Origin: Verrucomicrobiales bacterium
GTDB lineage: Bacteria; Verrucomicrobiota; Verrucomicrobiia; Limisphaerales; UBA11358
DNA length: 64,000 nt
Direction: 5' to 3'
NCBI GenBank assembly: GCA_028712475.1
Contig: JAQTQB010000001.1
Coordinates: 458,180-522,179 of the forward strand
Shown in pieces: positions 1 through 64,000 of the stretch (position 1 is its first letter; the number at the start of each line of letters is the position of its first letter). The notes beneath the pieces were generated by a model, which was not told the DNA's origin, searched no databases, and saw nothing but the letters and a program-made list of their open reading frames with translations. A program made the position numbers and the translations under genes.

Positions 1-52
1 GCTTTCAAAGAAGTTCAAGCTGCCGTGGGAATTTCTCGATCATCCGACGGGG

Positions 53-106
53 CTGTAGCGGCCGTCTGTGACCGCCGAAAACGGCGCTCATAGAGCACCG
101 CTACAG
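53..106. repeat. Divergent GTAG-hairpin palindromic doublet (ctGTAGCGGCCGTCTGTGACCGCC ... GGCGCTCATAGAGCACCGCTACag)
   Basis: Terminal inverted repeat CTGTAGCGG/CCGCTACAG read directly. Each arm holds a short stem-loop. Lies 8 nt 3' of the stop codon of the GT2 gene at 115. Confidence 0.5.
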
Positions 107-114
107 CACTTAGG

Positions 115-1149
115 TCAGCCGCGATAATCTTTTCCTTCGGCAAATTCAATGTTGGTCGGGCGCTTGATCTGCCGGCCTTCCCTGGCTTTGACGAGCTTTT
201 CAGCAAGCTGCCATAATTTGCGGCTGATGAATCCCGGCAGCAGCAAGATGATGACGAAGGGCAGGACTTTCAGGAACCAGATGGGGCCGGCCTTGAAACT
301 TTCCACCGCCAGCCGCCACGCGTCATGGCCGGTGTTTTGATTGGCAAAACCTTTTTGAAACAGCGTGTATTGCGCGATTTTCTGCGGGTAAAAACTGCGG
401 CCCAGCATTTCGTGCATCATGGCCGTGGCGCAGGGTTTATCTTGCGGTTTTTTGCGCAGGCCGTTCGCAAAGTTTATCCAGCCGACGACGAAATGCAGCG
501 GACGGTAGCCCACGTTGTCCTGCTGGTTGAAAATAAAATCGTTCTTGCAGACGTAAATCAGCGAGTTGCGGCGCACGGCTTCAACAAAATAACAAAGGTT
601 CGAAAGGATGGTGCTGATCTTATAATAACCGCTCAACACGACTTCGGGCGTGACGTTGGCCGTGCGGAAGATGATGCAGGGGATGAACGACGCGGTGTAA
701 AAATAATTGAAGCGACGGTCGCGGATCAAATCCTGCGCGCGGATTTCCGTTCCGCGCGGCAATACGGTGTGGTTCGGCACGCCGAGGAAAACGATGTCGA
801 ATTTCCGCGAGGTCACGGCGGTGACGATCTCGTCGAAATGGGTGAAGTCCAGATGGTCGTCGTCGCACAGAAACCACGCAAACTCCTTTTCGGCGGCTTC
901 CAGTGCGCGCAGGTAATTGCCGCTGATGCCGACGTTGAAGCGGTTGCGGCGGATGACGAAATCGGGAAACAGCTTCGCATATTTGGCGCAAACCGCCGGG
1001 GTCGCGTCGGGCGAGGCGTTGTCAATCACGGTCAGGCGGCAGCGGGCGATGGGGCTGCGGAGCAATTGCTCCAGAGTCTTTTCGAGACATCCGGCGCGGT
1101 TGTAAGTGATGAGCACCACTTCAACCATTTCGTAAAATTCAGGATTCAT
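115..1149 (-). CDS. Glycosyltransferase family 2
   Basis: N-terminus VEVVLITYNRAGCLEKTLEQLL...VIDNASPDATP and an LCDDDH (DxD-like) motif, typical of GT-A/GT2. The opposite-strand ORFs are Arg/Ala-rich shadows. Confidence 0.85.
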   Translation of the reverse strand: MNPEFYEMVEVVLITYNRAGCLEKTLEQLLRSPIARCRLTVIDNASPDATPAVCAKYAKLFPDFVIRRNRFNVGISGNYLRALEAAEKEFAWFLCDDDHLDFTHFDEIVTAVTSRKFDIVFLGVPNHTVLPRGTEIRAQDLIRDRRFNYFYTASFIPCIIFRTANVTPEVVLSGYYKISTILSNLCYFVEAVRRNSLIYVCKNDFIFNQQDNVGYRPLHFVVGWINFANGLRKKPQDKPCATAMMHEMLGRSFYPQKIAQYTLFQKGFANQNTGHDAWRLAVESFKAGPIWFLKVLPFVIILLLPGFISRKLWQLAEKLVKAREGRQIKRPTNIEFAEGKDYRG

Positions 1150-1207
1150 GCAGCCAATGGACTAACGGTTTTGCGTAGGTTTGGACAAGCTTTTTGTCGG
1201 CGCGGTG

Positions 1208-2272
1208 TCAGCAGGCCGGATTATTTTTCTCCACCCATTCGAGCATCATCTTGAGGCCGGCGGTTTTGCTGACCTGCGGCCACCAGCCAAGTAACCGTGC
1301 GGCTTTGGCGGTGTTCGCCACGAAAACCCGCTGGTCGCTCTGGCGCACGGGCAACCGGTCGTAGGCCAGTTCCAGTCCCAGCATTTCACCGAGGATGGAA
1401 AATAATTCGAGCAGCGAAAGGCTGTTCTCCTGTCCGCCACCGATGTTGAAAATTTCTCCCGCGACGGCGGCGCGATGCTCATACGCCGCCGTGTAAAGCC
1501 GGATCAAATCCTCTGCGTGCAGGACATCGCGCACTTGTTTGCCGGTTCCAGAAATGGTGAACCGCGGCAAAGGCTGTTTGCTTTTGTGAGCCTGCTGCTG
1601 GCGGACAGCTTGCGCAACAAACCAGCCGATCCAGCCCTGATCAAACGTGGCGAATTGCCGTCCGCCGTAAATGGACGAATGGCGGAACACCACGGTCTTC
1701 AGTTTGAAATTGCGATGCCAGTCGCGGACGTATTGGTCTGCCGCGCCCTTGGAACAGCCGTAAGGACTGGCGAAATCCAGCGGCAGGCTTTCATCAAAAC
1801 CGTCCGGATGCGCGGGCACGGTGAAACGCGTGGGAGTTTCGGCATATTCCAATTGTTCGAGGTCGCCATAAACTTTATTCGTGGAACTGTAAGCTATGAA
1901 TGCGTCCGGGCTGGAACGCCGCGCGGCCTCCAGCACATTGAAGGTGCCGAGGGCGTTGGTCCGAAAATCCCGGCGTGGGTCGGCCAGCGACACCGTCATC
2001 GCCACCTGCCCCGCCAGATGGCAGACGTAATCGAACGGCCCGTGTTCCCCGAATGCGGCTTGGACGGCGACTTCATCCGCGAGGTCGGCGTGGACATGGG
2101 TCAATTGTCTGTCGCGCGCCTGTGATTTCAGCCACGCCAGATTCGCGGGGCAACCTTCGCGGAACATCGCGTCCACCACCGTCACCTGCCAGCCGGCCTG
2201 CAGATGATGCGCCGCAATGTTGGAACCCAAAAAACCGCAACCGCCCGTGACCAGAATTTTTTTCATACTCAT
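1208..2272 (-). CDS. NAD-dependent SDR epimerase/dehydratase, CDP-paratose 2-epimerase-like
   Basis: Rossmann motif KKILVTGGCGFLGSNI and a YGCSKGAADQY catalytic YxxxK. The size (354 aa) and position after rfbH plus a short SDR match the tyv/rfbE slot of dideoxyhexose operons. Confidence 0.75.
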   Translation of the reverse strand: MSMKKILVTGGCGFLGSNIAAHHLQAGWQVTVVDAMFREGCPANLAWLKSQARDRQLTHVHADLADEVAVQAAFGEHGPFDYVCHLAGQVAMTVSLADPRRDFRTNALGTFNVLEAARRSSPDAFIAYSSTNKVYGDLEQLEYAETPTRFTVPAHPDGFDESLPLDFASPYGCSKGAADQYVRDWHRNFKLKTVVFRHSSIYGGRQFATFDQGWIGWFVAQAVRQQQAHKSKQPLPRFTISGTGKQVRDVLHAEDLIRLYTAAYEHRAAVAGEIFNIGGGQENSLSLLELFSILGEMLGLELAYDRLPVRQSDQRVFVANTAKAARLLGWWPQVSKTAGLKMMLEWVEKNNPAC

Positions 2273-2280
2273 TCCAATTC

Positions 2281-3168
2281 TTATGTGAGCGAAGCCAGCG
2301 TCCGCTGCAAACCATCCGTCAGCGAGATTTGCGGATGCCAGCCCATCGCAGTCAGTGCGGAAATATCCGCCTGCGCCAGCATCGGCTCGCCGGGGCGATG
2401 CGGCAATGCGCCAAATAAAAGTTTTGACCGGCTTCCCGCCAGGCGATGAATCGTCTCCACCAGTTCGCGGATAGGCACCGCCATGCCGTTGCCTATCTCA
2501 ACCTCGTAAAAATTATGCCCGCCGGAAACTGGCTGTTCCAGCACGGCGATAATTGCGCGCACGGCGTCATCAATGTAAATAAAATCGCGCCGCTGCTGGC
2601 CGTCCGTGAGTTTGATCTCCGGCTCGTGCGCGAGGCATTTCATCATCATCGCCGGAATGAATTTCGTCAGGTCATCGCCCGGCCCGTAGAAATGCTGCAG
2701 CTTCAAGTTCGTGATGCGCACCGGCTCCGCCGCCGCCGCCCGCAGCCATTCCACCGCCTGATGCTTGCTGCGCGCGTAAGGATTGACCGCCGGATCGAGA
2801 ATAGTGTCCGCGTGCAAAAAAAGTGGAACCGCATGCCGCTGTGCCTGCTCGAACAATTGCACGGGCAACAGCGTGTTCGCCGCGATCAGATCCGAAATTG
2901 TTTCATTCTTCCGCCCATACAACGCGGCACAATGGATGACGGCGTCCACCCGCGCGCCCGTCGTGAAAGGCGTGGAAAAAGTTTCGGGCGTCAGATGCCA
3001 CTGCACCTTCGCCGCCGCATCGCCGAGCCGGGCGAGATTGCTTTGCGGCCGGTGATACGCATGAACCCGATGGCCGCGTTCCACCAGCGCGCGGCACAAA
3101 TGGCTTCCCAGAAATCCGGTCGCCCCGGTTAGCACGACGGTTTGGGATTTCGGGTTGGCGGAAGGCAT
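2281..3168 (-). CDS. NAD(P)-dependent SDR, CDP-abequose/paratose synthase-like reductase
   Basis: VVLTGATGFLGSHLCRALVERGH Rossmann motif and YARSKHQAV (YxxxK). An ATG at 3168 is preferred over the TTG at 3180. Lies directly downstream of rfbH. Confidence 0.7.
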   Translation of the reverse strand: MPSANPKSQTVVLTGATGFLGSHLCRALVERGHRVHAYHRPQSNLARLGDAAAKVQWHLTPETFSTPFTTGARVDAVIHCAALYGRKNETISDLIAANTLLPVQLFEQAQRHAVPLFLHADTILDPAVNPYARSKHQAVEWLRAAAAEPVRITNLKLQHFYGPGDDLTKFIPAMMMKCLAHEPEIKLTDGQQRRDFIYIDDAVRAIIAVLEQPVSGGHNFYEVEIGNGMAVPIRELVETIHRLAGSRSKLLFGALPHRPGEPMLAQADISALTAMGWHPQISLTDGLQRTLASLT

Positions 3169-3176
3169 GGCGGGAA

Positions 3177-4592
3177 TCAATGTTGCCGGACAAAATTGCG
3201 GATGGTGTCCACCATGTAATCAATCATGGCAGGCGACAGGCCGGGATAAGTGCCGATGAACACGGCTTCGTTCATGATGCGGTCCGCGCCGGCGAGATCG
3301 CCGACAACACGAAACGCGTCAGGCTGTTGTCTCCGCAAGCTGACGAATGCGGGCTGACGGACGAGATTGCCGCCGAACAGCATCCGGTTGCCGATCTTCG
3401 CCGCATCAAGACATTTCACAAATTCGCCGCGCGTGAACGGCGCGGATTTTTTCACGAGCATCATGAAACCGAACCAGGAACATTCCGTTTGATGGCCGGA
3501 GTTGTCCCAAGTGAAACCTTGTGGCGACCATGCGGCGGCGTGGGTCGGGAGCTGGAATTGGATGAATTCCTCCAAGTCCGCCAGGCCGGCGCGGAGCTTG
3601 TTCCAGTTGTCCATCCGCGCCTGAACGAACGCGGGCAGCTTCTTCAACTGCTGCCGGCCAATCGCGGCCTGCGGGTCGAGCGGCTTCAAATTATAGCCGA
3701 GGTGCGAGTAAATATATTTGTGGTCGTAGCCTTCCGGCAGTTCGCCCAGTTTCCAGCCGAAGCGTTTGTTGCAGGTGTTGTCCTTGCCGCTGGCGCACCA
3801 GCAATCACGGCCCCAGTCGCGGAAACTTTCGGCCAGCACCTTGAGTTTCATGTCGCGCACGACGTTCACCGCGCCGCCTTCACCCATCGTCAGGTGATGC
3901 GGCGGATAAAAACTTTGCGTGGAGAGATCTCCGGACGTGCCGGTGAGCTTTCCGTCGTAACGGCAGCCAAGCGCGTCGCAGTTGTCCTCGATGAGCCAGA
4001 GATTATGGCGCTGGCAAAATTCCGTGACGGCGGTGAGGTCAAAGGGATTGCCGAGCGTGTGCGCCATCATCACGGCCTTGGTTTTGCCGGGCGTGAACGC
4101 GGCTTCGAGCTGGTCGGGACGGGCGTTCAACGTGGACGGATCGTTGTCAATGAACACCGGCACGCAGCCGTTCTGCAAAATCGGCGCGACGGTCGTGGGA
4201 AAACCGGCGGCAGCGGTGATGACTTCATCGCCGGGGAGCAACTGACGTTCGCCAAGCTTTTGACTGGTCAGCGCGGACAGCGCAACGAGGTTCGCGGAAG
4301 AACCGGAGTTGACGAGGATGGATTTTTTGACGCCGAGAAACGTGGCGAGTTCATTTTCAAATGCGTCGCCTTCCGGGCCGAGCGTGAGCCAGAAGTCGAG
4401 CGTCGCAGAAACGGCGGCTTCGACTTCATCCTCGTTGAACACGCGGCCCGCATACGGCACGGTGGTCTGGCCGGGAACGAATGCGGGACGCTTGGAGTCT
4501 TCACCCGGACGGTTCGCGCCATGGGTGAGCGCGGAAAATTCGCGCGTGAGGCGGAGGATTTCAGCTTTGATTTCTGCGGGTGATTTTGACAT
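3177..4592 (-). CDS. rfbH: CDP-6-deoxy-D-xylo-4-hexulose-3-dehydrase (E1, DegT/DnrJ/EryC1 family)
   Basis: SFYPPHHLTMGEGG motif with His in place of the Schiff-base Lys, and a Cys cluster GRDCWCASGKDNTCNKRFG typical of RfbH/DdhC. Start taken at MSKSPAEIK (4592), which avoids overlap with rfbG. Confidence 0.85.
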   Translation of the reverse strand: MSKSPAEIKAEILRLTREFSALTHGANRPGEDSKRPAFVPGQTTVPYAGRVFNEDEVEAAVSATLDFWLTLGPEGDAFENELATFLGVKKSILVNSGSSANLVALSALTSQKLGERQLLPGDEVITAAAGFPTTVAPILQNGCVPVFIDNDPSTLNARPDQLEAAFTPGKTKAVMMAHTLGNPFDLTAVTEFCQRHNLWLIEDNCDALGCRYDGKLTGTSGDLSTQSFYPPHHLTMGEGGAVNVVRDMKLKVLAESFRDWGRDCWCASGKDNTCNKRFGWKLGELPEGYDHKYIYSHLGYNLKPLDPQAAIGRQQLKKLPAFVQARMDNWNKLRAGLADLEEFIQFQLPTHAAAWSPQGFTWDNSGHQTECSWFGFMMLVKKSAPFTRGEFVKCLDAAKIGNRMLFGGNLVRQPAFVSLRRQQPDAFRVVGDLAGADRIMNEAVFIGTYPGLSPAMIDYMVDTIRNFVRQH

Positions 4593-4600
4593 CGGAAATT

Positions 4601-5707
4601 TTATCGGACGGCCCATGCGGTTTTCGCAGCGCGGGCGGCGGCTTCATATTCTTCAATCTGCGTGACGGTCAACGCTTCCGCAACCTTTTCGCCGCGCTCA
4701 TGGACGGCGCGATACCAGCCGACCGTTTCCGCGATGGCGGTCTCAAAATTCCAGGTCGGATGCCAGTGCAGCAGCCGTTTCGCCTTTGCGGTCGAAAGCA
4801 TGAGGAGCTTCGCTTCGTGGAGATCGTGCGGACTGCTTTTGTCGTCCCAACGGCCAGGCCAGTTTTTCAAAACTTCGCGGACGAGTTCGCCGACGTTGCG
4901 GTTGGCTTCCTTTTCGGGGCCAAAATTAAACGGGCCGGAAATATCTTTTGCTTCCGCATCAACAAGCTTCGGTTGCGCGAGCGTGGTCGCGAGCCAGAGA
5001 TAGCCGCTTAAGGGTTCGAGCACATGCTGCCACGGGCGCGTGGCGGAAGGATTGCGGACGGGAATGGTCTCGCCACGTTGCAAGGCGCGGATACAGTCGG
5101 GCACGATGCGGTCAAGCGCCCAGTCACCGCCGCCGATGACGTTGCCGGCGCGGGCGCTGGCGATGCGGACAGGCGATTTGCCAAAGAATGAACGGCGATA
5201 CGCGCTGATGACGATTTCCGCCGCTCCTTTGCTGGAGCTGTAAGGGTCGTGTCCGCCCAGATGATCTTCCTCGGTGTAGGCGTAATCCTGCTCGCGGTTT
5301 TCGTAGCACTTGTCGGTGGTGACGAGCACGGCGGCGCAAGGTTTGGCGAGCGAGCGCAACGCTTCCAGCACATGCGCAGTGCCCATGACGTTGGTGGCGT
5401 AGGTTTCCAGCGGTTGCTCGTAGGACAGACGCACCAGCGGCTGGGCGGCGAGGTGGAAAACAAAGTCGGGCTTCGTCCGCACAATGGATTTTTTTACGAC
5501 GGCAAAATCCCGGACGTCGCCGATCTCGTGTTCGATTTCTTTTTCAAGTCCGAGCTGTGAAAAAATGGCGGGCTTGGTGTCCGGCGGCAGCGCGAAGCCG
5601 TGAACGCGCGCGCCGAGGCTCAACAACCAGCGCGTGAGCCACGAACCTTTGAAGCCGGTGTGGCCGGAAAGCCAGACGGTCTTGCCTTGGAATGCGTCGG
5701 CGAACAT
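4601..5707 (-). CDS. rfbG: CDP-glucose 4,6-dehydratase
   Basis: FQGKTVWLSGHTGFKGSWLTRWLLSLGARVHGFAL and YSSSKGAAE are hallmarks of RfbG/DdhB. Confidence 0.9.
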   Translation of the reverse strand: MFADAFQGKTVWLSGHTGFKGSWLTRWLLSLGARVHGFALPPDTKPAIFSQLGLEKEIEHEIGDVRDFAVVKKSIVRTKPDFVFHLAAQPLVRLSYEQPLETYATNVMGTAHVLEALRSLAKPCAAVLVTTDKCYENREQDYAYTEEDHLGGHDPYSSSKGAAEIVISAYRRSFFGKSPVRIASARAGNVIGGGDWALDRIVPDCIRALQRGETIPVRNPSATRPWQHVLEPLSGYLWLATTLAQPKLVDAEAKDISGPFNFGPEKEANRNVGELVREVLKNWPGRWDDKSSPHDLHEAKLLMLSTAKAKRLLHWHPTWNFETAIAETVGWYRAVHERGEKVAEALTVTQIEEYEAAARAAKTAWAVR

Positions 5708-5714
5708 GGGGCGG

Positions 5715-6506
5715 TTATTTGAGCCACGGCGGATTGCCCGCCTCGACCAGCGCGGTCAACTGCTCGCGGTCGCGCTGCGTGTCCATGCACGCCCAGAAGC
5801 CGGAATGTTTGTGGATGTTCAACTGGCCGTCGCGCGCGAGCTTCATCAGCGGCTCGCGTTCGAGCATGGATTTTTCGTCCTCGGACAGATAGCTGTCGAA
5901 ATCGCGGTGGAAGAAGAAATAGCCGCCGCTGATCCAATGGCCTTCGATGTCGGGCTTCTCGGCAAATTCCACCACGCGGTCGCCTTCCGTTTTGATTTCG
6001 CCGAAGCGGGAGGGCGGATTGACACCGAGCACGGTGCCGATTTTTTTTTGCGCGAGGTGGTAACGGAATTCCTCCGCGAGGTCGGCGTCCGTCACGCCGT
6101 CGCCGTAAGTCACCGCGAAATGTTCCGACTGGCCAAGATATTTCCGCACAGCCTGGGCGACGCGGCTGCCGGTGAAGTTTTTTTCGCCGGTGTAGGCAAG
6201 GGTCACTTCCCAGTCGAGCTGCCGGTGGTGTTCGTGGACGACGACTTCGTTGGTTTTGAGCCGGATGGTGCAATCGGCGTTGTGCAGGTGAAAATCGCGG
6301 AAATAATCTTTCACGACCTCGGCCTTGAAACCGAGGCACAGCACAAAGCGGCGGAAGCCATGCTGCGCGTAGCTTTGCATGACGTGCCAGAGGATCGGAT
6401 GCTCGCCGATGGGCACCATCGGCTTGGGACGGAATTCGGTTTCCTCCTTGAGCCGCGTGCCCAGGCCGCCGCACAGGATGAATACTGGAACGTCTGCCGT
6501 GTTCAT
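5715..6506 (-). CDS. rfbF: Glucose-1-phosphate cytidylyltransferase
   Basis: VFILCGGLGTRLKEETEFRPKPMVPIGEHPILWHVMQSYAQHGF is characteristic of RfbF/DdhA. The internal start MNTADVP at 6506 fits the usual length of about 260 aa better than the ORF start at 6560. Confidence 0.9.
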   Translation of the reverse strand: MNTADVPVFILCGGLGTRLKEETEFRPKPMVPIGEHPILWHVMQSYAQHGFRRFVLCLGFKAEVVKDYFRDFHLHNADCTIRLKTNEVVVHEHHRQLDWEVTLAYTGEKNFTGSRVAQAVRKYLGQSEHFAVTYGDGVTDADLAEEFRYHLAQKKIGTVLGVNPPSRFGEIKTEGDRVVEFAEKPDIEGHWISGGYFFFHRDFDSYLSEDEKSMLEREPLMKLARDGQLNIHKHSGFWACMDTQRDREQLTALVEAGNPPWLK

Positions 6507-6578
6507 GCGTTTATGCTGGTGAAACAAGCCTGCCAATGAAAGCGCAAACTTGTCCGGCACGTTTAACCTGCCCGGATA

Positions 6579-9302
6579 TTATGGTTCACCTGCCGGCTTG
6601 CGACGGCCCAGGAAAATGAGGAGGCCGATCAACACGAACCCGGTGGCGATGGCGGCCAGCGTGATTTTGAGCGGGCCGTTCGGGAGCCTGAATTGAAATT
6701 CCACGGTGTGCGGCCCGGCGGGCAGATAAACGCCGCGCATGATGAAGTTGCAGCGCAGCAGTTCCGCCGGCTTGCCGTCCACCCGCACGCGCCAGTTCAC
6801 ATCAAACCGGTCGTTCAACAGCAGCACCGACGGCGCTTCGGATTTCGTGTCGAAGATGATGTCGGTGGGCTTGTAACTTTTGAATTCAACCGTGCCAGAG
6901 TTTTGATTGGTGGATGGCGCGGCTGGCAGCGGCGCGGCCACGAGGACGGTTTGTTGGGGATCGAAATTTTTGTCGCCCAACATTTTCAGCGTGGCCTCGT
7001 CGTTCGTGCTGACCTGCCAGTGGGAATAAAGTTTCACGCGCGGCAGGGCGCCGGTGAATTCAAAGAGCGCGTAGGCACCGGTGTCGCTCGTGACGGCGGT
7101 CAGTTCTTCGAGCCGGGTCGGTCTTTCAATTCCTGGTTTGGGCACGACATCAAACCGCTGGGCGATGCGAAAACGCTGTTGCCCGGCGTCAAGCTGGCTG
7201 TTCATCACGTCGAGAAATCCCGCCGGGCCGAGCAGGTGACGGGTGTTGGTCAACTGCCAGCGGCGCGGGATGAGATAGGACGAGTCCTCCGAGTTGCGGG
7301 GCTGGAGCGCCTTTTCAAAGGCCTCCAGATCGGCGGGCATGCGCGACATCTGGATGATGTCCAGTGATTGGATGTTGTAATACGGAAAATGATGCTGCGC
7401 CCATTCGATGCGGTAAAGCTGGTCAAACAACTGGAATTGTTCCGGCATGCGGAACGGCAGGACGGCGACGCGGTTTTCGTAGGGCCGCTCTTTCAGAATA
7501 TCCACGATGGGGTTGCTGGCGTATTTCTGTGCGTAGTCCCAGTGGATGATCCACGGCAGATTGGCCCGACCAAGATCCAAAAGCAGCAGCGTGCCGAGCA
7601 GAATGCCGCCGAGCTTCGCCCGTTTGCCCGCGAAAACCCCGGCGATGACCAGCGTGCAAAGTCCGGCCGCCGCCGCAAAATAAAAAATAAACCAGACGAC
7701 CTGCGCGCTGCTGAACGCGGCGATTTCCCTCGCCATGCCTTCGTCCGGGAAGCCGACCATTTGCAAATACTTGACCAAGGCCGGTGTTTGCGCCGAGTAA
7801 ATCAACCAGCCCAGCACGCTGCCGAGGACGGCCACGCCGCAGGCGATGGTCCAATTGCGATCAAAGCCCCGGACTTTCGCCCACCAGTTTTTGAGCTGGA
7901 TGAAAGGCGAACTGGAACCGCTGGCCGGAACTTCCAGATAGCGCCGGCTCAAGGCGTGGACGCCGCAGCCGAACAAAATCACGATGACCCACGAAAAGAC
8001 GAGGATGAATTTGGCCGGATTCCGGATGGTGGAAAAATAGGGCAGATGATAAAGCAGCGCATAAAACCCAGGCGAATCATATTCCTTGGAGAACGGCGCA
8101 AACCTTCCCCATGCCAGCGGCAATGACAAGGCCAGCACCGCCGTCCAGAACCAGATGAACCGTTTTTGACTGGCGGTGAACACGGAGTTTTCCCGCCGGA
8201 ACGATTGCGCGACGGCCCACGCCGCAATCAGCGCGACGAGGATTCCCGCATAAACACCACCACCGGCGAAACGCATGAAGCCCGACGGCGGTTGCGGGCC
8301 TTGCCGCCCACCATCGAAATACCGGTCAATCGCCGGATCACGCCCGACACCACCCCAATACTGGCCACCCTTGTAGGCATCCTGCAGCGCGGGCATCATG
8401 TTGTTGGGCGTGTCCATTTTGTAACCGAACAGGCCCGGCACGAACACGGCCAGCGTTTCGGCCTTGGGCAGGCTCCATTGCGTTGCCCAATCCCAACGGG
8501 CTGCTTTCGTCTCCTTTTCCTGCCCCGTTCCGGCGATGCCGGTGATTTGCGAACCGATCAGCGCCACCACGATTTGGGTGGCAATGAATCCGGCAAAACC
8601 CGCCACGACCACCACCCGCAGGATGCCGCCGCCGATTTTTTTCAAGGCCGGAACACCATCTTCATTCAGCGCCTTGAAAAAAACATATGCGGCGATGAAC
8701 AAACTGAAGATCGCGCCGATGTCCGCCGCCTCCATCACGTTGACGCCCACGCAAAGCCCCGCCAGCGCCAGCCGCGACCAGCGCGTCAGCCAGGGAGTTT
8801 CCGCCGTGTTGGAAACCACCAGCCCCAGCGCAAAAAAATCCATGCCGATGGCGATCTGCTGCGAGGCGACGCCCCAGCACGCCGTCGAGAAAAAGGTGGA
8901 ATTCAACGCCGCCGCCAGCCCGCCCAAAACCGCCGCCAGCGGGGAAAATTTCAATTGCCGGAAAAAGAACCACGCGCCCACGCCCAGAATCCACAAGGCG
9001 ACGGGGGCGAGAAATTTGGCGTAACCGACCGGTTCTAGCAGCCAGCGGACGGCCGATGTGATGCTGGGCGAAAATGCACCCGCGCTCGAACCTATGCTGT
9101 TGAGATCATACCAGGATCCCGTGATGGCCTCGGGCAGGTGCATCCACGCGCCGTTCTGCATGCCCAGCGGGCCGTCGTTGGAAAAGTGGACGAATCCGGG
9201 TAGAAAGCTCCGCCAGAACAGGACGGCCAGCACGAGGAGCAGCAGCAACGGGGCGAACCATCCGCGCGGGCGGGCGGTGGAAGTGGATTTCAAATTTTTC
9301 AT
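6579..9302 (-). CDS. Large polytopic membrane protein, YfhO/GT-C-like (putative glycan transferase or polymerase)
   Basis: 907 aa. Many predicted TM helices across the first ~600 aa, then a ~280-aa soluble beta-rich region and a final TM plus RRK anchor. This is the architecture of YfhO-type proteins. The functional call is by architecture only. Confidence 0.55.
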   Translation of the reverse strand: MKNLKSTSTARPRGWFAPLLLLLVLAVLFWRSFLPGFVHFSNDGPLGMQNGAWMHLPEAITGSWYDLNSIGSSAGAFSPSITSAVRWLLEPVGYAKFLAPVALWILGVGAWFFFRQLKFSPLAAVLGGLAAALNSTFFSTACWGVASQQIAIGMDFFALGLVVSNTAETPWLTRWSRLALAGLCVGVNVMEAADIGAIFSLFIAAYVFFKALNEDGVPALKKIGGGILRVVVVAGFAGFIATQIVVALIGSQITGIAGTGQEKETKAARWDWATQWSLPKAETLAVFVPGLFGYKMDTPNNMMPALQDAYKGGQYWGGVGRDPAIDRYFDGGRQGPQPPSGFMRFAGGGVYAGILVALIAAWAVAQSFRRENSVFTASQKRFIWFWTAVLALSLPLAWGRFAPFSKEYDSPGFYALLYHLPYFSTIRNPAKFILVFSWVIVILFGCGVHALSRRYLEVPASGSSSPFIQLKNWWAKVRGFDRNWTIACGVAVLGSVLGWLIYSAQTPALVKYLQMVGFPDEGMAREIAAFSSAQVVWFIFYFAAAAGLCTLVIAGVFAGKRAKLGGILLGTLLLLDLGRANLPWIIHWDYAQKYASNPIVDILKERPYENRVAVLPFRMPEQFQLFDQLYRIEWAQHHFPYYNIQSLDIIQMSRMPADLEAFEKALQPRNSEDSSYLIPRRWQLTNTRHLLGPAGFLDVMNSQLDAGQQRFRIAQRFDVVPKPGIERPTRLEELTAVTSDTGAYALFEFTGALPRVKLYSHWQVSTNDEATLKMLGDKNFDPQQTVLVAAPLPAAPSTNQNSGTVEFKSYKPTDIIFDTKSEAPSVLLLNDRFDVNWRVRVDGKPAELLRCNFIMRGVYLPAGPHTVEFQFRLPNGPLKITLAAIATGFVLIGLLIFLGRRKPAGEP

Positions 9303-9326
9303 GCGTTTATTTTTTGGTCGGACACA

Positions 9327-10073
9327 TTATTTCACAGTGATGACGCCGATGCCAAACATGCCCTGCGCCGGGTTTTCAATGAACTCCCAATGTTCACGGC
9401 CTTGTTTAAGCTGGCTCCACAATTCGTCCACATGGCAGCCGTATTCCGCTAGATGCACGCAGACATCGTGGAAAACAATCGCCCCGCCGGATTTGACCAG
9501 CGGCGAATACATTTCATAATCCTGCCGCACGCCAGCCAGGGTGTGGTCGCCATCAATGAACAAAAAATCCAGCCCGCCGGGCGGCACCAGTTTTTTCACC
9601 GCGTCGAGCATCGCCGGATAGTGCGAATTGCCGCGCAGCAGGTGCATCCGCTGATTGGCCCGGGCAAACCGGCGGTAGAGCAGAATCTTCCAGGCCGGAT
9701 AACCGCCGCCGTGGATGCCGCCCGGCAGATCCAGGCTGATGACCGCCGCGTCAGGCGCAGCCATCGCGCACCAGCAAAACAACGTGCCGCCGCGCGCCGT
9801 GCCGATCTCCAAAACCGCGCGGGGTGCCGGACGGCCAGCCATCCAGTGGAGCAGGCCGGACAATTCTGATCTGGCCTGCCCCGGGCAGATCAGTCCGCGC
9901 CCGGCCTCCCAGATGAATTTGATGATCGCTTCCGGCTTCGCTTCCGGCCGCCGCGCGGCCAGAAAACGCGCAGCGGCGGCGAGGTCGCCAAAATAGGTGC
10001 GGATTTTTCGGAACAGCGAACCAAAGCCCTCCTTGCGGATGGTGCGCCAGGTGATTCTCAATTCGTAAAACAT
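9327..10073 (-). CDS. Class I SAM-dependent methyltransferase (CmcI/Methyltransf_24-like)
   Basis: VLEIGTARGGTLFCW (motif I-like) and FLFIDGDHTLAGVRQDYEMY...GGAIVFHD. Confidence 0.75.
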   Translation of the reverse strand: MFYELRITWRTIRKEGFGSLFRKIRTYFGDLAAAARFLAARRPEAKPEAIIKFIWEAGRGLICPGQARSELSGLLHWMAGRPAPRAVLEIGTARGGTLFCWCAMAAPDAAVISLDLPGGIHGGGYPAWKILLYRRFARANQRMHLLRGNSHYPAMLDAVKKLVPPGGLDFLFIDGDHTLAGVRQDYEMYSPLVKSGGAIVFHDVCVHLAEYGCHVDELWSQLKQGREHWEFIENPAQGMFGIGVITVK

Positions 10074-10081
10074 ATTTTTTG

Positions 10082-11125
10082 TCAGCCGATTTTGGGCAGT
10101 CCAAACTTAAAAACTTTTTTGAAATCCGGCCAGCGGCCAAACCGCCAGCAGAAAAACCGCAGCATCCACCAGTCGCCGTGCCGGCGGAAATCCCGAACCT
10201 GCCTCCGCTTGGCGCGCACATGGCCGCGCAGCCGCCAGCAATCAATCAATGGCTCCAGGCTTGTCGTCCGCAACAATGACCAGCGCCGCTTGATCAGCAG
10301 CCAGAAAAATCCTTCCAGCAACAGCAACCCCGTAAACGCCACCGCCGTCAGCAGCAGAATGTGCTGGGAATGTTTCAGCAAGACCAGCATATGATTGCGG
10401 TTGGCATAAAACCGTTTGCGTTCGCTCGTGCGGAATTCCGTAATCTGTTCGCCGCCCTGCGGATTAACGGACGCTTCACCGCGATGGTGCAGGCGCGCTT
10501 TGGGAGCCGCCGCCACTTTGCCGCCGGAAATCCAGATCCGCCACGCCAGATCCGCCTCCTCGCCATACATGAAAAATTCCTCGTCGAACCCGCCCAGTTT
10601 CCGAAAGGCGTCTGCCCGGATGAAAGCGAAAGTGCTGGAGGAAAAACTGGTCGCGCGCCGGCTGCCGGGCCGGGCGATCACGCCCAATCCGAAAATATCA
10701 AATCCGTCGTCCAGCCACCATTGCATGGTGTCGTCGGCATAATCCATGATCAGCGAAGCCACTGCCGTCGCCTCGTTTTGATCGCCCGCCGCCACGAGTT
10801 CCTCCAGACAGGCTGGCTCCAGCCAGATGTCCGGGTTCACAAAAAAAAGATACCTGCCGCCCGCCGCCGCCGCGCCGCGATTGCAGCCGCCGCCAAAACC
10901 AAGGTTGCCGCCGTTCTGGATCACCGCCCCGTTCACCCAGCCCGTCATGCAGTCGCGCGCCACCTTTTCCGAGCCATCGCTTGATGCGTTGTCCGCGAAA
11001 ATGATTTCAACCTGCGAAAAAATGGTCTGCTGGCGCAACGACTCCAGGCAGCGCGGAATCCATCGGGCGGCGTTCCAGTTCAAAATGATGACGCTCACAA
11101 CGGGCGCTGGCGGGTTGACGTTCAT
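10082..11125 (-). CDS. Glycosyltransferase family 2 with C-terminal membrane segment
   Basis: VSVIILNWNAARWIPRCLESLRQQT...ADNASSDGS, followed by a hydrophobic C-terminal region. Confidence 0.85.
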   Translation of the reverse strand: MNVNPPAPVVSVIILNWNAARWIPRCLESLRQQTIFSQVEIIFADNASSDGSEKVARDCMTGWVNGAVIQNGGNLGFGGGCNRGAAAAGGRYLFFVNPDIWLEPACLEELVAAGDQNEATAVASLIMDYADDTMQWWLDDGFDIFGLGVIARPGSRRATSFSSSTFAFIRADAFRKLGGFDEEFFMYGEEADLAWRIWISGGKVAAAPKARLHHRGEASVNPQGGEQITEFRTSERKRFYANRNHMLVLLKHSQHILLLTAVAFTGLLLLEGFFWLLIKRRWSLLRTTSLEPLIDCWRLRGHVRAKRRQVRDFRRHGDWWMLRFFCWRFGRWPDFKKVFKFGLPKIG

Positions 11126-11278
11126 TGAAAATTCAGCGGCGCAGAACGTGCCAGACCCGATTTTCTAATTCAATCCATTTCCCTGGCGGCATCGCACAGT
11201 TTTGCCAGGCAAGAAGCGCTTGGAACAGGCGATGACGTTCAAACGTTCGCTTGCTTCCGCGTGTAAGTTGCAACTCTG

Positions 11279-14200
11279 CTACGGAGCAACAACGCGATAG
11301 AAACGCCCAGACATTTTTACCGCGTTTAAGTCATCGAAGTCGAATGTCCCGTCGCCTTGATCCTTGGCGACGCCGATTTTTTCCCAGTCCACGAGGTTGG
11401 TGGAGGCCTCAATGATATAAATCTGCTGATGCATCCCCGAAAAGTTCAGATGAATTTTACCATTGGCATGGGAGGAGGCCTTCAATGCCTTGTTGTTTGA
11501 GGCTTCACCACCGCCGGAAAGCGCGTTGATGATGCTCTGCGCCGCATCAATCAGTGATTGGGCCAGTTCAGGATCCAGCGGGCTGATTTGCGCGCTGACT
11601 TGATTTTGGAACGCCTGGAACTGGTTGATGGCCGCCGTTGGATTGCTGCGGTCTATCGAGGCCAGGGCGGCGTTTAAGATGGCAATCAGGGATTGTTTTT
11701 GAGACACATCCGCAACCGCATCCTTCAACCGGTCCACTGCTTGCGCGAGGGTGATTACTTCAACCGCGATCGTATTTTGGTTTGAAGCCAGCCCATCATT
11801 GACCAGCAACGTGATTGAATTGGTGCCAACGGGCAATGCCACGACGGCCACAATGCCCGCGGCCAGAGGATCGAGCGCACCGGTTTGATACCAATAATAC
11901 TGGAGCGAATCTCCGTCCGGGTCGAACGACAACGACCCGTCCAAAACAACCGTCGCGTTGGAATTGTTTACCGAAATCACCAATGGCGTGGTGGCAGATG
12001 CATCAGCCACCGGCGGATTATTTACCTTCAGAACGGCATTTGAACTTGTGCCCGATCCATAAAGATTCGTCACGGTGACAAAATAAGTTCCCGCATCAGA
12101 AACTTGAACGTTTGAAAGTGTCAAGGACGCGTTCGTGGCTCCGTCAATCGGCAAACCCTTGAAATTCCATTGATAATTTAATGGATCGGTTCCCATAGCT
12201 GTGATGCTGAACGTTGCATTATCGCCCACAGTAACCAATAGATTCGCGGGTTGCGAAGTAATAACCGGAGGAGCGGTGTATAACTGTTGAATTTCGTTGG
12301 TTGAAAGCGCGCGACTGTAGATTCGGACATCATCCACTGCGCCGTTCAGATAATTGTTGTAAGCGGGCGCAAACCGGCCGATAGTCCGGCTGGCCTCGCC
12401 GTTGATCGTGCTCCCATAATTTGATGGAACGTTGGTCGGTGCTCCGGGTTCGGCAGCAGCAAATTCACGATTACCATTAACATAAAGCTTCAAGGTTCCG
12501 CCTTCGTCCACCATCACCACGTAATACCACCGGTTCGATTGCGGGAAAGTTGTGCTGGCCACCTCAACATTCACGAGCCCGTCCCAACAATTCGCCACAA
12601 ATCCATAACCAGGGTCAAAGAACAATCTATATGAACACGGCGGATTATTAGGAGAGGCACGGTCCATGATTAACTCCTCGCGTTGCGCGAGACTCGCCAG
12701 ATTGACCCACGTTGCAACCGTATAGTAATTGGAACGCGCATCAAAGTTCAATTGCTTGGCTATATCGGGGACAATCAGATAAAAGTTCTGGCCATTGAAA
12801 GAATACGCTGAATTGTTCTTTCCAAACCGATCTGGAACCGGCACGGCTCCATTCACCTGGCCGTCATGCCCGTTGCCGCTGGCGTCCAAAGCGTTCCCGT
12901 CAAAGGGATAGTGCAGCAGCAATCCATCGTTCAATGTCGGTTCAACGACGTTTAATGTCGCATTGCTGCTTAAAACAGAACCAGCAATGTTTGTGATTAA
13001 TACAGAATAATTCCCAGCATCTGTGAATTGCACATTCGGAATCATCAAGGTCAAGCCAGTTGCTCCGGGAATATTTGTCCCATTTAATTTCCATTGATAG
13101 CTCAATGGGGTTGTCCCTGTCGCACCCACACTAAAACTAACTGTTGAACCAACATAATTTGTAACACTTGTCGGCTGATTCGTGATTGCAGGCGGACTAT
13201 TAATCGGCGACGCGGCTAACTGCTGGATTTCGCTCGCTGAAAGCGCATGGCCATAGATGCGAACGTCATCCAAAGCGCCTTTGAAATAGTTGCCATAAGA
13301 TAAACCGGCGAAGCGACCGATGGAACGGTTGGTTTGTGTGTTTACCGTGCTTCCAAAGCCGGAAGGCATATTAGTTGGCGCGCCCGGCTCGCCTTGAGCG
13401 AGTTCGCGGTTGCCGTTAACATAGAGCTTTATGGTTCCGCCTTCGTCCACCATAGCCACATGATACCACTGATTGCTAACCAGGTGCGTCACACTGGCAA
13501 CCTCAAGGTTTATAATCCCATCCCAGCAACTTGCAATTAGTCCATATGTGGGGTCGAAAAATAAATCATAAGAAGCATGTGGGTTACCGACAGACCCTCG
13601 ATCCATTATCAATTCCTGTCTGGTTGTGACATTCGACAGGTTAAGCCAGAAAGCAATGGTGTAGTAATTGGAGCGCGCGTCAAAATTCAATTGTTTGGAT
13701 TGGTCTGGCACTAAAATATATGCGCTCGATCCATTGAATGAATATGCAGAGTTCGCCGTTCCAAAGCGGTCGGGACACAACGCAGCACCATTCACCTGTC
13801 CGTTATGGTTGTTACCACTGGTGTCCAGAGCATTTCCATCAAAAGGATAATGTAATAACAGCCCACTATCCAAGGAGGATGAAGTGCATTTCCCGGCACT
13901 GCCGGCAGTATAGATGGCCGCAATTTCAGGGGCCGATAGAGCACGACTGTAAATGCTCATTTCATCCAGATCGCCGACATAATTAAATTGCAATGCTCCC
14001 CCCAGATAGGTTCGCGCTCCCAATAGAAGATTCCCAGTGGTCCTTGGGGTGAAAACACCCAGATTTGAATTCGCAACCAAAACCCCGTTCCGATAAAGGG
14101 ACGCCAGCCCGGTAGCCTTATCATACGTCAACGCCACATGCTGATAACCAGAGGAAAGAATTCCTGCCGGAGTTGAAAACGAATGTGGGTTATTAGCTGT

Positions 14201-17200
14201 GTCCATCACATTGGCATACAGGCAGCCCGCTCCGCCAACGGCTGATATCCAGAAATGAACTCCGTTTTGAACTCCGTCAAACTGCCATTCAAACAGGGGA
14301 AGCTGGTTTATGAGATTGCCGGGCTGAATCCAGCCTTCAAGCGTAAATCCTGCGCCCAGCCCCACATTCAATGATGGCGACGCGGGCACCTGAACAAATC
14401 CGCCACCGCCATTATAATGAAAGGCCGAACCGACTTTTCCGGCACTGTATGAAATCACCCCGTTCGTCACGAACCCGTTGTTCCCGCCAATGCTGTCGAG
14501 AGCATTTCCCTCGGCACGCCACCAACTGACGAGGCCGGAGGGTGCGGACGTGCAGGAAGGCACAGCGACCGTCAGGACAGCGTTGCTGCTTAAAGCAGAA
14601 TCTACCGCATTTTCAACCTGCACTGAATAAATTCCTGCATCGGCAAGTTGCACATTAGACAACGTCAGCGTGTCATTGGTTGCGCCAATGATATTCGTTC
14701 CGTTAAACTTCCATTGATAAATCAACGGGGCCGTCCCAGTGGCCGTCACGTTGAAATTCGCCACGCCGCCCACGGTCACCGTCTGGTTGGTCGGCTGTGA
14801 AGTAATGCTCGGCGCCGTCGCGAACGGAACGAGGTTGCGATAGATGGAGATGGTGGCATCATAGAAGTTGCCGAAAGTGATGTCCGGCCGGCCGTCCCCA
14901 TCCAGATCACCAACAGATATGCCAACGGGATTATAGCCCGCAGAGTAGTCCACCCGCGCCATCAGCGACGTCGGCGTGAAACTTCCCGGCACGCTCACAT
15001 TCTTGAAGATCGAGAACACGCTGGGTAATTGGGTGGCCAGCGCAATGTCGAGTTTTCCGTCCCCGTCCAAATCCGCAAGCGTAAGGGTATTTACCCAACC
15101 CGGTGCCGCAAAATCCACCCGGGCGGCAAAAGAACTGGTGGTGATGCTGCCAACCGAGGACGTGTTCCGATAGACTGAAAACGCTTGGGAGTTCTGTGCG
15201 CCCCCGATGAGCAAATCCAGCTTGCCATCGCCATCCATGTCACCAATGGCAATCGAAAAACAAGTCGCTAGGGCCGGAAAGTCCACTCCGGAGGCAAATG
15301 AGTTGGTCGTAATGCTGTTTCCAGTGCCTAGGTTTCGGAATACGGACAGTGTGTTGCCATAGTAATTGCCCACCACCAAGTCCGGCTTGCTGTCACCATC
15401 CAAATCGCCAATGGCCACGCTGGCTGAACCATTGCCGGTAACAAAGTTGACTCTGGCGGCAAAGGCGATGTTCCCGATGGTGCTCGTGTTCTGGAAAATT
15501 GACACGCCGCCGGGAGATGTCTGGCTGGCTGTCACTATCTCCGGCTTGCCATCGCCATTCAAATCCTGCACCGCCAACCCGCGCAGGAAGGTTCCCGCCG
15601 GCAAATCTATCCGGGCGGCAAACGAATTGGTCGTCAAGCTTCCCGGTGAACCGATGTTTCTTAGGATGGAAACAACATTGTTATCCGCATTGAGCGCGAT
15701 GAGGTCGAGCCGCCCGTCGCCATCCACATCGGCCGCTGCAATCGTAAATGGGCTTGACCCGCTGCTGGGCAGCAGCAGCGGCAACACAACCCGCGACGCA
15801 AAAGAACCCGCCGTCAGCGAACCGGACGTGCTGATGTTTCGATAGATGGAAATTTTGGCGATGCTGGAATCGGCAATGGCCAAATCCGGCTTGCCGTCGC
15901 CATCCAAATCCGCAATCACAACCTTGCCCGGTCCCGTTCCGGCTGGCAAATCCAGACGCGCCGCCAGCGAAGAACTGTCAATCATCCCGCTGCCGGAAAA
16001 CGTGGGCAGGAACGGCTGATTGGCATAGGCGGTCAATCCATTCACCGTCACCGTGATTGGCACAAAGGTCGCACCCGTCGGCATCACGACCGTCAGATTC
16101 GTAACACTGGCGTCCGTCACCGCCGCCTGCACGGCCCCAAAATAGACGGTGTTGTTCGCGGCCACGGGACTGAAATTGGTTCCAGTAAGCGTAATACTCA
16201 CGCCGTTCGTCGCGGATGCCGGGCTGAAAGCCGTGATTATCGGAACTGGCAGCGGAGGATTGGCTGGCACGCATTTGCCGGCGCTGCCGGCGTTGTAAAT
16301 GGCGGCAATTTCAGCGGCAGACAGCGCGCGGTTGTAGATGCCCACCTCGTCCAAAAGCCCTTGGTATGGGCCATAGGAATCAAACGGATGGCCGAATACT
16401 GAACCATAAGAGTTCCCCAAGTCCTTGGAAGGGTAGACAAATGACCGGCTGCTGGTGATTCCTGTCCTGACATTCACCCCATTCACATAAAGTGTGGGCT
16501 GTTTGTTCACATAAACCACGGCTACGTGGATCCATCCATTGATCAGATTCGTATAGCTTAGCATTGATGGCATGTAATCGTGCGCATGTTCAATGACGGA
16601 TATTCCATTCGTTCCCACACAGACTCCGACCCCAGCCTGGCCGTCTAATCCGCCCCAGTCTGGAAAAATGGCGTAGCTTTGGCCGCTGATGCCGGGGTAA
16701 CCGCTGTTATTTTCCGGGGCAATATCAAATCCCTTCTGCGGATACGCCCAAAATTCCATTGTGAATGAGTTCTGGATGTTTGTCATCGGCGGCGTATTGG
16801 TATTCATCACGCAACCAGTGACGCCATCAAAAGAAAATGCCTGACCGACCTCGCCATTGGCATAGCCTGTTCCTGGATAAACAAGCCCAGATGGCCCGCC
16901 CGCCACATTATTGGCGTTCCCTTCCGCCCGCCACCACGAAATCAAATTTGAGGGTGCAGGATCACAGGGCGGTGTGATTTGTGAAAACGGAGTGGCGTTC
17001 GTCAATATCGAAAGATTGTTGCCATGAAAATTCGCGCTAATTAAATCCAGCTTGCCGTCCCCGTTGACATCCACCGCTATGACACCATTGGGACTGGATG
17101 AGCCTACGCCCGGCAAGGCGGCCAGGGCAAATTCGCCGCCGCCTTTGTTTGTAAACACCGAAAGCGTATTGTCAAACTGGTTTACGTTAATCAAATCCAC

Positions 17201-18076
17201 CTTGCCATCCCCGCTGATGTCCGCCGCCGTGACAGAACAAGGATAGTTACCCACGCCCGGCGAGGAGGCCAGCGCAAAACCGCCGCCGCCGTTATTCGTC
17301 AACACCGAGAGCGAACTGCCATACGCGTTCGCGTTAATCAAATCCACCTTGCCATCCCCGTTCACATCCGCTGCTGTAATGCCATACGGCCCGCTGCCAA
17401 CTCCCGGTGAGGACGCCAGCGCGAAGCCGCCGCCATTATTCGTCAGCACCGTCAGCGTGTTGCCATTAATATTTGCGCTAATTAAATCCACCTTGCCATC
17501 TCCGTTGACATCCGCCGCCACGACCGAATAAGGATTACTACCCACCCCTGGAGAGGAGGCCAGCACAAAACCGCCACTACCATTATTCGTCAGCACCGTC
17601 AGCGTGTTATTTCCGCCGTTTACGCTAATTAGATCCGCCTTGCCATCTCCGTTGACATCCGCCGCCGTGACCATCCGTGGATCGTTGCCCACAGCATGGG
17701 TGCTGGATATCACGAAGCCGCCGCTTCCGTTGTTAGTCAACACCGAAAGGGAATTGTCCGAATTGTTCACGCAAATCAACTCTGCCTTGCCATCCCCGCT
17801 CACATCCGCCGCCGTGACCCAAATAGGCGTGTTGCCCACGGCCGGAGAGGAGGCCAACACAAAGCCGCCACTGCCGTTGTTGGTCAGCACCGTCAACGTG
17901 TTGTCCAAACCGTTCGCGCTGATCAAATCCATCTTGCCATCCCCGTTGACATCCGTCGCAACGACCATCCAAGGTTGGTTGCCCACGCCTGGCGAGGAAG
18001 AAAGCGTGAAAGAGACTTGCGCCTGTAGCTGGCAGCCGAGCACACACATGGCGATGAATGTGAGATTTATCTTCAT
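11279..18076 (-). CDS. Giant secreted FG-GAP/VCBS - LamG - IPT/Ig multidomain protein (adhesin-like)
   Basis: Signal peptide MKINLTFIAMCVLGCQLQAQ. Two blocks of ~7 FG-GAP/VCBS blades (DVNGDGKxDLI..LTVLTNNG; DLDGDGKPDL..SIYRN). Four LamG/ConA-like modules ending (I/R)Y(N/S/G)(R/H)ALSxxEI. One IPT/TIG-like module and three Ig-like modules (..YQWKxNGTNIxGAT..). Also a DPDGD PKD-like module and a C-terminal beta module ending FYRVVAP. Confidence 0.9.
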   Translation of the reverse strand: MKINLTFIAMCVLGCQLQAQVSFTLSSSPGVGNQPWMVVATDVNGDGKMDLISANGLDNTLTVLTNNGSGGFVLASSPAVGNTPIWVTAADVSGDGKAELICVNNSDNSLSVLTNNGSGGFVISSTHAVGNDPRMVTAADVNGDGKADLISVNGGNNTLTVLTNNGSGGFVLASSPGVGSNPYSVVAADVNGDGKVDLISANINGNTLTVLTNNGGGFALASSPGVGSGPYGITAADVNGDGKVDLINANAYGSSLSVLTNNGGGGFALASSPGVGNYPCSVTAADISGDGKVDLINVNQFDNTLSVFTNKGGGEFALAALPGVGSSSPNGVIAVDVNGDGKLDLISANFHGNNLSILTNATPFSQITPPCDPAPSNLISWWRAEGNANNVAGGPSGLVYPGTGYANGEVGQAFSFDGVTGCVMNTNTPPMTNIQNSFTMEFWAYPQKGFDIAPENNSGYPGISGQSYAIFPDWGGLDGQAGVGVCVGTNGISVIEHAHDYMPSMLSYTNLINGWIHVAVVYVNKQPTLYVNGVNVRTGITSSRSFVYPSKDLGNSYGSVFGHPFDSYGPYQGLLDEVGIYNRALSAAEIAAIYNAGSAGKCVPANPPLPVPIITAFSPASATNGVSITLTGTNFSPVAANNTVYFGAVQAAVTDASVTNLTVVMPTGATFVPITVTVNGLTAYANQPFLPTFSGSGMIDSSSLAARLDLPAGTGPGKVVIADLDGDGKPDLAIADSSIAKISIYRNISTSGSLTAGSFASRVVLPLLLPSSGSSPFTIAAADVDGDGRLDLIALNADNNVVSILRNIGSPGSLTTNSFAARIDLPAGTFLRGLAVQDLNGDGKPEIVTASQTSPGGVSIFQNTSTIGNIAFAARVNFVTGNGSASVAIGDLDGDSKPDLVVGNYYGNTLSVFRNLGTGNSITTNSFASGVDFPALATCFSIAIGDMDGDGKLDLLIGGAQNSQAFSVYRNTSSVGSITTSSFAARVDFAAPGWVNTLTLADLDGDGKLDIALATQLPSVFSIFKNVSVPGSFTPTSLMARVDYSAGYNPVGISVGDLDGDGRPDITFGNFYDATISIYRNLVPFATAPSITSQPTNQTVTVGGVANFNVTATGTAPLIYQWKFNGTNIIGATNDTLTLSNVQLADAGIYSVQVENAVDSALSSNAVLTVAVPSCTSAPSGLVSWWRAEGNALDSIGGNNGFVTNGVISYSAGKVGSAFHYNGGGGFVQVPASPSLNVGLGAGFTLEGWIQPGNLINQLPLFEWQFDGVQNGVHFWISAVGGAGCLYANVMDTANNPHSFSTPAGILSSGYQHVALTYDKATGLASLYRNGVLVANSNLGVFTPRTTGNLLLGARTYLGGALQFNYVGDLDEMSIYSRALSAPEIAAIYTAGSAGKCTSSSLDSGLLLHYPFDGNALDTSGNNHNGQVNGAALCPDRFGTANSAYSFNGSSAYILVPDQSKQLNFDARSNYYTIAFWLNLSNVTTRQELIMDRGSVGNPHASYDLFFDPTYGLIASCWDGIINLEVASVTHLVSNQWYHVAMVDEGGTIKLYVNGNRELAQGEPGAPTNMPSGFGSTVNTQTNRSIGRFAGLSYGNYFKGALDDVRIYGHALSASEIQQLAASPINSPPAITNQPTSVTNYVGSTVSFSVGATGTTPLSYQWKLNGTNIPGATGLTLMIPNVQFTDAGNYSVLITNIAGSVLSSNATLNVVEPTLNDGLLLHYPFDGNALDASGNGHDGQVNGAVPVPDRFGKNNSAYSFNGQNFYLIVPDIAKQLNFDARSNYYTVATWVNLASLAQREELIMDRASPNNPPCSYRLFFDPGYGFVANCWDGLVNVEVASTTFPQSNRWYYVVMVDEGGTLKLYVNGNREFAAAEPGAPTNVPSNYGSTINGEASRTIGRFAPAYNNYLNGAVDDVRIYSRALSTNEIQQLYTAPPVITSQPANLLVTVGDNATFSITAMGTDPLNYQWNFKGLPIDGATNASLTLSNVQVSDAGTYFVTVTNLYGSGTSSNAVLKVNNPPVADASATTPLVISVNNSNATVVLDGSLSFDPDGDSLQYYWYQTGALDPLAAGIVAVVALPVGTNSITLLVNDGLASNQNTIAVEVITLAQAVDRLKDAVADVSQKQSLIAILNAALASIDRSNPTAAINQFQAFQNQVSAQISPLDPELAQSLIDAAQSIINALSGGGEASNNKALKASSHANGKIHLNFSGMHQQIYIIEASTNLVDWEKIGVAKDQGDGTFDFDDLNAVKMSGRFYRVVAP

Positions 18077-18341
18077 AATTCCTTTAGCTGAATTTTAAGG
18101 TTCCCCTTTTTGTGGTTTGCACGGACTAGAGTTTACTAGAAAGTCGCTTATGTCAAGTTAAACCTCTGTCTTTACGGAACCTAACCTGGTTTATTCACCG
18201 GCTTAATGGCAGCGTGCGCCATACTAAAACCAGCTATTTTTGCAGGAAAAGCCGGCTGGGCAGCAGGCAAACCACCACACCGGTCACGGCAGCGAATCCA
18301 ATAGACAAATCCGCGCGGAGCGGTTTTCATGCGTGCCGGCA

Positions 18342-19310
18342 ATGGTAAAAAATTCAACCTGTCTGGTCACTGGCGCCGCCGGATTCATCGGCAGCCATCT
18401 CGTGGACGCGCTGCTTGCACGCGGCGCGATGGTCACGGGCATTGACAACATGAAACTGGGCCGCCGCGAAAACCTTTCGGCCGCACTCCAAAATCCGCGA
18501 TTCAAGTTCTTCGGGGCGGACGTAAATGATCTGGCCGCCTTCAGCAAAATCATTTCCGAGCAATCTGCGTCAGCACCGTTCGCCGTCGTGTGGCACATGG
18601 CCGCAAATTCCGACATCCGCGCGGGCGGCGTGGATCCGGACGTGGATTATCGCGACACGTTTCTCACCACGCACAGCCTGCTGAAGCTGATGCGCGAGCA
18701 TAAAATTCCCCGGATCGCGTTCGCCTCGACCTCGGCGATTTATGGCGACCTTAAACAGCCGTTGACCGAGGACATCGGGCCGCTGTTCCCCATTTCCAAT
18801 TACGGCGCGATGAAGCTCGCCAGCGAAGCCGCCATTTCCGCCGCCACCGAAAGTTTTCTGGAGCGCGCGTGGATCTTTCGTTTCCCGAACGTCGTCGGCA
18901 GCCGCGCCACGCACGGCGCGATCTATGATTTCATCCACAAGCTCAAAAAGAATCCCGCCGAACTCGAAGTCCTCGGCGACGGCACGCAGGAGAAACCCTA
19001 TTTCCACGTCGCCGATCTGATTGAAGCGATGCTGTTCATCACGGACAACGCGCAGGAAAAATTAAATTTTTTCAATATCGGCACGAGCGATACCATCACG
19101 ACGGTGAGTTATCTCGCGGAAGCCACGATTCGCGTCGCGTCGTCCAAGGCAAAAATTCGCTATACCGGTGGCAATCGCGGCTGGGTCGGTGATGTGCCAA
19201 AAGTCAATTACTGCGTGGATAAATTGAAAAAACTCGGCTGGTCACCGCGCCTCACCTCCAACCAGGCCGTGGACCGCGCAGTCGCGGAAATCGTGGCGGA
19301 AAATTCCTGA
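18342..19310 (+). CDS. NAD-dependent epimerase/dehydratase (SDR)
   Basis: CLVTGAAGFIGSHLVDALLARG and YGAMKLASE (YxxxK). The ATG at 18342 is preferred over the TTG at 18240. Paralogous to 23140-24090. Confidence 0.85.
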   Translation: MVKNSTCLVTGAAGFIGSHLVDALLARGAMVTGIDNMKLGRRENLSAALQNPRFKFFGADVNDLAAFSKIISEQSASAPFAVVWHMAANSDIRAGGVDPDVDYRDTFLTTHSLLKLMREHKIPRIAFASTSAIYGDLKQPLTEDIGPLFPISNYGAMKLASEAAISAATESFLERAWIFRFPNVVGSRATHGAIYDFIHKLKKNPAELEVLGDGTQEKPYFHVADLIEAMLFITDNAQEKLNFFNIGTSDTITTVSYLAEATIRVASSKAKIRYTGGNRGWVGDVPKVNYCVDKLKKLGWSPRLTSNQAVDRAVAEIVAENS

Positions 19311-19312
19311 AC

Positions 19313-20704
19313 ATGGCGCGGCAGCTCATCATTCTCGCGGGCGGAGCGGGCACGCGGTTGCGCGAACGGCTCGGCGATCTGCCCAAGCCGATGATTCCCA
19401 TCGCGGGCAAGCCGCTGCTCGAACATCAGGTCGAGCTGGCAAAAAAGCACGGCTTCACGGATCTCATTTTTTTTGTCCATTATCGCGCCGACCTGATTGA
19501 AAAACATTTTGGCGACGGGACTAAATTCGGCGTCCGCATCCGTTATATTTTGGAAAAGGAACCGCTCGGCACGGCGGGCGCGGTGCTGGCGGGATTTGAA
19601 TATCTGGCGGAGCGCTTCGTCGTGCTTTACGGCGATACGATGGTGAACGTGGACTTGAACCGCATCTGGAACGCGCACGAAAAAGCGAACGCCGCCGCGA
19701 CGTTATTGCTGCATCCGAACGATCATCCGTTCGATTCCGACCTGGTGGAAATCAATGCTGAATCGGTTGTCACCGCGTTCCACAACCGCCCGCACGACGG
19801 AACTGTCTGGCGGCAGAATCTGGTGAACGCCGGGCTTTACGTTCTGGAAAAGCGCGCGCTGGCGTCTTTTCAATTTTGTAGCAGCGGACGTGAGTCCGCT
19901 CATCCTCCAGAAAAACAGAGCCGACTTGCGTCGGCTGCTACGATTTTCGATTTTGGAAAAGATGTTTTCCCGGCGATGGTTCGCGCGGGGGAAAAATTGC
20001 TGGGCTACAACTCGCCGGAATTCATCAAGGACATCGGCACGCCGGCGCGGTATGACAAGATTTCCGCGCAGTTCGCGGCGGGCATCGTGCAGCGCAGTTC
20101 GCTGGCCACGCCCCAGCGCGCGGTGTTTCTGGACCGCGACGGCACGCTGATCCCCGACATGGATTGCCTGCGGAACGCGGACGAACTGGAACTTTTGCCG
20201 GGCGTGGCCGGGGCGATTCATGAGTTGAATCTGCAAGGCTGGCGGACGGTCGTGATCACGAATCAACCGGTGATAGCCAAAGGTTTTTGCGACGAAGCTG
20301 AATTGCAGAAAATTCATAACAAACTGGAGTCGCTGCTGGGCCGTGAACACGCTTTCATTGACCGGATTTATTTCTGCCCGCATCACCCGGAAAAAGGATT
20401 TCCGGGCGAACGCCCGGAATTGAAAACCGAGTGCGATTGCCGCAAACCCAAGACCGGCATGATCCAAAAGGCGGTGGCGGAGTTGAACATTGATTTGAAA
20501 CAGTCGTGGCTGGTCGGCGACACGACAACGGATTTGCAGACGGCCAAAAATGCCGGGCTGAAATCCATCCTGGTGCGGACGGGTTCAGCCGGTCGCGACG
20601 GAAAATTTGACGCTCCGCCGGATTTTGTATGTAATGACCTCCGTCAAGCCGCCCAAATAATATGCGAAACCGAAGCCGACAGCGCGCCACGCGATAAAGG
20701 ATGA
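19313..20704 (+). CDS. Bifunctional sugar-1-phosphate nucleotidyltransferase (HddC-like) / D,D-heptose 1,7-bisphosphate phosphatase (GmhB-like)
   Basis: N-terminal LAGGAGTRLRERLGDLPKPMIPIAGKPLL and EKEPLGTAGAV (NTP-transferase). C-terminal VFLDRDGTLI, CPHHP...CDCRKPKTGM and GDTTTDLQTA (HAD, GmhB Zn motif). Confidence 0.85.
   Translation: MARQLIILAGGAGTRLRERLGDLPKPMIPIAGKPLLEHQVELAKKHGFTDLIFFVHYRADLIEKHFGDGTKFGVRIRYILEKEPLGTAGAVLAGFEYLAERFVVLYGDTMVNVDLNRIWNAHEKANAAATLLLHPNDHPFDSDLVEINAESVVTAFHNRPHDGTVWRQNLVNAGLYVLEKRALASFQFCSSGRESAHPPEKQSRLASAATIFDFGKDVFPAMVRAGEKLLGYNSPEFIKDIGTPARYDKISAQFAAGIVQRSSLATPQRAVFLDRDGTLIPDMDCLRNADELELLPGVAGAIHELNLQGWRTVVITNQPVIAKGFCDEAELQKIHNKLESLLGREHAFIDRIYFCPHHPEKGFPGERPELKTECDCRKPKTGMIQKAVAELNIDLKQSWLVGDTTTDLQTAKNAGLKSILVRTGSAGRDGKFDAPPDFVCNDLRQAAQIICETEADSAPRDKG
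19878..19941. repeat. GTAG-hairpin inverted doublet (REPIN-like), in-frame inside the HddC-GmhB gene
   Basis: GTAGCAGCGGACGTGAGTCCGCTC - 16 nt - GAGCCGACTTGCGTCGGCTGCTAC. Translated as ..CSSGRESAHPPEKQSRLASAAT.. Confidence 0.85.
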
Positions 20705-21348
20705 AATCTCCCCGGGACATTTGCATGGGCATTTTGCTGCGAACTTCGTGGATGCTGCGACGCAATCCGGCGCGCTTTCTTTTCAGCGATGGAAACTTCC
20801 AGCGGGTCACGGGTGGCGAGCGCGACGAGGTCAGTTTCCTAAAACGGCGCTGGCTGGCGGAAGGCGGCGGAACCATCTGGGACGTGGGGGCGTCGCTCGG
20901 CAAATACACCTGCGACATCGCGCGGGCGAACCCGAACTGCAAAGTGCTGGCGTTCGAGCCGAACTTGAATTCGCTTTATTTCCTGGCACACCGCGCGGCG
21001 CGTCTGCCGAACATCGAGATCGTTCCGTGCGCGCTGACCGCCGACGGCCGCGACATGACGGGCAGCTACGAACCGAATTTCACAGCGGCGGCGACCGGCC
21101 CGCTGGTGCCGACGTTTTCGCTGGCCGAGGCGCTGGCCAAGTTCGGCAAGCCAGCCTTCATCAAGATGGATGTCGAGGGCGAGGAATTCAGGATTTTCCG
21201 CGAACACGGTGATTTGCTGCGCGGCGTTCATCTGCTGGTGGAATGGCATGCCTGTTTTGTGAAGGAGCCGGTTCCGCCGTTGAAACATTGGCGCGTCCAT
21301 GACGTGTTTCCCGGGCACACCTACCTTGAACCGCTTCCGGAAAAATAA
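20701..21348 (+). CDS. FkbM-family methyltransferase
   Basis: IWDVGASLGKYT and FIKMDVEGEEFRIF motifs. ATGA overlap with the upstream gene. Confidence 0.8.
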   Translation: MKSPRDICMGILLRTSWMLRRNPARFLFSDGNFQRVTGGERDEVSFLKRRWLAEGGGTIWDVGASLGKYTCDIARANPNCKVLAFEPNLNSLYFLAHRAARLPNIEIVPCALTADGRDMTGSYEPNFTAAATGPLVPTFSLAEALAKFGKPAFIKMDVEGEEFRIFREHGDLLRGVHLLVEWHACFVKEPVPPLKHWRVHDVFPGHTYLEPLPEK

Positions 21349-21354
21349 TTTCCC

Positions 21355-22338
21355 ATGATCATCAGCAAGACACCATTAAGAATGAGTTTCGTCGGCGGCG
21401 GCAGCGATCTGCCGGTTTTTTACCGCGAGTTCGGCGGCGCGGTGGTCTCCACGGCCATCAACAAATTTGTTTATGTGACCGTCAACCAGAAGTTCGACGA
21501 AAAAATCCGCATCAGCTACTCGAAAACCGAGGAGGCGAAGTCGGTTGAGAAGGTCAAGCATCCGCTCGTGCGCGAAAGCATGAAGCTGCTCGGCATCAAC
21601 GGAGGCGTCGAAATCACTTCAATTGCCGACATCCCGGCGAAAGGCACGGGGCTGGGCTCCTCCAGTTCGTTCACGGTCGGATTGCTGAACGCGCTCCACG
21701 CGTTTGCGAACCGCCATGCCTCCGCCGACAAGCTGGCGCAGGAAAGTTGTGAGATTGAAATCGGACGTTGCGGTGAGCCGATCGGCAAGCAGGACCAATA
21801 CGCCGCCGCGTTCGGCGGGTTCAGCTTCATCCAGTTCAACCAGAACGATTCCGTCTCCGTCGAACGGATCATCTGCCAGCGCGAAACATTGCGGCAGTTG
21901 GAAAATAATCTTATTGTTTTTTACACCGGCATCACGCGCAGCGCGTCGGCCATTTTGAAAGCACAGTCGAACGCCGTTGCCAGCCAGAAGGCGAAGCAGA
22001 AAACGATGGTCAAAATGGTCGGGCTGGCCCGGCAGTTAAAAGCTGAACTGCAAAAAAACAACCTGGCGGCGTTCGGCGAGATCATCCACGAAAACTGGCT
22101 GCTCAAGCGCAGCCTGACGAGCGAAGTGAGCAACGACCTGATTGACGGCTGGTATTCACGGGCGCGGAAAACAGGCGCCGTGGGCGGAAAACTGCTGGGC
22201 GCGGGCGCGGGCGGATTCCTGATGTTTTATGCGCCACAGGAGAAACACGAAGCCATCACGCGCGAACTGAAGGAATTGCGCCCGGTCAAATTCGGCTTCG
22301 AGCCGCAGGGCAGCAAGATCATTTTTGTCCACGATTAA
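21355..22338 (+). CDS. hddA: GHMP-family sugar kinase, D-glycero-D-manno-heptose 7-phosphate kinase-like
   Basis: KTPLRMSFVGGGSDLPVFY N-terminus and GHMP motif PAKGTGLGSSSSFTVGLL. Neighbours HddC/GmhB genes. Confidence 0.7.
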   Translation: MIISKTPLRMSFVGGGSDLPVFYREFGGAVVSTAINKFVYVTVNQKFDEKIRISYSKTEEAKSVEKVKHPLVRESMKLLGINGGVEITSIADIPAKGTGLGSSSSFTVGLLNALHAFANRHASADKLAQESCEIEIGRCGEPIGKQDQYAAAFGGFSFIQFNQNDSVSVERIICQRETLRQLENNLIVFYTGITRSASAILKAQSNAVASQKAKQKTMVKMVGLARQLKAELQKNNLAAFGEIIHENWLLKRSLTSEVSNDLIDGWYSRARKTGAVGGKLLGAGAGGFLMFYAPQEKHEAITRELKELRPVKFGFEPQGSKIIFVHD

Positions 22339-22361
22339 GAAGTTTATAAAGATAAAACTAC

Positions 22362-23111
22362 ATGAAGCTCAACACTGATTTTTATCAAGGCTTGCACAAG
22401 ACCGATAAGGAATATTCCGCCGGCACTTACCACATGGCCAGCCTGTGGTCGTCGCGGGCGTTGCAAAACTGGGTTCAGGGCCGGCAAAAAATCCGGATTC
22501 TGGATGTCGGCTGCGGCAAGGGCGTTTTCCTCCGCGATTTCGTCCACGGCATCTACCAACGCTGGCAGGTGAAGCCTTCCCGCGTCACGGGTATTGACTT
22601 GGTGCAAAGCCCCAACAACCACTTCGCGGAAATTTCGCCGGAGTTTGAATTCCACCAGCACGACACCGACGGCAACCCATTGCCTTTTCCGGATTGCAGT
22701 TTTGATTTTATCTGTTGCAACCACGTCCTGGAGCATGTTTTTGAAACGGAAAATCTGGTGCGTGAATTTCGCCGGGTGCTGGCACCCGACGGATTTTGCA
22801 TCATCAGCGTCCCGAACATCGCCGCGTGGGTGAACCGCGTGGCGTTTCTGGTGGGCGGGCAGCCGCTCGGCTCGGAACTGGGCACGGACAAGGTGACCTA
22901 CGGTTTTCGGCCGGCGTTCATGCAAAAAAAACTGGAGGCGTTTCATCCATCCGGCCACATCCGCGATTTCACGCCGCCCGGACTGCGGGATCTGACCGCG
23001 CATTGCGGGTTTCAGACCGTTGGCTGGTGGCCGCAAAGCCACGGCCTGATCGCCCGGTTGAGCAAATGGGGCGGGCGTAACATGTCTATCATGCTCCAGC
23101 CGAAGGCCTGA
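22362..23111 (+). CDS. Class I SAM-dependent methyltransferase
   Basis: ILDVGCGKGVFL motif I and FDFICCNHVLEHV. Confidence 0.8.
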   Translation: MKLNTDFYQGLHKTDKEYSAGTYHMASLWSSRALQNWVQGRQKIRILDVGCGKGVFLRDFVHGIYQRWQVKPSRVTGIDLVQSPNNHFAEISPEFEFHQHDTDGNPLPFPDCSFDFICCNHVLEHVFETENLVREFRRVLAPDGFCIISVPNIAAWVNRVAFLVGGQPLGSELGTDKVTYGFRPAFMQKKLEAFHPSGHIRDFTPPGLRDLTAHCGFQTVGWWPQSHGLIARLSKWGGRNMSIMLQPKA

Positions 23112-23139
23112 TATTCAAACGCGGTTTTCACTTCGCAAA

Positions 23140-24090
23140 ATGGAAAAAGTATTTGTCACCGGCGGGGCGGGCTTCATCGGCAGCCACTTGGTGGATGCAC
23201 TACTAGCCATGGGCGCGACGGTGGTGGTGTATGATAATTTCTGCACCGGGCGGACCGAGTTTGTGCCGCAAAACTCTCCGAAGCTCCAAGTCATCCGGGG
23301 CGACACCTTGGATCTGCCCGCGTTGAAGGCCGCCGGCGAAGGCTGCGATTTCATCTTTCATTTCCAGGCCAACGCGGACGTGCGCGGTGGCCGGGACAAT
23401 CCGCGCGTGGACCTGGAGCAGAACACCATCGCCACCTGGAACGTCCTGGAAATGGCGCGGGTTCACGGCGCAAACGGTTTCGCCTTCGCCAGCAGCGCGG
23501 CGGTTTATGGCGAGCCGGAAGTTTTTCCCACGCCGGAAAATTACGCCTCGCACCAGACGTCGCTTTACGGCGCCAGCAAGCTCGCCGGGGAGGCGATGAT
23601 CGAGGCCTATTGCGAATACTACAACATGCGCTGCTTCAGCTACCGGTTTGTGAGCTGGATTGGGGAACGCTACACGCACGGGATCGTGTTCGACGTGCTG
23701 AAGAAACTGCAGCGCGACCCGAAATGCCTGCCGCTGTTCGGCGACGGCACGCAAAAAAAATCCTATCTTTACGTCAAGGACGGCGTGGCGGGCGTGATGC
23801 GCGGCATCGAAAAATCATCCGCGCAAAAGAACGTCTTTAATCTCGGCCATGATTATTTCATCACGGTTGTTGAAGTGGTCAAAATAATTCTGGACGAACT
23901 GCGCATGAACGAGGTGAAGCTGGAATTCGCCGGTGGCAAGCGTGGCTGGCTGGGTGACAGCCCGCTGGTGCACCTCGATACTTCAAAAATCAAACAGCTT
24001 GGCTGGCAGCCTGAAACGTCCATCGAAGAAGGCATCCGCCGCACGGTGCGTTTTCTCAAGCAGAACCCGCAGTTGCTGCAACGCGCCTAA
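23140..24090 (+). CDS. NAD-dependent epimerase/dehydratase (SDR)
   Basis: VFVTGGAGFIGSHLVDALLAMG and YGASKLAGE. Confidence 0.85.
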   Translation: MEKVFVTGGAGFIGSHLVDALLAMGATVVVYDNFCTGRTEFVPQNSPKLQVIRGDTLDLPALKAAGEGCDFIFHFQANADVRGGRDNPRVDLEQNTIATWNVLEMARVHGANGFAFASSAAVYGEPEVFPTPENYASHQTSLYGASKLAGEAMIEAYCEYYNMRCFSYRFVSWIGERYTHGIVFDVLKKLQRDPKCLPLFGDGTQKKSYLYVKDGVAGVMRGIEKSSAQKNVFNLGHDYFITVVEVVKIILDELRMNEVKLEFAGGKRGWLGDSPLVHLDTSKIKQLGWQPETSIEEGIRRTVRFLKQNPQLLQRA

Positions 24091-25301
24091 AACGTCTTGA
24101 GCGTGGCGATGAAACGGTTTCCCGCCGCCTCCCACGAGTGTTCGGCTTTCAGCAATGCTAGTTCGTGGGCGTCCAAAGCAACTTCACCACGCCGCGCCTT
24201 TGTGACAGCAGCGAACGATTTGCTTTTGAAAATTTCAAAGTCGAACGATGGCACATAATCAATCAGGTTGCCAAAAATCGGGCGATAGGCGGGCAGATCG
24301 TAGGCCACGACCGGCACGTCGCACGCGAGCGCCTCCGCGATGACGATACCCCAGCTTTCCTGCCGGCTCGGCATCAGAAAAACGCGGCTGGCCTTGAATA
24401 TCCTGAACTTTGCCTCCTCCGAAACCAAACCGGTCAGCGTCACACAATGCGATAGCTTTAAATCCGCCAGACGGGGCGCAAGCTCGTCCAGTCGCCCTAC
24501 CAGCACCGCGCGAAAATCCTTCAACTCCCTTGCCAAAATCACAAACATCGCCAGCAGATCGTCAATGCCTTTTTGCCGGTGGACGCGCCCCAGCCACACG
24601 ACATCGTATTCCTTTTTCTGCGGTGGAACCTGTTCGGCGGCCTTCAGGTTCATGCCGTTGGAGATGAAAACAATTTCTTCCTCTCGATAGCCCATGGCCA
24701 GCAGGCGCGGCTTCATGTCCGGGTGGACATAAAACAACCGCTTGTTTCCGAGCAGCAGAAATAGCCAGAGCGAAAGATTTTGGCTGAGCCAATAATAAAT
24801 CGAATTGAGCCGGCTGGCGTCCACATCCGGGCGAAGCCGAAAAATGATTTCCTTAAGCGTCGGCGCGTCCATGCCAAGAATCATCAGCTTGCGGCGGGCT
24901 TTGCAGAGCAGCAGCGGCCAGACGTCGAACCAGTAATCGCTCACGGCATAGACGCTGTCGTCGGGTTTGATTTTATGCAGTTGTTTTAAGCTGCCGATGA
25001 ACCTGCGCCCATAGTCCAGCAAAAGCCGGAATTGGCCGCCGAGCGTGTGGGCATCGAACGGTTTCACCTGCGAATGATCGGTAAGCGTCACGGGAATACC
25101 TTGGGGAAACAGCCGGTCAATTTTTTCCTTCAGCGCGTGCCCGCCAAAAATATCCACCGCCCTGCAGGCAGTCACCGCCGCTTCGACCATGTGGAAGAAA
25201 TGAATTTCTCCGCCGGAAGTCTGTTCGCAATAGGTGCCATTTCCGATAAAGAATATAGTTCCCTGCCTACCGCTTGCTGTCATGTCAGTCATCTGTTCCA
25301 T
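24087..25301 (-). CDS. Glycosyltransferase family 1 (GT4-like)
   Basis: C-terminal FLMPSRQESWGIVIAEALACDVPVVAYD (E-x7-E region). Its stop overlaps the stop of the convergent epimerase gene. Confidence 0.8.
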   Translation of the reverse strand: MEQMTDMTASGRQGTIFFIGNGTYCEQTSGGEIHFFHMVEAAVTACRAVDIFGGHALKEKIDRLFPQGIPVTLTDHSQVKPFDAHTLGGQFRLLLDYGRRFIGSLKQLHKIKPDDSVYAVSDYWFDVWPLLLCKARRKLMILGMDAPTLKEIIFRLRPDVDASRLNSIYYWLSQNLSLWLFLLLGNKRLFYVHPDMKPRLLAMGYREEEIVFISNGMNLKAAEQVPPQKKEYDVVWLGRVHRQKGIDDLLAMFVILARELKDFRAVLVGRLDELAPRLADLKLSHCVTLTGLVSEEAKFRIFKASRVFLMPSRQESWGIVIAEALACDVPVVAYDLPAYRPIFGNLIDYVPSFDFEIFKSKSFAAVTKARRGEVALDAHELALLKAEHSWEAAGNRFIATLKTF

Positions 25302-25360
25302 TCGACTGGAAATTTGCCGCCATAGGCAAGCTCTTTGTTGGAGCCGACAATGTGCTAGAC

Positions 25361-26089
25361 ATGATTCCGGTGATATCGCAGCCTTTGCCGCACAAGATTA
25401 TGGCTGAATTGATAACCAACCGCGTCAAACTGCTCCAAGATCTCGTGAGCGGAAAAGATGTTCTGGATGTCGGGTGCGTGAACCATAATTTGGACAGCCG
25501 CAAGGGCGAGCGGGCGAACTTCTGGCTGCACGAGCAGCTCCGCCAAAGCGCGCGCAGCGTGTTCGGCATTGATTACGAGGAAAAGGAAATCCAAAAGCTC
25601 AAGGCGGAGGGTTACGATGTCGCCGCTGCCGATGCGACCAACTTTGATTTGTTCCGCCAGTTCGATGTTGTGATGGCCGGCGAAATCCTGGAACACCTCA
25701 CCAATCCGGCGGGTTTTTTGAACAGCGTCAGGAAGCATCTGCGGCCCGGCGGCTTTCTGGTCACCACGACGCCGAACGCAAACTGCCTGATTTTTTTCCT
25801 GGAAAACTTGATCTTGGGCCACGAGATCGACAACAGCGACCACGTCTGCATTTACAGCCCGGCGACCATCAAGACCATGTTTGAAAAATGCGGCTTCAAG
25901 TTGGAGCGCGTCATCTTTGTCGCCCAAAACACGGCCTGGATCCACGAATCGTTCTTCTACAAATTTCTCTGCTACATAAAACAATTCCTACAACTGGCCT
26001 TCGGTCTAGTGCGCCCGTCGTTGTCGCATCACTTCATCACCATCTCAAAGCCGGCGGATCCAGTCCCGTCCAAAATCACGGGCGGTTGA
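25361..26089 (+). CDS. Class I SAM-dependent methyltransferase
   Basis: VLDVGCVNHNL and FDVVMAGEILEHLTNPAGFLNSVRKHLRPGGFLV. The start is uncertain (ATG at 25361 or 25400); the TTG at 25274 would overlap the divergent GT1 gene. Confidence 0.75.
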   Translation: MIPVISQPLPHKIMAELITNRVKLLQDLVSGKDVLDVGCVNHNLDSRKGERANFWLHEQLRQSARSVFGIDYEEKEIQKLKAEGYDVAAADATNFDLFRQFDVVMAGEILEHLTNPAGFLNSVRKHLRPGGFLVTTTPNANCLIFFLENLILGHEIDNSDHVCIYSPATIKTMFEKCGFKLERVIFVAQNTAWIHESFFYKFLCYIKQFLQLAFGLVRPSLSHHFITISKPADPVPSKITGG

Positions 26090-27098
26090 GTTTCTGGCGC
26101 GGCTGCAGGTTTTGGATCAGCTTTTTATCCTTCGCCGCGATCGCGTAAGTTTGCAATCCCCACGCCACGCCGAGCGCGGAGGCGAAGCTCGCCCACGGAT
26201 GCCACAGCCAGCGCGCGTCGCGCGTGCGCACCAGCGCGGCGAGCATTTGCAGAAACGGAAAAACAAAGGTGACGCACAGCAGGCACGCCAGCCAGCCGGG
26301 AATGCGCGGCTTGCGTTCCGTCCACGAAAAGCCGTGTTCCTTCTGCATGTCGAGAAAATGGCACGTCGCGCGGCGGCGCTTCTTCATGAATTCACCGAGC
26401 GTGGCGACGTAATAATGATGCACGCCGCGCCCGCGAATCCGCAGCCATTCGCGCTTGCCGGTGGCCTGGATCAGGTTTACCGAGGTGTGCGTGTCGGAAT
26501 AATTTTCACCCGCCTTGACCATGTCCAATTCTGATTTACGAAAGACAAATCCATTTGAGCCGACCGGATACGCGAGACTGTTTTTCGGAAACGTCCAGCG
26601 CTCGACTTCGCCCGCTGCGCCGAGAAAAACCGGTTTGATGCTCATCAGCCACGCGACCGGATCGCTGATGTGCAGCAGGCAGGTGAGGTAGGAACAAAAC
26701 GAAGTCATGCGCGGCGACGGCAGATAATAACTCTCCACGCCGAACGCCGCCGGGTTGGCGGCCAGCGCCTCGACCGCGCGGCGGATGTAATCAGGATGCG
26801 TGATCTCGTTGTCCGCGTCTATGAAGACGACGTATTCGCCCGTCGCGTGGACCAGCGCAGCGCGTTTGCCGTCCTCGATGTTGCGCCCATGGTCGTCCAC
26901 GACAAGCGCGCCAAAACTTTTCGCCAGTTCGCGCGTGCCGTCCTTTGAACCTGCGTCGCCGACGATGATCTCGATTCTTTCCTGCGGATAATCCTGCCGC
27001 CGGATGGATTGCAGGCAGTTTTCCAGAATCCCCGCCGCATTCAAAACGGGGATGATGAAACTGATTTTTGGCAGGCTGGTATTGGTCATAAACGGCAC
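26076..27098 (-). CDS. Glycosyltransferase family 2 with C-terminal TM helices
   Basis: ISFIIPVLNAAGILENCLQSIRRQDYP..IIVGDAGSKDGT and FIDADN. Confidence 0.85.
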   Translation of the reverse strand: MPFMTNTSLPKISFIIPVLNAAGILENCLQSIRRQDYPQERIEIIVGDAGSKDGTRELAKSFGALVVDDHGRNIEDGKRAALVHATGEYVVFIDADNEITHPDYIRRAVEALAANPAAFGVESYYLPSPRMTSFCSYLTCLLHISDPVAWLMSIKPVFLGAAGEVERWTFPKNSLAYPVGSNGFVFRKSELDMVKAGENYSDTHTSVNLIQATGKREWLRIRGRGVHHYYVATLGEFMKKRRRATCHFLDMQKEHGFSWTERKPRIPGWLACLLCVTFVFPFLQMLAALVRTRDARWLWHPWASFASALGVAWGLQTYAIAAKDKKLIQNLQPRQKLNRP

Positions 27099-27125
27099 GG
27101 CAAGTTGCCAGAAAACCCCGCGCGG

Positions 27126-28202
27126 TCAAATGCTCTTTGCCAGCACCCGCCCGATGGTTGCGTGAACTTCATCCACCGTCACGGACGACATGCAGCGCAG
27201 CAATTCCCCGCGTGTGCCTTTGATCTGGCCGCCGTCGTAGCGGTAAAATTCCAGGTTGCGCCCGGCCACCGCCGGATTTTTCACGAGCGTGAAAGGATTC
27301 GCGTAAGGTTCGATGGGCTTGTTCCACGTCGGAGTCTCGATGACGATCTGCCCGCGCACGTTCATCGCGGCGGCGACGTGCATCAGCGCCGTGTCCACGC
27401 TCAAAAACGCGTCGCACTTGCCGATCAATGCCGCCGTCTGCCGGAGATTTTCTGATTCGGGGAAAAATAAATTTTCAACGCCGGCCAGCGCCCGGATTTT
27501 TTCGTGGCCGGCTTTTTCCTCCGGCCCGCCGAAAAATAAAACCCCGAGTTCCGGCCGGTTTTGGCGGAGGCGGCGCGCCAGTTCCGCGTAGCTTTCCAGC
27601 GGCCAGCGGCGCAGCGCGAGGTTTTTTGTGCCGCCCGAGCCGACGTGGATGCCGAGGAGCGGACGCCCGGAAAGCTTTTGCTGCGCGACAAAATCCGCCG
27701 CCCAGGACTGCTCCGATTCCGTCAGATAAATTTCGTAGCGATGCGCCGGCAGTTCAGGGTTCGCGCCGAGAGGAGACAGCAGCGCCAGATTGTTTTCCAC
27801 GGCGTGCCGCGAATAATTCTGCGGCAGGGTCTTGTTCACCAGCCAACGGTCGAGCGCGCCGGAACATTCGTATCCGTGGCTGATGCGCACCGGCGCGTTG
27901 ATGAATTTCGCCACGATCCGGTAATGGCGGCGGCTCTGCGGAAACGTGTTGAGGGAGGCATCGTAGCCAGCCCGCCGCAACCCCGCCAAAAATTTGAGCG
28001 CGCCGGCTTTCGATTCCGCCATCAGGTTTTTCTGGTGGACGGTGTTCAGGTGCGGGTTGTTTTCCAGCAGGCTTTTTGAGCCGCGCCACATCACGAGCAC
28101 ATCAATCGTCGCTTCGGGAAAATTCGCGCGCAGCTCGTGGATGAGCGGCGTGGCGAACAGGGTGTCGCCAATGCCTGCAAGTGAAATAACCAGGATTTTC
28201 AC
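27126..28202 (-). CDS. Glycosyltransferase family 9 (ADP-heptose-dependent heptosyltransferase-like)
   Basis: MKILVISLAGIGDTLFATPLIHELR N-terminus and SVDTALMHVAAAM C-terminal motif. Confidence 0.85.
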   Translation of the reverse strand: MKILVISLAGIGDTLFATPLIHELRANFPEATIDVLVMWRGSKSLLENNPHLNTVHQKNLMAESKAGALKFLAGLRRAGYDASLNTFPQSRRHYRIVAKFINAPVRISHGYECSGALDRWLVNKTLPQNYSRHAVENNLALLSPLGANPELPAHRYEIYLTESEQSWAADFVAQQKLSGRPLLGIHVGSGGTKNLALRRWPLESYAELARRLRQNRPELGVLFFGGPEEKAGHEKIRALAGVENLFFPESENLRQTAALIGKCDAFLSVDTALMHVAAAMNVRGQIVIETPTWNKPIEPYANPFTLVKNPAVAGRNLEFYRYDGGQIKGTRGELLRCMSSVTVDEVHATIGRVLAKSI

Positions 28203-28684
28203 AGCCGGGAAATCTTTTCGAGCAGCGCCGTCGTGGATTTGCCCGGCACGAACGGAACCAAAATAATTTTTCCGCCCGATTGCTCGACCGCGCGGCGTTC
28301 GTCCTGGTTCAACGTGTCCAAAGTGTAATCGCCGCCTTTGACGTAAATGTCCGGCTGCGCGGCGGCGAGAAATTTTGTGGCCGTCGTGTCCGTGAAAATG
28401 CAGACGCCGTCCACGCTCGCCAGCGCGGCGAGAATTGCGGCGCGGTCGGATTCGGAATTCACCGGACGGCCGGCGCCCTTCAAGCCGCGCACCGCCGCGT
28501 CGCTGTTCACGCCGATGAGCAGTGTGTCGCCGAAATTGCGGGCGTTCTCCAGATACGTCACATGGCCGAGATGCAGGATGTCAAAGCAGCCGTTGGTGAC
28601 GACGAGTTTCTTGCCCGAAGCGCGAACAGCCTTGCGCCACTCCGGCAGTTTGTCCCACGCAATGATTTTGCTGCGGAAAGTCAT
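28199..28684 (-). CDS. D-beta-D-heptose 1-phosphate adenylyltransferase (RfaE domain II-like cytidylyltransferase fold)
   Basis: KLVVTNGCFDILHLGHVTYLENAR...IGVNSD. 4-nt overlap with the downstream GT9 gene. Confidence 0.85.
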   Translation of the reverse strand: MTFRSKIIAWDKLPEWRKAVRASGKKLVVTNGCFDILHLGHVTYLENARNFGDTLLIGVNSDAAVRGLKGAGRPVNSESDRAAILAALASVDGVCIFTDTTATKFLAAAQPDIYVKGGDYTLDTLNQDERRAVEQSGGKIILVPFVPGKSTTALLEKISRL

Positions 28685-28730
28685 GTCGTCATTTTGCCAA
28701 CGTCATGCCGGTTGGCAACGATTTACCGCT

Positions 28731-28798
28731 GTAGCAGCCGACGTGAGTCGGCTCTAACTTTCTCGGATAAAAGTGAGCGAACTCACGTCCGCCGCTAC
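28731..28798. repeat. GTAG-hairpin inverted doublet (REPIN-like), intergenic or at a gene end
   Basis: GTAGCAGCCGACGTGAGTCGGCTC - 20 nt - GAGCGAACTCACGTCCGCCGCTAC. The terminal GTAG (minus strand) supplies the TAG stop of the 28795-33156 gene. Confidence 0.85.
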
Positions 28799-31700
28799 GA
28801 TGGAGATAACATTTTCCACACGCGCAGAGCCTCCGTCGCGTCCCACGCCTGCGCGTCGCAGCCGCGTTGCGTATGCGGGGCGTCGCCGTCGAGGATTTCG
28901 GGAAGCTGGCCGAGGCAGCCTTCGTTCAGGATTTTTTCCGAACTGCCCAGATAGCTTTTTGCCGCCGCCACTGCTTCCGGTGAAAAATTCCACGCCGCCG
29001 CCAGCGCTTCGCAAAAGGTCGGGAACGTCCAAGTCCACGCCGTGCCGTTGTGGTAGGCCGGCTTGCGGCGCGTGTCTTCATCGCCTTCGTATCGCGGCCA
29101 ATACGGTTCGACGGGATGGTTCAGCAGATGTCCGTCGCGATCGATCGGCAGCGGAACGGAAACCGTCAGTGGCGCGAGCGAGCGCAGCGCGCCCGGCACG
29201 ACCAGATATTTTTGCGCGGCCTCCACGCAACGTTTCGCGCGTTCGCCGGTCACCAGGCCAAGGCTGACGGCGAAGAGGCAATTGCTGCGCAACGCGTCGC
29301 TGGCGGTTGCGTCACGGGCGATAATGCGCGGCCCGCCGATCAAAACGTCGGCAAACCATCCTTTGTCTTCGAGCCAGAAGAGCTTTTCAAACGAAACCGT
29401 CGCGTGGCCGGCCAGATCGCGCCATTTTTTTTGCCCGGGCTTGTCGCTGATCTTTTCCAGCAGCCGCAGCAGCCGGATCCACAAGACTTGAATCTCGACG
29501 GGATAACCTTCGCGCGGCGTGCCGGCGGGAAAATTCGTATCCATCCATGTGAAGTGGCTGGGGCTCCAGATGAGCGCGGAGTCTGTATCCATGCGGATTC
29601 CATTGGGCGTGCCGCGCGCGTAGTTTTCCGCGATGCTTTCCAAAACCTGGTGGATGGTGCGCCCGGTTGAATCCACAGGGGTGGAATAAAACTTTCCTTC
29701 CACAGCGGCGAATTCTTCGCACACGACGGCGAACCACAGCGGCGCGTCGGACGTGTCACGGTTGGAGACATCGCTGCCATGAATGATGTTCGGCAGCGTG
29801 CCGTCCTTCTCAAATTTCGCGAACGTGAGCAGCAGTTGTTTCACTTCGTCAACCATTCCCGCCGCCAAAAGTCCGCGCGCACAGATCAACGAGTCGCGGC
29901 CCCAGTCAAGAAACCACGGATAACCGGCGATGACCGTCCTGCCTTCATCGCGTCGCACGACAAATTGTTTCGCGGCGCGTTCAAGCTGTGCGGAAAACGG
30001 AACGCCAGCCTCCGGCACGGCGTGTTTGGACGATTTTTCTTGTTCAATCCGGGACGGTGCCCGGCGTTCCGCCGCCTCGTCCTTTTCCGCCGTCAGAACC
30101 AGCGTTGTGCTTGTGCCTTTCGCCAGCGGGATCTCAAACCAGCCGGGGCTGTAGGCATCGCCGCTGCCAGCCTGGCCGCGCGTCTGTTCGACCGGATGCG
30201 GGATGTTCTCGCACCACTCCGGCTGCGGATGGTATTCGCCAGCGTCGGCAAAGACGCGGAGCTGGCGGTCGCTCGCGGGCGTGAATTCAAACCCGGCGCA
30301 GTTTTTAATCTTTAATTTTGAATTTTTGATCTCCCTGGTGTTCGACGAAAAATGAAAATCAGCGCCGCCGTTGCGCTTGGTCTCGCTGTGAAAATTCCGG
30401 TCTTCAATGTCCACGCGCACGGTCAGACGCACGTCGGCGTCGGCGGGCAATTGCTTTCCGTGCGCGATCTTTTCCGCCGGGCGGCTGAATTGAAAGACGG
30501 TGGTGTTTTTCCCTTCGATCATCCCGGCGCGCAATTCGATTTCAACCGTGCGACCGTCGCCCGCGTTCGCCACAAAATTCCAGACGACGGGCGGGCCGGG
30601 CTGGAACGACACGAGGTTTTTGAAATCGAGCGGCGATAGAAATCCGTCGGCGTTCACCCAGACGCGGATGCGCTTCACGAAAACGTGGCGGTCCACCGGC
30701 ACGGTTGGATTCAGGTTCGCGCCGAGGACGCAGTCGTATTTGGAATTCACGCGGCCCAGATCCGCGCACAGCCGCGCCATGCCGCCAATGCCGTTGGTCA
30801 GCAAAGCCAGGGTTGAAGGTTGAGGGCTGAAGGTTGAAGGTTGCGGCTCCGGCGCGAGAAAACGGATCGCCGCCGAAATTTTTTGCGCGGTGGCGGCGTA
30901 GCGTTCCAAAATCAACCCGGCTTCGCCTGCGTTTTGGTCTGGCGCAAAACAGGCGATGAATCCATCGCCGGCAGGAATTGACTGAACATGCACCGGCAGA
31001 TTGTTCATTCCACATTCTTCATTCCGCAGTTCCAGCGTGGCACGGAACGGCGCGCTGTCTTCAATCAACAGCCAGTGGCCATGCGGCACGGGCGTGACGC
31101 GGCGGGCGTCCAGCAATGTCCATCCGACGACTCGCGGAAAGATTTTTCCCGACCCGGCTTCGCGCAGCAGGTCGGCGAGCGGCGTTTTGGCGGCACGCGC
31201 GGCGAATTCGCCGGCGGCGGCCAGAAAGTTTTTTGGCGAACGTCCGGCTTGTTCCGCAAGCCAGCGCCAGTCGAGTCCGTCAATGGTTTCGACAGGAGCG
31301 ATTTTGTTCAGCGACTCAATGGCCCACGCCGCCTGCGCGCGGGCGCGGCGGTAATCGTCGCCGTTCAAACCGACGGGCTTGCCGGCCGGCGCGAGACAGA
31401 TGGCTGCGCCGGGAGCGAGGGTGAAAGTGGTTTCATCCTTGGTGGCAGAAATTTTCGGCAGCGGCTGGCCGAGCAATTCAAATGCGGGTTGCGGATTGCG
31501 GATTGCGGATTTGGGAAGTGCGATGATGTTTTCCTTTTCAACGTCGGTGTTGACGAGGATGAGAACGGAATCTTTTCCTTCGGCGGATTCGCGGAGCAGC
31601 GCATAGACGGGCGAGTCGGGCGCGCTCAAACGGGTGAGTTTTGCGCCGTCGAAAAAACACGGATGGCCGGAGATGAGGCGGTTCAGTTTCGCGAGTTCGG

Positions 31701-33156
31701 GGACGATGTTTTCAGCGGCGTCCCAGTTCAAACCGGTGTTGCCGTGGACGCGGATTTTTTCGGTGGCAAGCCATTCCACGCCGCAAGTGAAGCCGAATCC
31801 ACCGCTGGGGCTGGCGAGCGCGCAGAGCCGGTTTCGCAGAAGCGACCATGCGCGGCCTTTTTCAGCAAGGCGGCTGTTGTCGTGCGTTTCGGAATAATGG
31901 ACGTAACTGCCGACGCGTTCATTCTGGCGGCTGGCGTAGTCGAGATACCACGCGACTTCTTTGCCGGAATAATTTTGGAACATCTCGGAGTAGGCCCATT
32001 GCATCCCGCCTTCGGTCAGCAAAAGCTCGGTGGCATCCCACGAGCCGCCAAGGCCTTCGAGGAGAAAAATGATTTCGGGAAATTCTTCCTGCACGCGGGC
32101 GACGATGTATTGCCACGCGGGCGCGGGAATTTTGTAGCCGGCATCGCAGCGGAATCCGTCCACGCCGCGCTTGCACCAGATGATGAGCGAGCCGGCGATG
32201 ATATCCCAGAGCGCAACATCGTGCTGTTCGAGTTCGACCAGGTCTTCCCAGACGGTTCCCCACGCGCCGGGGCTGGCGAATTCGCCGCCGGAATTTTTCA
32301 GGAAAAATTCCGGGTGATTTTCCTGCAAGGTCGAACCCCAGCCGGTGTGGTTGATGACGATGTCAATGAAGACACGCGCGCCGAGCGAGTGCGCGGCGTA
32401 AGTGAGTTCGCAAAACTGGTCAATGCCGGTGGTGCGCTTGTCAAACTCGACGAGCGCGGGATCAACGGCGGTCAGATCCAGCGCGGCATACGGGCTGCCG
32501 AAGCGCCCGAAGCGCGCGTAGGTCGTCGGCGTCGGATGCACGGGCAGCAGGTGGATGATGCGGCAGCCGAGCTTGTGGACGATGTGCGGCAACTGGCGCG
32601 TGAGGTCGCGGAATTTTCCTGACGGCGGCAACGTGGCGTAGCCGAGGGCTTCGAGTGATTTGAGCCGGGCCTCCAGTTTTTCGTCGGCAGATGAAGCGAG
32701 ATTATTGGCCGCGCCAAAGAGCCGGGTGAAGGCGCAGTAAATCGTGTTGGCGGTGCGGGTGAAATTTGGGTGGACGGAAATGCCGACGTCCGAGCCGTCC
32801 GGCCAGTGCTGCCATTTATTTTCGTCGAGCAGATAAGCTTTGGCTTTAAAATAACCGGCTTCGGCGAGCGGCAGTTCGATTTCCCAGCCGTCGGCAGTTT
32901 TTTGCATCGGCACATCGCGCCATGAAGAATTGGCGACGACCGCCTGGCCGGCGTGGGCGGAAATGATTTCGCGGCGGCGGGCGGCGGCGCGTCCGAGGTT
33001 GGTGCGCAGGCGGGCTGACCAGTTTTTATGCGCGGCGATTTTTTTCCCGGCGCGGATGGAGAAATGGATTTTATCGCCGACAAAACGCAGGAGGCGCTCG
33101 CCGGCGGCCGGTGACAGGACTGGTTTGGATTGGTCCACCTGAAAAAGTTTTACCAA
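28795..33156 (-). CDS. Fusion of a GH13 alpha-amylase-family domain and an amylo-alpha-1,6-glucosidase (GDE_C/GH133-like) domain
   Basis: N-terminal half: FIDIVINHTGW, GVDGFRCDAGYKIP, LLEGLGG and YSETHDN (GH13 regions I-IV). C-terminal half: VIAGYPWFLDWGRDSLICARGLL and YHNGTAWTW (GDE_C). Confidence 0.85.
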   Translation of the reverse strand: MVKLFQVDQSKPVLSPAAGERLLRFVGDKIHFSIRAGKKIAAHKNWSARLRTNLGRAAARRREIISAHAGQAVVANSSWRDVPMQKTADGWEIELPLAEAGYFKAKAYLLDENKWQHWPDGSDVGISVHPNFTRTANTIYCAFTRLFGAANNLASSADEKLEARLKSLEALGYATLPPSGKFRDLTRQLPHIVHKLGCRIIHLLPVHPTPTTYARFGRFGSPYAALDLTAVDPALVEFDKRTTGIDQFCELTYAAHSLGARVFIDIVINHTGWGSTLQENHPEFFLKNSGGEFASPGAWGTVWEDLVELEQHDVALWDIIAGSLIIWCKRGVDGFRCDAGYKIPAPAWQYIVARVQEEFPEIIFLLEGLGGSWDATELLLTEGGMQWAYSEMFQNYSGKEVAWYLDYASRQNERVGSYVHYSETHDNSRLAEKGRAWSLLRNRLCALASPSGGFGFTCGVEWLATEKIRVHGNTGLNWDAAENIVPELAKLNRLISGHPCFFDGAKLTRLSAPDSPVYALLRESAEGKDSVLILVNTDVEKENIIALPKSAIRNPQPAFELLGQPLPKISATKDETTFTLAPGAAICLAPAGKPVGLNGDDYRRARAQAAWAIESLNKIAPVETIDGLDWRWLAEQAGRSPKNFLAAAGEFAARAAKTPLADLLREAGSGKIFPRVVGWTLLDARRVTPVPHGHWLLIEDSAPFRATLELRNEECGMNNLPVHVQSIPAGDGFIACFAPDQNAGEAGLILERYAATAQKISAAIRFLAPEPQPSTFSPQPSTLALLTNGIGGMARLCADLGRVNSKYDCVLGANLNPTVPVDRHVFVKRIRVWVNADGFLSPLDFKNLVSFQPGPPVVWNFVANAGDGRTVEIELRAGMIEGKNTTVFQFSRPAEKIAHGKQLPADADVRLTVRVDIEDRNFHSETKRNGGADFHFSSNTREIKNSKLKIKNCAGFEFTPASDRQLRVFADAGEYHPQPEWCENIPHPVEQTRGQAGSGDAYSPGWFEIPLAKGTSTTLVLTAEKDEAAERRAPSRIEQEKSSKHAVPEAGVPFSAQLERAAKQFVVRRDEGRTVIAGYPWFLDWGRDSLICARGLLAAGMVDEVKQLLLTFAKFEKDGTLPNIIHGSDVSNRDTSDAPLWFAVVCEEFAAVEGKFYSTPVDSTGRTIHQVLESIAENYARGTPNGIRMDTDSALIWSPSHFTWMDTNFPAGTPREGYPVEIQVLWIRLLRLLEKISDKPGQKKWRDLAGHATVSFEKLFWLEDKGWFADVLIGGPRIIARDATASDALRSNCLFAVSLGLVTGERAKRCVEAAQKYLVVPGALRSLAPLTVSVPLPIDRDGHLLNHPVEPYWPRYEGDEDTRRKPAYHNGTAWTWTFPTFCEALAAAWNFSPEAVAAAKSYLGSSEKILNEGCLGQLPEILDGDAPHTQRGCDAQAWDATEALRVWKMLSPS
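30303..30330. repeat. 7-nt-period tandem array (TTTTAAT CTTTAAT TTTGAAT TTTTGAT) inside a CDS
   Basis: Read directly. An AT-rich patch in a GC-rich gene, translated (minus strand) as EIKNSKLKIKN. Confidence 0.6.
30811..30845. repeat. Heptamer tandem array (GGTTGAA GGTTGAG GGCTGAA GGTTGAA GGTTGCG) inside a CDS
   Basis: Five consecutive 7-mers read directly. Translated (minus strand) as PQPSTFSPQPST. Confidence 0.8.
31004..31024. repeat. Heptamer tandem array (TTCATTC CACATTC TTCATTC) inside a CDS
   Basis: Three 7-mers read directly. Translated (minus strand) as NEECGMN. Confidence 0.55.
31497..31524. repeat. Heptamer tandem array (GGTTGCG GATTGCG GATTGCG GATTTGG) inside a CDS
   Basis: Four 7-mers read directly. 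Translated (minus strand) as KSAIRNPQP. Confidence 0.8.
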
Positions 33157-33267
33157 GAAGCGGCGGGGCGAAAAGCGTAAAAGTGTTTTTCTTTGGATTG
33201 CTTTGGGGTGGCGGAAGTTTTAGCTTGGCGTCGAACTTGCTGATTTTGGCGGACAGGAATCTTAATT

Positions 33268-34119
33268 ATGGCGGCAACAGCGTTAAATCCGGGCGAAGAA
33301 GCTCAATTGCAGCAGACGATTGAGATGTTCGAGGTCATTGTGCAATCGCAGCCGAACGATTGCCAGTCGCTGGAAATCCTCAAGGAGGCTTATTCCAAGC
33401 TGGGCCGCGAGCCGGATGTGATCAAGACGTCCAAGCGCATCGCGCAGGCGTATATGCAGACGGGGCAGCTGTCCTCGGCGATTCTGGAATTTGAGACAGT
33501 GCTGCAACGCTGCCCCGATGACGCGGAAGTGCAGGCGGCACTCCTGGAAATCGAAAGCAAGGCGAGCAACGCAGGCATGCAGGCCTCGGGCGCGGAACCG
33601 GCGGCGCTGGCGATGGCCCCGGACGCAAACAAGGCGGCGGCAAATAAATCGCGGACGGCGGCGGTGGAGATTGAAGACGGACGCAAGTCGTTCTACAAAA
33701 TTTTTGTCGAGAGCAGGGTGATCAGCGCCGGCGACTTTGATTTGTGCTGGCGTTCGACGGACATGGCGGCGACTCCGGCGAATGCCGTCGAACCGTTCAT
33801 CCATATCCTGCACGAAAAGGGAATTTTGCTGGTGGACAAGTCGCTGAAGCTGCTGGTGGACAAGTCGCGCATGGCCTATCTGCCGCTGGAAAAATACGAC
33901 GTGGACATTGATTTGACCCGTGGGTTTCCGGCGGAAGTGTGCCGGCGCTGGTGCGTCCAGCCTTTTGACCGGATGAGCAAGGCGATCCTCGTCGCGACCT
34001 CGAATCCATTCAACCAGCAGGCGGTGAAAGAATTGTCCGAGACCACCTCCCACCGGCTGGTGTGGTATCTCGTGCCGCCCGCCGACCTGTTGCTTAACCT
34101 CCGCAAAGCGTTCCGCTAA
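33268..34119 (+). CDS. TPR-like N-terminal region plus a GspE/PilB N-terminal (T2SSE_N/MshEN-like) domain protein
   Basis: The C-terminal ~130 aa (..YLPLEKYDVDIDLTRGFPAEVCRRWCVQPFDRMSKAILVATSNPFNQQAVKEL..) resemble the N-domain of the adjacent PilB. The N-terminus is helical-repeat-like. Confidence 0.65.
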   Translation: MAATALNPGEEAQLQQTIEMFEVIVQSQPNDCQSLEILKEAYSKLGREPDVIKTSKRIAQAYMQTGQLSSAILEFETVLQRCPDDAEVQAALLEIESKASNAGMQASGAEPAALAMAPDANKAAANKSRTAAVEIEDGRKSFYKIFVESRVISAGDFDLCWRSTDMAATPANAVEPFIHILHEKGILLVDKSLKLLVDKSRMAYLPLEKYDVDIDLTRGFPAEVCRRWCVQPFDRMSKAILVATSNPFNQQAVKELSETTSHRLVWYLVPPADLLLNLRKAFR

Positions 34120-34123
34120 AACC

Positions 34124-35863
34124 ATGGCCAAAATAAAATCATTTGGAGAACGCATCGCCGACGCGCTCGTCGAGGACGGACTGCTGGGCGTCAACCAGGT
34201 GGAGGCGCTGCTTGAGCAGCAAAAGAAGGAAGGCGCGCGCCTCGTCAAGCTCATCATCGAAAAAGCCTACGTCAGCGAACAGGATCTCGCCGTCTGCATG
34301 GGCCGCGTGCTGAATGTCACCCCCATCAACATCACCCGCGCAAACATCTTGCCGGATCTGGTTGAGCTGATCCCGCGCGAGACGATGCACAGCTACCGGG
34401 TCATCCCCGTTTCGCGGCTGGAAAACAAATTGTTCCTCGCGATGGCCGACCCGCTCAACGTCCTCGCCATAGACGACGTCCGGCGCATCACCAAACTTGA
34501 GATCACTCCGCTCATCGCGTCCGAAAAAGCCATCGCCGACAAGCTTAACGCCCTGGATGCCTCCAAGGGCGGTTCGATGGAGGACATCATCCAGGACGCG
34601 CAAAAACTAAAAGACGCCGAGGACGAGGCCTCCTCCATTGAGAACGTCCGCGAAGAGGCCGAAGATGTCAGCATTGACAAGCTCGCCGCCTCCGGCGAGG
34701 AAGCCCCGGTCATCAAGCTGGCCAACCTGATGATCATGCAGGCCATCAAAGACCGCGCCAGCGACATCCATCTGGAGCCGTTTGAAAAAACCATGCGCCT
34801 GCGCTACCGCGTGGACGGCGTGCTGCTGGACGCCACCCCGCCGCCCAAGCAGATGCAGCTCGCGCTTGCCTCGCGCTTCAAGATCATGAGCAACCTAGAC
34901 ATCGCCGAACGCCGCCTGCCGCAGGACGGGCGCATGCGCGTCAAGGTCAGCGGCAAGGATTTTGATTTGCGTGTTTCGGTGATGCCCACGGTTCACGGCG
35001 AAAAAATCGTGCTTCGCGTCCTCGACAAGACCAATCTGTCCGCCAGCATTGACAAGCTCGGGCTGGATGCCGACACCTTCAGGAGCTTCAAGACCGCCAT
35101 TGACGCGCCGCACGGCTTGATTCTCGTCACCGGGCCGACCGGTTCCGGCAAGACCACCACGCTTTACTCCGCGCTCAACGAACTGAACAGCCCGGTTTAC
35201 AACATCATCACCGTGGAAGACCCGGTGGAATTCCAGATTCCCGGCATCAACCAGGTGCCCACCAAAAAAGAAATCGGCCTCTCCTTCGCCAATGCGCTGC
35301 GTTCCATTTTGCGACAGGATCCAGACATCATCATGATCGGGGAAATCCGCGATACCGAGACGGCGGAAATCGCCATCGAAGCCGCGCTCACCGGCCATCA
35401 AGTGTTGAGCACCATGCACTGTAACGACGCGCCCGGCGCCATCGCCCGCCTTGACGACATGGGCATCGCGCCATTTTTGATTTCATCTTCCGTGATTCTC
35501 TCCTGCGCGCAGCGGCTCATGCGCCGCATCTGTTCGCACTGCAAGGAGCCGGTGTCCTACCCCGACAAAATGTTCAATGACCTGGGCATCGAACCCGGTG
35601 TGTTCAGCGGCGTGCAGCTTTACCGCGGACGCGGCTGCGACCGTTGCAAAAATTCCGGTTACGCCGGGCGCATGGCCATCATCGAAGCCATGAACATCAC
35701 CGACCAGATCCGCAAACTGATCATTGCCCGCGCCAGCACGCGCGAAATGGGCAAGGTGGCTGTCAGCCAGGGAATGAAAACCCTCCGCATGGTCGGCCTC
35801 GACCGCGCGCGTGAAGGCGTTTCGACCTTGGAGCAGGTGCTGGTCATGACCTCCTCGCACTGA
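34124..35863 (+). CDS. Type II secretion / type IV pilus assembly ATPase (GspE/PilB family)
   Basis: Walker A GPTGSGKTTTLYS, Asp/His boxes, a tetracysteine CSHCKE...CDRCKNSGYAGR, and an N-terminal T2SSE_N domain. Confidence 0.9.
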   Translation: MAKIKSFGERIADALVEDGLLGVNQVEALLEQQKKEGARLVKLIIEKAYVSEQDLAVCMGRVLNVTPINITRANILPDLVELIPRETMHSYRVIPVSRLENKLFLAMADPLNVLAIDDVRRITKLEITPLIASEKAIADKLNALDASKGGSMEDIIQDAQKLKDAEDEASSIENVREEAEDVSIDKLAASGEEAPVIKLANLMIMQAIKDRASDIHLEPFEKTMRLRYRVDGVLLDATPPPKQMQLALASRFKIMSNLDIAERRLPQDGRMRVKVSGKDFDLRVSVMPTVHGEKIVLRVLDKTNLSASIDKLGLDADTFRSFKTAIDAPHGLILVTGPTGSGKTTTLYSALNELNSPVYNIITVEDPVEFQIPGINQVPTKKEIGLSFANALRSILRQDPDIIMIGEIRDTETAEIAIEAALTGHQVLSTMHCNDAPGAIARLDDMGIAPFLISSSVILSCAQRLMRRICSHCKEPVSYPDKMFNDLGIEPGVFSGVQLYRGRGCDRCKNSGYAGRMAIIEAMNITDQIRKLIIARASTREMGKVAVSQGMKTLRMVGLDRAREGVSTLEQVLVMTSSH

Positions 35864-35870
35864 CGCGCCT

Positions 35871-36881
35871 TCAGAAATTCCGCTGTGAAAATGCGGCCGG
35901 CTGCGGCGACTGGGACAGCCACGGCGGGGGTTGTGGTTTCCAGCTTGGAATCACCACCGGTTGCAGGCGGGGCGTGACGACCCCCGGCAACGGGGTCAAT
36001 CCCGCCGGCTTGCCGATGCTGCTGATCAAAGGTTTGAACGATGCACCCGCCGGATTCGGCACAAAATCCGGCTGCGTCAGGTAAGGATCCACGGCCGGTT
36101 TTGGCACGGGAAAATACCGGCTGTCCGGCGAAGGTTCTGCCGGCTCGGAACCGGGCAGCAGCATCTGCCGGAACCGTTGCATCGTCGCCAGTTGTTCAAG
36201 CTTGTCTTTGTTCAATTTTTGCTGCGCCATCGGGTCAAACCCGTTCCCGTCAAAATTCACATTTTGCTTTGCCGGGGAGCCTTGGTTTTGCCGGCTGTCC
36301 GGGAACCGGTTCGCATTTTGAGCCGGATCCGCCGTGCCATTGCCCCAGCGGGCGAACGGATTGCCACTGTCTTCATCGCTCGAAATGCTCCACGGCAGAC
36401 CGGCCCGGTCGCTGCGCAAGCCGTTGGTGAGGCCGCCCCGCGCCTGGTTTTCCCGGTCAAGAAACCGCTCCAGTTGCGTCGTCTTTTTTTCCCGGCCATA
36501 CGCATCGCGCTCTGGCGGCTGGAGCAGCTTATCCGCCGGCGTCACCCCAAAAATCTCCTCCGGCGTCATCAACGTCCAGTTCCGGCGCTCCTCCTGCGAT
36601 TGTTTCAGCCGCTGCTGCCCGGAAAAATTCACCGGTGAAGGCAGCCGGTCGCCCGTCATGCTGGGAGGAATGACTGTCATCGGCGCCTGCAACGAGCCGG
36701 GCAACGTCATCAACTGCGAATTTTGCGGCGTCAACGAAGGCGTGACCGCCTGCGAATCGTCGGTTTTGGGCGAGGAAAAGATGATGTCCTGGCCGGATTC
36801 CTGCGCGGCGGCGGACAAAACCATCGCGCCCGCTGCCATGACCAGCAACGGCCGCTTCAACTGTGACCAAAGGAGATTCAC
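35871..36881 (-). CDS. Secreted Pro/Gln-rich hypothetical protein
   Basis: Signal peptide LLVMAAGAMVLSAAAQE followed by low-complexity sequence. No recognisable domain. Confidence 0.5.
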   Translation of the reverse strand: MNLLWSQLKRPLLVMAAGAMVLSAAAQESGQDIIFSSPKTDDSQAVTPSLTPQNSQLMTLPGSLQAPMTVIPPSMTGDRLPSPVNFSGQQRLKQSQEERRNWTLMTPEEIFGVTPADKLLQPPERDAYGREKKTTQLERFLDRENQARGGLTNGLRSDRAGLPWSISSDEDSGNPFARWGNGTADPAQNANRFPDSRQNQGSPAKQNVNFDGNGFDPMAQQKLNKDKLEQLATMQRFRQMLLPGSEPAEPSPDSRYFPVPKPAVDPYLTQPDFVPNPAGASFKPLISSIGKPAGLTPLPGVVTPRLQPVVIPSWKPQPPPWLSQSPQPAAFSQRNF

Positions 36882-36883
36882 TT

Positions 36884-37192
36884 TCAGGCTAACACGCTAG
36901 TGTAATGGACACCGCCCGTCAAAATTGAATTCAAAATTAAATCCGCGCAGTGCGTATTCGGCAAATCTTGCGGCCGCAGGCGCGGCGGCCGGCCGGCTTT
37001 GGGCGTCTGCTTGAGGGCGGATTTGCCACCCTTTTCCCAGGCTTTGTGCCAGCGGCTGGCCGACTGGCAGGAGACCCCGAGCTGGCGCGCCACTTCGGCG
37101 GGAGCCAGTCCCTTGTCGAACAGGGTGGCGGCTTTCAGTCGCCGACGTTGCAGGGCGTTAAAATCGCGCTTTTGTCCTTTGGGAAATCCCAT
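36884..37192 (-). pseudogene. IS630-family transposase remnant (N-terminal HTH only)
   Basis: LFDKGLAPAEVARQLGVSCQSASRWHKAWEKGGKSALKQTPKAGRPPRL is the typical IS630 winged-HTH N-terminus. The ORF ends after ~100 aa with no DDE domain. Confidence 0.6.
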
Positions 37193-37233
37193 GCATGATC
37201 TGACAGAATCTCCGCAAATACGTTCACTTTATT

Positions 37234-37488
37234 ATGCAGGAGTCAATAATTCCAATCAATGCACTTTCCACGGGACCAAATTATACATTATACGGTGGTG
37301 ATATTTCAGGCTTTGCCGGACAAACAACCCAAATGACTTTTTCAGATGTGGGTATATTTGCCAACTTTTGGAACATAGACAATATACAATTTTCTTCTTC
37401 GCCGATTCCCGAACCAAGCATGCTTGCCTTGTGCATACTTGGTGCATTGCTTCTCGGTTTCCGCCGCTGGCAGCAATCCAGTCAATAA
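37234..37488 (+). pseudogene. Orphan C-terminal fragment of a PEP-CTERM protein
   Basis: Ends ..[33 protein letters not shown] (PEP motif, TM, basic cluster). No signal peptide and only 84 aa. Sits in a low-GC patch next to the IS remnant. Confidence 0.55.
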
Positions 37489-37618
37489 TCAGCAGCCTTT
37501 TATTTCCAAGGTCTTCGACAGGTTGTCCGCTTTGCTGGCAACCCGCTTTGTTTGTCCGCCAGACAACGCCCCGTGTTTCATTGCCGGAACCGTCCATGCG
37601 GAATATCTTTCGCCTGTC

Positions 37619-39937
37619 ATGCACACCAACCGGCTCGCCCGTGAAAAATCGCCGTATCTGCTCCAGCACGCGCACAATCCCGTGGACTGGTTCGCGTGGA
37701 ACGACGAGGCCTTCGCCAGGGCGCGCGCGGAAAACAAACCCGTCTTCTTGAGCATCGGCTATTCAACGTGCCATTGGTGTCACGTCATGGAACGCGAATC
37801 CTTCGAGCAGGAAAACATTGGCAAATTCCTCAACGAACATTTCGTCAGCATCAAGGTGGACCGCGAGGAACGCCCCGACGTGGATAAAATTTACATGACC
37901 TTCGTGCAGTCCACGACCGGCTCCGGCGGCTGGCCGATGAGTGTTTTTCTCACGCCCGATTTGAAACCGTTCTTCGGCGGCACTTATTTTCCGCCGGACG
38001 CACGTCATGGCCGGCCCGGTTTTTTGCAATTGCTCCAGCAAATCAGCCAGCTCTGGCGGGAACGCCGTGAAGAACTCGCCTCCTCCGCCGAGGAAATCCA
38101 TGCGCGGCTGGAAATCGCAATGGCCGGCTCGACCACGGGCGATGCGTTGCTGGACGCAGAGACAATCCGTCGCGCCGGGGCGCTGTTCAAGGAAAGCTAC
38201 GACCCGCGCCACGGCGGATTCGGCGGCGCGCCGAAATTTCCGCAGCCGGGCATTCCCTCGCTCGTGCTGCGCTACGCCAGACGCTTCAACGACGTTGAAG
38301 CGGTGAAGATGGTCTTGCACACCTGCGATGCGATGGCGGCGGGCGGCATCCACGACCAGCTCGGCGGCGGCTTTGCGCGCTACTCCGTGGATGCCGAATG
38401 GCTCGTGCCGCATTTTGAGAAAATGCTCTACGACAACGCGCAGCTTGCGCAGCTTTACCTCGACGCGTTTCTGGTCAGCGGCGACGAGCGACACGCCGAA
38501 GTTGTGCGCGACATTCTTGATTATGTGTTGCGCGACATGACGCATCCTGACGGTGGCTTTTATTCCGCGGAGGACGCCGACAGCGAAGGCCAGGAAGGGA
38601 AATTCTACTGCTGGACGAAGGATGAACTTTCCAAGCTGCTGACGGTCGAGGAATTCAACGTGGCCGCAAAATACTTTGGCATCACGGCGGCTGGAAACTT
38701 TATTGACCACAGCCATCCGCAGCCGTTGCAAGGGCTGAACGTGTTGAGCGTCGTCAATCCCGTCCGTAGCAGCGGACGTGAGTCCGCTCAAACTTCCAGC
38801 CAGTCCGCCGAAAGGATTGAGCCGATTCACATCGGCTGCTGCGATGACGAACTGCTCGCCTCCGCCAAAAAGAAAATGCTCGCCGTCCGCGCGCAACGCG
38901 TCCGCCCGCATCTGGACGATAAAATTCTCGCCTCGTGGAACGGCCTGATGATCGGGGCGTTTGCACGCGCCTACGCCGTCATCGGCGACGAAACCTATCG
39001 TGCGGCGGCGGAGAAAAATCTGGCATTCATTTGCGAAAAACTCTGGGTGAATGGACGAGACAGTGGTTTGGACATCTCGCTTTCCCTCACCCCGGGGGAG
39101 AGGGAGAATCATTCCCCGTCACTTGGCAAATCTACGGCTGAATCTGGTTCGGCGACCGATGAAAATTTAAGCAACGCACAACGGTTGTTTCCTCTCCCTG
39201 GGGGAGAGGATCAGGGTGAGGGGCGGCATTTTGTTGTCGGCACATTGTTCCACCGCTGGCGCGACGGAGAGCGGGACAGCGTGCAACTGCTCGAGGCCTA
39301 CGCCTTTCTTCTGTCCGGCGTGATTGATCTGTATGAAGCGACGCTTGAGCCGAAGCATCTCGACTTCGCGATTGAACTGGCCGGGGCGATGCTCGTAAAA
39401 TTTTACGACGCGGAGAACGGCGGCTTCTGGCAAAGCGCGGCGGGCGCAACTGATTTGATCCTGCGCGTGAAGGACGATTACGACGGCGCGGAACCTTCGG
39501 GAAATTCCGTCGCCACGCTCGCGCTGCTGAAACTTGGCGCGATCACCGGGCGGAAAAATTTCACCGTCGCCGCAGAGAAAACTTTGCGCCTGTTCGCGCA
39601 TCGCCTTCAAAACTTTCCCCAGGCGCTGCCGTTCATGTTGCACGCGGTGGATTTTTCGTTGCAGGAGCCGGCGCGGGTCGTGGTCGCTGGCGATCCCGGC
39701 CTGTTTCACTTTGATTTGACTGGTGATGACACGATTTCCAGCAAGGCGCTGGCACTGCTTCACGCCGCGCACTCGGTTTATCGGCCAAATAAAATTGTTC
39801 TTGGCAGCACGGGCGCGGTGGAGGAATTTGCCAGAACCTTGCCCGCGAAAGACGGTGCGGTGGTTTATCTTTGCACCGGCAATGTCTGCCAGCCGCCGAC
39901 CGACGATCCGGCCAAGCTGAAAGAAATGCTGAAATAA
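37619..39937 (+). CDS. Thioredoxin-domain protein YyaL/DUF255 (SPATA20-like, with a GlcNAc 2-epimerase-like barrel)
   Basis: [59 protein letters not shown]. The start is taken at MHTNRLA (37619). Carries two repeat insertions. Confidence 0.9.
38766..38842. repeat. GTAG-hairpin inverted doublet (REPIN-like), in-frame inside yyaL
   Basis: GTAGCAGCGGACGTGAGTCCGCTC - 29 nt - GAGCCGATTCACATCGGCTGCTGC. Translated as RSSGRESAQ...EPIHIGCC. Confidence 0.8.
39084..39223. repeat. Second palindromic insert type (CCCTCACCCCGGGGGAGAGGGAG ... CTCCCTGGGGGAGAGGATCAGGGTGAGGGG), in-frame inside yyaL
   Basis: Outer inverted repeat CCCTCACCC/GGGTGAGGG, an inner GGGGGAGAGG motif in both arms, and an AT-richer centre. 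Translated as [11 protein letters not shown]...[13 protein letters not shown]. Confidence 0.7.
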
Positions 39938-39942
39938 TCCGG

Positions 39943-40296
<354 letters not shown>

Positions 40297-41718
40297 TTAT
40301 TCGGAGTAAGCGCGTTCGCCGTGTTGCGTGAGATCCAGCCCGACACTTTCGTCTTCGATGTCCACGCGCAGGCCGACCAGCGCATCCACGATTTTGAGCA
40401 GGACAAAGGTGGCAACACCCGCAAAGCCCACCGTGAACAGCACGCCGATGGCTTGATGGCCGAACTGGCTCATCCCTCCCGCAAGCGACACCGCCACGCC
40501 GTTGACTTGAAACGTGGAGGCGATGGCGGGATTGACCGTCGCGCTGGCCAGAACGCCGAGCATCAACATGCCAATGATGCTGCCGACGCCATGCACGCCG
40601 AACACGTCGAGTGAATCGTCGTAGGCGAAATGGGCTTTCAATTCGGTCACCGCAAAATAACAAACCACCCCGGCGGCCAGCCCGATGCAAAACGCCGACG
40701 GCACCGTGACAAATCCCGACGCGGGCGTGATGGTGGCCAGCCCCGCGACCATGCCGGATGCCGCACCCAGCACGCTGGGCCGGCCTTTGTGCCACCATTC
40801 CACCATGGCCCAGCTCAATGCGGCGGCGGCGGCGGAAAAATGCGTTGACGCAAAGGCGCTGGTGGCAAGCGAGCCGGCATTGAGCGCGCTGCCGCCGTTG
40901 AAACCGAACCAGCCCACCCACAGCAATCCAGTGCCGATGAGCGAGAGCACCACGTTATGCGGAATCATCGCCTCCTGCGGATAACCCGCGCGCTTGCCGA
41001 GCACGAGAGCGCACACGAGCGCCGAGACGCCGGAACTGATGTGAACCACCGTGCCACCGGCGAAATCCAGGACCGGGATTTTGCCCCCGCCCGCCCAGTT
41101 GAAAAAGCCGCCCTTGCCCCAGATCATGTGGCACAGCGGGAAATAAACGACCGTCACCCAAAGCACCACGAACAGCACATACCCTTTGAATTTGATGCGT
41201 TCCGCCACCGCGCCGCTGATGAGCGCGGGCGTGATGATGGCGAACATCATCTGAAACAGCATGAACGACTGTTGCGGCACCGTGCCTGCGTAATCAGGAT
41301 TCGGCGCGCCGCCCACATCGCGCAGCATGAAATAGGTGAGCGGGTTGCCCACGAACGCGTTGCCTTCCGCAAAGGCCATGCTGTAGCCAAAAACCATCCA
41401 CAACACGGAGACCAGCGCCATGAGAATCAGGCTGTGCATCATCGTGGCGAGCACGTTTTTGCTCCGCACCAGCCCGCCGTAAAAAAGAATCAATCCCGGC
41501 GCGGTCATCATCAGCACCAGCGCCGAACTCGCGAGCAACCAGGCGTTGTCCCCGGAATTGATGACGGAGGTTTGATTGCTGGCAGCCAATTTTTCCAGAT
41601 GGTCGAGGCGTTGCTCCACAGAAGCGACGTCGGCAGCCGACAAAGAAGACATTCCCAACCCGGTAAAAAGCACCACGACCCAAAAAGCAGACACGAAGGA
41701 ACGGAAAGGTTGATTCAT
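40297..41718 (-). CDS. amtB: Ammonium transporter
   Basis: Multi-TM protein with AGGTVVHISSG and FGVHGVGSIIG motifs. The start is taken at MNQPFRS (41718). Confidence 0.9.
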   Translation of the reverse strand: MNQPFRSFVSAFWVVVLFTGLGMSSLSAADVASVEQRLDHLEKLAASNQTSVINSGDNAWLLASSALVLMMTAPGLILFYGGLVRSKNVLATMMHSLILMALVSVLWMVFGYSMAFAEGNAFVGNPLTYFMLRDVGGAPNPDYAGTVPQQSFMLFQMMFAIITPALISGAVAERIKFKGYVLFVVLWVTVVYFPLCHMIWGKGGFFNWAGGGKIPVLDFAGGTVVHISSGVSALVCALVLGKRAGYPQEAMIPHNVVLSLIGTGLLWVGWFGFNGGSALNAGSLATSAFASTHFSAAAAALSWAMVEWWHKGRPSVLGAASGMVAGLATITPASGFVTVPSAFCIGLAAGVVCYFAVTELKAHFAYDDSLDVFGVHGVGSIIGMLMLGVLASATVNPAIASTFQVNGVAVSLAGGMSQFGHQAIGVLFTVGFAGVATFVLLKIVDALVGLRVDIEDESVGLDLTQHGERAYSE

Positions 41719-41812
41719 GAGTGCCAATAGATGAACAAAACTGATGGGCGGCGTCAATCAAACATCGGCTTGAATGGGAGGGCAAACGCTGGCCGCAGGC
41801 TTTGCCGGCGAA

Positions 41813-42550
41813 TCAATCGTTCGACGGCGGTGCCGGGCTTTCAGGCTGTTCCGCCGCCGCCGAAGGTTCGGGGCGATCCACGCGCTCCGGGCGTTGAGGC
41901 AAAGCCCGTCGCTCGGGACGTTGCGGACGTTCGGGACGTTGCGGACGATTTGGCCGGGCCGGGCGGTTTTGATTATCCGGGCGGGCCGGCCGTTCATGGC
42001 GCTCCGGTTGTTCGGAACGATCAAACCTGTCGCCGCGCGATTGAAACTGGCGCAAGGCGCGGAGCAGTGATTCGATTTCGCGTTCGTCGGTGAGTTTCTG
42101 ACGCTCGGCGAGTTCGACCAGTTCTAAAACTTCCTCCATCTGTTCCAACGTCTGTTTCAACGATTCCACGACCTGCATCACTTCGTTGACAGCCTGGCTG
42201 ATGGCCGAGCCATCCGTCCGGGGCACGCGCGGCGCGTGAGGCACCGGCTCAATTCTGGGACGCGGCGGCAGCGGACGGGCGGGCTGCGGGCGCACCGGTC
42301 GTTCGGATAATTTAATCGGAGGTTCTGCACGCGGCGGGACTGGCTGTGCAGGAGATTCCACCGGTGCCGATGATTCGGTTGGCGCCGCCGGGTCGGAAAC
42401 GGGCGTCGGTTCGGCCAGATCATTTTTTACGGGCGGGCGCGGGCCGCGTCCACGACCTCGTCCACCGCGATGTCCGCGACTACGGCGACGCGGCTCCATG
42501 CCTTTTGCGGGTGCTGGGCTGTTTGATTCCGGCGATTGTTCCTCTGACAT
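41813..42550 (-). CDS. Pro/Arg/Glu-rich hypothetical protein with a central coiled-coil
   Basis: RGHRGGRGRGRGPRPP at the N-terminus, a helical VMQVVESLKQTLEQMEEVLELVELAERQ core, and C-terminal RPERPQRPER repeats encoded by 9-nt tandem units at 41914-41949. Confidence 0.5.
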   Translation of the reverse strand: MSEEQSPESNSPAPAKGMEPRRRSRGHRGGRGRGRGPRPPVKNDLAEPTPVSDPAAPTESSAPVESPAQPVPPRAEPPIKLSERPVRPQPARPLPPRPRIEPVPHAPRVPRTDGSAISQAVNEVMQVVESLKQTLEQMEEVLELVELAERQKLTDEREIESLLRALRQFQSRGDRFDRSEQPERHERPARPDNQNRPARPNRPQRPERPQRPERRALPQRPERVDRPEPSAAAEQPESPAPPSND

Positions 42551-42617
42551 TTAGAAATAAGCATGACGCCCAGACGGGCAAATGCAACAAAGAATCTGAA
42601 TCGGAAGCGCCCGCGTC

Positions 42618-43805
42618 TTATTTTTTCACGAACAACGCCAATGATGCGGTGAAGCCGTGCAGATAATTTTTTTCGCCGACCGGGCCGATTTCGCCATTAC
42701 CGTAAAACCCGGCCAGACCCAGCGGGCCAAGCTCCTTTTGCACCAGTTCGGCGTCGTGGTTCGGCTGGCCGAAGAGATTTTTCCCGCGTCCATTGCAGCA
42801 GCACAGGCAGCCGCCGTAAATTGTGGCCCCGCCGATTCTTTCCTTGGCGTGTTCGAGCAGTTCGCCCATGTCCTCGTTCGCAGCCACGGCGTCGCGCCGG
42901 TGAAACTGGATGGTCTGCCCCGCGCGCGGCAAGGCGGCAACGGCCAGCACGCCGGAGTTCGGGTCGCCGCCGATGAGATTGCGCACCAGGAAATCGCCGC
43001 GATGAAAATCCTCCAGATATTCGTTCACGACCAGGCCGATGAACAGATTCCCGCGCGCCTTCTGCTGGTCGGCGGGCGAAAGCTGCTGCACCGTTTCCGC
43101 GAGCACGGCGTAGGCGGGACGGTTCGCGATTTGATGAATGAGATTTTGTTCTACACGCGTGAGAGTCCACGTTTCACCGATCGGCGTGCAGCCTTGCGAG
43201 ATGACGCCGGACAATTTCACGCCGCCGCCGATGGAAACCGCCACGCCGCCGTCTTCAAAAACTTCGCCGTTCAAATAGACCTGGGTGGTTTGATCAGCCG
43301 GAATCCCGCTGGACAGGCCGCCGAACGCGGGCAGCGGCGCGTAGGCCATGTTCCACGAGCGCATCCAGCTTTCGGCATCGAGATGAAACGGATCAATGAA
43401 TGTGAGCCAGCCATTCGTGCGCTTCGGATCCACGCCCGATTCCAACGGCCAATACGTCGCGCCATCCGCTTCTTCCACTTGCCCCTGCGTGAAACGAAAA
43501 CCCTTCAGCTCCGCGCCGGGCAATGAATACAACGCCAGCACGATGCCGGTCGCATCTTCAATCTCGTGCGACCCGGCGATCAGGGCAGTGCTGGAACAGC
43601 CGGCCAGCAAGGGAATCCGCGCATGGACGCGCAAAATCTCCAGCGTGGCCTGCGCGTGCGGGAAAAACTTCGGCGACATGAAAACGAGGCCGAGCGACAC
43701 CGGATGCGCGCCGAGCTGTGCGCGCAATTTCTCCGCCCACCCGCGCAGGCCATTCTCATCAAAGTCACCCTGCCAGTAAGCGGCGGTGGAAAATTCACTG
43801 TTCAT
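42618..43805 (-). CDS. FIST N/C domain sensor protein
   Basis: Length and the C-terminal ..LAGFYGNGEIGPVGEKNYLHGFTASLALF are typical of FIST_C. Confidence 0.75.
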   Translation of the reverse strand: MNSEFSTAAYWQGDFDENGLRGWAEKLRAQLGAHPVSLGLVFMSPKFFPHAQATLEILRVHARIPLLAGCSSTALIAGSHEIEDATGIVLALYSLPGAELKGFRFTQGQVEEADGATYWPLESGVDPKRTNGWLTFIDPFHLDAESWMRSWNMAYAPLPAFGGLSSGIPADQTTQVYLNGEVFEDGGVAVSIGGGVKLSGVISQGCTPIGETWTLTRVEQNLIHQIANRPAYAVLAETVQQLSPADQQKARGNLFIGLVVNEYLEDFHRGDFLVRNLIGGDPNSGVLAVAALPRAGQTIQFHRRDAVAANEDMGELLEHAKERIGGATIYGGCLCCCNGRGKNLFGQPNHDAELVQKELGPLGLAGFYGNGEIGPVGEKNYLHGFTASLALFVKK

Positions 43806-43900
43806 AAATCCAGCTTAACTCCGCCGGGCGCGATTGCAAATGTTCTGCACGCGAGAAACGGATTTTGTTTGGCCAATTTTTGAGTTATGCTGCCCGTCAA

Positions 43901-46561
43901 ATGGTTTCAACCGCCACAACCGATGCCGCGAAAAGCGGACGCGACGAAGAGAATCTGCCGCGCCTGCCAGAATTGCTCGCGCCCGCCGGCGACTGGGAAT
44001 GCGCCAAGGCCGCCGTGGAAAATGGCGCGGATGCCATCTACTTCGGCCTGGATAAATTCAACGCGCGGATGCGGGCCCATAATTTCACCGGGGCCGACCT
44101 GCCGAAGCTCATGGAGTTCCTGCACCGGCGCGGTGTCAAAGGCTACGTCACGTTTAACACGCTGGTTTTCCAGAACGAACTGGCCGATGCGGAGAATTAT
44201 CTGCGCGCCATCATCGCCGCCGGGGTGGACGCGGCCATCGTGCAGGACGTGGGGATTTGCCGGCTCATCCGAAAATTGTCGCCCGATTTTCCGATCCATG
44301 CTTCCACGCAGATGACCGTCACGAGCGCGGCCGGGGTGGAATTTGCCCGCAAACTCGGCTGCAATCTCGCCGTGCTGGCACGGGAATGTTCAATTGCTGA
44401 AATCGAAAAAATTCGCGCGGCAGACGAGGCCGCCTTATCACTCGTCACTCGTCACGCATCACTGCCCTTGGAGGTTTTCGTCCACGGCGCGCTGTGCGTT
44501 GCCTACTCCGGCCAATGCCTGACGAGCGAATCGCTGGGCGGTCGTTCGGCCAACCGCGGCGAATGCGCGCAGGCATGCCGGATGCCTTACGATTTGATCT
44601 CCGATGGCAAACAAGTGCCGCTTGGCGACAAGCGGTATTTATTAAGCCCGCAGGATCTGGCCGGGTTGGAAGTGTTGCCGGAACTCGTGCGCGCCGGCGT
44701 CGCCTCGCTCAAGATCGAAGGCCGCCTCAAAGCGCCGGAATACGTCGCCAGCATCACGCGCGTCTATCGCAAGGCGCTCAATCAACTTGGTAGCAGCCGA
44801 CGTGAGGAGGCTCAAATCTCCTCGTTGAACCAAAAGAATGAGCCTCCTCACGTCGGCTGCTACGACGAGCAAGACCGTTACGACATGGAGATGTCCTTCT
44901 CGCGTGGTCTTTACACCGGCTGGTTCGGTGGCGTCAACAACCAGCAGCTCGTTCATGCGCGGTTTGGAAAAAAGCGCGGCGTGTTCCTCGGTGAAGTCGC
45001 CCGGGTCCAGAACGAAAAAGTCACCCTGCACCTGCAAGCGCCGCTGAAACCGGGCGACGGCGTGGTGTTCGACGCCGGCCGGCCGGATGAAAAAGAGGAG
45101 GGCGGGCGCATTTACGGCATCAAGAATTTTCAAAACAAAACGACGCGCACCGAGGAATCGGTTCTGGAATTTGGCTACGGCAACATTGATTTCAACCGTG
45201 TCCACGTCGGCGACAAATTGTGGAAGACGAACGATCCCGAACTCGACAAGCGCCTGCGCCGGAGTTTTGCCGGGGATGCCCCGCGCTTTCAACGGCCCAT
45301 TGAGATGGAAGTTCATGGCCTCGCTGGCAAACCTCTCACGATCATCGCTCGCGACGAACTGGGACACGTCGTCCAGTTTGATTCCACGATGCCGCTGGCC
45401 AAGGCTGAAAAACAACCGCTCACCACCGAACGTTTGCGCGACCAGTTCGGCCGCCTCGGCGGAACGCCCTTTAATCTGGGCGAGCTGAAAAATTTTCTGA
45501 CGGGTGAAGTGATGCTGCCCATGAGCGAACTGAACCGCCTGCGCCGCGAAGTCGCGACACAGCTCGAAATACTCCGCGCGCAGCCGAAGCGGTGGCAGTT
45601 CAATAATGGTAGCAGCCGAGGTGACGAGGCTCATTCCTCGCTTCCAACCAGTAAGAGCCTCCTCACGTCGGCTGCTACAAATCCAGAATTGATTGTCCTC
45701 GTCCGCAGCTTGCCGCAGTTGGAAGCGGCGTTGAAATGCGGCGTGCAGACCGTGTATTGCGAATTTGAAGACCCCAAGAAATATCGCGAAGCCGTCACGA
45801 CTTTCCACACCGCCTACGGCTGTTCAACGCCATCCTCCATCCTCCATCCTCCATCCTCGCAACCCAGCATCTGGGTCGCCCCGCCGCGCATTTTCAAAAT
45901 GGGCGAAGACTGGATATTGAAGCTGGTCCGTTCCTGCAACGCCGATGGCTACCTCGTCCGCAATTACGATCACTTGAAGTTTTTCGCCGGTTGCCGGAAG
46001 CGCGGCGATTATTCGCTGAACGTGGCCAACCGGCTGGCGGCGGATTATTTCAAAAACCAATTCGGCCTGGAGCAGCTCACGCCGTCCTACGATTTGAATT
46101 TCACGCAGCTCGAAGCGCTTTTACAGGCCGCGCCGCCGGAATGGTTCGAGGTCACGATCCACCAGCACATGCCGATGTTTCACATGGAGCACTGCGTCTT
46201 CTGCGCCTTTCTGTCCAGCGGCACGGACTACACGAACTGCGGCCGGCCTTGCGACACGCATGTCGTCAAGCTGCGCGACCGAGTCGGCGCGGAGCACACG
46301 CTCAAGGCGGATGCCGGCTGCCGCAACACCGTGTTCAACTCGCAGACGCAGACCGGTGCGGAATACATCGCGAAGATGATCGAGCTGGGCGTGCGGAATT
46401 TCCGCGTGGAATTTCTGAATGAAACGCCGGAAACCGTCGAGCGCACCATTGTCAGATACCGCCAGCTTCTGCGCGGGGAAATTGATGGAACGCAATTGTG
46501 GCGCGAGTTGAAGTTGATGAACCAGCTCGGCGTCACACGCGGGCAGATCGCGAAGTTGTAG
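43901..46561 (+). CDS. Peptidase U32 family protein (long form)
   Basis: ELLAPAGDWECAKAAVENGADAIYFGLDKFNARMRAHNF and EVFVHGALCVAYSGQCLTS. The ATG at 43901 is preferred over the TTG at 43865. Contains four repeat insertions. Confidence 0.85.
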   Translation: MVSTATTDAAKSGRDEENLPRLPELLAPAGDWECAKAAVENGADAIYFGLDKFNARMRAHNFTGADLPKLMEFLHRRGVKGYVTFNTLVFQNELADAENYLRAIIAAGVDAAIVQDVGICRLIRKLSPDFPIHASTQMTVTSAAGVEFARKLGCNLAVLARECSIAEIEKIRAADEAALSLVTRHASLPLEVFVHGALCVAYSGQCLTSESLGGRSANRGECAQACRMPYDLISDGKQVPLGDKRYLLSPQDLAGLEVLPELVRAGVASLKIEGRLKAPEYVASITRVYRKALNQLGSSRREEAQISSLNQKNEPPHVGCYDEQDRYDMEMSFSRGLYTGWFGGVNNQQLVHARFGKKRGVFLGEVARVQNEKVTLHLQAPLKPGDGVVFDAGRPDEKEEGGRIYGIKNFQNKTTRTEESVLEFGYGNIDFNRVHVGDKLWKTNDPELDKRLRRSFAGDAPRFQRPIEMEVHGLAGKPLTIIARDELGHVVQFDSTMPLAKAEKQPLTTERLRDQFGRLGGTPFNLGELKNFLTGEVMLPMSELNRLRREVATQLEILRAQPKRWQFNNGSSRGDEAHSSLPTSKSLLTSAATNPELIVLVRSLPQLEAALKCGVQTVYCEFEDPKKYREAVTTFHTAYGCSTPSSILHPPSSQPSIWVAPPRIFKMGEDWILKLVRSCNADGYLVRNYDHLKFFAGCRKRGDYSLNVANRLAADYFKNQFGLEQLTPSYDLNFTQLEALLQAAPPEWFEVTIHQHMPMFHMEHCVFCAFLSSGTDYTNCGRPCDTHVVKLRDRVGAEHTLKADAGCRNTVFNSQTQTGAEYIAKMIELGVRNFRVEFLNETPETVERTIVRYRQLLRGEIDGTQLWRELKLMNQLGVTRGQIAKL
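44435..44462. repeat. Heptamer tandem array (TTATCAC TCGTCAC TCGTCAC GCATCAC) inside a CDS
   Basis: Read directly. Translated as LSLVTRHASL. Confidence 0.7.
44790..44863. repeat. GTAG-hairpin inverted doublet (REPIN-like), perfect 24-nt arms, in-frame inside the U32 gene
   Basis: GTAGCAGCCGACGTGAGGAGGCTC - 26 nt - GAGCCTCCTCACGTCGGCTGCTAC; the arms are exact reverse complements. Confidence 0.9.
45609..45678. repeat. GTAG-hairpin inverted doublet (REPIN-like), in-frame inside the U32 gene
   Basis: GTAGCAGCCGAGGTGACGAGGCTC - 22 nt - GAGCCTCCTCACGTCGGCTGCTAC. Confidence 0.85.
45830..45857. repeat. Heptamer tandem array (CCATCCT x4) inside a CDS
   Basis: Four perfect 7-mers. Translated as PSSILHPPSS. 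The same unit forms the palindrome in cinA. Confidence 0.85.
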
Positions 46562-46563
46562 CG

Positions 46564-46602
46564 TTCGGCCTGTGGCCGAATCCGTTCGAGCCAGAGGCTC
46601 GA
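46564..46602. terminator. Two short hairpins in the 48-nt convergent spacer between the U32 gene and lysA
   Basis: TTCGGCC-TGT-GGCCGAA and TCGAGCC-AGA-GGCTCGA. No clear U-tract, so function as a terminator is inferred from position only. The preceding GTAGC overlaps the U32 stop codon. Confidence 0.35.
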
Positions 46603-46609
46603 CGCAATA

Positions 46610-47908
46610 TCACTTCTGCCACGGCGCGATTTTCTCGTCTGCCCAAATGCTTTTTACCGGCTGACGTTCGCGCACGGCGGCGAATTTTTTGCCGTTCACC
46701 AAAACTTCCGTCGGCAGCGGACGCGCGTTGTAGTTTGAACCCATGACCGAGCCGTAAGCTCCCGCGCTCAACAGAGCGATGGCGTCGCCTTCACCAAGTT
46801 TCGGCAGCGGGCGGTCCTTGCAGAAATAATCGCCGGATTCGCAGATTGGCCCCACGACATCCGACGAAATCTTTGCACCGCCTTTTCGCGTGAGCGGAAC
46901 AATTTCGTGGTAAGCATCGTAAAATGCGGGACGGATGAGATCGTTCATCGCCGCATCAACGATGAGGAAATTCTTTCTGCCCGTGCGTTTCACGTATTCG
47001 ACGCGCGTGACGAGGATGCCCGCGTTGCCGGAGATGAAGCGTCCGGGTTCGAGCAGGATCTTCAAACCAAGCGGCTTGAGCAACGGCACAAGGCGCGCGG
47101 CGTATTTTGCAGGCGTCAGCACGTTTTTAGCTGCCGCCGATTTCCACCAGTCCGCCGTGCCGCTGGCGAGCGCCGGTTCGTAAACGATGCCCAGCCCGCC
47201 GCCGATGCTGAAAAATTCCAGCGCGTATTTTTCCTTCAGCTTCGTGACCAGCGGAAGGACTTTGCGGATCGCCTGTTCAAACGGCGACACGGTGGTGAGC
47301 TGGGAGCCGATGTGCATCTGCACGCCGTGCAGCCGCAGGTTTTTCAACTTGCTGGCGCGGGCATACACGCCCTCGATGTTCTCAAATGCAATGCCGAATT
47401 TGTTTTCGTAGGTGCCGGTGGTGATCTTGGCGTGCGTGTGCGCTTCAATGTTCGGATTCACGCGCACGGCGATGGGCGCGATTTTTTTCAGGCGCGCGGC
47501 CACCTTGTTAATGCGCTGCAATTCCGGTTCGCTCTCGACGTTGAAGCAATAAATCCCTTTGCGCAGCGCGAATTCAATCTCTGTCTCGGTTTTTCCCACG
47601 CCGGCAAAGACGCATTTGCGCGGGTCGCCGCCCGCCGCGATGACGCGCTGCAATTCGCCGCCGCTCACGATGTCGAAGCCGCCGCCTAAGCTGGCGATTG
47701 TTCGCAGCACGGCGAGGTTCGAATTCGACTTCATCGCGAAGCAGACCAGATGATCCAGCGGCGCGAGGGACTGGTCCAGTTTCTGAAAATGATTCGTCAG
47801 CGTGCGCTGCGAATAGACGAACAGCGGCGTGCCGAACTTTTTGGCGAGCGTTTCAATGGCGACACCTTCGCAAAATAATTTATCACCGATGTAACGAAAA
47901 TCATGCAT
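46610..47908 (-). CDS. lysA: Diaminopimelate decarboxylase
   Basis: FGTPLFVYSQRTL, the PLP-Lys region FAMKSNSN, and a CESGD motif. Confidence 0.95.
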   Translation of the reverse strand: MHDFRYIGDKLFCEGVAIETLAKKFGTPLFVYSQRTLTNHFQKLDQSLAPLDHLVCFAMKSNSNLAVLRTIASLGGGFDIVSGGELQRVIAAGGDPRKCVFAGVGKTETEIEFALRKGIYCFNVESEPELQRINKVAARLKKIAPIAVRVNPNIEAHTHAKITTGTYENKFGIAFENIEGVYARASKLKNLRLHGVQMHIGSQLTTVSPFEQAIRKVLPLVTKLKEKYALEFFSIGGGLGIVYEPALASGTADWWKSAAAKNVLTPAKYAARLVPLLKPLGLKILLEPGRFISGNAGILVTRVEYVKRTGRKNFLIVDAAMNDLIRPAFYDAYHEIVPLTRKGGAKISSDVVGPICESGDYFCKDRPLPKLGEGDAIALLSAGAYGSVMGSNYNARPLPTEVLVNGKKFAAVRERQPVKSIWADEKIAPWQK

Positions 47909-47950
47909 GGGAGAGGAGTTTAGGGTTCAACGGGCAAAGTTCAAGTTTGG

Positions 47951-47987
47951 GAAATGAAAAACCCGCCGGAGTTCGACGTCCGGCGGG
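47951..47987 (-). terminator. Rho-independent terminator after the SHOCT-like gene
   Basis: On the minus strand: CCCGCCGGA-cgtcgaac-TCCGGCGGG, followed by TTTTTCATTTC. Confidence 0.7.
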
Positions 47988-48008
47988 CAAAGGAAAAAGG
48001 TTTTTACC

Positions 48009-48476
48009 TCACGGCTCGGCCAGGATCGCTGCACGCCGCGTATGATATTGCTCCGGCGTGATCTGGTCGGCCTTGTAAAGCATGAGCAATGCCTGAAGCC
48101 GTTGTTCCTTGGTCATCGAAATCGGCAGGGCGGGCGCGACGATCGGAACCGGGCCGGGAATAGTCACAGCGGGCGGCTTGGGCGCCGGGTGGGCGGCGAC
48201 AGCATTAGTGTTCAATATTATCACTACTGGCGCGGCGGCGGCGGGAGCGGCAGGCACGGCTGGTTTTACTGCGGGCGCGACGGGAGCAGCAGGTGCTGCG
48301 GGTGTGGTCGGCGCGGCGGGCGGCGTTTGTGGAGCCGGCGCTTCCGGCTGGCCCATCTGTTTCATCAACGCCTCGCGGGCGGCGGCCTGGGCCGGGTTGT
48401 CCTGCGCGCGGACGGAAACAAAACTCACACAAAAGGCAAATACGCACACGGCGGCCACCAGTTTGGAAATCTTCAT
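48009..48476 (-). CDS. Secreted Ala/Pro-rich protein with a SHOCT-like C-terminus
   Basis: Signal peptide MKISKLVAAVCVFAFCVSFVSVRA, a PAAP low-complexity region, and the end ..KEQRLQALLMLYKADQITPEQYHTRRAAIL. Confidence 0.6.
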   Translation of the reverse strand: MKISKLVAAVCVFAFCVSFVSVRAQDNPAQAAAREALMKQMGQPEAPAPQTPPAAPTTPAAPAAPVAPAVKPAVPAAPAAAAPVVIILNTNAVAAHPAPKPPAVTIPGPVPIVAPALPISMTKEQRLQALLMLYKADQITPEQYHTRRAAILAEP

Positions 48477-48485
48477 GCCACTTTT

Positions 48486-49535
48486 TTACGCCAACTTCGC
48501 GCCCGACGCAACAGCTTTCCGGCCTGCGGGGAACTGATTCCGCCACACACCCGGCAGCGGATAGCTCGCCAGCGACCGCAATAAAACCCCCCGCACCTCC
48601 CCGCGCGACACCTTCACGCGCTGCCGCAATTCAATCACATTCACCGCGCGCAGCTTCTCAATCGTCCGCACGCCGATGAGAATCGGCCATGCGCAGGCGA
48701 GCCGCACCCGCACCTGGCCGAACGGCAGGGTGTTTGTATAATTCCAGCCTGCGGCGAGATGCGCCTCCGCCTTGTCCAGATATTCGTGATAGAGCGGCAG
48801 GAACTTCGCCTCGTTCACGGGCGACAGCAAAGTTTCCGGGAACAGCCTCGCTTCCGACAACTTTTCGGCCGGCAGATAACAACGGCCATTTTTCAGATCC
48901 GCCGGCAGATCGCGCAAAATGTTCACGAGCTGCAATCCTTTGCCGAAACGGATACCGTCCGCGATCAATTGCGTTTCGTCCAATCGCGCCTTCGGAAACA
49001 GATGCGCGCGGCAGATTTTCGTCCAGAACCCGCCCACGCAGCCGGCCACGCGATAGGTGTAATCGTCCAGCTCCGCCGGCGTTTGCAGCGCGATGATTTG
49101 ACCGGTGGGGCGGGCCTCCGGCGGACCCAAACCGCCAAACCGCCGCAAGTCCAGTTCCTGCCCGCTCGTGATGGTGGTGAGGACTTCGCGCACCAGTTTT
49201 AAATCGGCGGGCGAAAGCGTTTGCAGCAGCGCCAGGCTGTCCTCGGTCTTTTCCAGCAACATTTTTTCCGCAGGCGAACCTTGATGCTGTGCGAGATCCC
49301 GGAAATTCACCGGCTCGCTCCGCGAACCCAGAATGCGCTCGCGCAAAATTTGCAGCGCGTGGATGCGTTGGGCGGGCGGGACGAGCTCCGTGTCGGCGAT
49401 GGTGTCGGTCGTGCGCGCGAGCAGATACGCCAAGCCGATCTGCGGGCGCACGCGCGCGGGCAGCACTCGCAGCGTCAGGTAAAACGAACGCGACGTCGCC
49501 TTGAGCAGATCATTCAACGATTTTGACATTCGCAT
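48486..49535 (-). CDS. Squalene/phytoene synthase family enzyme (squalene synthase-like)
   Basis: SRSFYLTLRVLPARVRPQIGLAYLLARTTDTIAD, YTYRVAGCVGGFW and LQLVNILRDLPADLKNGRCYLP. The start is taken at MRMSK (49535); the longer ORF would read through REP hairpins. Confidence 0.8.
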   Translation of the reverse strand: MRMSKSLNDLLKATSRSFYLTLRVLPARVRPQIGLAYLLARTTDTIADTELVPPAQRIHALQILRERILGSRSEPVNFRDLAQHQGSPAEKMLLEKTEDSLALLQTLSPADLKLVREVLTTITSGQELDLRRFGGLGPPEARPTGQIIALQTPAELDDYTYRVAGCVGGFWTKICRAHLFPKARLDETQLIADGIRFGKGLQLVNILRDLPADLKNGRCYLPAEKLSEARLFPETLLSPVNEAKFLPLYHEYLDKAEAHLAAGWNYTNTLPFGQVRVRLACAWPILIGVRTIEKLRAVNVIELRQRVKVSRGEVRGVLLRSLASYPLPGVWRNQFPAGRKAVASGAKLA

Positions 49536-49542
49536 TTTTATT

Positions 49543-49630
49543 GTCCTGAAGGGACTTTGGATACTAGCCAGCCACAAAGTGGCTGGTAACTGAATAAAAA
49601 ACAAATTTGTCCCGCAAGGGACGATGGAAA
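49543..49630. repeat. REP hairpin cluster 3' of the RAYT gene
   Basis: GTCC-tgaag-GGAC, cTAG-CCAGCCAC-AAA-GTGGCTGG (49568-49586), then ACAAATTT-GTCCC-gcaa-GGGAC-GATGGA. Confidence 0.8.
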
Positions 49631-49633
49631 ATA

Positions 49634-50080
49634 TCACCACAAATGTTTTTCATCGTATTCAACAAGATGTTTCTGGAGAAATGTCACATATTCCTCCTGA
49701 AATGTTTTTGTCCGGTGATGCTTGGCCTGGTTGGCGATGTATTCCTTCACCGCCTCGCAATTGGAAACGCTGACCGTGAACGCGCCATAACCCGGTTGCC
49801 ATGCAAAATTTTTCACGCCGATGGTTTCATGAATCCAGCGCGACGAGGTTTGCTTGATGTCTTGCACGAACGACGCAAGCGCGTGCGTTGCACGCAAACC
49901 AACCAGCAAATGAACATGATCAGCCGTGCCACCGATGATTTCGGGAATTCCGTCCGCCGCCCGCACCAAGCCGCCGAGGTATTCATGCAATCGTCCGCGC
50001 CAGTCATCAGCGATGAACGGATGCCGGTCTTTCGTGCTGAACACGATGTGAAAATGCAGGCTTAAATGCGTGGATGGCAT
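49634..50080 (-). CDS. REP-associated tyrosine transposase (RAYT, IS200/IS605 Y1 TnpA-like)
   Basis: 148 aa. LHFHIVFSTKDR, an HUH motif ADHVHLLVG, and a catalytic-Tyr region VKEYIANQAKHH. Flanked on both sides by related hairpin repeats. Confidence 0.9.
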   Translation of the reverse strand: MPSTHLSLHFHIVFSTKDRHPFIADDWRGRLHEYLGGLVRAADGIPEIIGGTADHVHLLVGLRATHALASFVQDIKQTSSRWIHETIGVKNFAWQPGYGAFTVSVSNCEAVKEYIANQAKHHRTKTFQEEYVTFLQKHLVEYDEKHLW

Positions 50081-50303
50081 ACAAATTTATCCGGCAAAGT
50101 TTTGTCGCGGAGCGACAATGGAGATTAGCCAGACACAAAGTGTCTGGATTCGGCACGCAAATTGATTCGTCCTGAAAGGACGATGGAATTTCCGATAGAC
50201 AATCATCATTCAAATGTTTCCGCCGTCCTTTCAGGACGGGTTTTCTTTTGCCGCGACACCAGACACTTCGTGTCTGGCTAATTTCCGGTTGTGCCTTCGG
50301 CAC
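50081..50303. repeat. REP hairpins forming a REPIN-like large palindrome 5' of the RAYT gene
   Basis: tTAG-CCAGACAC-AAA-GTGTCTGG (50129-50147) and its inverted partner CCAGACAC-TTC-GTGTCTGG-CTAa (50259-50277). GTCCTGAAAGGAC (50169) pairs with GTCCTTTCAGGAC (50225). A GTGCC-ttc-GGCAC hairpin lies at 50291. Confidence 0.8.
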
Positions 50304-50306
50304 GAT

Positions 50307-50969
50307 TCAATGACCATATAAACCAAACCAGACAACCAAAGCCGCAATCACCAGCAGAAAAATTATTACTGAACGACGTTGCTCTCGGCATTTTTTGAGA
50401 GACTCAAACGAATATTTACAGAATAGATTTGGAAAAAAGAAAGATTTCTGCCCATCGCTTGGTCCTTGTTTGGGCTGTCCTCTCGGACAGGATTCGTCGT
50501 ATGGCAGATCCAAATGTGTGTATATCTTTTGCCAAAATAATGGGTCTTGGTAATTCAAAGTCCAACAGAACGAATTAAAGGAGAGGGGTGTTTCTTCCTT
50601 TTCCAGTTCCTTTTCCTCATCAGCGTTATTCTTTTGGTTGTGAATTATTTCCAGCATCACACGCTGACGTTCAGGAGTGTTGTCGGTGAATCGAGCAAGT
50701 AGTTCAAACTGTTCGTCTGGCACTACCATCATATCGAGGGATGCAATCAAGGCGCCTGCCGAGTCAGCAAGTTTTGCACACTCTGTTTTCAATTCCTGGT
50801 CATCGCCAGCAATTTGTCGTCGTCCGGCTATAACCAGAGCGAAAGCCCGCGATATTTCTAAAAAAGAATGGCCACAAAGTTTTGATCTGGCGCAGAAATT
50901 ATTGCGCGGTTTTGACGCAAAAGCATCGGTGGCAATTTCTGCAATCTTATGCGCCTGATCCAATGTCAT
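50307..50969 (-). CDS. Orphan hypothetical protein with a C-terminal TM anchor, in a low-GC patch
   Basis: 220 aa with no recognisable motif. The tail VIIFLLVIAALVVWFGLYG is hydrophobic. Local composition is visibly AT-richer than the flanks. Confidence 0.45.
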   Translation of the reverse strand: MTLDQAHKIAEIATDAFASKPRNNFCARSKLCGHSFLEISRAFALVIAGRRQIAGDDQELKTECAKLADSAGALIASLDMMVVPDEQFELLARFTDNTPERQRVMLEIIHNQKNNADEEKELEKEETPLSFNSFCWTLNYQDPLFWQKIYTHLDLPYDESCPRGQPKQGPSDGQKSFFFPNLFCKYSFESLKKCREQRRSVIIFLLVIAALVVWFGLYGH

Positions 50970-50995
50970 AAACTACCCTGATATTTATTGTAGCT

Positions 50996-52396
50996 TTACG
51001 AAAGCTGTTCCCGCCAGCGCGCCAGTTGATTCGCGACTTCCTTCGTGCCAGGTGCGCCGGTCAGGTTCCGTTTCGCCATCGCGGTTTTCAGATTGAACAC
51101 GCCCAGCGCGTCGCGGCCAAAGGTTTTGCCTATGGTTTGCAGTTCCGCGAGCGTGAGTTGGTTCAGCGGTTTGCCGGTCTTTTCCGCCAGCGCCACAACC
51201 GCGCCGACGACGTGATGCGCAGGGCGGAACGCCATGCCTTTGCGCACGAGATAATCCGCGAGGTCGGTCGCCAGCAACGCCGGGTCGCTCGCGGCGGCGG
51301 CGCAGGCGGTGCGATTGATCTTCGTGTTTTGCAACATTGCGGCCATGAGCCGCGTCGAGGCGCGCACGGTGTCGGCGGTGTCAAAGAGCCGTTCCTTGTC
51401 CTCCTGCAGATCGCGGTTGTAGGTCATCGGCAATCCTTTCAGCAGCGTGAGCAGCGACATCAGGTTGCCGACGACGCGGCCGGTCTTGCCACGCGCGAGT
51501 TCGGCGATGTCGGGATTTTTCTTCTGCGGCATGAGCGACGAGCCGGTGGTGTAGGCGTCAGCGATCTTGATGTAATTGAATTCCGCGCTGACCCAAAGGA
51601 TGACGTCCTCCGCGAGCCGCGAGATATGCACGGCGAGCAATGCGGCGGCGGCGGCGAATTCGACCATGAAATCGCGGTCGCTCACGGCGTCCATGGAATT
51701 TTGCGTCAATTGAACCTTACCGTTCGCGTCAACGAAATTGAGCAGCTTCGCGACGAGTTCGCGTTTCAACGGCAAGGTCGAACCAGCTATCGCGCCGCTG
51801 CCGAGCGGGCAGACGTTCACGCGCGAGTGGCAGTCCCAGAGGCGCTCGCAATCGCGTTCCAGCATCTCGACGTAGGCGAGCAGATGGTGCGCGAGATAGA
51901 CGGGCTGCGCGCGTTGCATGTGGGTGTAGCCGGGGATGAGCACGTCGGCATTTTTCTCGCCGAGGGATACGAGGGCGCGTTGCAATCCGGCGATTTCGCC
52001 GAGGAGGAAAGTGATTTCATCGCGCAGCCAGAGCCGCATGTCGAGCGCGACCTGATCGTTGCGCGAGCGGCCGGTGTGCAATTTCGCGCCGGCGGGAACG
52101 CGTTTGGTCAGCTCGGCCTCGATGTTCATGTGGACGTCTTCGAGTTCGGGCTTCCACTTGAATTTGCCGGCGGCGATTTCCTTGCCGATGGCGTCGAGGC
52201 CTTTGGTGATGGCGCTCAATTCATTTCGTTTCAGCACGCCGATTTTTTGCAGCATGGTGGCGTGGGCGATGGAGCCTTGGATGTCGTGCCGCCACAACCG
52301 CCAGTCGAAGGAGATGGACTCGGTGAATTGCGCGACATCGGCTGCGGGGCCACCGGTGAAGCGTCCGCTGCGGGAGACGGGAGATTTGGTCTTCAT
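50996..52396 (-). CDS. argH: Argininosuccinate lyase
   Basis: GRFTGGPAADVAQFTESISFDWRLW, HTGRSRNDQV and GSSLMPQKKNPD signatures. The start is at MKTKSPV (52396); the upstream 62 codons of the ORF are not homologous. Confidence 0.95.
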   Translation of the reverse strand: MKTKSPVSRSGRFTGGPAADVAQFTESISFDWRLWRHDIQGSIAHATMLQKIGVLKRNELSAITKGLDAIGKEIAAGKFKWKPELEDVHMNIEAELTKRVPAGAKLHTGRSRNDQVALDMRLWLRDEITFLLGEIAGLQRALVSLGEKNADVLIPGYTHMQRAQPVYLAHHLLAYVEMLERDCERLWDCHSRVNVCPLGSGAIAGSTLPLKRELVAKLLNFVDANGKVQLTQNSMDAVSDRDFMVEFAAAAALLAVHISRLAEDVILWVSAEFNYIKIADAYTTGSSLMPQKKNPDIAELARGKTGRVVGNLMSLLTLLKGLPMTYNRDLQEDKERLFDTADTVRASTRLMAAMLQNTKINRTACAAAASDPALLATDLADYLVRKGMAFRPAHHVVGAVVALAEKTGKPLNQLTLAELQTIGKTFGRDALGVFNLKTAMAKRNLTGAPGTKEVANQLARWREQLS

Positions 52397-52413
52397 AAGC
52401 CGGCTTGTTTTTA

Positions 52414-52473
52414 ACGCAAAGACGCAAGAACGCAAAGGCATTTCATCCGCGTCTTCGCACCTTTGCGCCTTGC
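52414..52473. repeat. Imperfect palindrome built from tandem ACGCAA(A)G units in the argH leader
   Basis: ACGCAAAG ACGCAAG AACGCAAAG - spacer - GCGTCTTCGC..CTTTGCGCCTTGC, read directly. Confidence 0.55.
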
Positions 52474-52540
52474 ATAAAAAAATTCCGCGAAAAACCGCAT
52501 TGCCGTCGGCGCGCGGATGTGAAATGTTTCCGCCGCTGCC

Positions 52541-53530
52541 ATGAGCGAATACACATATGCCTGTCCGGTGTGCGGCCAGCACATGCGGTGCGATTCGTCG
52601 CAGGCCGGCACGGTGATGGAATGCCCGACGTGCTTCCAGAAAATCACTGCGCCCCAGGCTCCCGCATCGGAGGACCAGAAATTCATCCTGGCCGGGCAGA
52701 AATACGTTGAGGGTAAAATCCCCACGTCAGTCTTCAACGCCGCCGCCCAAGCAAAGGCTCCGGCGGGGGAAAAATTCTCAATCTGGATCATCGTTGTCAT
52801 CATTGCGGTTCTGGCGGCAGGCGGCGGCATTTATTATTTCTACGGCGAAAAATCTTTCAGTGGGAAACCCTCCGGCGAAAAACCTTCCAGCGGAACACCT
52901 GCGCGCCTCGTATTGGCAGCGGGCTGGCAGGCGGGCGACATCGGCAATGTCGGCGCAGACGGATCGTTCAGCCAGGCAGACGGAGTGTTAACCATCAGCG
53001 GCTCTGGTGCAAACATCTGGCATCAAGCCGATGGTTTTTATTATGTCTTTCAGACGCTGAACGGCGACGGCTCGCTCGTGGCCCATGTGCTGAACATTCA
53101 AAACACGCATGAGTGGGCCAAGACCGGCGTGATGATCCGGGAAACTACCAATGCCAGTTCGGAGTTCGCCCTGTCCTCCATACGTTCCGACGGCCAGGCG
53201 CAATTTATTTGGCGCAACGTCACGGGAGCAGATGCGGCAGCATCCAGGCTGGCTGGCGGCACGGGCTGTCCAAAGTGGCTGAAGATAGTGCGGAGCGGCA
53301 AAACCTTTGGAGCGTATTACAAGGTGAATGCCGGGGATGAATGGATGCAGGTTGGGACGACGCAGACGATCAGCATGGCACCAAGCACGCAGGTCGGCCT
53401 CATCGTGTGTTCGCACAATGCCGGAACCTTGTGCCAGGCACAATTTGACCAGGTGACTTTGCAAACCAACCTTGATGCCAGCCCGGCGGCGGCACCCGCT
53501 GTTCCGAAACCGCCGCAGCCGAAGCAATAA
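52541..53530 (+). CDS. Zinc-ribbon / TM / DUF1349-like (ConA-type jelly-roll) protein
   Basis: YACPVCGQHMRCDS...MECPTCFQKI, then a TM segment IWIIVVIIAVLAAGGGIYYF, then GVLTISGSGANIWHQADGFYYVFQTLNGDGSLVAHV...WAKTGVMIRE. Confidence 0.65.
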   Translation: MSEYTYACPVCGQHMRCDSSQAGTVMECPTCFQKITAPQAPASEDQKFILAGQKYVEGKIPTSVFNAAAQAKAPAGEKFSIWIIVVIIAVLAAGGGIYYFYGEKSFSGKPSGEKPSSGTPARLVLAAGWQAGDIGNVGADGSFSQADGVLTISGSGANIWHQADGFYYVFQTLNGDGSLVAHVLNIQNTHEWAKTGVMIRETTNASSEFALSSIRSDGQAQFIWRNVTGADAAASRLAGGTGCPKWLKIVRSGKTFGAYYKVNAGDEWMQVGTTQTISMAPSTQVGLIVCSHNAGTLCQAQFDQVTLQTNLDASPAAAPAVPKPPQPKQ

Positions 53531-53713
53531 GACCCCAGGCACAAACGCCCGGCTTCCAAAGAAGCTCCCAACTTCAACTTCCAGATGAAAATGCGTGGCA
53601 ACTCCTTGAGACGTGGTTATTAAAAGTTGTCTGGAGCTTGGATGCCGGAGGCTGGAATTTTCCACGGTGAAATCGTGCTTGTGGGAAGGCTGTCGTTCCC
53701 AAACCATTTCCGC

Positions 53714-55039
53714 GTGAACGTCGAACTCATCAACACCGGCAGCGAGCTTTTGCTGGGCCGCGTTTTGAACACGCACCAGCAATGGCTTTGCCGACGCTTC
53801 GCTGACCTCGGCCATGTCGTCTCGCGGCAAGTCGCCGTGCCGGACACGGCGCACGAAATCCAGCAATCCGTCCGCGAGGCTCTGGGCCGCGCAGACCTGG
53901 TGATTGTCACCGGCGGACTCGGCCCGACTTCCGACGACGTGACGCGTGACTTGATCGCGCGATTGCTCGGCAGAAAATTATTGCGCGACGAAGCGGTTTT
54001 CGCGCACATCAAAAATTATTTCGCCGCGCGCAACCGCCCGATGCCCGAGAACAACGACGTGCAGGCGATGGTGCCGGAGGGAGCCATCGTTTTGCCCAAT
54101 CCAAATGGAACGGCACCGGGGCTGGCGATGCGTGCGGAAAGAAACGAAGATGGAGGATGGAGGATGGAGGATGGAGGAAAACCGTCGGTTCCATCTTCCA
54201 TCCTCCATCCTCCATCCTCGCACTCCGGCGCATGGCTCATCATGCTGCCCGGCCCGCCGCGCGAGCTGCGCCCGATGTTTGACGATGCCGTGGTGCCGCT
54301 GCTGCAACGGGAATTTCCAGCGGCGATGCCGTTCGTCTGCCGCACGTTGCGGACGGGAGGCATCGGCGAATCGGCGATTCAGGAAAAAATCAAAGCACCG
54401 CTGGCTGCGCTCGTGGCTGCGGGTCTGGAGGTCGGCTACTGCGCGCGGGTCGGGCAAGTGGACGTGCGGCTGACGGCGCGCTGTGCAGGTGCGGAAAAAA
54501 TTGTGAGCGAGGCGGAAGCGGTCGTGCAAAAAATCCTCGGCACGAACATTTATGGTTTTGACGACGAGGAAATCGAGATGGTCGTCGTCCGGCTGTTGAC
54601 GGAGCGCAAAAAAACCCTGGCGCTGGCGGAATCCTGCACGGGCGGCGGCATCGCCAGCCGCGTGACAAATGTGCCGGGAGCGTCGGCAGTTTTTCTGGGC
54701 GGGTTCGTGACTTACAGCAACGCGTCGAAGGAAAAATTTCCGGGCGTCCGCGCGGAAACACTGGCCGGCCACGGTGCGGTGAGCGAAGCGGTGGCGCGGG
54801 AAATGGCCGCAGGCACGCGGGAAAAGTTCGGTGCGGATTTTGCCATTGCCGTCACAGGCATCGCGGGGCCGGGCGGCGGCACGGCGGACAAGCCGGTGGG
54901 AACGGTTTTCATCGCACTGGCGGGAGAATGCGGCACGGTGGTTGAACACCGGCTCAACGCTTATGAGCGCGAGGTGTTCAAGGAATTGACGTCGCAGCAG
55001 GCGTTGGAAATGTTGCGGCATCGGCTGGTTTCTGCTTGA
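53714..55039 (+). CDS. cinA: CinA family protein (MoCF-binding domain plus nicotinamide-nucleotide amidase PncC domain)
   Basis: VELINTGSELLLGRVLNTH, VIVTGGLGPTSDD, LPGPPREL, and C-terminal LALAESCTGGGIASR..GVSEAVAREMA. The start is uncertain (GTG at 53714 or ATG at 53642). Confidence 0.85.
   Translation: MNVELINTGSELLLGRVLNTHQQWLCRRFADLGHVVSRQVAVPDTAHEIQQSVREALGRADLVIVTGGLGPTSDDVTRDLIARLLGRKLLRDEAVFAHIKNYFAARNRPMPENNDVQAMVPEGAIVLPNPNGTAPGLAMRAERNEDGGWRMEDGGKPSVPSSILHPPSSHSGAWLIMLPGPPRELRPMFDDAVVPLLQREFPAAMPFVCRTLRTGGIGESAIQEKIKAPLAALVAAGLEVGYCARVGQVDVRLTARCAGAEKIVSEAEAVVQKILGTNIYGFDDEEIEMVVVRLLTERKKTLALAESCTGGGIASRVTNVPGASAVFLGGFVTYSNASKEKFPGVRAETLAGHGAVSEAVAREMAAGTREKFGADFAIAVTGIAGPGGGTADKPVGTVFIALAGECGTVVEHRLNAYEREVFKELTSQQALEMLRHRLVSA
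54149..54218. repeat. Palindrome of heptamer arrays: (GATGGAG)x4 - 14 nt - CCATCTT (CCATCCT)x3, in-frame inside cinA
   Basis: Read directly. 28-nt arms, complementary with one mismatch. Translated as EDGGWRMEDGGKPSVPSSILHPPSS. Confidence 0.9.
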
Positions 55040-55094
55040 GGGCAAAAAACTTTCGCGTAGAGTGGCACAGGTTAAGTTAAAAACTTTTTACAAA

Positions 55095-56396
55095 ATGCTA
55101 TTGACCACTGATCCATTGACCGCCGGGACGGATGCCGTTGTCGAGACCATCGAGCCGGCACCGGCGCCGAAACGCCGTGGCACGTTGCTGATTGTGGATG
55201 ACGAGGACGGGCCGCGCCAGTCGTTGCGGGTGATTTTCAAGGATGATTACGACCTGCTCATGGCCGAGGACGGGCCGACGGCCATCGAGCTGGTGCAGAG
55301 CAATGACATTGATGTGGCGGTGCTGGACATCCGCATGGCCGGCATGTCGGGCATCGAAGTTCTGGAGCGGCTCAAATATGTGAAGCCGGACATCGAGGCG
55401 ATCATGATGACGGCGTTTGAGACGACCGACACGATCCGGCAGGCGTTGCGGCTGCGCGCGTGCGATTACATCAACAAGCCGTTCGATCTCGCGACGATGC
55501 GCGCCGCCGTCAGCAAGGCGATGCAACGCCGCACCCTTGAAAGCGAAATCAACAGCAGCGCGGAAAAAGTCCAGGAGCTGCTCGCCGAACTGCAAAACCA
55601 GCGCATCGAGGAGCAGATCGCCAAGAAGCGCGGCGACATTTACGCAAGCATCATCCATGACATCAACGGCCCGCTCACGGTCATCTCCGGCTTCGTGCAG
55701 GTGTTGAACCAGCGGCTCAACCGCACCGCGCGGATGGAGGTGGAGGATTTGGAATTCGTCAAGCACCGCCTGAACATCGTCACGCGGCAGACCACGAACT
55801 GCATCGAGATTTCCCGGCGTTACCTGGATATTTTGCGGAACAAGCCCGGCCATCAAAGTGTGGCGCGCGTCAGCGTCAACCAGTTGCTCAAAGACCTGGA
55901 GCCGCATTTGCGAGTGCATCCAAGCTTGCACGAAAACGAATTCAACATAACCCCGTTCAGCGATGATGTCGGCGTCAAGGTCAACAGCACGGACGTGATC
56001 CAGATTTTGCAGAACCTGGCGGTCAACGCCTTTCAATGCTCGCCACAGCCGCATCGCGTGGAAATTGGCGGCGAAGTGCTGCGTGCGGCGCTGGATTTGA
56101 CGATGTTCAAGGACGGCCCAAACGACCGGATGCTCAACATCGAGAGCATGGAAAACACCGCGCCCCTCGTGAAATTCTCGGTGCGCGACACCGGCCCCGG
56201 CATTCCGTTGGAAGTGCTGCCGAAAATTTTCCAGGCCTACTTCACCACTAAAGGCCCGCGCGAAGGAACAGGGCTGGGACTCAACATTGTCCAGCGGCTC
56301 ATTCGGGAAGGCAACGGCGCGCTGCACTGTCACACACAACCCGGCGAAGGCACGACCTTCACGGTTTATCTGCCGGGGGCGGAACTGGCCAAGTGA
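55095..56396 (+). CDS. Hybrid response-regulator receiver / histidine kinase
   Basis: REC: LLIVDDEDGPRQSL...DVAVLDIRMAGMSGIEVL. H-box SIIHDINGPLTVISGF. The ATPase domain has N, G1 (RDTGPGI) and G2 (GTGLGLNIV) boxes. Confidence 0.85.
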   Translation: MLLTTDPLTAGTDAVVETIEPAPAPKRRGTLLIVDDEDGPRQSLRVIFKDDYDLLMAEDGPTAIELVQSNDIDVAVLDIRMAGMSGIEVLERLKYVKPDIEAIMMTAFETTDTIRQALRLRACDYINKPFDLATMRAAVSKAMQRRTLESEINSSAEKVQELLAELQNQRIEEQIAKKRGDIYASIIHDINGPLTVISGFVQVLNQRLNRTARMEVEDLEFVKHRLNIVTRQTTNCIEISRRYLDILRNKPGHQSVARVSVNQLLKDLEPHLRVHPSLHENEFNITPFSDDVGVKVNSTDVIQILQNLAVNAFQCSPQPHRVEIGGEVLRAALDLTMFKDGPNDRMLNIESMENTAPLVKFSVRDTGPGIPLEVLPKIFQAYFTTKGPREGTGLGLNIVQRLIREGNGALHCHTQPGEGTTFTVYLPGAELAK

Positions 56397-56403
56397 CCGG
56401 AAA

Positions 56404-56805
56404 TTATTTTTCCAGCACGGACTTCAGCGTCCTCAAATCCTGCTCCACCAAGCCAATGTCTTCGGCGAATTTTTCCGGCGACATGAACGGCTGACGGAAC
56501 AACGTAAAAACCACTTCGCTGCCGGAACCGTTTGGCAGGACACGCATGGGAACGAAAATCTCCACACCCGGCGCGGGCGACACAAAATGGTCGGCGACGC
56601 GGAAAGCATTTGGCGGGACGAAACGCACTTTCATCTCGCCGCCGGAAGTTTGCATGACCCAGTCCGAACCCGCCTGGCGGATGGATTTGCAAAACGCCGT
56701 CGCCCACCGCGGCAGGTTGGCGGGATTGGAAATGAACTGATACACCGCATCCGCCTCGCGGGCGATGGACACGGTCAGGGTGCGGGATTCAAAGGTAGTG
56801 TTCAT
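56404..56805 (-). CDS. SRPBCC (START/Bet v1-like) family protein
   Basis: 133 aa. Beta-rich core followed by a C-terminal helix, and a VYQFISNPANLPRWATAF N-terminal motif typical of the polyketide-cyclase/AHSA1 fold. Confidence 0.6.
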   Translation of the reverse strand: MNTTFESRTLTVSIAREADAVYQFISNPANLPRWATAFCKSIRQAGSDWVMQTSGGEMKVRFVPPNAFRVADHFVSPAPGVEIFVPMRVLPNGSGSEVVFTLFRQPFMSPEKFAEDIGLVEQDLRTLKSVLEK

Positions 56806-56821
56806 GGTTGTTCCGACGCAA

Positions 56822-57412
56822 TCAACCTTCCGGGGTGTCCAACAATTCCTGCAAGCGCGATCTTAAAGTTGCCGGCACTTTGTCCAGCCAGCTTGCATCC
56901 ACCAAGCCCACGTCCATCAGGTCGCGCAGATGCACGCGGTCCTTGTCGCGGAACGAGGTGAGCTTCATCCGCACCAGCGCGTCGAGGGACAGCAGGCGGA
57001 AGGTTTCCGTGGCCTCGGATTCGGAAACGTCCGGCACGGGTGCGGCGTAATCAGCACGGACTTTTTCGGCGGCAAAAACAATGTGAACCGCGTCGCGCGC
57101 CTTCGCGTCCGGCCCGTCGAGAAACATGTCAATGCTCGCCGCGTGGCGATAAACAAAGCCGGCTTGCTCCAAAGCTGTGCGGGCAGCGGGAAAATCGGCG
57201 CGGCGCAAAACAATGTCCACATCCTGCGTGTTGCGCACCGCCGCCTCGTCCACGCGCGAAACCCAGGCGGCAACGGCGTTGCCGCCCGCCACGGCGTAAG
57301 GGACGCGCGCGACTTCCAAAGCCTGCGCCGCGCGCAGCAGCCGTCGCCGGACATTTTCCACGGCATTGCTCATGCGTTCCCAGGAAACTTCGGCATAGGT
57401 GGCGACAGCCAT
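56822..57412 (-). CDS. Pol-beta-fold nucleotidyltransferase family protein
   Basis: AVAGGNAVAAWVSRVDEAAVRNTQDVDIVL fits the GG..(n)..DxD minimal NTase signature. No partner HEPN-like gene is seen. Confidence 0.55.
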   Translation of the reverse strand: MAVATYAEVSWERMSNAVENVRRRLLRAAQALEVARVPYAVAGGNAVAAWVSRVDEAAVRNTQDVDIVLRRADFPAARTALEQAGFVYRHAASIDMFLDGPDAKARDAVHIVFAAEKVRADYAAPVPDVSESEATETFRLLSLDALVRMKLTSFRDKDRVHLRDLMDVGLVDASWLDKVPATLRSRLQELLDTPEG

Positions 57413-57422
57413 AGTTGCATTT

Positions 57423-58796
57423 TTAATTCCCCAAATACTCGCGCGGGTCGGTCACCTTGCCGGTCAAGGCGCTCGCGGCCACCGTCATCGGCGACGCGAG
57501 GAACACCTGCGATTCCTTGTCGCCCATGCGGCCGGGGAAATTGCGGTTCGTCGCGCTGATGCACTTGATGCCGGATTTATTGATGCGGCCAAATGTGTCC
57601 ACCGGCCCACCGAGACACGCGGCGCAGCCGGCATTCTCCGTCATCTGCACACCGGCGTTCACCAGCACGTCCCAGATGGTCGTGTTGCCCCAATATGTGG
57701 ACTGCAAATCGCGCACGATGTCCGGCGTCGCGGGCACGCCGAATGTATCAATGACCACTTTCTTGCCGCGCAGGATGTGGGCGAACTCCACGAAGTCGCT
57801 CGTCTTGCCACCGGTGCAGGAACCGACGTAGGCGCGATCAAGCTTAACATCCATGTCCTTCGCTTTTTTGCGCTGGCCCGGATCAGGATGACAGGCAACC
57901 GTGGGTTCGAGCTTGTTCAAATCCACGACGAGTTCGTAAACGAATTTCTCGTCCTTGTCGCGCGCGACCGGTTCGTAGGTGGATTTTGTTCCATTCAATT
58001 TCACTCGGGCATCCACATATTCCGCCGTGCGCGAATCGAATTCAAACATCGCATTCTTGCCGCCGGCCTCGATGGCCATGTTGGCGATGGTCATGCGATC
58101 ATCAATGGACAAATTCAATGCGCCTTCGCCGTCGAACTGCATTGCGCGATACGTCGCGCCGTCGAAACCAATCTCGCCGATGCAATGTAAAATAATGTCC
58201 TTCGCCATGACGCCGGGCTGGAGTTTGCCTTCGAGCCGGAAGTGCATCGTTTCGGGAACCTTGATGAGCAATTTGCCCGTGCCCATGACAAAACCCGCGT
58301 CGGTGTTGCCGATGCCGGTGGCGAACTGGTTGAACGCGCCCGCCATGCAGGTGTGCGAGTCGGTGCCGAACAAAATTTCGCCGGGCCGCGTGTGGCCTTT
58401 CGCGGGCAGCGCGGTGTGGCAGACGCCCGCGTAGCGCGAACCGTATTGGCGCTTCATGTTGCCCTTGGCGGCGTCGAAGACCCAATGGCCGTTCGAGTCG
58501 TCAATCACGTCGTAGAAATATTCGATGCCCTGCTCGCGCGAAAAATCGCGGAGGATGTCCACGTTCCGGTTGGACTTCGAGTCGGCGGTGAAGATGTAAT
58601 GGTCGGGGATGATGACGATCTTGTTTTTGTCCCAGACTTTCGCGTCCTTGCCGAATTCACGTTTGAACACGCCGATGGTGCCCGGCCCGCAGACGTCGTG
58701 CGTCATCAGCACGTCCGCGTTCACCCAGATGTTGTCGCCGGACTGGACTTTGGCCTTGCCTGCCGCGCGCGCGAGAATTTTTTCCGTCAACGTCAT
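57423..58796 (-). CDS. Aconitase-family dehydratase large subunit (LeuC/HacA-like)
   Basis: MTLTEKILARAAG...VLMTHDVCGP, TDSHTCMAGA, VGSCTGGK and CAACLGGP Fe-S ligand regions. Confidence 0.85.
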   Translation of the reverse strand: MTLTEKILARAAGKAKVQSGDNIWVNADVLMTHDVCGPGTIGVFKREFGKDAKVWDKNKIVIIPDHYIFTADSKSNRNVDILRDFSREQGIEYFYDVIDDSNGHWVFDAAKGNMKRQYGSRYAGVCHTALPAKGHTRPGEILFGTDSHTCMAGAFNQFATGIGNTDAGFVMGTGKLLIKVPETMHFRLEGKLQPGVMAKDIILHCIGEIGFDGATYRAMQFDGEGALNLSIDDRMTIANMAIEAGGKNAMFEFDSRTAEYVDARVKLNGTKSTYEPVARDKDEKFVYELVVDLNKLEPTVACHPDPGQRKKAKDMDVKLDRAYVGSCTGGKTSDFVEFAHILRGKKVVIDTFGVPATPDIVRDLQSTYWGNTTIWDVLVNAGVQMTENAGCAACLGGPVDTFGRINKSGIKCISATNRNFPGRMGDKESQVFLASPMTVAASALTGKVTDPREYLGN

Positions 58797-58897
58797 AGTC
58801 GAAAGAAAGTAGCCGATGCACTGGCTGACTTCAACTGAACAAAAGTAAAAACGCAGTGGACATCCGCCGTCGTTTCGCTAGATTTGGCCGCACTCAT

Positions 58898-59161
58898 ATG
58901 AAATGTGACACGACAAACACCATTCTGACTTTTGTGCTGGGCGTGCTGGCGGTGGCCGGTGTGATTTTTGCCCTGCAAACCATTTTCCTCACGCGCGAAT
59001 TCCGGTCGCTGACCGTGCAGGCGACCATCGCCAACAACAGCTTCATTCAAGTGCAGGCTCTCGCGAATGACGTGGCCGCCTACAACCAGAAAAACCCGAA
59101 CCCCGAGCTCACCAAGCTCCTGGCAGCCGCGCAGGCCGGCCCGGCACCTGCTAAAAAATAA
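58898..59161 (+). CDS. Small single-TM hypothetical protein
   Basis: MKCDTTNTILTFVLGVLAVAGVIFAL, a helical tail, and a ..PAPAKK end. Resembles the next ORF in layout. Confidence 0.45.
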   Translation: MKCDTTNTILTFVLGVLAVAGVIFALQTIFLTREFRSLTVQATIANNSFIQVQALANDVAAYNQKNPNPELTKLLAAAQAGPAPAKK

Positions 59162-59173
59162 TATTTATCCGCC

Positions 59174-59497
59174 ATGAACGAAATTCCTTCGCAAACCGAA
59201 ATCTCGGATCAAATCGCCGCGCTGCGCCGACAGACTTTCACCTTGCTGCTCGCGCTCATCATCGTCAGCGGCACGCTCACGGTTTTCCTGTATCGGCAGG
59301 CCAGCCTGACGCGCCGGGACATCGCGGCCGTCAAACCGCAGGCCACGCAAATCATCCAGGCATTCACGCAAAACGGCCCGAACATCCAGAATTTTGTCAA
59401 GGAACTCGCGGCTTTTGGCGTGACGCATCCCGACTTCCAGCCGATCCTGAAAAAATACGGGATTGCTCCGACAAACGCCGCTGCGCCCAAAAAATAA
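59174..59497 (+). CDS. Small single-TM hypothetical protein (paralogue-like of 58898-59161)
   Basis: TFTLLLALIIVSGTLTVFLY TM segment and a ..NAAAPKK end. Confidence 0.5.
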   Translation: MNEIPSQTEISDQIAALRRQTFTLLLALIIVSGTLTVFLYRQASLTRRDIAAVKPQATQIIQAFTQNGPNIQNFVKELAAFGVTHPDFQPILKKYGIAPTNAAAPKK

Positions 59498-59510
59498 CCG
59501 CCTTGATTTC

Positions 59511-59555
59511 ACGCCGCCGTTCCGGTGAAAACCAGACGACGGCGTTTTCTTTTTC
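59511..59555 (+). terminator. Rho-independent terminator
   Basis: ACGCCGCCGT-15 nt-ACGACGGCGT (one mismatch), followed by TTTTCTTTTT. Confidence 0.6.
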
Positions 59556-59562
59556 AATCCCA

Positions 59563-60939
59563 TCACTTCTGCGTGATGTTCCAGTTGGAATCCTGCTTTA
59601 AGTAAACCGTCTGGGTGGGGAACGCGAAGTTGATGCCCTCGGCGTCAAACCGTTCCTTGATGGCCAGATTGATTTCCTGCATCCCCGCCAGATATGCCTT
59701 TGCGTCAGTGGATCCCCACCAGTGGACCACCTGGATGTTCAAGGCCGAATCCGCGAATTTGTTGAAGTTCACCAGCAAATCCGTCGTTTGCGGATGCGCC
59801 TTGTAAATCTCTTCCAAAATCGCCAGCGCGCGTCTTACTTTTGCGGCCGGGGTGTCGTAGATGATGCCGATGTTCATGACCGTTTTGATGTTGGGCCGGC
59901 TGGTCACGTTGGTGAGCGTGGCGTTGCCCATCGTCTTGTTGGGGATGGTCACGAGATGCCCGTCAAGATTGCGGATTCTGGTGCTGCGCAGACCGATGGT
60001 CTCCACCGTGCCGTCCACGCTGTCGAGGGTGATGCGGTCGCCGATGCGGAACGGCTTGTCCAGGAGGATGGCCACTGCGCCGAACAGATTTGCCAGCGTG
60101 TCCTGCGCCGCAAGGCCGACTGCCAGGCCGCCGATGGACAGCGACGCGATGGCCGCCGTGATGTTCACCCCGATGTTGGACAGCGTCACCAACGTCGCCA
60201 CCACCACCACAAACGCCTTCATTGTCTTGCGGATGATGGGGAAAATCTGTTCGCGGAATTGCGGATCCGAATCCGCCGCCGCCCGCAGATGCCAGTAGCC
60301 CATCAGCAAATCCACCAGCTTCATCACGGCGTAGGTGATCGTGATGGCGACGATTACGGTGAATCCCTTGGTCAATACATTCTGAACCGTGGGCGGCCAC
60401 TCAAAAACATCCAGCCCGATGCGCAGAAAAATCACGAACGAAATGATTTTCACCGGCCCGTTCAGCAACGTCAGCAGCAGGTCATCCAGTTTGGATTCCG
60501 TCCTTTCCGCCCATTTTTTGAGCCAGACCCGCGTCAGGTAATCGAGAAACTTCGAGACGTAAAAGGCGAGGAAGATGTAAACCAGCGAGAAAATATATTT
60601 CCACAGTTCATTCCCCCAAAAGTGATAGCGCAGAAACGGCCAGTCCTGCGCCAGGCGTTTGATCCACTCCGGCGATGCAAATTCCTTCACCAGGGCGGAC
60701 TTGTCCATCGGCGACACATTGTTGGTGCCACCCGGATTGGCTGTCATCGAACTTAATCCTGCCGCCGCCTCGGTTGTAACATTCGTTTCTGCCGCCGACT
60801 GCCAGACCGACCAGACCAAAATTAACAGCAGCAAGACCATCAACGAACAGAACACATTTTGAAAACTCTTCATCATACTCCTTTTGATTAACGAACCGAA
60901 GCTGCCGGAACAAGCCCGAATCTCTGTGCGATTAAACAT
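59563..60939 (-). CDS. Mechanosensitive ion channel family protein (MscS-like)
   Basis: FRIGDRITLDSVDGTVETIGLRSTRIRNLDGHLVTIPNKTM preceded by TM helices. The start is possibly at MMKSF (60876). Confidence 0.85.
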   Translation of the reverse strand: MFNRTEIRACSGSFGSLIKRSMMKSFQNVFCSLMVLLLLILVWSVWQSAAETNVTTEAAAGLSSMTANPGGTNNVSPMDKSALVKEFASPEWIKRLAQDWPFLRYHFWGNELWKYIFSLVYIFLAFYVSKFLDYLTRVWLKKWAERTESKLDDLLLTLLNGPVKIISFVIFLRIGLDVFEWPPTVQNVLTKGFTVIVAITITYAVMKLVDLLMGYWHLRAAADSDPQFREQIFPIIRKTMKAFVVVVATLVTLSNIGVNITAAIASLSIGGLAVGLAAQDTLANLFGAVAILLDKPFRIGDRITLDSVDGTVETIGLRSTRIRNLDGHLVTIPNKTMGNATLTNVTSRPNIKTVMNIGIIYDTPAAKVRRALAILEEIYKAHPQTTDLLVNFNKFADSALNIQVVHWWGSTDAKAYLAGMQEINLAIKERFDAEGINFAFPTQTVYLKQDSNWNITQK

Positions 60940-60954
60940 TTCGCGCCCAACAGA

Positions 60955-61158
60955 TCAACCGCCCGCGACAATCTTCACGATTTCCAGCCTGTCCCCGGCC
61001 TTAAGCGTGCGCCCGGAAAATTCCGACGGCGCGACCGCCTCGCCATTGTGTTCCACCACGACGCTGCGCGGCAAAAGTTTTTGCGCGACCAAAAACTCCT
61101 CAATCGAGCAAGGTAGCTTCGCCGCGATTGGTTTTCCGTTGGCGATGATCTCGTTCAT
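60955..61158 (-). CDS. thiS: ThiS-type sulfur-carrier (beta-grasp) protein with a C-terminal GG
   Basis: 67 aa. ..VVVEHNGEAVAPSEFSGRTLKAGDRLEIVKIVAGG aligns by eye with the ThiS pattern (..N..IV.R......L..GD.IEIV..VGGG). Confidence 0.8.
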   Translation of the reverse strand: MNEIIANGKPIAAKLPCSIEEFLVAQKLLPRSVVVEHNGEAVAPSEFSGRTLKAGDRLEIVKIVAGG

Positions 61159-62231
61159 GGCGGCGACTTTTCCTCTCCGAGCTTCAACGTCACCCGGTCG
61201 GGCGATCCGTTCAGTTCCACCATCACGGCGGCGTCCCGGATCTCCCGGCAGCGCACCAGCACTGTTTTGTTTTTCAGTTTGATCTGTTTCTGGTCGCCCG
61301 CCGCGAACGCCACGCCGTTGATGACCGCCTGACGGTCTTTGCCGATGGTGAGCAGCCCGCTGAACTTGAGCGCTTGCGGCAACACCGGCGGGACATAGGA
61401 AAACGACGCTGACGCTGGCGGCGAAGCCCGGACGGAAAAGCCCGTGTCTTCTTCAATCGTCTCCGTCTTGCCATTCTTCACCCAGTCCAGCACATAATCC
61501 GTGTCGTATCGCTTTTCAATCTCCACCAGCGTTTTGATTTTCCCGTGGGTGTAGGGATTTTCCAGGATTCTTTTCTGCATCTCCGGCAGATTTTGTTTTT
61601 GCATGAGCTTGTAGGCCGTCAGTTCGCAGATCGCCTCGACCGTGTCGCCGGCAATCACACGGTTGCTGGGGCAGTTTTCATATATCCACAGATGCGTGTA
61701 TTCATGCGCGGCGGTGGAAATCATCTCGTTGCGCAACTGCCCGCTCAACATCACCACCTCGTGGGTGCATTGGCCGCCCGGCGTCCGGCGCGTGCTGGCG
61801 AAACCGTATTTATCCAGGCCGTTATCGCGGCCCTTCTCTGACCAATAATCCACGTCGAACATGTTCACCGTCACGTCCGGGTATTTGAGCATGAAACGCC
61901 GCCCATACAGATCCGTCGCGTCCTGACGCGCGTTCTCGAAAATTTCCCGGGCGGCATCCACATCCAGCACCGCATTCGTTTTATCGAACTTGCAGATGAA
62001 CCGTCCGTCACCCGTCTTGACCGAGCCGTCGCCGTCGCGGACGGGCAGGCCGCAGAGGGAGCAGCGGTTTTCCAGCTTGTGACAACCATCGCAGACCGGG
62101 CCGCGCGGATGCAGCCAGATTTGGCCATACAACGGCCCCTTGCCGCAAACGATGCAGAAATAGTTCGTCTCCCCGGCGGCCGCCGCGCCGGCCGCCGCGA
62201 ACAAAAATAAAATGATCGCAAGCTGGCGCAT
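61155..62231 (-). CDS. Secreted LIM-like zinc-finger / DA1-like zinc metallopeptidase
   Basis: Signal peptide. Cys-rich CIVCGKGPLYG..CDGCHKLENRCSLCGLPV..FICKFD. HExxH in AAHEYTHLW, followed by EAICELTAYKL (compare DA1 HEMMHAW ... EGICQV). ATGA overlap with thiS. Confidence 0.6.
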   Translation of the reverse strand: MRQLAIILFLFAAAGAAAAGETNYFCIVCGKGPLYGQIWLHPRGPVCDGCHKLENRCSLCGLPVRDGDGSVKTGDGRFICKFDKTNAVLDVDAAREIFENARQDATDLYGRRFMLKYPDVTVNMFDVDYWSEKGRDNGLDKYGFASTRRTPGGQCTHEVVMLSGQLRNEMISTAAHEYTHLWIYENCPSNRVIAGDTVEAICELTAYKLMQKQNLPEMQKRILENPYTHGKIKTLVEIEKRYDTDYVLDWVKNGKTETIEEDTGFSVRASPPASASFSYVPPVLPQALKFSGLLTIGKDRQAVINGVAFAAGDQKQIKLKNKTVLVRCREIRDAAVMVELNGSPDRVTLKLGEEKSPP

Positions 62232-62243
62232 GGCAACACAACT

Positions 62244-63020
62244 TCAAACCTGTTCGCCAGCGGCAGGCTTTTCGTCTTTTCTTTTGAGAGGCAGCGGCAC
62301 ATTTTGACCGGGCACTCCAAAAACAACCGTGTTCCCAGAACTTTCGCCTATGGACTGAAGCACGCGCAACTGCATGAGTGCGGGATTTTCTTCCACCATT
62401 TTTGCTGCGTTCGCCAGGTTTCGGAGTGCTGCCGTTTCTCCACGCGCCCTTTCCAAAGATGCCAAGCCTTCCTTCTGTGCCTTCACAACTTGGGAAAAGA
62501 TTTTCTTCAGCTCTCCGGGGAATGTGATGTCTTTGACGCTGACACCGTGCAACTTCAAACCATAACGACCGACTTTTCCTTCTGTCGCCGCCAAGAGTTG
62601 CTTGGAAAGTTCCGCGCGCTTTTCAAAAAGTTCGTCAACTTTTGCTGCGCTGACGATGTCGCGCAGTGCCATCTGCAACTCCATGTATAGAGCTTCTTGG
62701 AAATTTTCCACTTGGTTTACCGCCGTCGCCGGATCGCTGACTTCATACGCCGATGTGAGACTGATTTTTAAAGCCACACTGTCGGCACTCAAAACTTCCT
62801 GCCCCGGAACAGTGATGGTTTTAAGCCGCCCGTCCACGACTTTGATTTCAGCCGATTGTCGGAAATACCAATGCGCGCCCGGATCAAGCACCTTGATAAA
62901 TTTCCCGCTCCGATAAAGCAGGCCGCGCTGGTATTCAAGAACGATTGCACGTCTAAAGAAAATTTTGAAGACAATTACGACAACAACGACGGTGAAGACT
63001 GTGATGTAGGCTATTTGCAT
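62244..63020 (-). CDS. SPFH/Band 7 (stomatin/slipin-like) protein
   Basis: N-terminal TM, then VLEYQRGLLYRSGKF..., ..VKDITFPGELKKIF.. and ERARGETAALRNLANAA. Confidence 0.85.
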   Translation of the reverse strand: MQIAYITVFTVVVVVIVFKIFFRRAIVLEYQRGLLYRSGKFIKVLDPGAHWYFRQSAEIKVVDGRLKTITVPGQEVLSADSVALKISLTSAYEVSDPATAVNQVENFQEALYMELQMALRDIVSAAKVDELFEKRAELSKQLLAATEGKVGRYGLKLHGVSVKDITFPGELKKIFSQVVKAQKEGLASLERARGETAALRNLANAAKMVEENPALMQLRVLQSIGESSGNTVVFGVPGQNVPLPLKRKDEKPAAGEQV

Positions 63021-63278
63021 AATTTACCTATTAAATTTACCTGAATCAAAGAGCCACAAGTTGCTGGCGGGAGTCTTAACCCGCATGGCCATCAGCTTGC
63101 TGCGTTGCCGCCGACCCTTTGAGACAGGCGTTAATTGGGCTTTGAACCCAGCGTGTTTCCACGTTCCCAGTTTGGCAAGCAAACGCGCAGAACCAGTTTG
63201 AAAACTTCGCGCTGGCTGCTTTACGCCCGCCGAGGTTAGGGTATGGCAGGCTTTTACTTATTAGCAACACCGAACATT

Positions 63279-64000
63279 TCACATCGTCAGCGCCGCGTCC
63301 CAATCCTTCCAAACCGGTTCGTAGCCGAGTTTGCGGATCAGTTCCGCCACTTCGCCCGGCGGTCGGTCATCGGAAATCTCAAACTGGCCGGTCGCATTCG
63401 TCGCGCGATCCGGCTGCGGTGCCCATTCGCTTGCGCCTGACGCGAGTTCCACAATCCGTCCGCGCTCGGTGTGATGGATATTCTCCTTGCCCGCGCCGGT
63501 GTAACCGCCGGGTTCGGTGTGGCTGCCAGCGCTTGCCAGCGTGATGCCCAGTGGGAAAAGCCCGTCACGCAGCTTCGCCGGTTCGCGCGTCGAGAGCACC
63601 AGGCCGGCATCAGGAAACATCAGCCGGAACGCGCACACGAGCTGCACCAGTTCGCGGTCGGTCATGTGCGTGAGCGGCTCGAACTCGCCCGCGCACGGAC
63701 GCAGGCGCGGCATTGAAATCGTCAATTGTGATTTCCAGCAGTTCCGCAGCAGATAATCCGCGTGCGCCGCCACGCACAACGCTTCGTAACGCCAGTCCGC
63801 CAGTCCGTAAAGCGCGCCGATGCCGAGCCGGCGAAAACCGGCGGCGTAGGCGCGTTCCGCCGTTTCAAGCCGCCAGTCGAAATTTTTCTTCGGGCCGGCG
63901 GTGTGCATCTCGTCGTAGATCGCGCGGTCGTAGGTTTCCTGATACACGACGAGGCCATCCGCGCCCGCCACTACGATTGGCCGGTATTCTTCCGTTTCCA
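63279..64000 (-). CDS. thiH: 2-iminoacetate synthase ThiH (C-terminal part; the gene continues past the window edge)
   Basis: ..VYQETYDRAIYDEMHTAGPKKNFDWRLETAERAYAAGFRRLGIGALYGLADWRYE... The reading frame stays open to position 64000. Confidence 0.85.
   Translation of the reverse strand, partial: ETEEYRPIVVAGADGLVVYQETYDRAIYDEMHTAGPKKNFDWRLETAERAYAAGFRRLGIGALYGLADWRYEALCVAAHADYLLRNCWKSQLTISMPRLRPCAGEFEPLTHMTDRELVQLVCAFRLMFPDAGLVLSTREPAKLRDGLFPLGITLASAGSHTEPGGYTGAGKENIHHTERGRIVELASGASEWAPQPDRATNATGQFEISDDRPPGEVAELIRKLGYEPVWKDWDAALTM

Follow-up and report, generated by a model that had tools for sequence, protein, structure and literature searches.

The 64–77-nt palindromic repeat found five times in the window (the whole 64-kb stretch of DNA that was analysed) was identified as a probable REPIN, i.e. 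a non-autonomous mobile unit of two inverted GTAG-tagged REP hairpins that is moved by a RAYT transposase and filtered inside genes. The probability of this reading was set at roughly 85%. A REP/REPIN-type GTAG doublet in frame in conserved enzyme genes had been proposed in an earlier note on this DNA, and is supported by arm covariation, absence of target duplication and RAYT linkage. All five doublets listed in that note were confirmed, with spacers of 16–29 nt and the following positions, lengths and host genes:

44790..44863, no strand assigned: GTAG REP doublet (REPIN-like), 74 nt, in the U32 peptidase gene at hypervariable site 1; in-frame translation GSSRREEAQISSLNQKNEPPHVGCY
45609..45678, no strand assigned: GTAG REP doublet, 70 nt, in the U32 peptidase gene at site 2; translation GSSRGDEAHSSLPTSKSLLTSAAT
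38766..38842, no strand assigned: GTAG REP doublet, 77 nt, in the YyaL/DUF255 gene; 26-aa translation
19878..19941, no strand assigned: GTAG REP doublet, 64 nt, in the nucleotidyltransferase domain of the HddC-GmhB fusion gene; translation CSSGRESAHPPEKQSRLASAAT
28731..28798, no strand assigned: GTAG REP doublet, 68 nt, between two - strand genes
43865..46561, + strand: host gene, U32 peptidase with DUF3656, carrying two GTAG doublets and one heptamer-repeat insert
37424..39937, + strand: host gene, YyaL-like thioredoxin-domain protein (DUF255)
19313..20704, + strand: host gene, fusion of sugar-phosphate nucleotidyltransferase and D,D-heptose-1,7-bisphosphate phosphatase

When the window was searched for GTAGCAGCSGASGTGA with up to 2 mismatches, exactly 10 arms were matched, with 0.08 expected and none of 100 shuffles reaching 10. 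The copy at 44790 has 25-nt arms of 100% complementarity, as had been noticed before, and folding of the five copies as single-stranded DNA gave z-scores of -4 to -11. Rfam covariance models run against the whole window returned no family at gathering score. Exact 10-mer inverted repeats form 10 clusters in the window (1–7 in shuffles); a scan of this type is too insensitive for a census of other palindrome families. The element at 53-106, formerly listed as a divergent relative, is a GTAG-tagged doublet with different arms; it was assigned to another family because these show 6 mismatches to the 16-nt core.

Four of the five copies are contained in long ORFs of the + strand and have Pfam domains to either side (NTP_transferase and HAD; DUF255/YyaL; Peptidase_U32 and DUF3656), and none of these four breaks the reading frame; both statements of the earlier note thus held. 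The database protein of the U32 host (P0001, 886 aa) starts 12 codons into the ORF, and that of the YyaL host starts near 37619. The copy at 28731 had been placed outside genes. It does lie between two genes, but 'intergenic' does not describe it fully: a stop codon is provided by its CTAC end, the TAG of the right-hand tag (28795-28797, - strand) being that of the upstream gene for glycogen-debranching enzyme.

Arm anatomy was determined from 255 arms. Each consists of GTAGC, a 7-bp stem (A-G-C-S-G-A-S), a GTGA loop, the returning stem and a C. The tag is conserved to at least 96% at each position (G1 in 252, T2 in 249, A3 in 244 and G4 in 254 arms), and the loop reads GTGA in 215 arms and GTAA in 24. 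Stem pair 9-20 is C-G in 208 arms, G-C in 43 and otherwise composed in 4; pair 12-17 is C-G in 222, G-C in 20 and T-A in 3. The two middle pairs are either G-C/A-T or tandem G.A/A.G. Among the 83 distinct arms both sides change in 6 of 7 stem pairs, and the covariation score was 0.286, compared with 0.076 for shuffles (0/500 as high) and at most 0.084 for slid controls.

Most arms (202/255) are paired in 101 doublets and 53 are single. Within doublets the arms are inverted with the tags pointing outward, and 70 of the 101 are heterodimers. Doublet lengths range from 58 to 140 nt, mostly 65–94 nt, with spacers of about 10–90 nt. Direct repeats of 2–5 nt at the ends, sought as target-site duplications, were present in 3, 2, 0 and 0 of the 101 doublets, respectively, which is at or below chance; the combination of terminal inverted repeats with target-site duplication was likewise absent from this set. 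Copies mostly follow two pyrimidines (YY|GTAG). Searches for flank complementarity beyond chance or a palindrome extending past the tags, and for complementary spacer ends, found neither.

For the distribution scan one genome per species was used, and the counts are lower bounds. The family was recovered from at least 120 loci in at least 86 species-level assemblies, nearly all of which are labelled Verrucomicrobiota (Limisphaerales/Pedosphaera); the earlier note had named a lack of further copies elsewhere in the genome as grounds for giving up its proposal. One MAG (JACRJZ01) holds at least 12 loci. Its carriers make up an entire lineage, Verrucomicrobiota subdivision 3 / Limisphaerales; the source genome contributes 5 doublets in 64 kb.

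A RAYT-type gene was found at genome locus L006 (ORF 935-1561). Its product shares 39% identity (1e-39) with the RAYT that Di Nocera lists for Rhodopirellula baltica, and matches NCBIfam REP_Tyr_transpos at 7e-12 with 45 bits, below the 80-bit family cut-off. It also matches TnpA-REP (PDB 4er8), with the HUH and Tyr motifs aligned. Both this gene and its counterpart at L076 are flanked by family arms. Among metagenome relatives of 55–64% identity, family arms were located within about 300 nt in 23/23 loci, so that an enzyme of the RAYT-type Y1 class is flanked by this family in 25/25 related loci (2 genome and 23 metagenome). A tblastn search for a RAYT homologue covered the 64-kb window of the source genome and found none; the partner RAYT of the family would be located outside it.

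The Y1 gene at 49634-50080 had been taken for a RAYT with hairpins of its own. The hairpins do belong to another family, but the gene scores as an IS200/IS605 transposase, and it was rejected as the partner. Its relatives at L068 and L038 were rejected likewise, being IS200/IS605 genes with other hairpins. The hairpins flanking such IS200-like Y1 genes are TAGCC followed by CCAGACAC..GTGTCTGG, or CCCGGGC..GCCCGGG.

Placement relative to genes was evaluated for 97 doublets. About 31% (30/97) are intragenic and open, being spanned by an ORF scored as coding on both sides by a codon model of our own that is uncalibrated beyond this window, in a sample of phylogenetically non-independent copies; 61% of doublets are intergenic. 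Every intragenic copy is free of stops, with the upstream and downstream frames in register. Two of the three entry frames through the arms are stop-free, as are all three exit frames; the remaining entry frame has TAG/TGA stops and was used by 0/30 intragenic copies. The predicted insert peptides comprise about 22–32 low-complexity residues, entered as SSRREEA.. or VAADVS.. and left as ..LLTSAAT or ..PPHVGCY. The left arm had been thought to be always read in one frame; this is true of all four intragenic window copies, which read SS(G/R)(R/G)(E/D)(S/E)A, but the 30 intragenic copies from many genomes divide into SSRRE (20) and VAADV (10). The single frame in the window is a small-sample effect.

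The same data bear on whether the inserts are translated. If they were excised from the transcript or skipped during translation, in the manner of mini-introns or translational hops, very stable hairpins and nominal lengths of 64–77 nt that are not multiples of three would be readily accommodated. A skipped segment, however, would require no constraint on frame or stops, and so the frame-keeping, stop-free copies, the unused stop-containing entry frame and the length differences of 0 or 3 nt between orthologous intragenic copies count against this explanation, which was considered very unlikely. Protein-level selection for a conserved peptide module, with the DNA palindromy incidental, would account for similar peptides recurring in unrelated proteins and for the excess of the LTSAAT exit frame (23/30 observed, 13.4 expected). 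It is contradicted by the reading of the same DNA in two entry and three exit frames, the location of most copies outside genes, the conservation of third codon positions inside the arms and the maintenance of the hairpin by compensatory changes, and is almost certainly wrong. For the REPIN reading, translation of the surviving inserts as additional residues appears probable from these frame data.

Orthologous sites were compared in the three host genes. The alignment to orthologues suggested in the earlier note did bring up sites lacking the insert. Of the YyaL orthologues displayed, about one in three has an empty site, and in HddC most orthologues have only a short segment. The top 120 U32 orthologues are all full length with variable inserts, and in almost every one the same three sites between domains hold a palindrome or repeat; the sites of P0114 are nearly empty. 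Orthologous copies of the 45609 doublet (U32 site 2) occur at the same position in at least 4 other genomes. The same loops in other genomes hold unrelated palindromes or non-palindromic tandem arrays of a 7-nt repeat. Presence and absence at orthologous sites are consistent with gain and loss. A fixed unit that is cut and inserted is not the history of each site, because comparison of filled and empty sites shows no clean insertion and because all three length classes modulo 3 occur; a fixed insertion unit would have left a single class among intragenic copies, but these number 16, 10 and 4, compared with 46, 33 and 17 overall. Replacement or later remodelling is needed. A proposal that the 'empty' YyaL sites (DV[SP]AAD) are collapsed REP remnants was based on an 8-nt match (CGGACGTG) and was dropped as unsupported.

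The inserts had been expected to lie in surface loops, and the structural comparisons are compatible with this. The YyaL insert at 38766 falls into an alignment gap relative to PDB 7tkv, which is without the segment. No PDB entry matched the U32 protein in a sequence search, and the U32 inserts were therefore mapped on an AlphaFold model. There, pLDDT is below 50 exactly across the three inserts, in a model of mean pLDDT 63.9 in which low confidence is expected at variable alignment positions.

Assembly chimeras arising from repeat collapse were considered as well. The source assembly is of metagenome type, and two U32 genes from one JGI sample, only about 85% identical as genes, share an identical 86-nt tract around the element. 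Yet independent assemblies, made from different samples and by different pipelines (ENA, JGI, NCBI, Logan), have the same inserts at identical codons, always with the frame preserved. An artefact of this kind is extremely improbable.

Within genes, orthologous arms are identical at 20–24 of 24 positions (about 93%), whereas the same orthologue comparisons gave identities of 0.60–0.69 at four-fold sites of the host genes and 0.52–0.77 in the spacers. Arm conservation well above the neutral rate and the near-universal occupancy of the U32 sites would also fit a host-selected role. The hairpins could be signals at domain boundaries, acting as ribosome-pausing or mRNA-protecting RNA or as factor-bound DNA, with their repeat nature secondary; the mostly GNRA-type loops would agree with this. 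On such an explanation the empty YyaL sites, the mostly short HddC segment and the nearly empty P0114 are unexpected, as are the unrelated sequences, including non-palindromic heptamer tandems, that occupy one and the same site. The predominance of intergenic doublets and the tight linkage of the family to a transposase also oppose it, and conserved arms are typical of REP populations generally. We regard the host-signal explanation as distinctly unlikely. Also unlikely is a scheme in which the loops and linkers are fixed landing pads for interchanging REP-like palindromes and 7-nt arrays. It would fit the arm identity of about 93% (about 65% at synonymous sites) and the 86-nt tract shared by two U32 genes that are otherwise only 85% identical. 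The intragenic arms would then be actively maintained, either as substrates of RAYT-driven, site-directed cassette exchange or as hairpins used by the host (e.g. for inter-domain translational pausing), and would not be decaying debris.

Under the preferred REPIN reading, a RAYT encoded by one gene copy, a Y1 HUH enzyme and relative of TnpA-REP from E. coli, would recognise the folded hairpin and the GTAG tag on single-stranded DNA and copy the unit to new places, mostly after two pyrimidines and with no target duplication. Landing may occur anywhere, and within genes only a filtered subset would survive, namely insertions that keep the frame, present a stop-free frame and lie in permissive loops or inter-domain linkers. 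The arms could change slowly because the hairpin is constrained, or because they are converted by the REPs present across the genome.

As a REPIN-RAYT system from outside Proteobacteria the family is clean and well populated. It belongs to a soil and freshwater lineage that has been little studied, and not quite one doublet in three is predicted to be read as protein. To software for gene calling or homology searching, its copies will look like unexplained low-complexity inserts of 20–30 aa in housekeeping enzymes of these MAGs. The inserts flag permissive loops that may be usable for protein engineering. Since synonymous sites of the host genes provide intragenic copies with a neutral yardstick, the family is also natural material for work on REP conservation. 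The general picture of REPs is unchanged by it; less familiar is the way in which different families succeed one another at fixed loops.

The closest known systems are REPs that were themselves reported inside genes. The earlier note had held that REPs are extragenic by definition and that in-frame palindromes are known from Rickettsia; this is outdated, as intragenic GTAG REPs and their dimers, encoding 20–30 aa, were catalogued by Di Nocera, De Gregorio and Rocco in 2013 (BMC Genomics 14:522, PMC3733652), most numerously in the verrucomicrobium Opitutus terrae (families GTAG-17 to GTAG-20). Because such dimers were reported in 2013, the present family belongs to an already described kind of selfish DNA. 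It shares with the catalogued GTAG REPs the 5' GTAG tag beside a 6–9-bp stem-loop, inverted dimers with variable spacers and common heterodimers, the use of the tag's TAG as stop codon of neighbouring genes, in-ORF copies of 20–30 aa that sometimes occur twice per gene, and the association with RAYTs. It differs from the O. terrae families in sequence, their intragenic peptides being GTGVPPV, VGPALAAG and VAGVADIG (VAAD was not found in the supplementary files of PMC3733652), and in host clade, which is subdivision 3 / Limisphaerales and not Opitutales. Family turnover at orthologous loops and the conservation of arms relative to synonymous sites were only touched on in that work, with one recB case.

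With the REPIN-RAYT systems of Pseudomonas and Enterobacteria the family has in common a unit of two inverted REPs (Bertels and Rainey 2011, PMC3116915), a Y1 HUH transposase flanked by its own REPs (E. coli TnpA-REP, PDB 4er8), the lack of target duplication and long persistence within a lineage. Its RAYT is closest to a planctomycete RAYT, unlike those of Pseudomonas and Enterobacteria, and while the REPINs of those groups are described as extragenic, close to a third of the doublets here, and 4/5 in the window, lie in coding ORFs. Extragenic location is a historical and descriptive criterion, and intragenic REPs are already accepted (PMC3733652).

Among Rickettsia palindromic elements, RPE-4 and RPE-6 carry a CGTC tag and the palindromic insertion RPE-1 is longer (PMC3733652); neither feature was found in the present family, which has a GTAG tag, nearly all copies of 58–94 nt and a Verrucomicrobiota host. 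Both groups comprise palindromic repeats that keep the frame of the conserved genes they occupy, where loops tolerate them and they are read as extra peptide. The Rickettsia elements, however, bear no sequence relation to this family, and their hosts are obligate intracellular alphaproteobacteria; we know of no transposase dedicated to them. The family described here is an analogue of the Rickettsia palindromic elements and not a member of that group.

The earlier note had placed five doublets of one family (inverted hairpin arms with outward GTAG tags around a variable spacer; here the GTAG family) in the window. All five were recovered:

19878-19941, in a + strand ORF with NTP_transferase and HAD/GmhB domains on either side
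28731-28798, after a glycogen-debranching-enzyme gene, whose TAG stop is the element's tag
38766-38842, in a + strand DUF255/YyaL ORF with a recognisable domain on both sides
44790-44863, in a + strand Peptidase_U32 plus DUF3656 ORF (site 1), with perfect 25-nt arms
45609-45678, in the same + strand Peptidase_U32 plus DUF3656 ORF (site 2)

Lengths were 64–77 nt and spacers 16–29 nt (n = 5). A search of the window with the 16-nt core GTAGCAGCSGASGTGA at up to 2 mismatches returned exactly the ten arms (0.08 expected by chance). Single-strand folding of all copies was far stronger than that of shuffles (z -4 to -11). The arms of the 44790 copy were perfectly complementary, as claimed, and 25 nt long, and the four copies reported inside ORFs flanked by known domains left the reading frame uninterrupted (4/4). 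The observation of in-frame GTAG doublets was confirmed, and its REPIN-like interpretation was supported with corrections on precedent, on the window's Y1 gene and on frame.

Genomes were scanned with a 24-nt pattern, one genome per species, and the resulting figures are lower bounds: at least 120 loci in at least 86 assemblies. Among the matches listed, assembly labels were almost all Verrucomicrobiota, Limisphaerales, Pedosphaera or subdivision 3, and a single MAG supplied 12 loci. Loci L003, L008, L047, L049, L050, L055, L070, L087, L093, L094, L101, L109 and L120 came from MAGs titled Bifidobacterium, Klebsiella, Chitinophaga or similar, which probably reflects mislabelling or contamination of the bins and not horizontal spread.

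Arm statistics were compiled from 255 arms of the window and the 120 loci among the matches listed. Each arm is itself a hairpin, consisting of GTAGC, a 7-bp stem (positions 6–12 pairing with 23–17) and a GTGA loop. Pair 9-20 was C-G in 208 arms and G-C in 43, pair 12-17 was C-G in 222, G-C in 20 and T-A in 3, and the two middle stem pairs were Watson-Crick or tandem G.A/A.G. Both-sided changes were found in six of the seven stem pairs (83 distinct arms), with shuffles and slid controls nowhere near the observed covariation. Covariation of pair 9-20 was not forced by sampling, because the scan pattern allowed mismatch at positions 9 and 20. Heterodimers made up 70/101 doublets; thus, each arm maintains a stem of its own rather than just mirroring the other arm. 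The tags mark the ends of the element, and on the tag strand the 2 positions next to each tag on its outer side are pyrimidines (TC, CC, CT, TT). No target duplication was found at the doublet ends, and complementarity of the flanks outside the tags did not exceed chance.

For the transposase partner (RAYT), tblastn was performed with the RAYT sequences from Additional file 5 of Di Nocera et al. 2013 (PMC3733652). At locus L006 a 208-aa ORF was obtained with 39% identity to the Rhodopirellula baltica RAYT (1e-39). It matched NCBIfam REP_Tyr_transpos (7e-12, under the curated cut-off) and PDB 4er8 TnpA-REP, with HUH and catalytic Tyr-NPVK motifs aligned. A GTAG-family doublet lies just upstream of this ORF and two arms lie at and past its 3' end; L076 is arranged alike. 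A metagenome scan with the L006 protein yielded 23 loci (55–64% identity), and GTAG-family arms were located within about 300 nt of the RAYT gene in 23/23, being rare farther out. Arms thus flank the RAYT in L006, L076 and every metagenome locus, which establishes for the GTAG family the REP-RAYT link that defines a REPIN system. The source genome's own RAYT sits outside the window, which holds the following further features:

49634-50080, - strand, IS200/IS605-type Y1 transposase gene, 148 aa (region 49565-50286)
~49565-49590, 50125-50150 and 50255-50285, REP-like hairpins TAGCC-AG(A/C)CAC-AAAG-GTG(T/G)CTGG around the Y1 gene
50168-50238, inner hairpins GTCCTGAAAGGAC / GTCCTTTCAGGAC near the Y1 gene
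53-106, GTAG doublet of another family, GTAGCGGCCGTCTGTGACCGCC / GTAGCGGTGCTCTATGAGCGCC, 6-nt spacer, just downstream of a gene ending at 115
11279-18076, - strand, 2265-aa ORF with 147-nt tandem repeats (at least 7 copies at 16998-17986)
~39084-39224, second in-frame palindromic insert of the YyaL gene, another family, CCCTCACCCCGGGGGAGAGGGAGAA ... CCTCTCCCTGGGGGAGAGGATCAGGGTGAGGGG
45817-45859, (CCATCCT)x4 heptamer tandem at U32 site 3, read as PSSILHPPSS
54145-54220, inverted heptamer arrays (GGAGGAT)4 ... (ATCCTCC)4 in the CinA gene (53627-55039)

The Y1 gene, which the earlier note took for a RAYT, was rejected as the family's partner: it scores as IS200/IS605, and its flanking hairpins do belong to a different sequence family. 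Gene and hairpins together suggest that this genome has a second hairpin-transposase system, independent of the first. The same inverted pair of hairpins, about 130 nt apart, also occurs in L013 without a transposase. The 53-106 doublet (folding z = -6.9) is not the divergent relative it was thought to be. The 2265-aa ORF holds further 159–345-nt periodic repeats, and its product resembles a large surface protein rich in repeats.

Coding potential was scored with a codon-usage measure trained on long ORFs of the window (median 0.26 for in-frame windows of 60 codons; off-frame 95th percentile, 0.075). Doublets were termed intragenic when spanned by an ORF open for at least 40 codons and scoring as coding on both sides. 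The tabulation of genic and intergenic copies and frames that had been proposed was run on the 97 evaluable doublets of the window and the listed loci; among these matches, 30 were intragenic, 8 held a gene's stop codon (the tag's TAG in 5/8) and 59 were intergenic. The left arm, supposedly fixed in frame, was entered as SSRRE in 20 and as VAADV in 10 of the 30 intragenic doublets; the third frame, which has TAG and TGA stops, was used by none. Exit frames were LTSAAT 23, HVGCY 6 and RRLL 1; the open configurations that non-genic copies offer would predict 13.4, 8.8 and 7.8. The copies are not independent, and this skew may stem from that or from selection on the peptide they encode. Length differences between orthologous copies were 0 or 3 nt (70/70/70/73/70, 64/67, 77/77).

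Alignment to orthologues, also proposed earlier, did reveal ones lacking the insert. The YyaL site is empty in many (..VNP DVPAAD QPLLASAK), and PDB 7tkv is without the segment. At the HddC site most orthologues have 7–13 variable residues, with a GTAG insert in 7/120. The best 120 U32 orthologues are all full length (840–917 aa) and carry variable inserts at three shared sites; in one of them, P0114, site 1 is nearly empty. In an AlphaFold2 model of U32, only moderate overall, segments with pLDDT <50 include 301–321, 561–592 and 642–652. These are the three inserts, which, mapped as suggested onto the predicted structure, appear between confident secondary-structure elements. Frames, orthologues, lengths and model together speak for inserts that are translated, and tolerated in loops, and against skipping.

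Occupants of the first YyaL site differ by genome at the DNA level: the GTAG family or, in other genomes, a GGGAGGGACGGCG.. doublet, a pairing of two further GTAG REPs with only 2 nt between them, or one of two palindromes, CCCCCTCACCC..GGGTGAGGGGG and GGAACGCCGA..TCGGCGTTCC. The second YyaL insert is missing from PDB 7tkv and many orthologues; peptides like its own occur at the first site in other genomes. U32 site 1 holds a GTAG doublet, inverted (CGATTTA)n arrays or a ACCGCCGAGACGCGGAG.. palindrome, and site 3 holds direct heptamer arrays whose unit is different in each genome, e.g. (CTCAACC)n read as SQPSTLNPQP. The CinA insert is in frame, read as NEDGGWRMEDGGKPSVPSSILHPPSS, inside the MoCF_biosynth domain; its heptamer unit recurs in the U32 gene. 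Spacers of 8/101 doublets contain 3–5 tandem 7-nt units (GCATTCC, GCGGAGT, CGGATTT, CAATCGG and others), with doublets of 91–94 nt in L008, L018, L034, L038, L049, L054 and L072. These units link the heptamer arrays of protein loops to REPIN loops. No clean insertion difference was found between filled and empty orthologous sites, and intragenic doublet lengths span all three classes modulo 3; therefore, site history includes replacement and remodelling. On the simplest reading, each protein offers very few permissive places, so every widely inserting family shows up there. Directed REP-into-REP exchange is a less probable alternative.

Conservation was compared on inherited copies in three genes. 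Identity was 0.60–0.69 at host four-fold-degenerate sites and 0.52–0.77 in spacers; arms were identical at 20–24/24 positions (mean ~0.93). Constraint acts on DNA or RNA, since third codon positions in the arms are also conserved, and could stem from hairpin selection or from conversion by the genome's REP population. At U32 site 2 of two loci from one JGI sample (L128, 1945-2030; L154, 1914-1999), an 86-nt tract comprising the GTAG doublet and 16 nt downstream is 100% identical in genes ~85% identical in DNA; immediately upstream the two sequences differ. Possible causes are recombination, strong constraint and an assembly artefact (co-assembly cross-talk). Two points are worth pursuing: the strong arm conservation inside genes, and the way unrelated palindromes replace one another at fixed protein loops.

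REPs were previously sorted into 24 GTAG and 4 CGTC families, with GTAG REPs in the PVC superphylum, tag termini supplying stop codons, and dimers and heterodimers described (Di Nocera et al. 2013, PMC3733652). The same survey also listed REPs and dimers within genes, coding for 20–30 aa; the top intragenic GTAG count was that of the verrucomicrobium Opitutus terrae, in which some genes carry two inserts (PMC3733652). In-frame copies are therefore not unprecedented, nor are REPs extragenic by definition, as the earlier note had held. The Opitutus terrae peptides differ from those encoded here, VAAD was not found in the supplementary files of PMC3733652, and a literature search found no later paper on this GTAG family or Limisphaerales. 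The GTAG family differs from Pseudomonas and E. coli REPINs in its intragenic fraction, and from RPEs in tag, size, host and having a transposase. It adds one more family to a class already described, the intragenic GTAG REPs.
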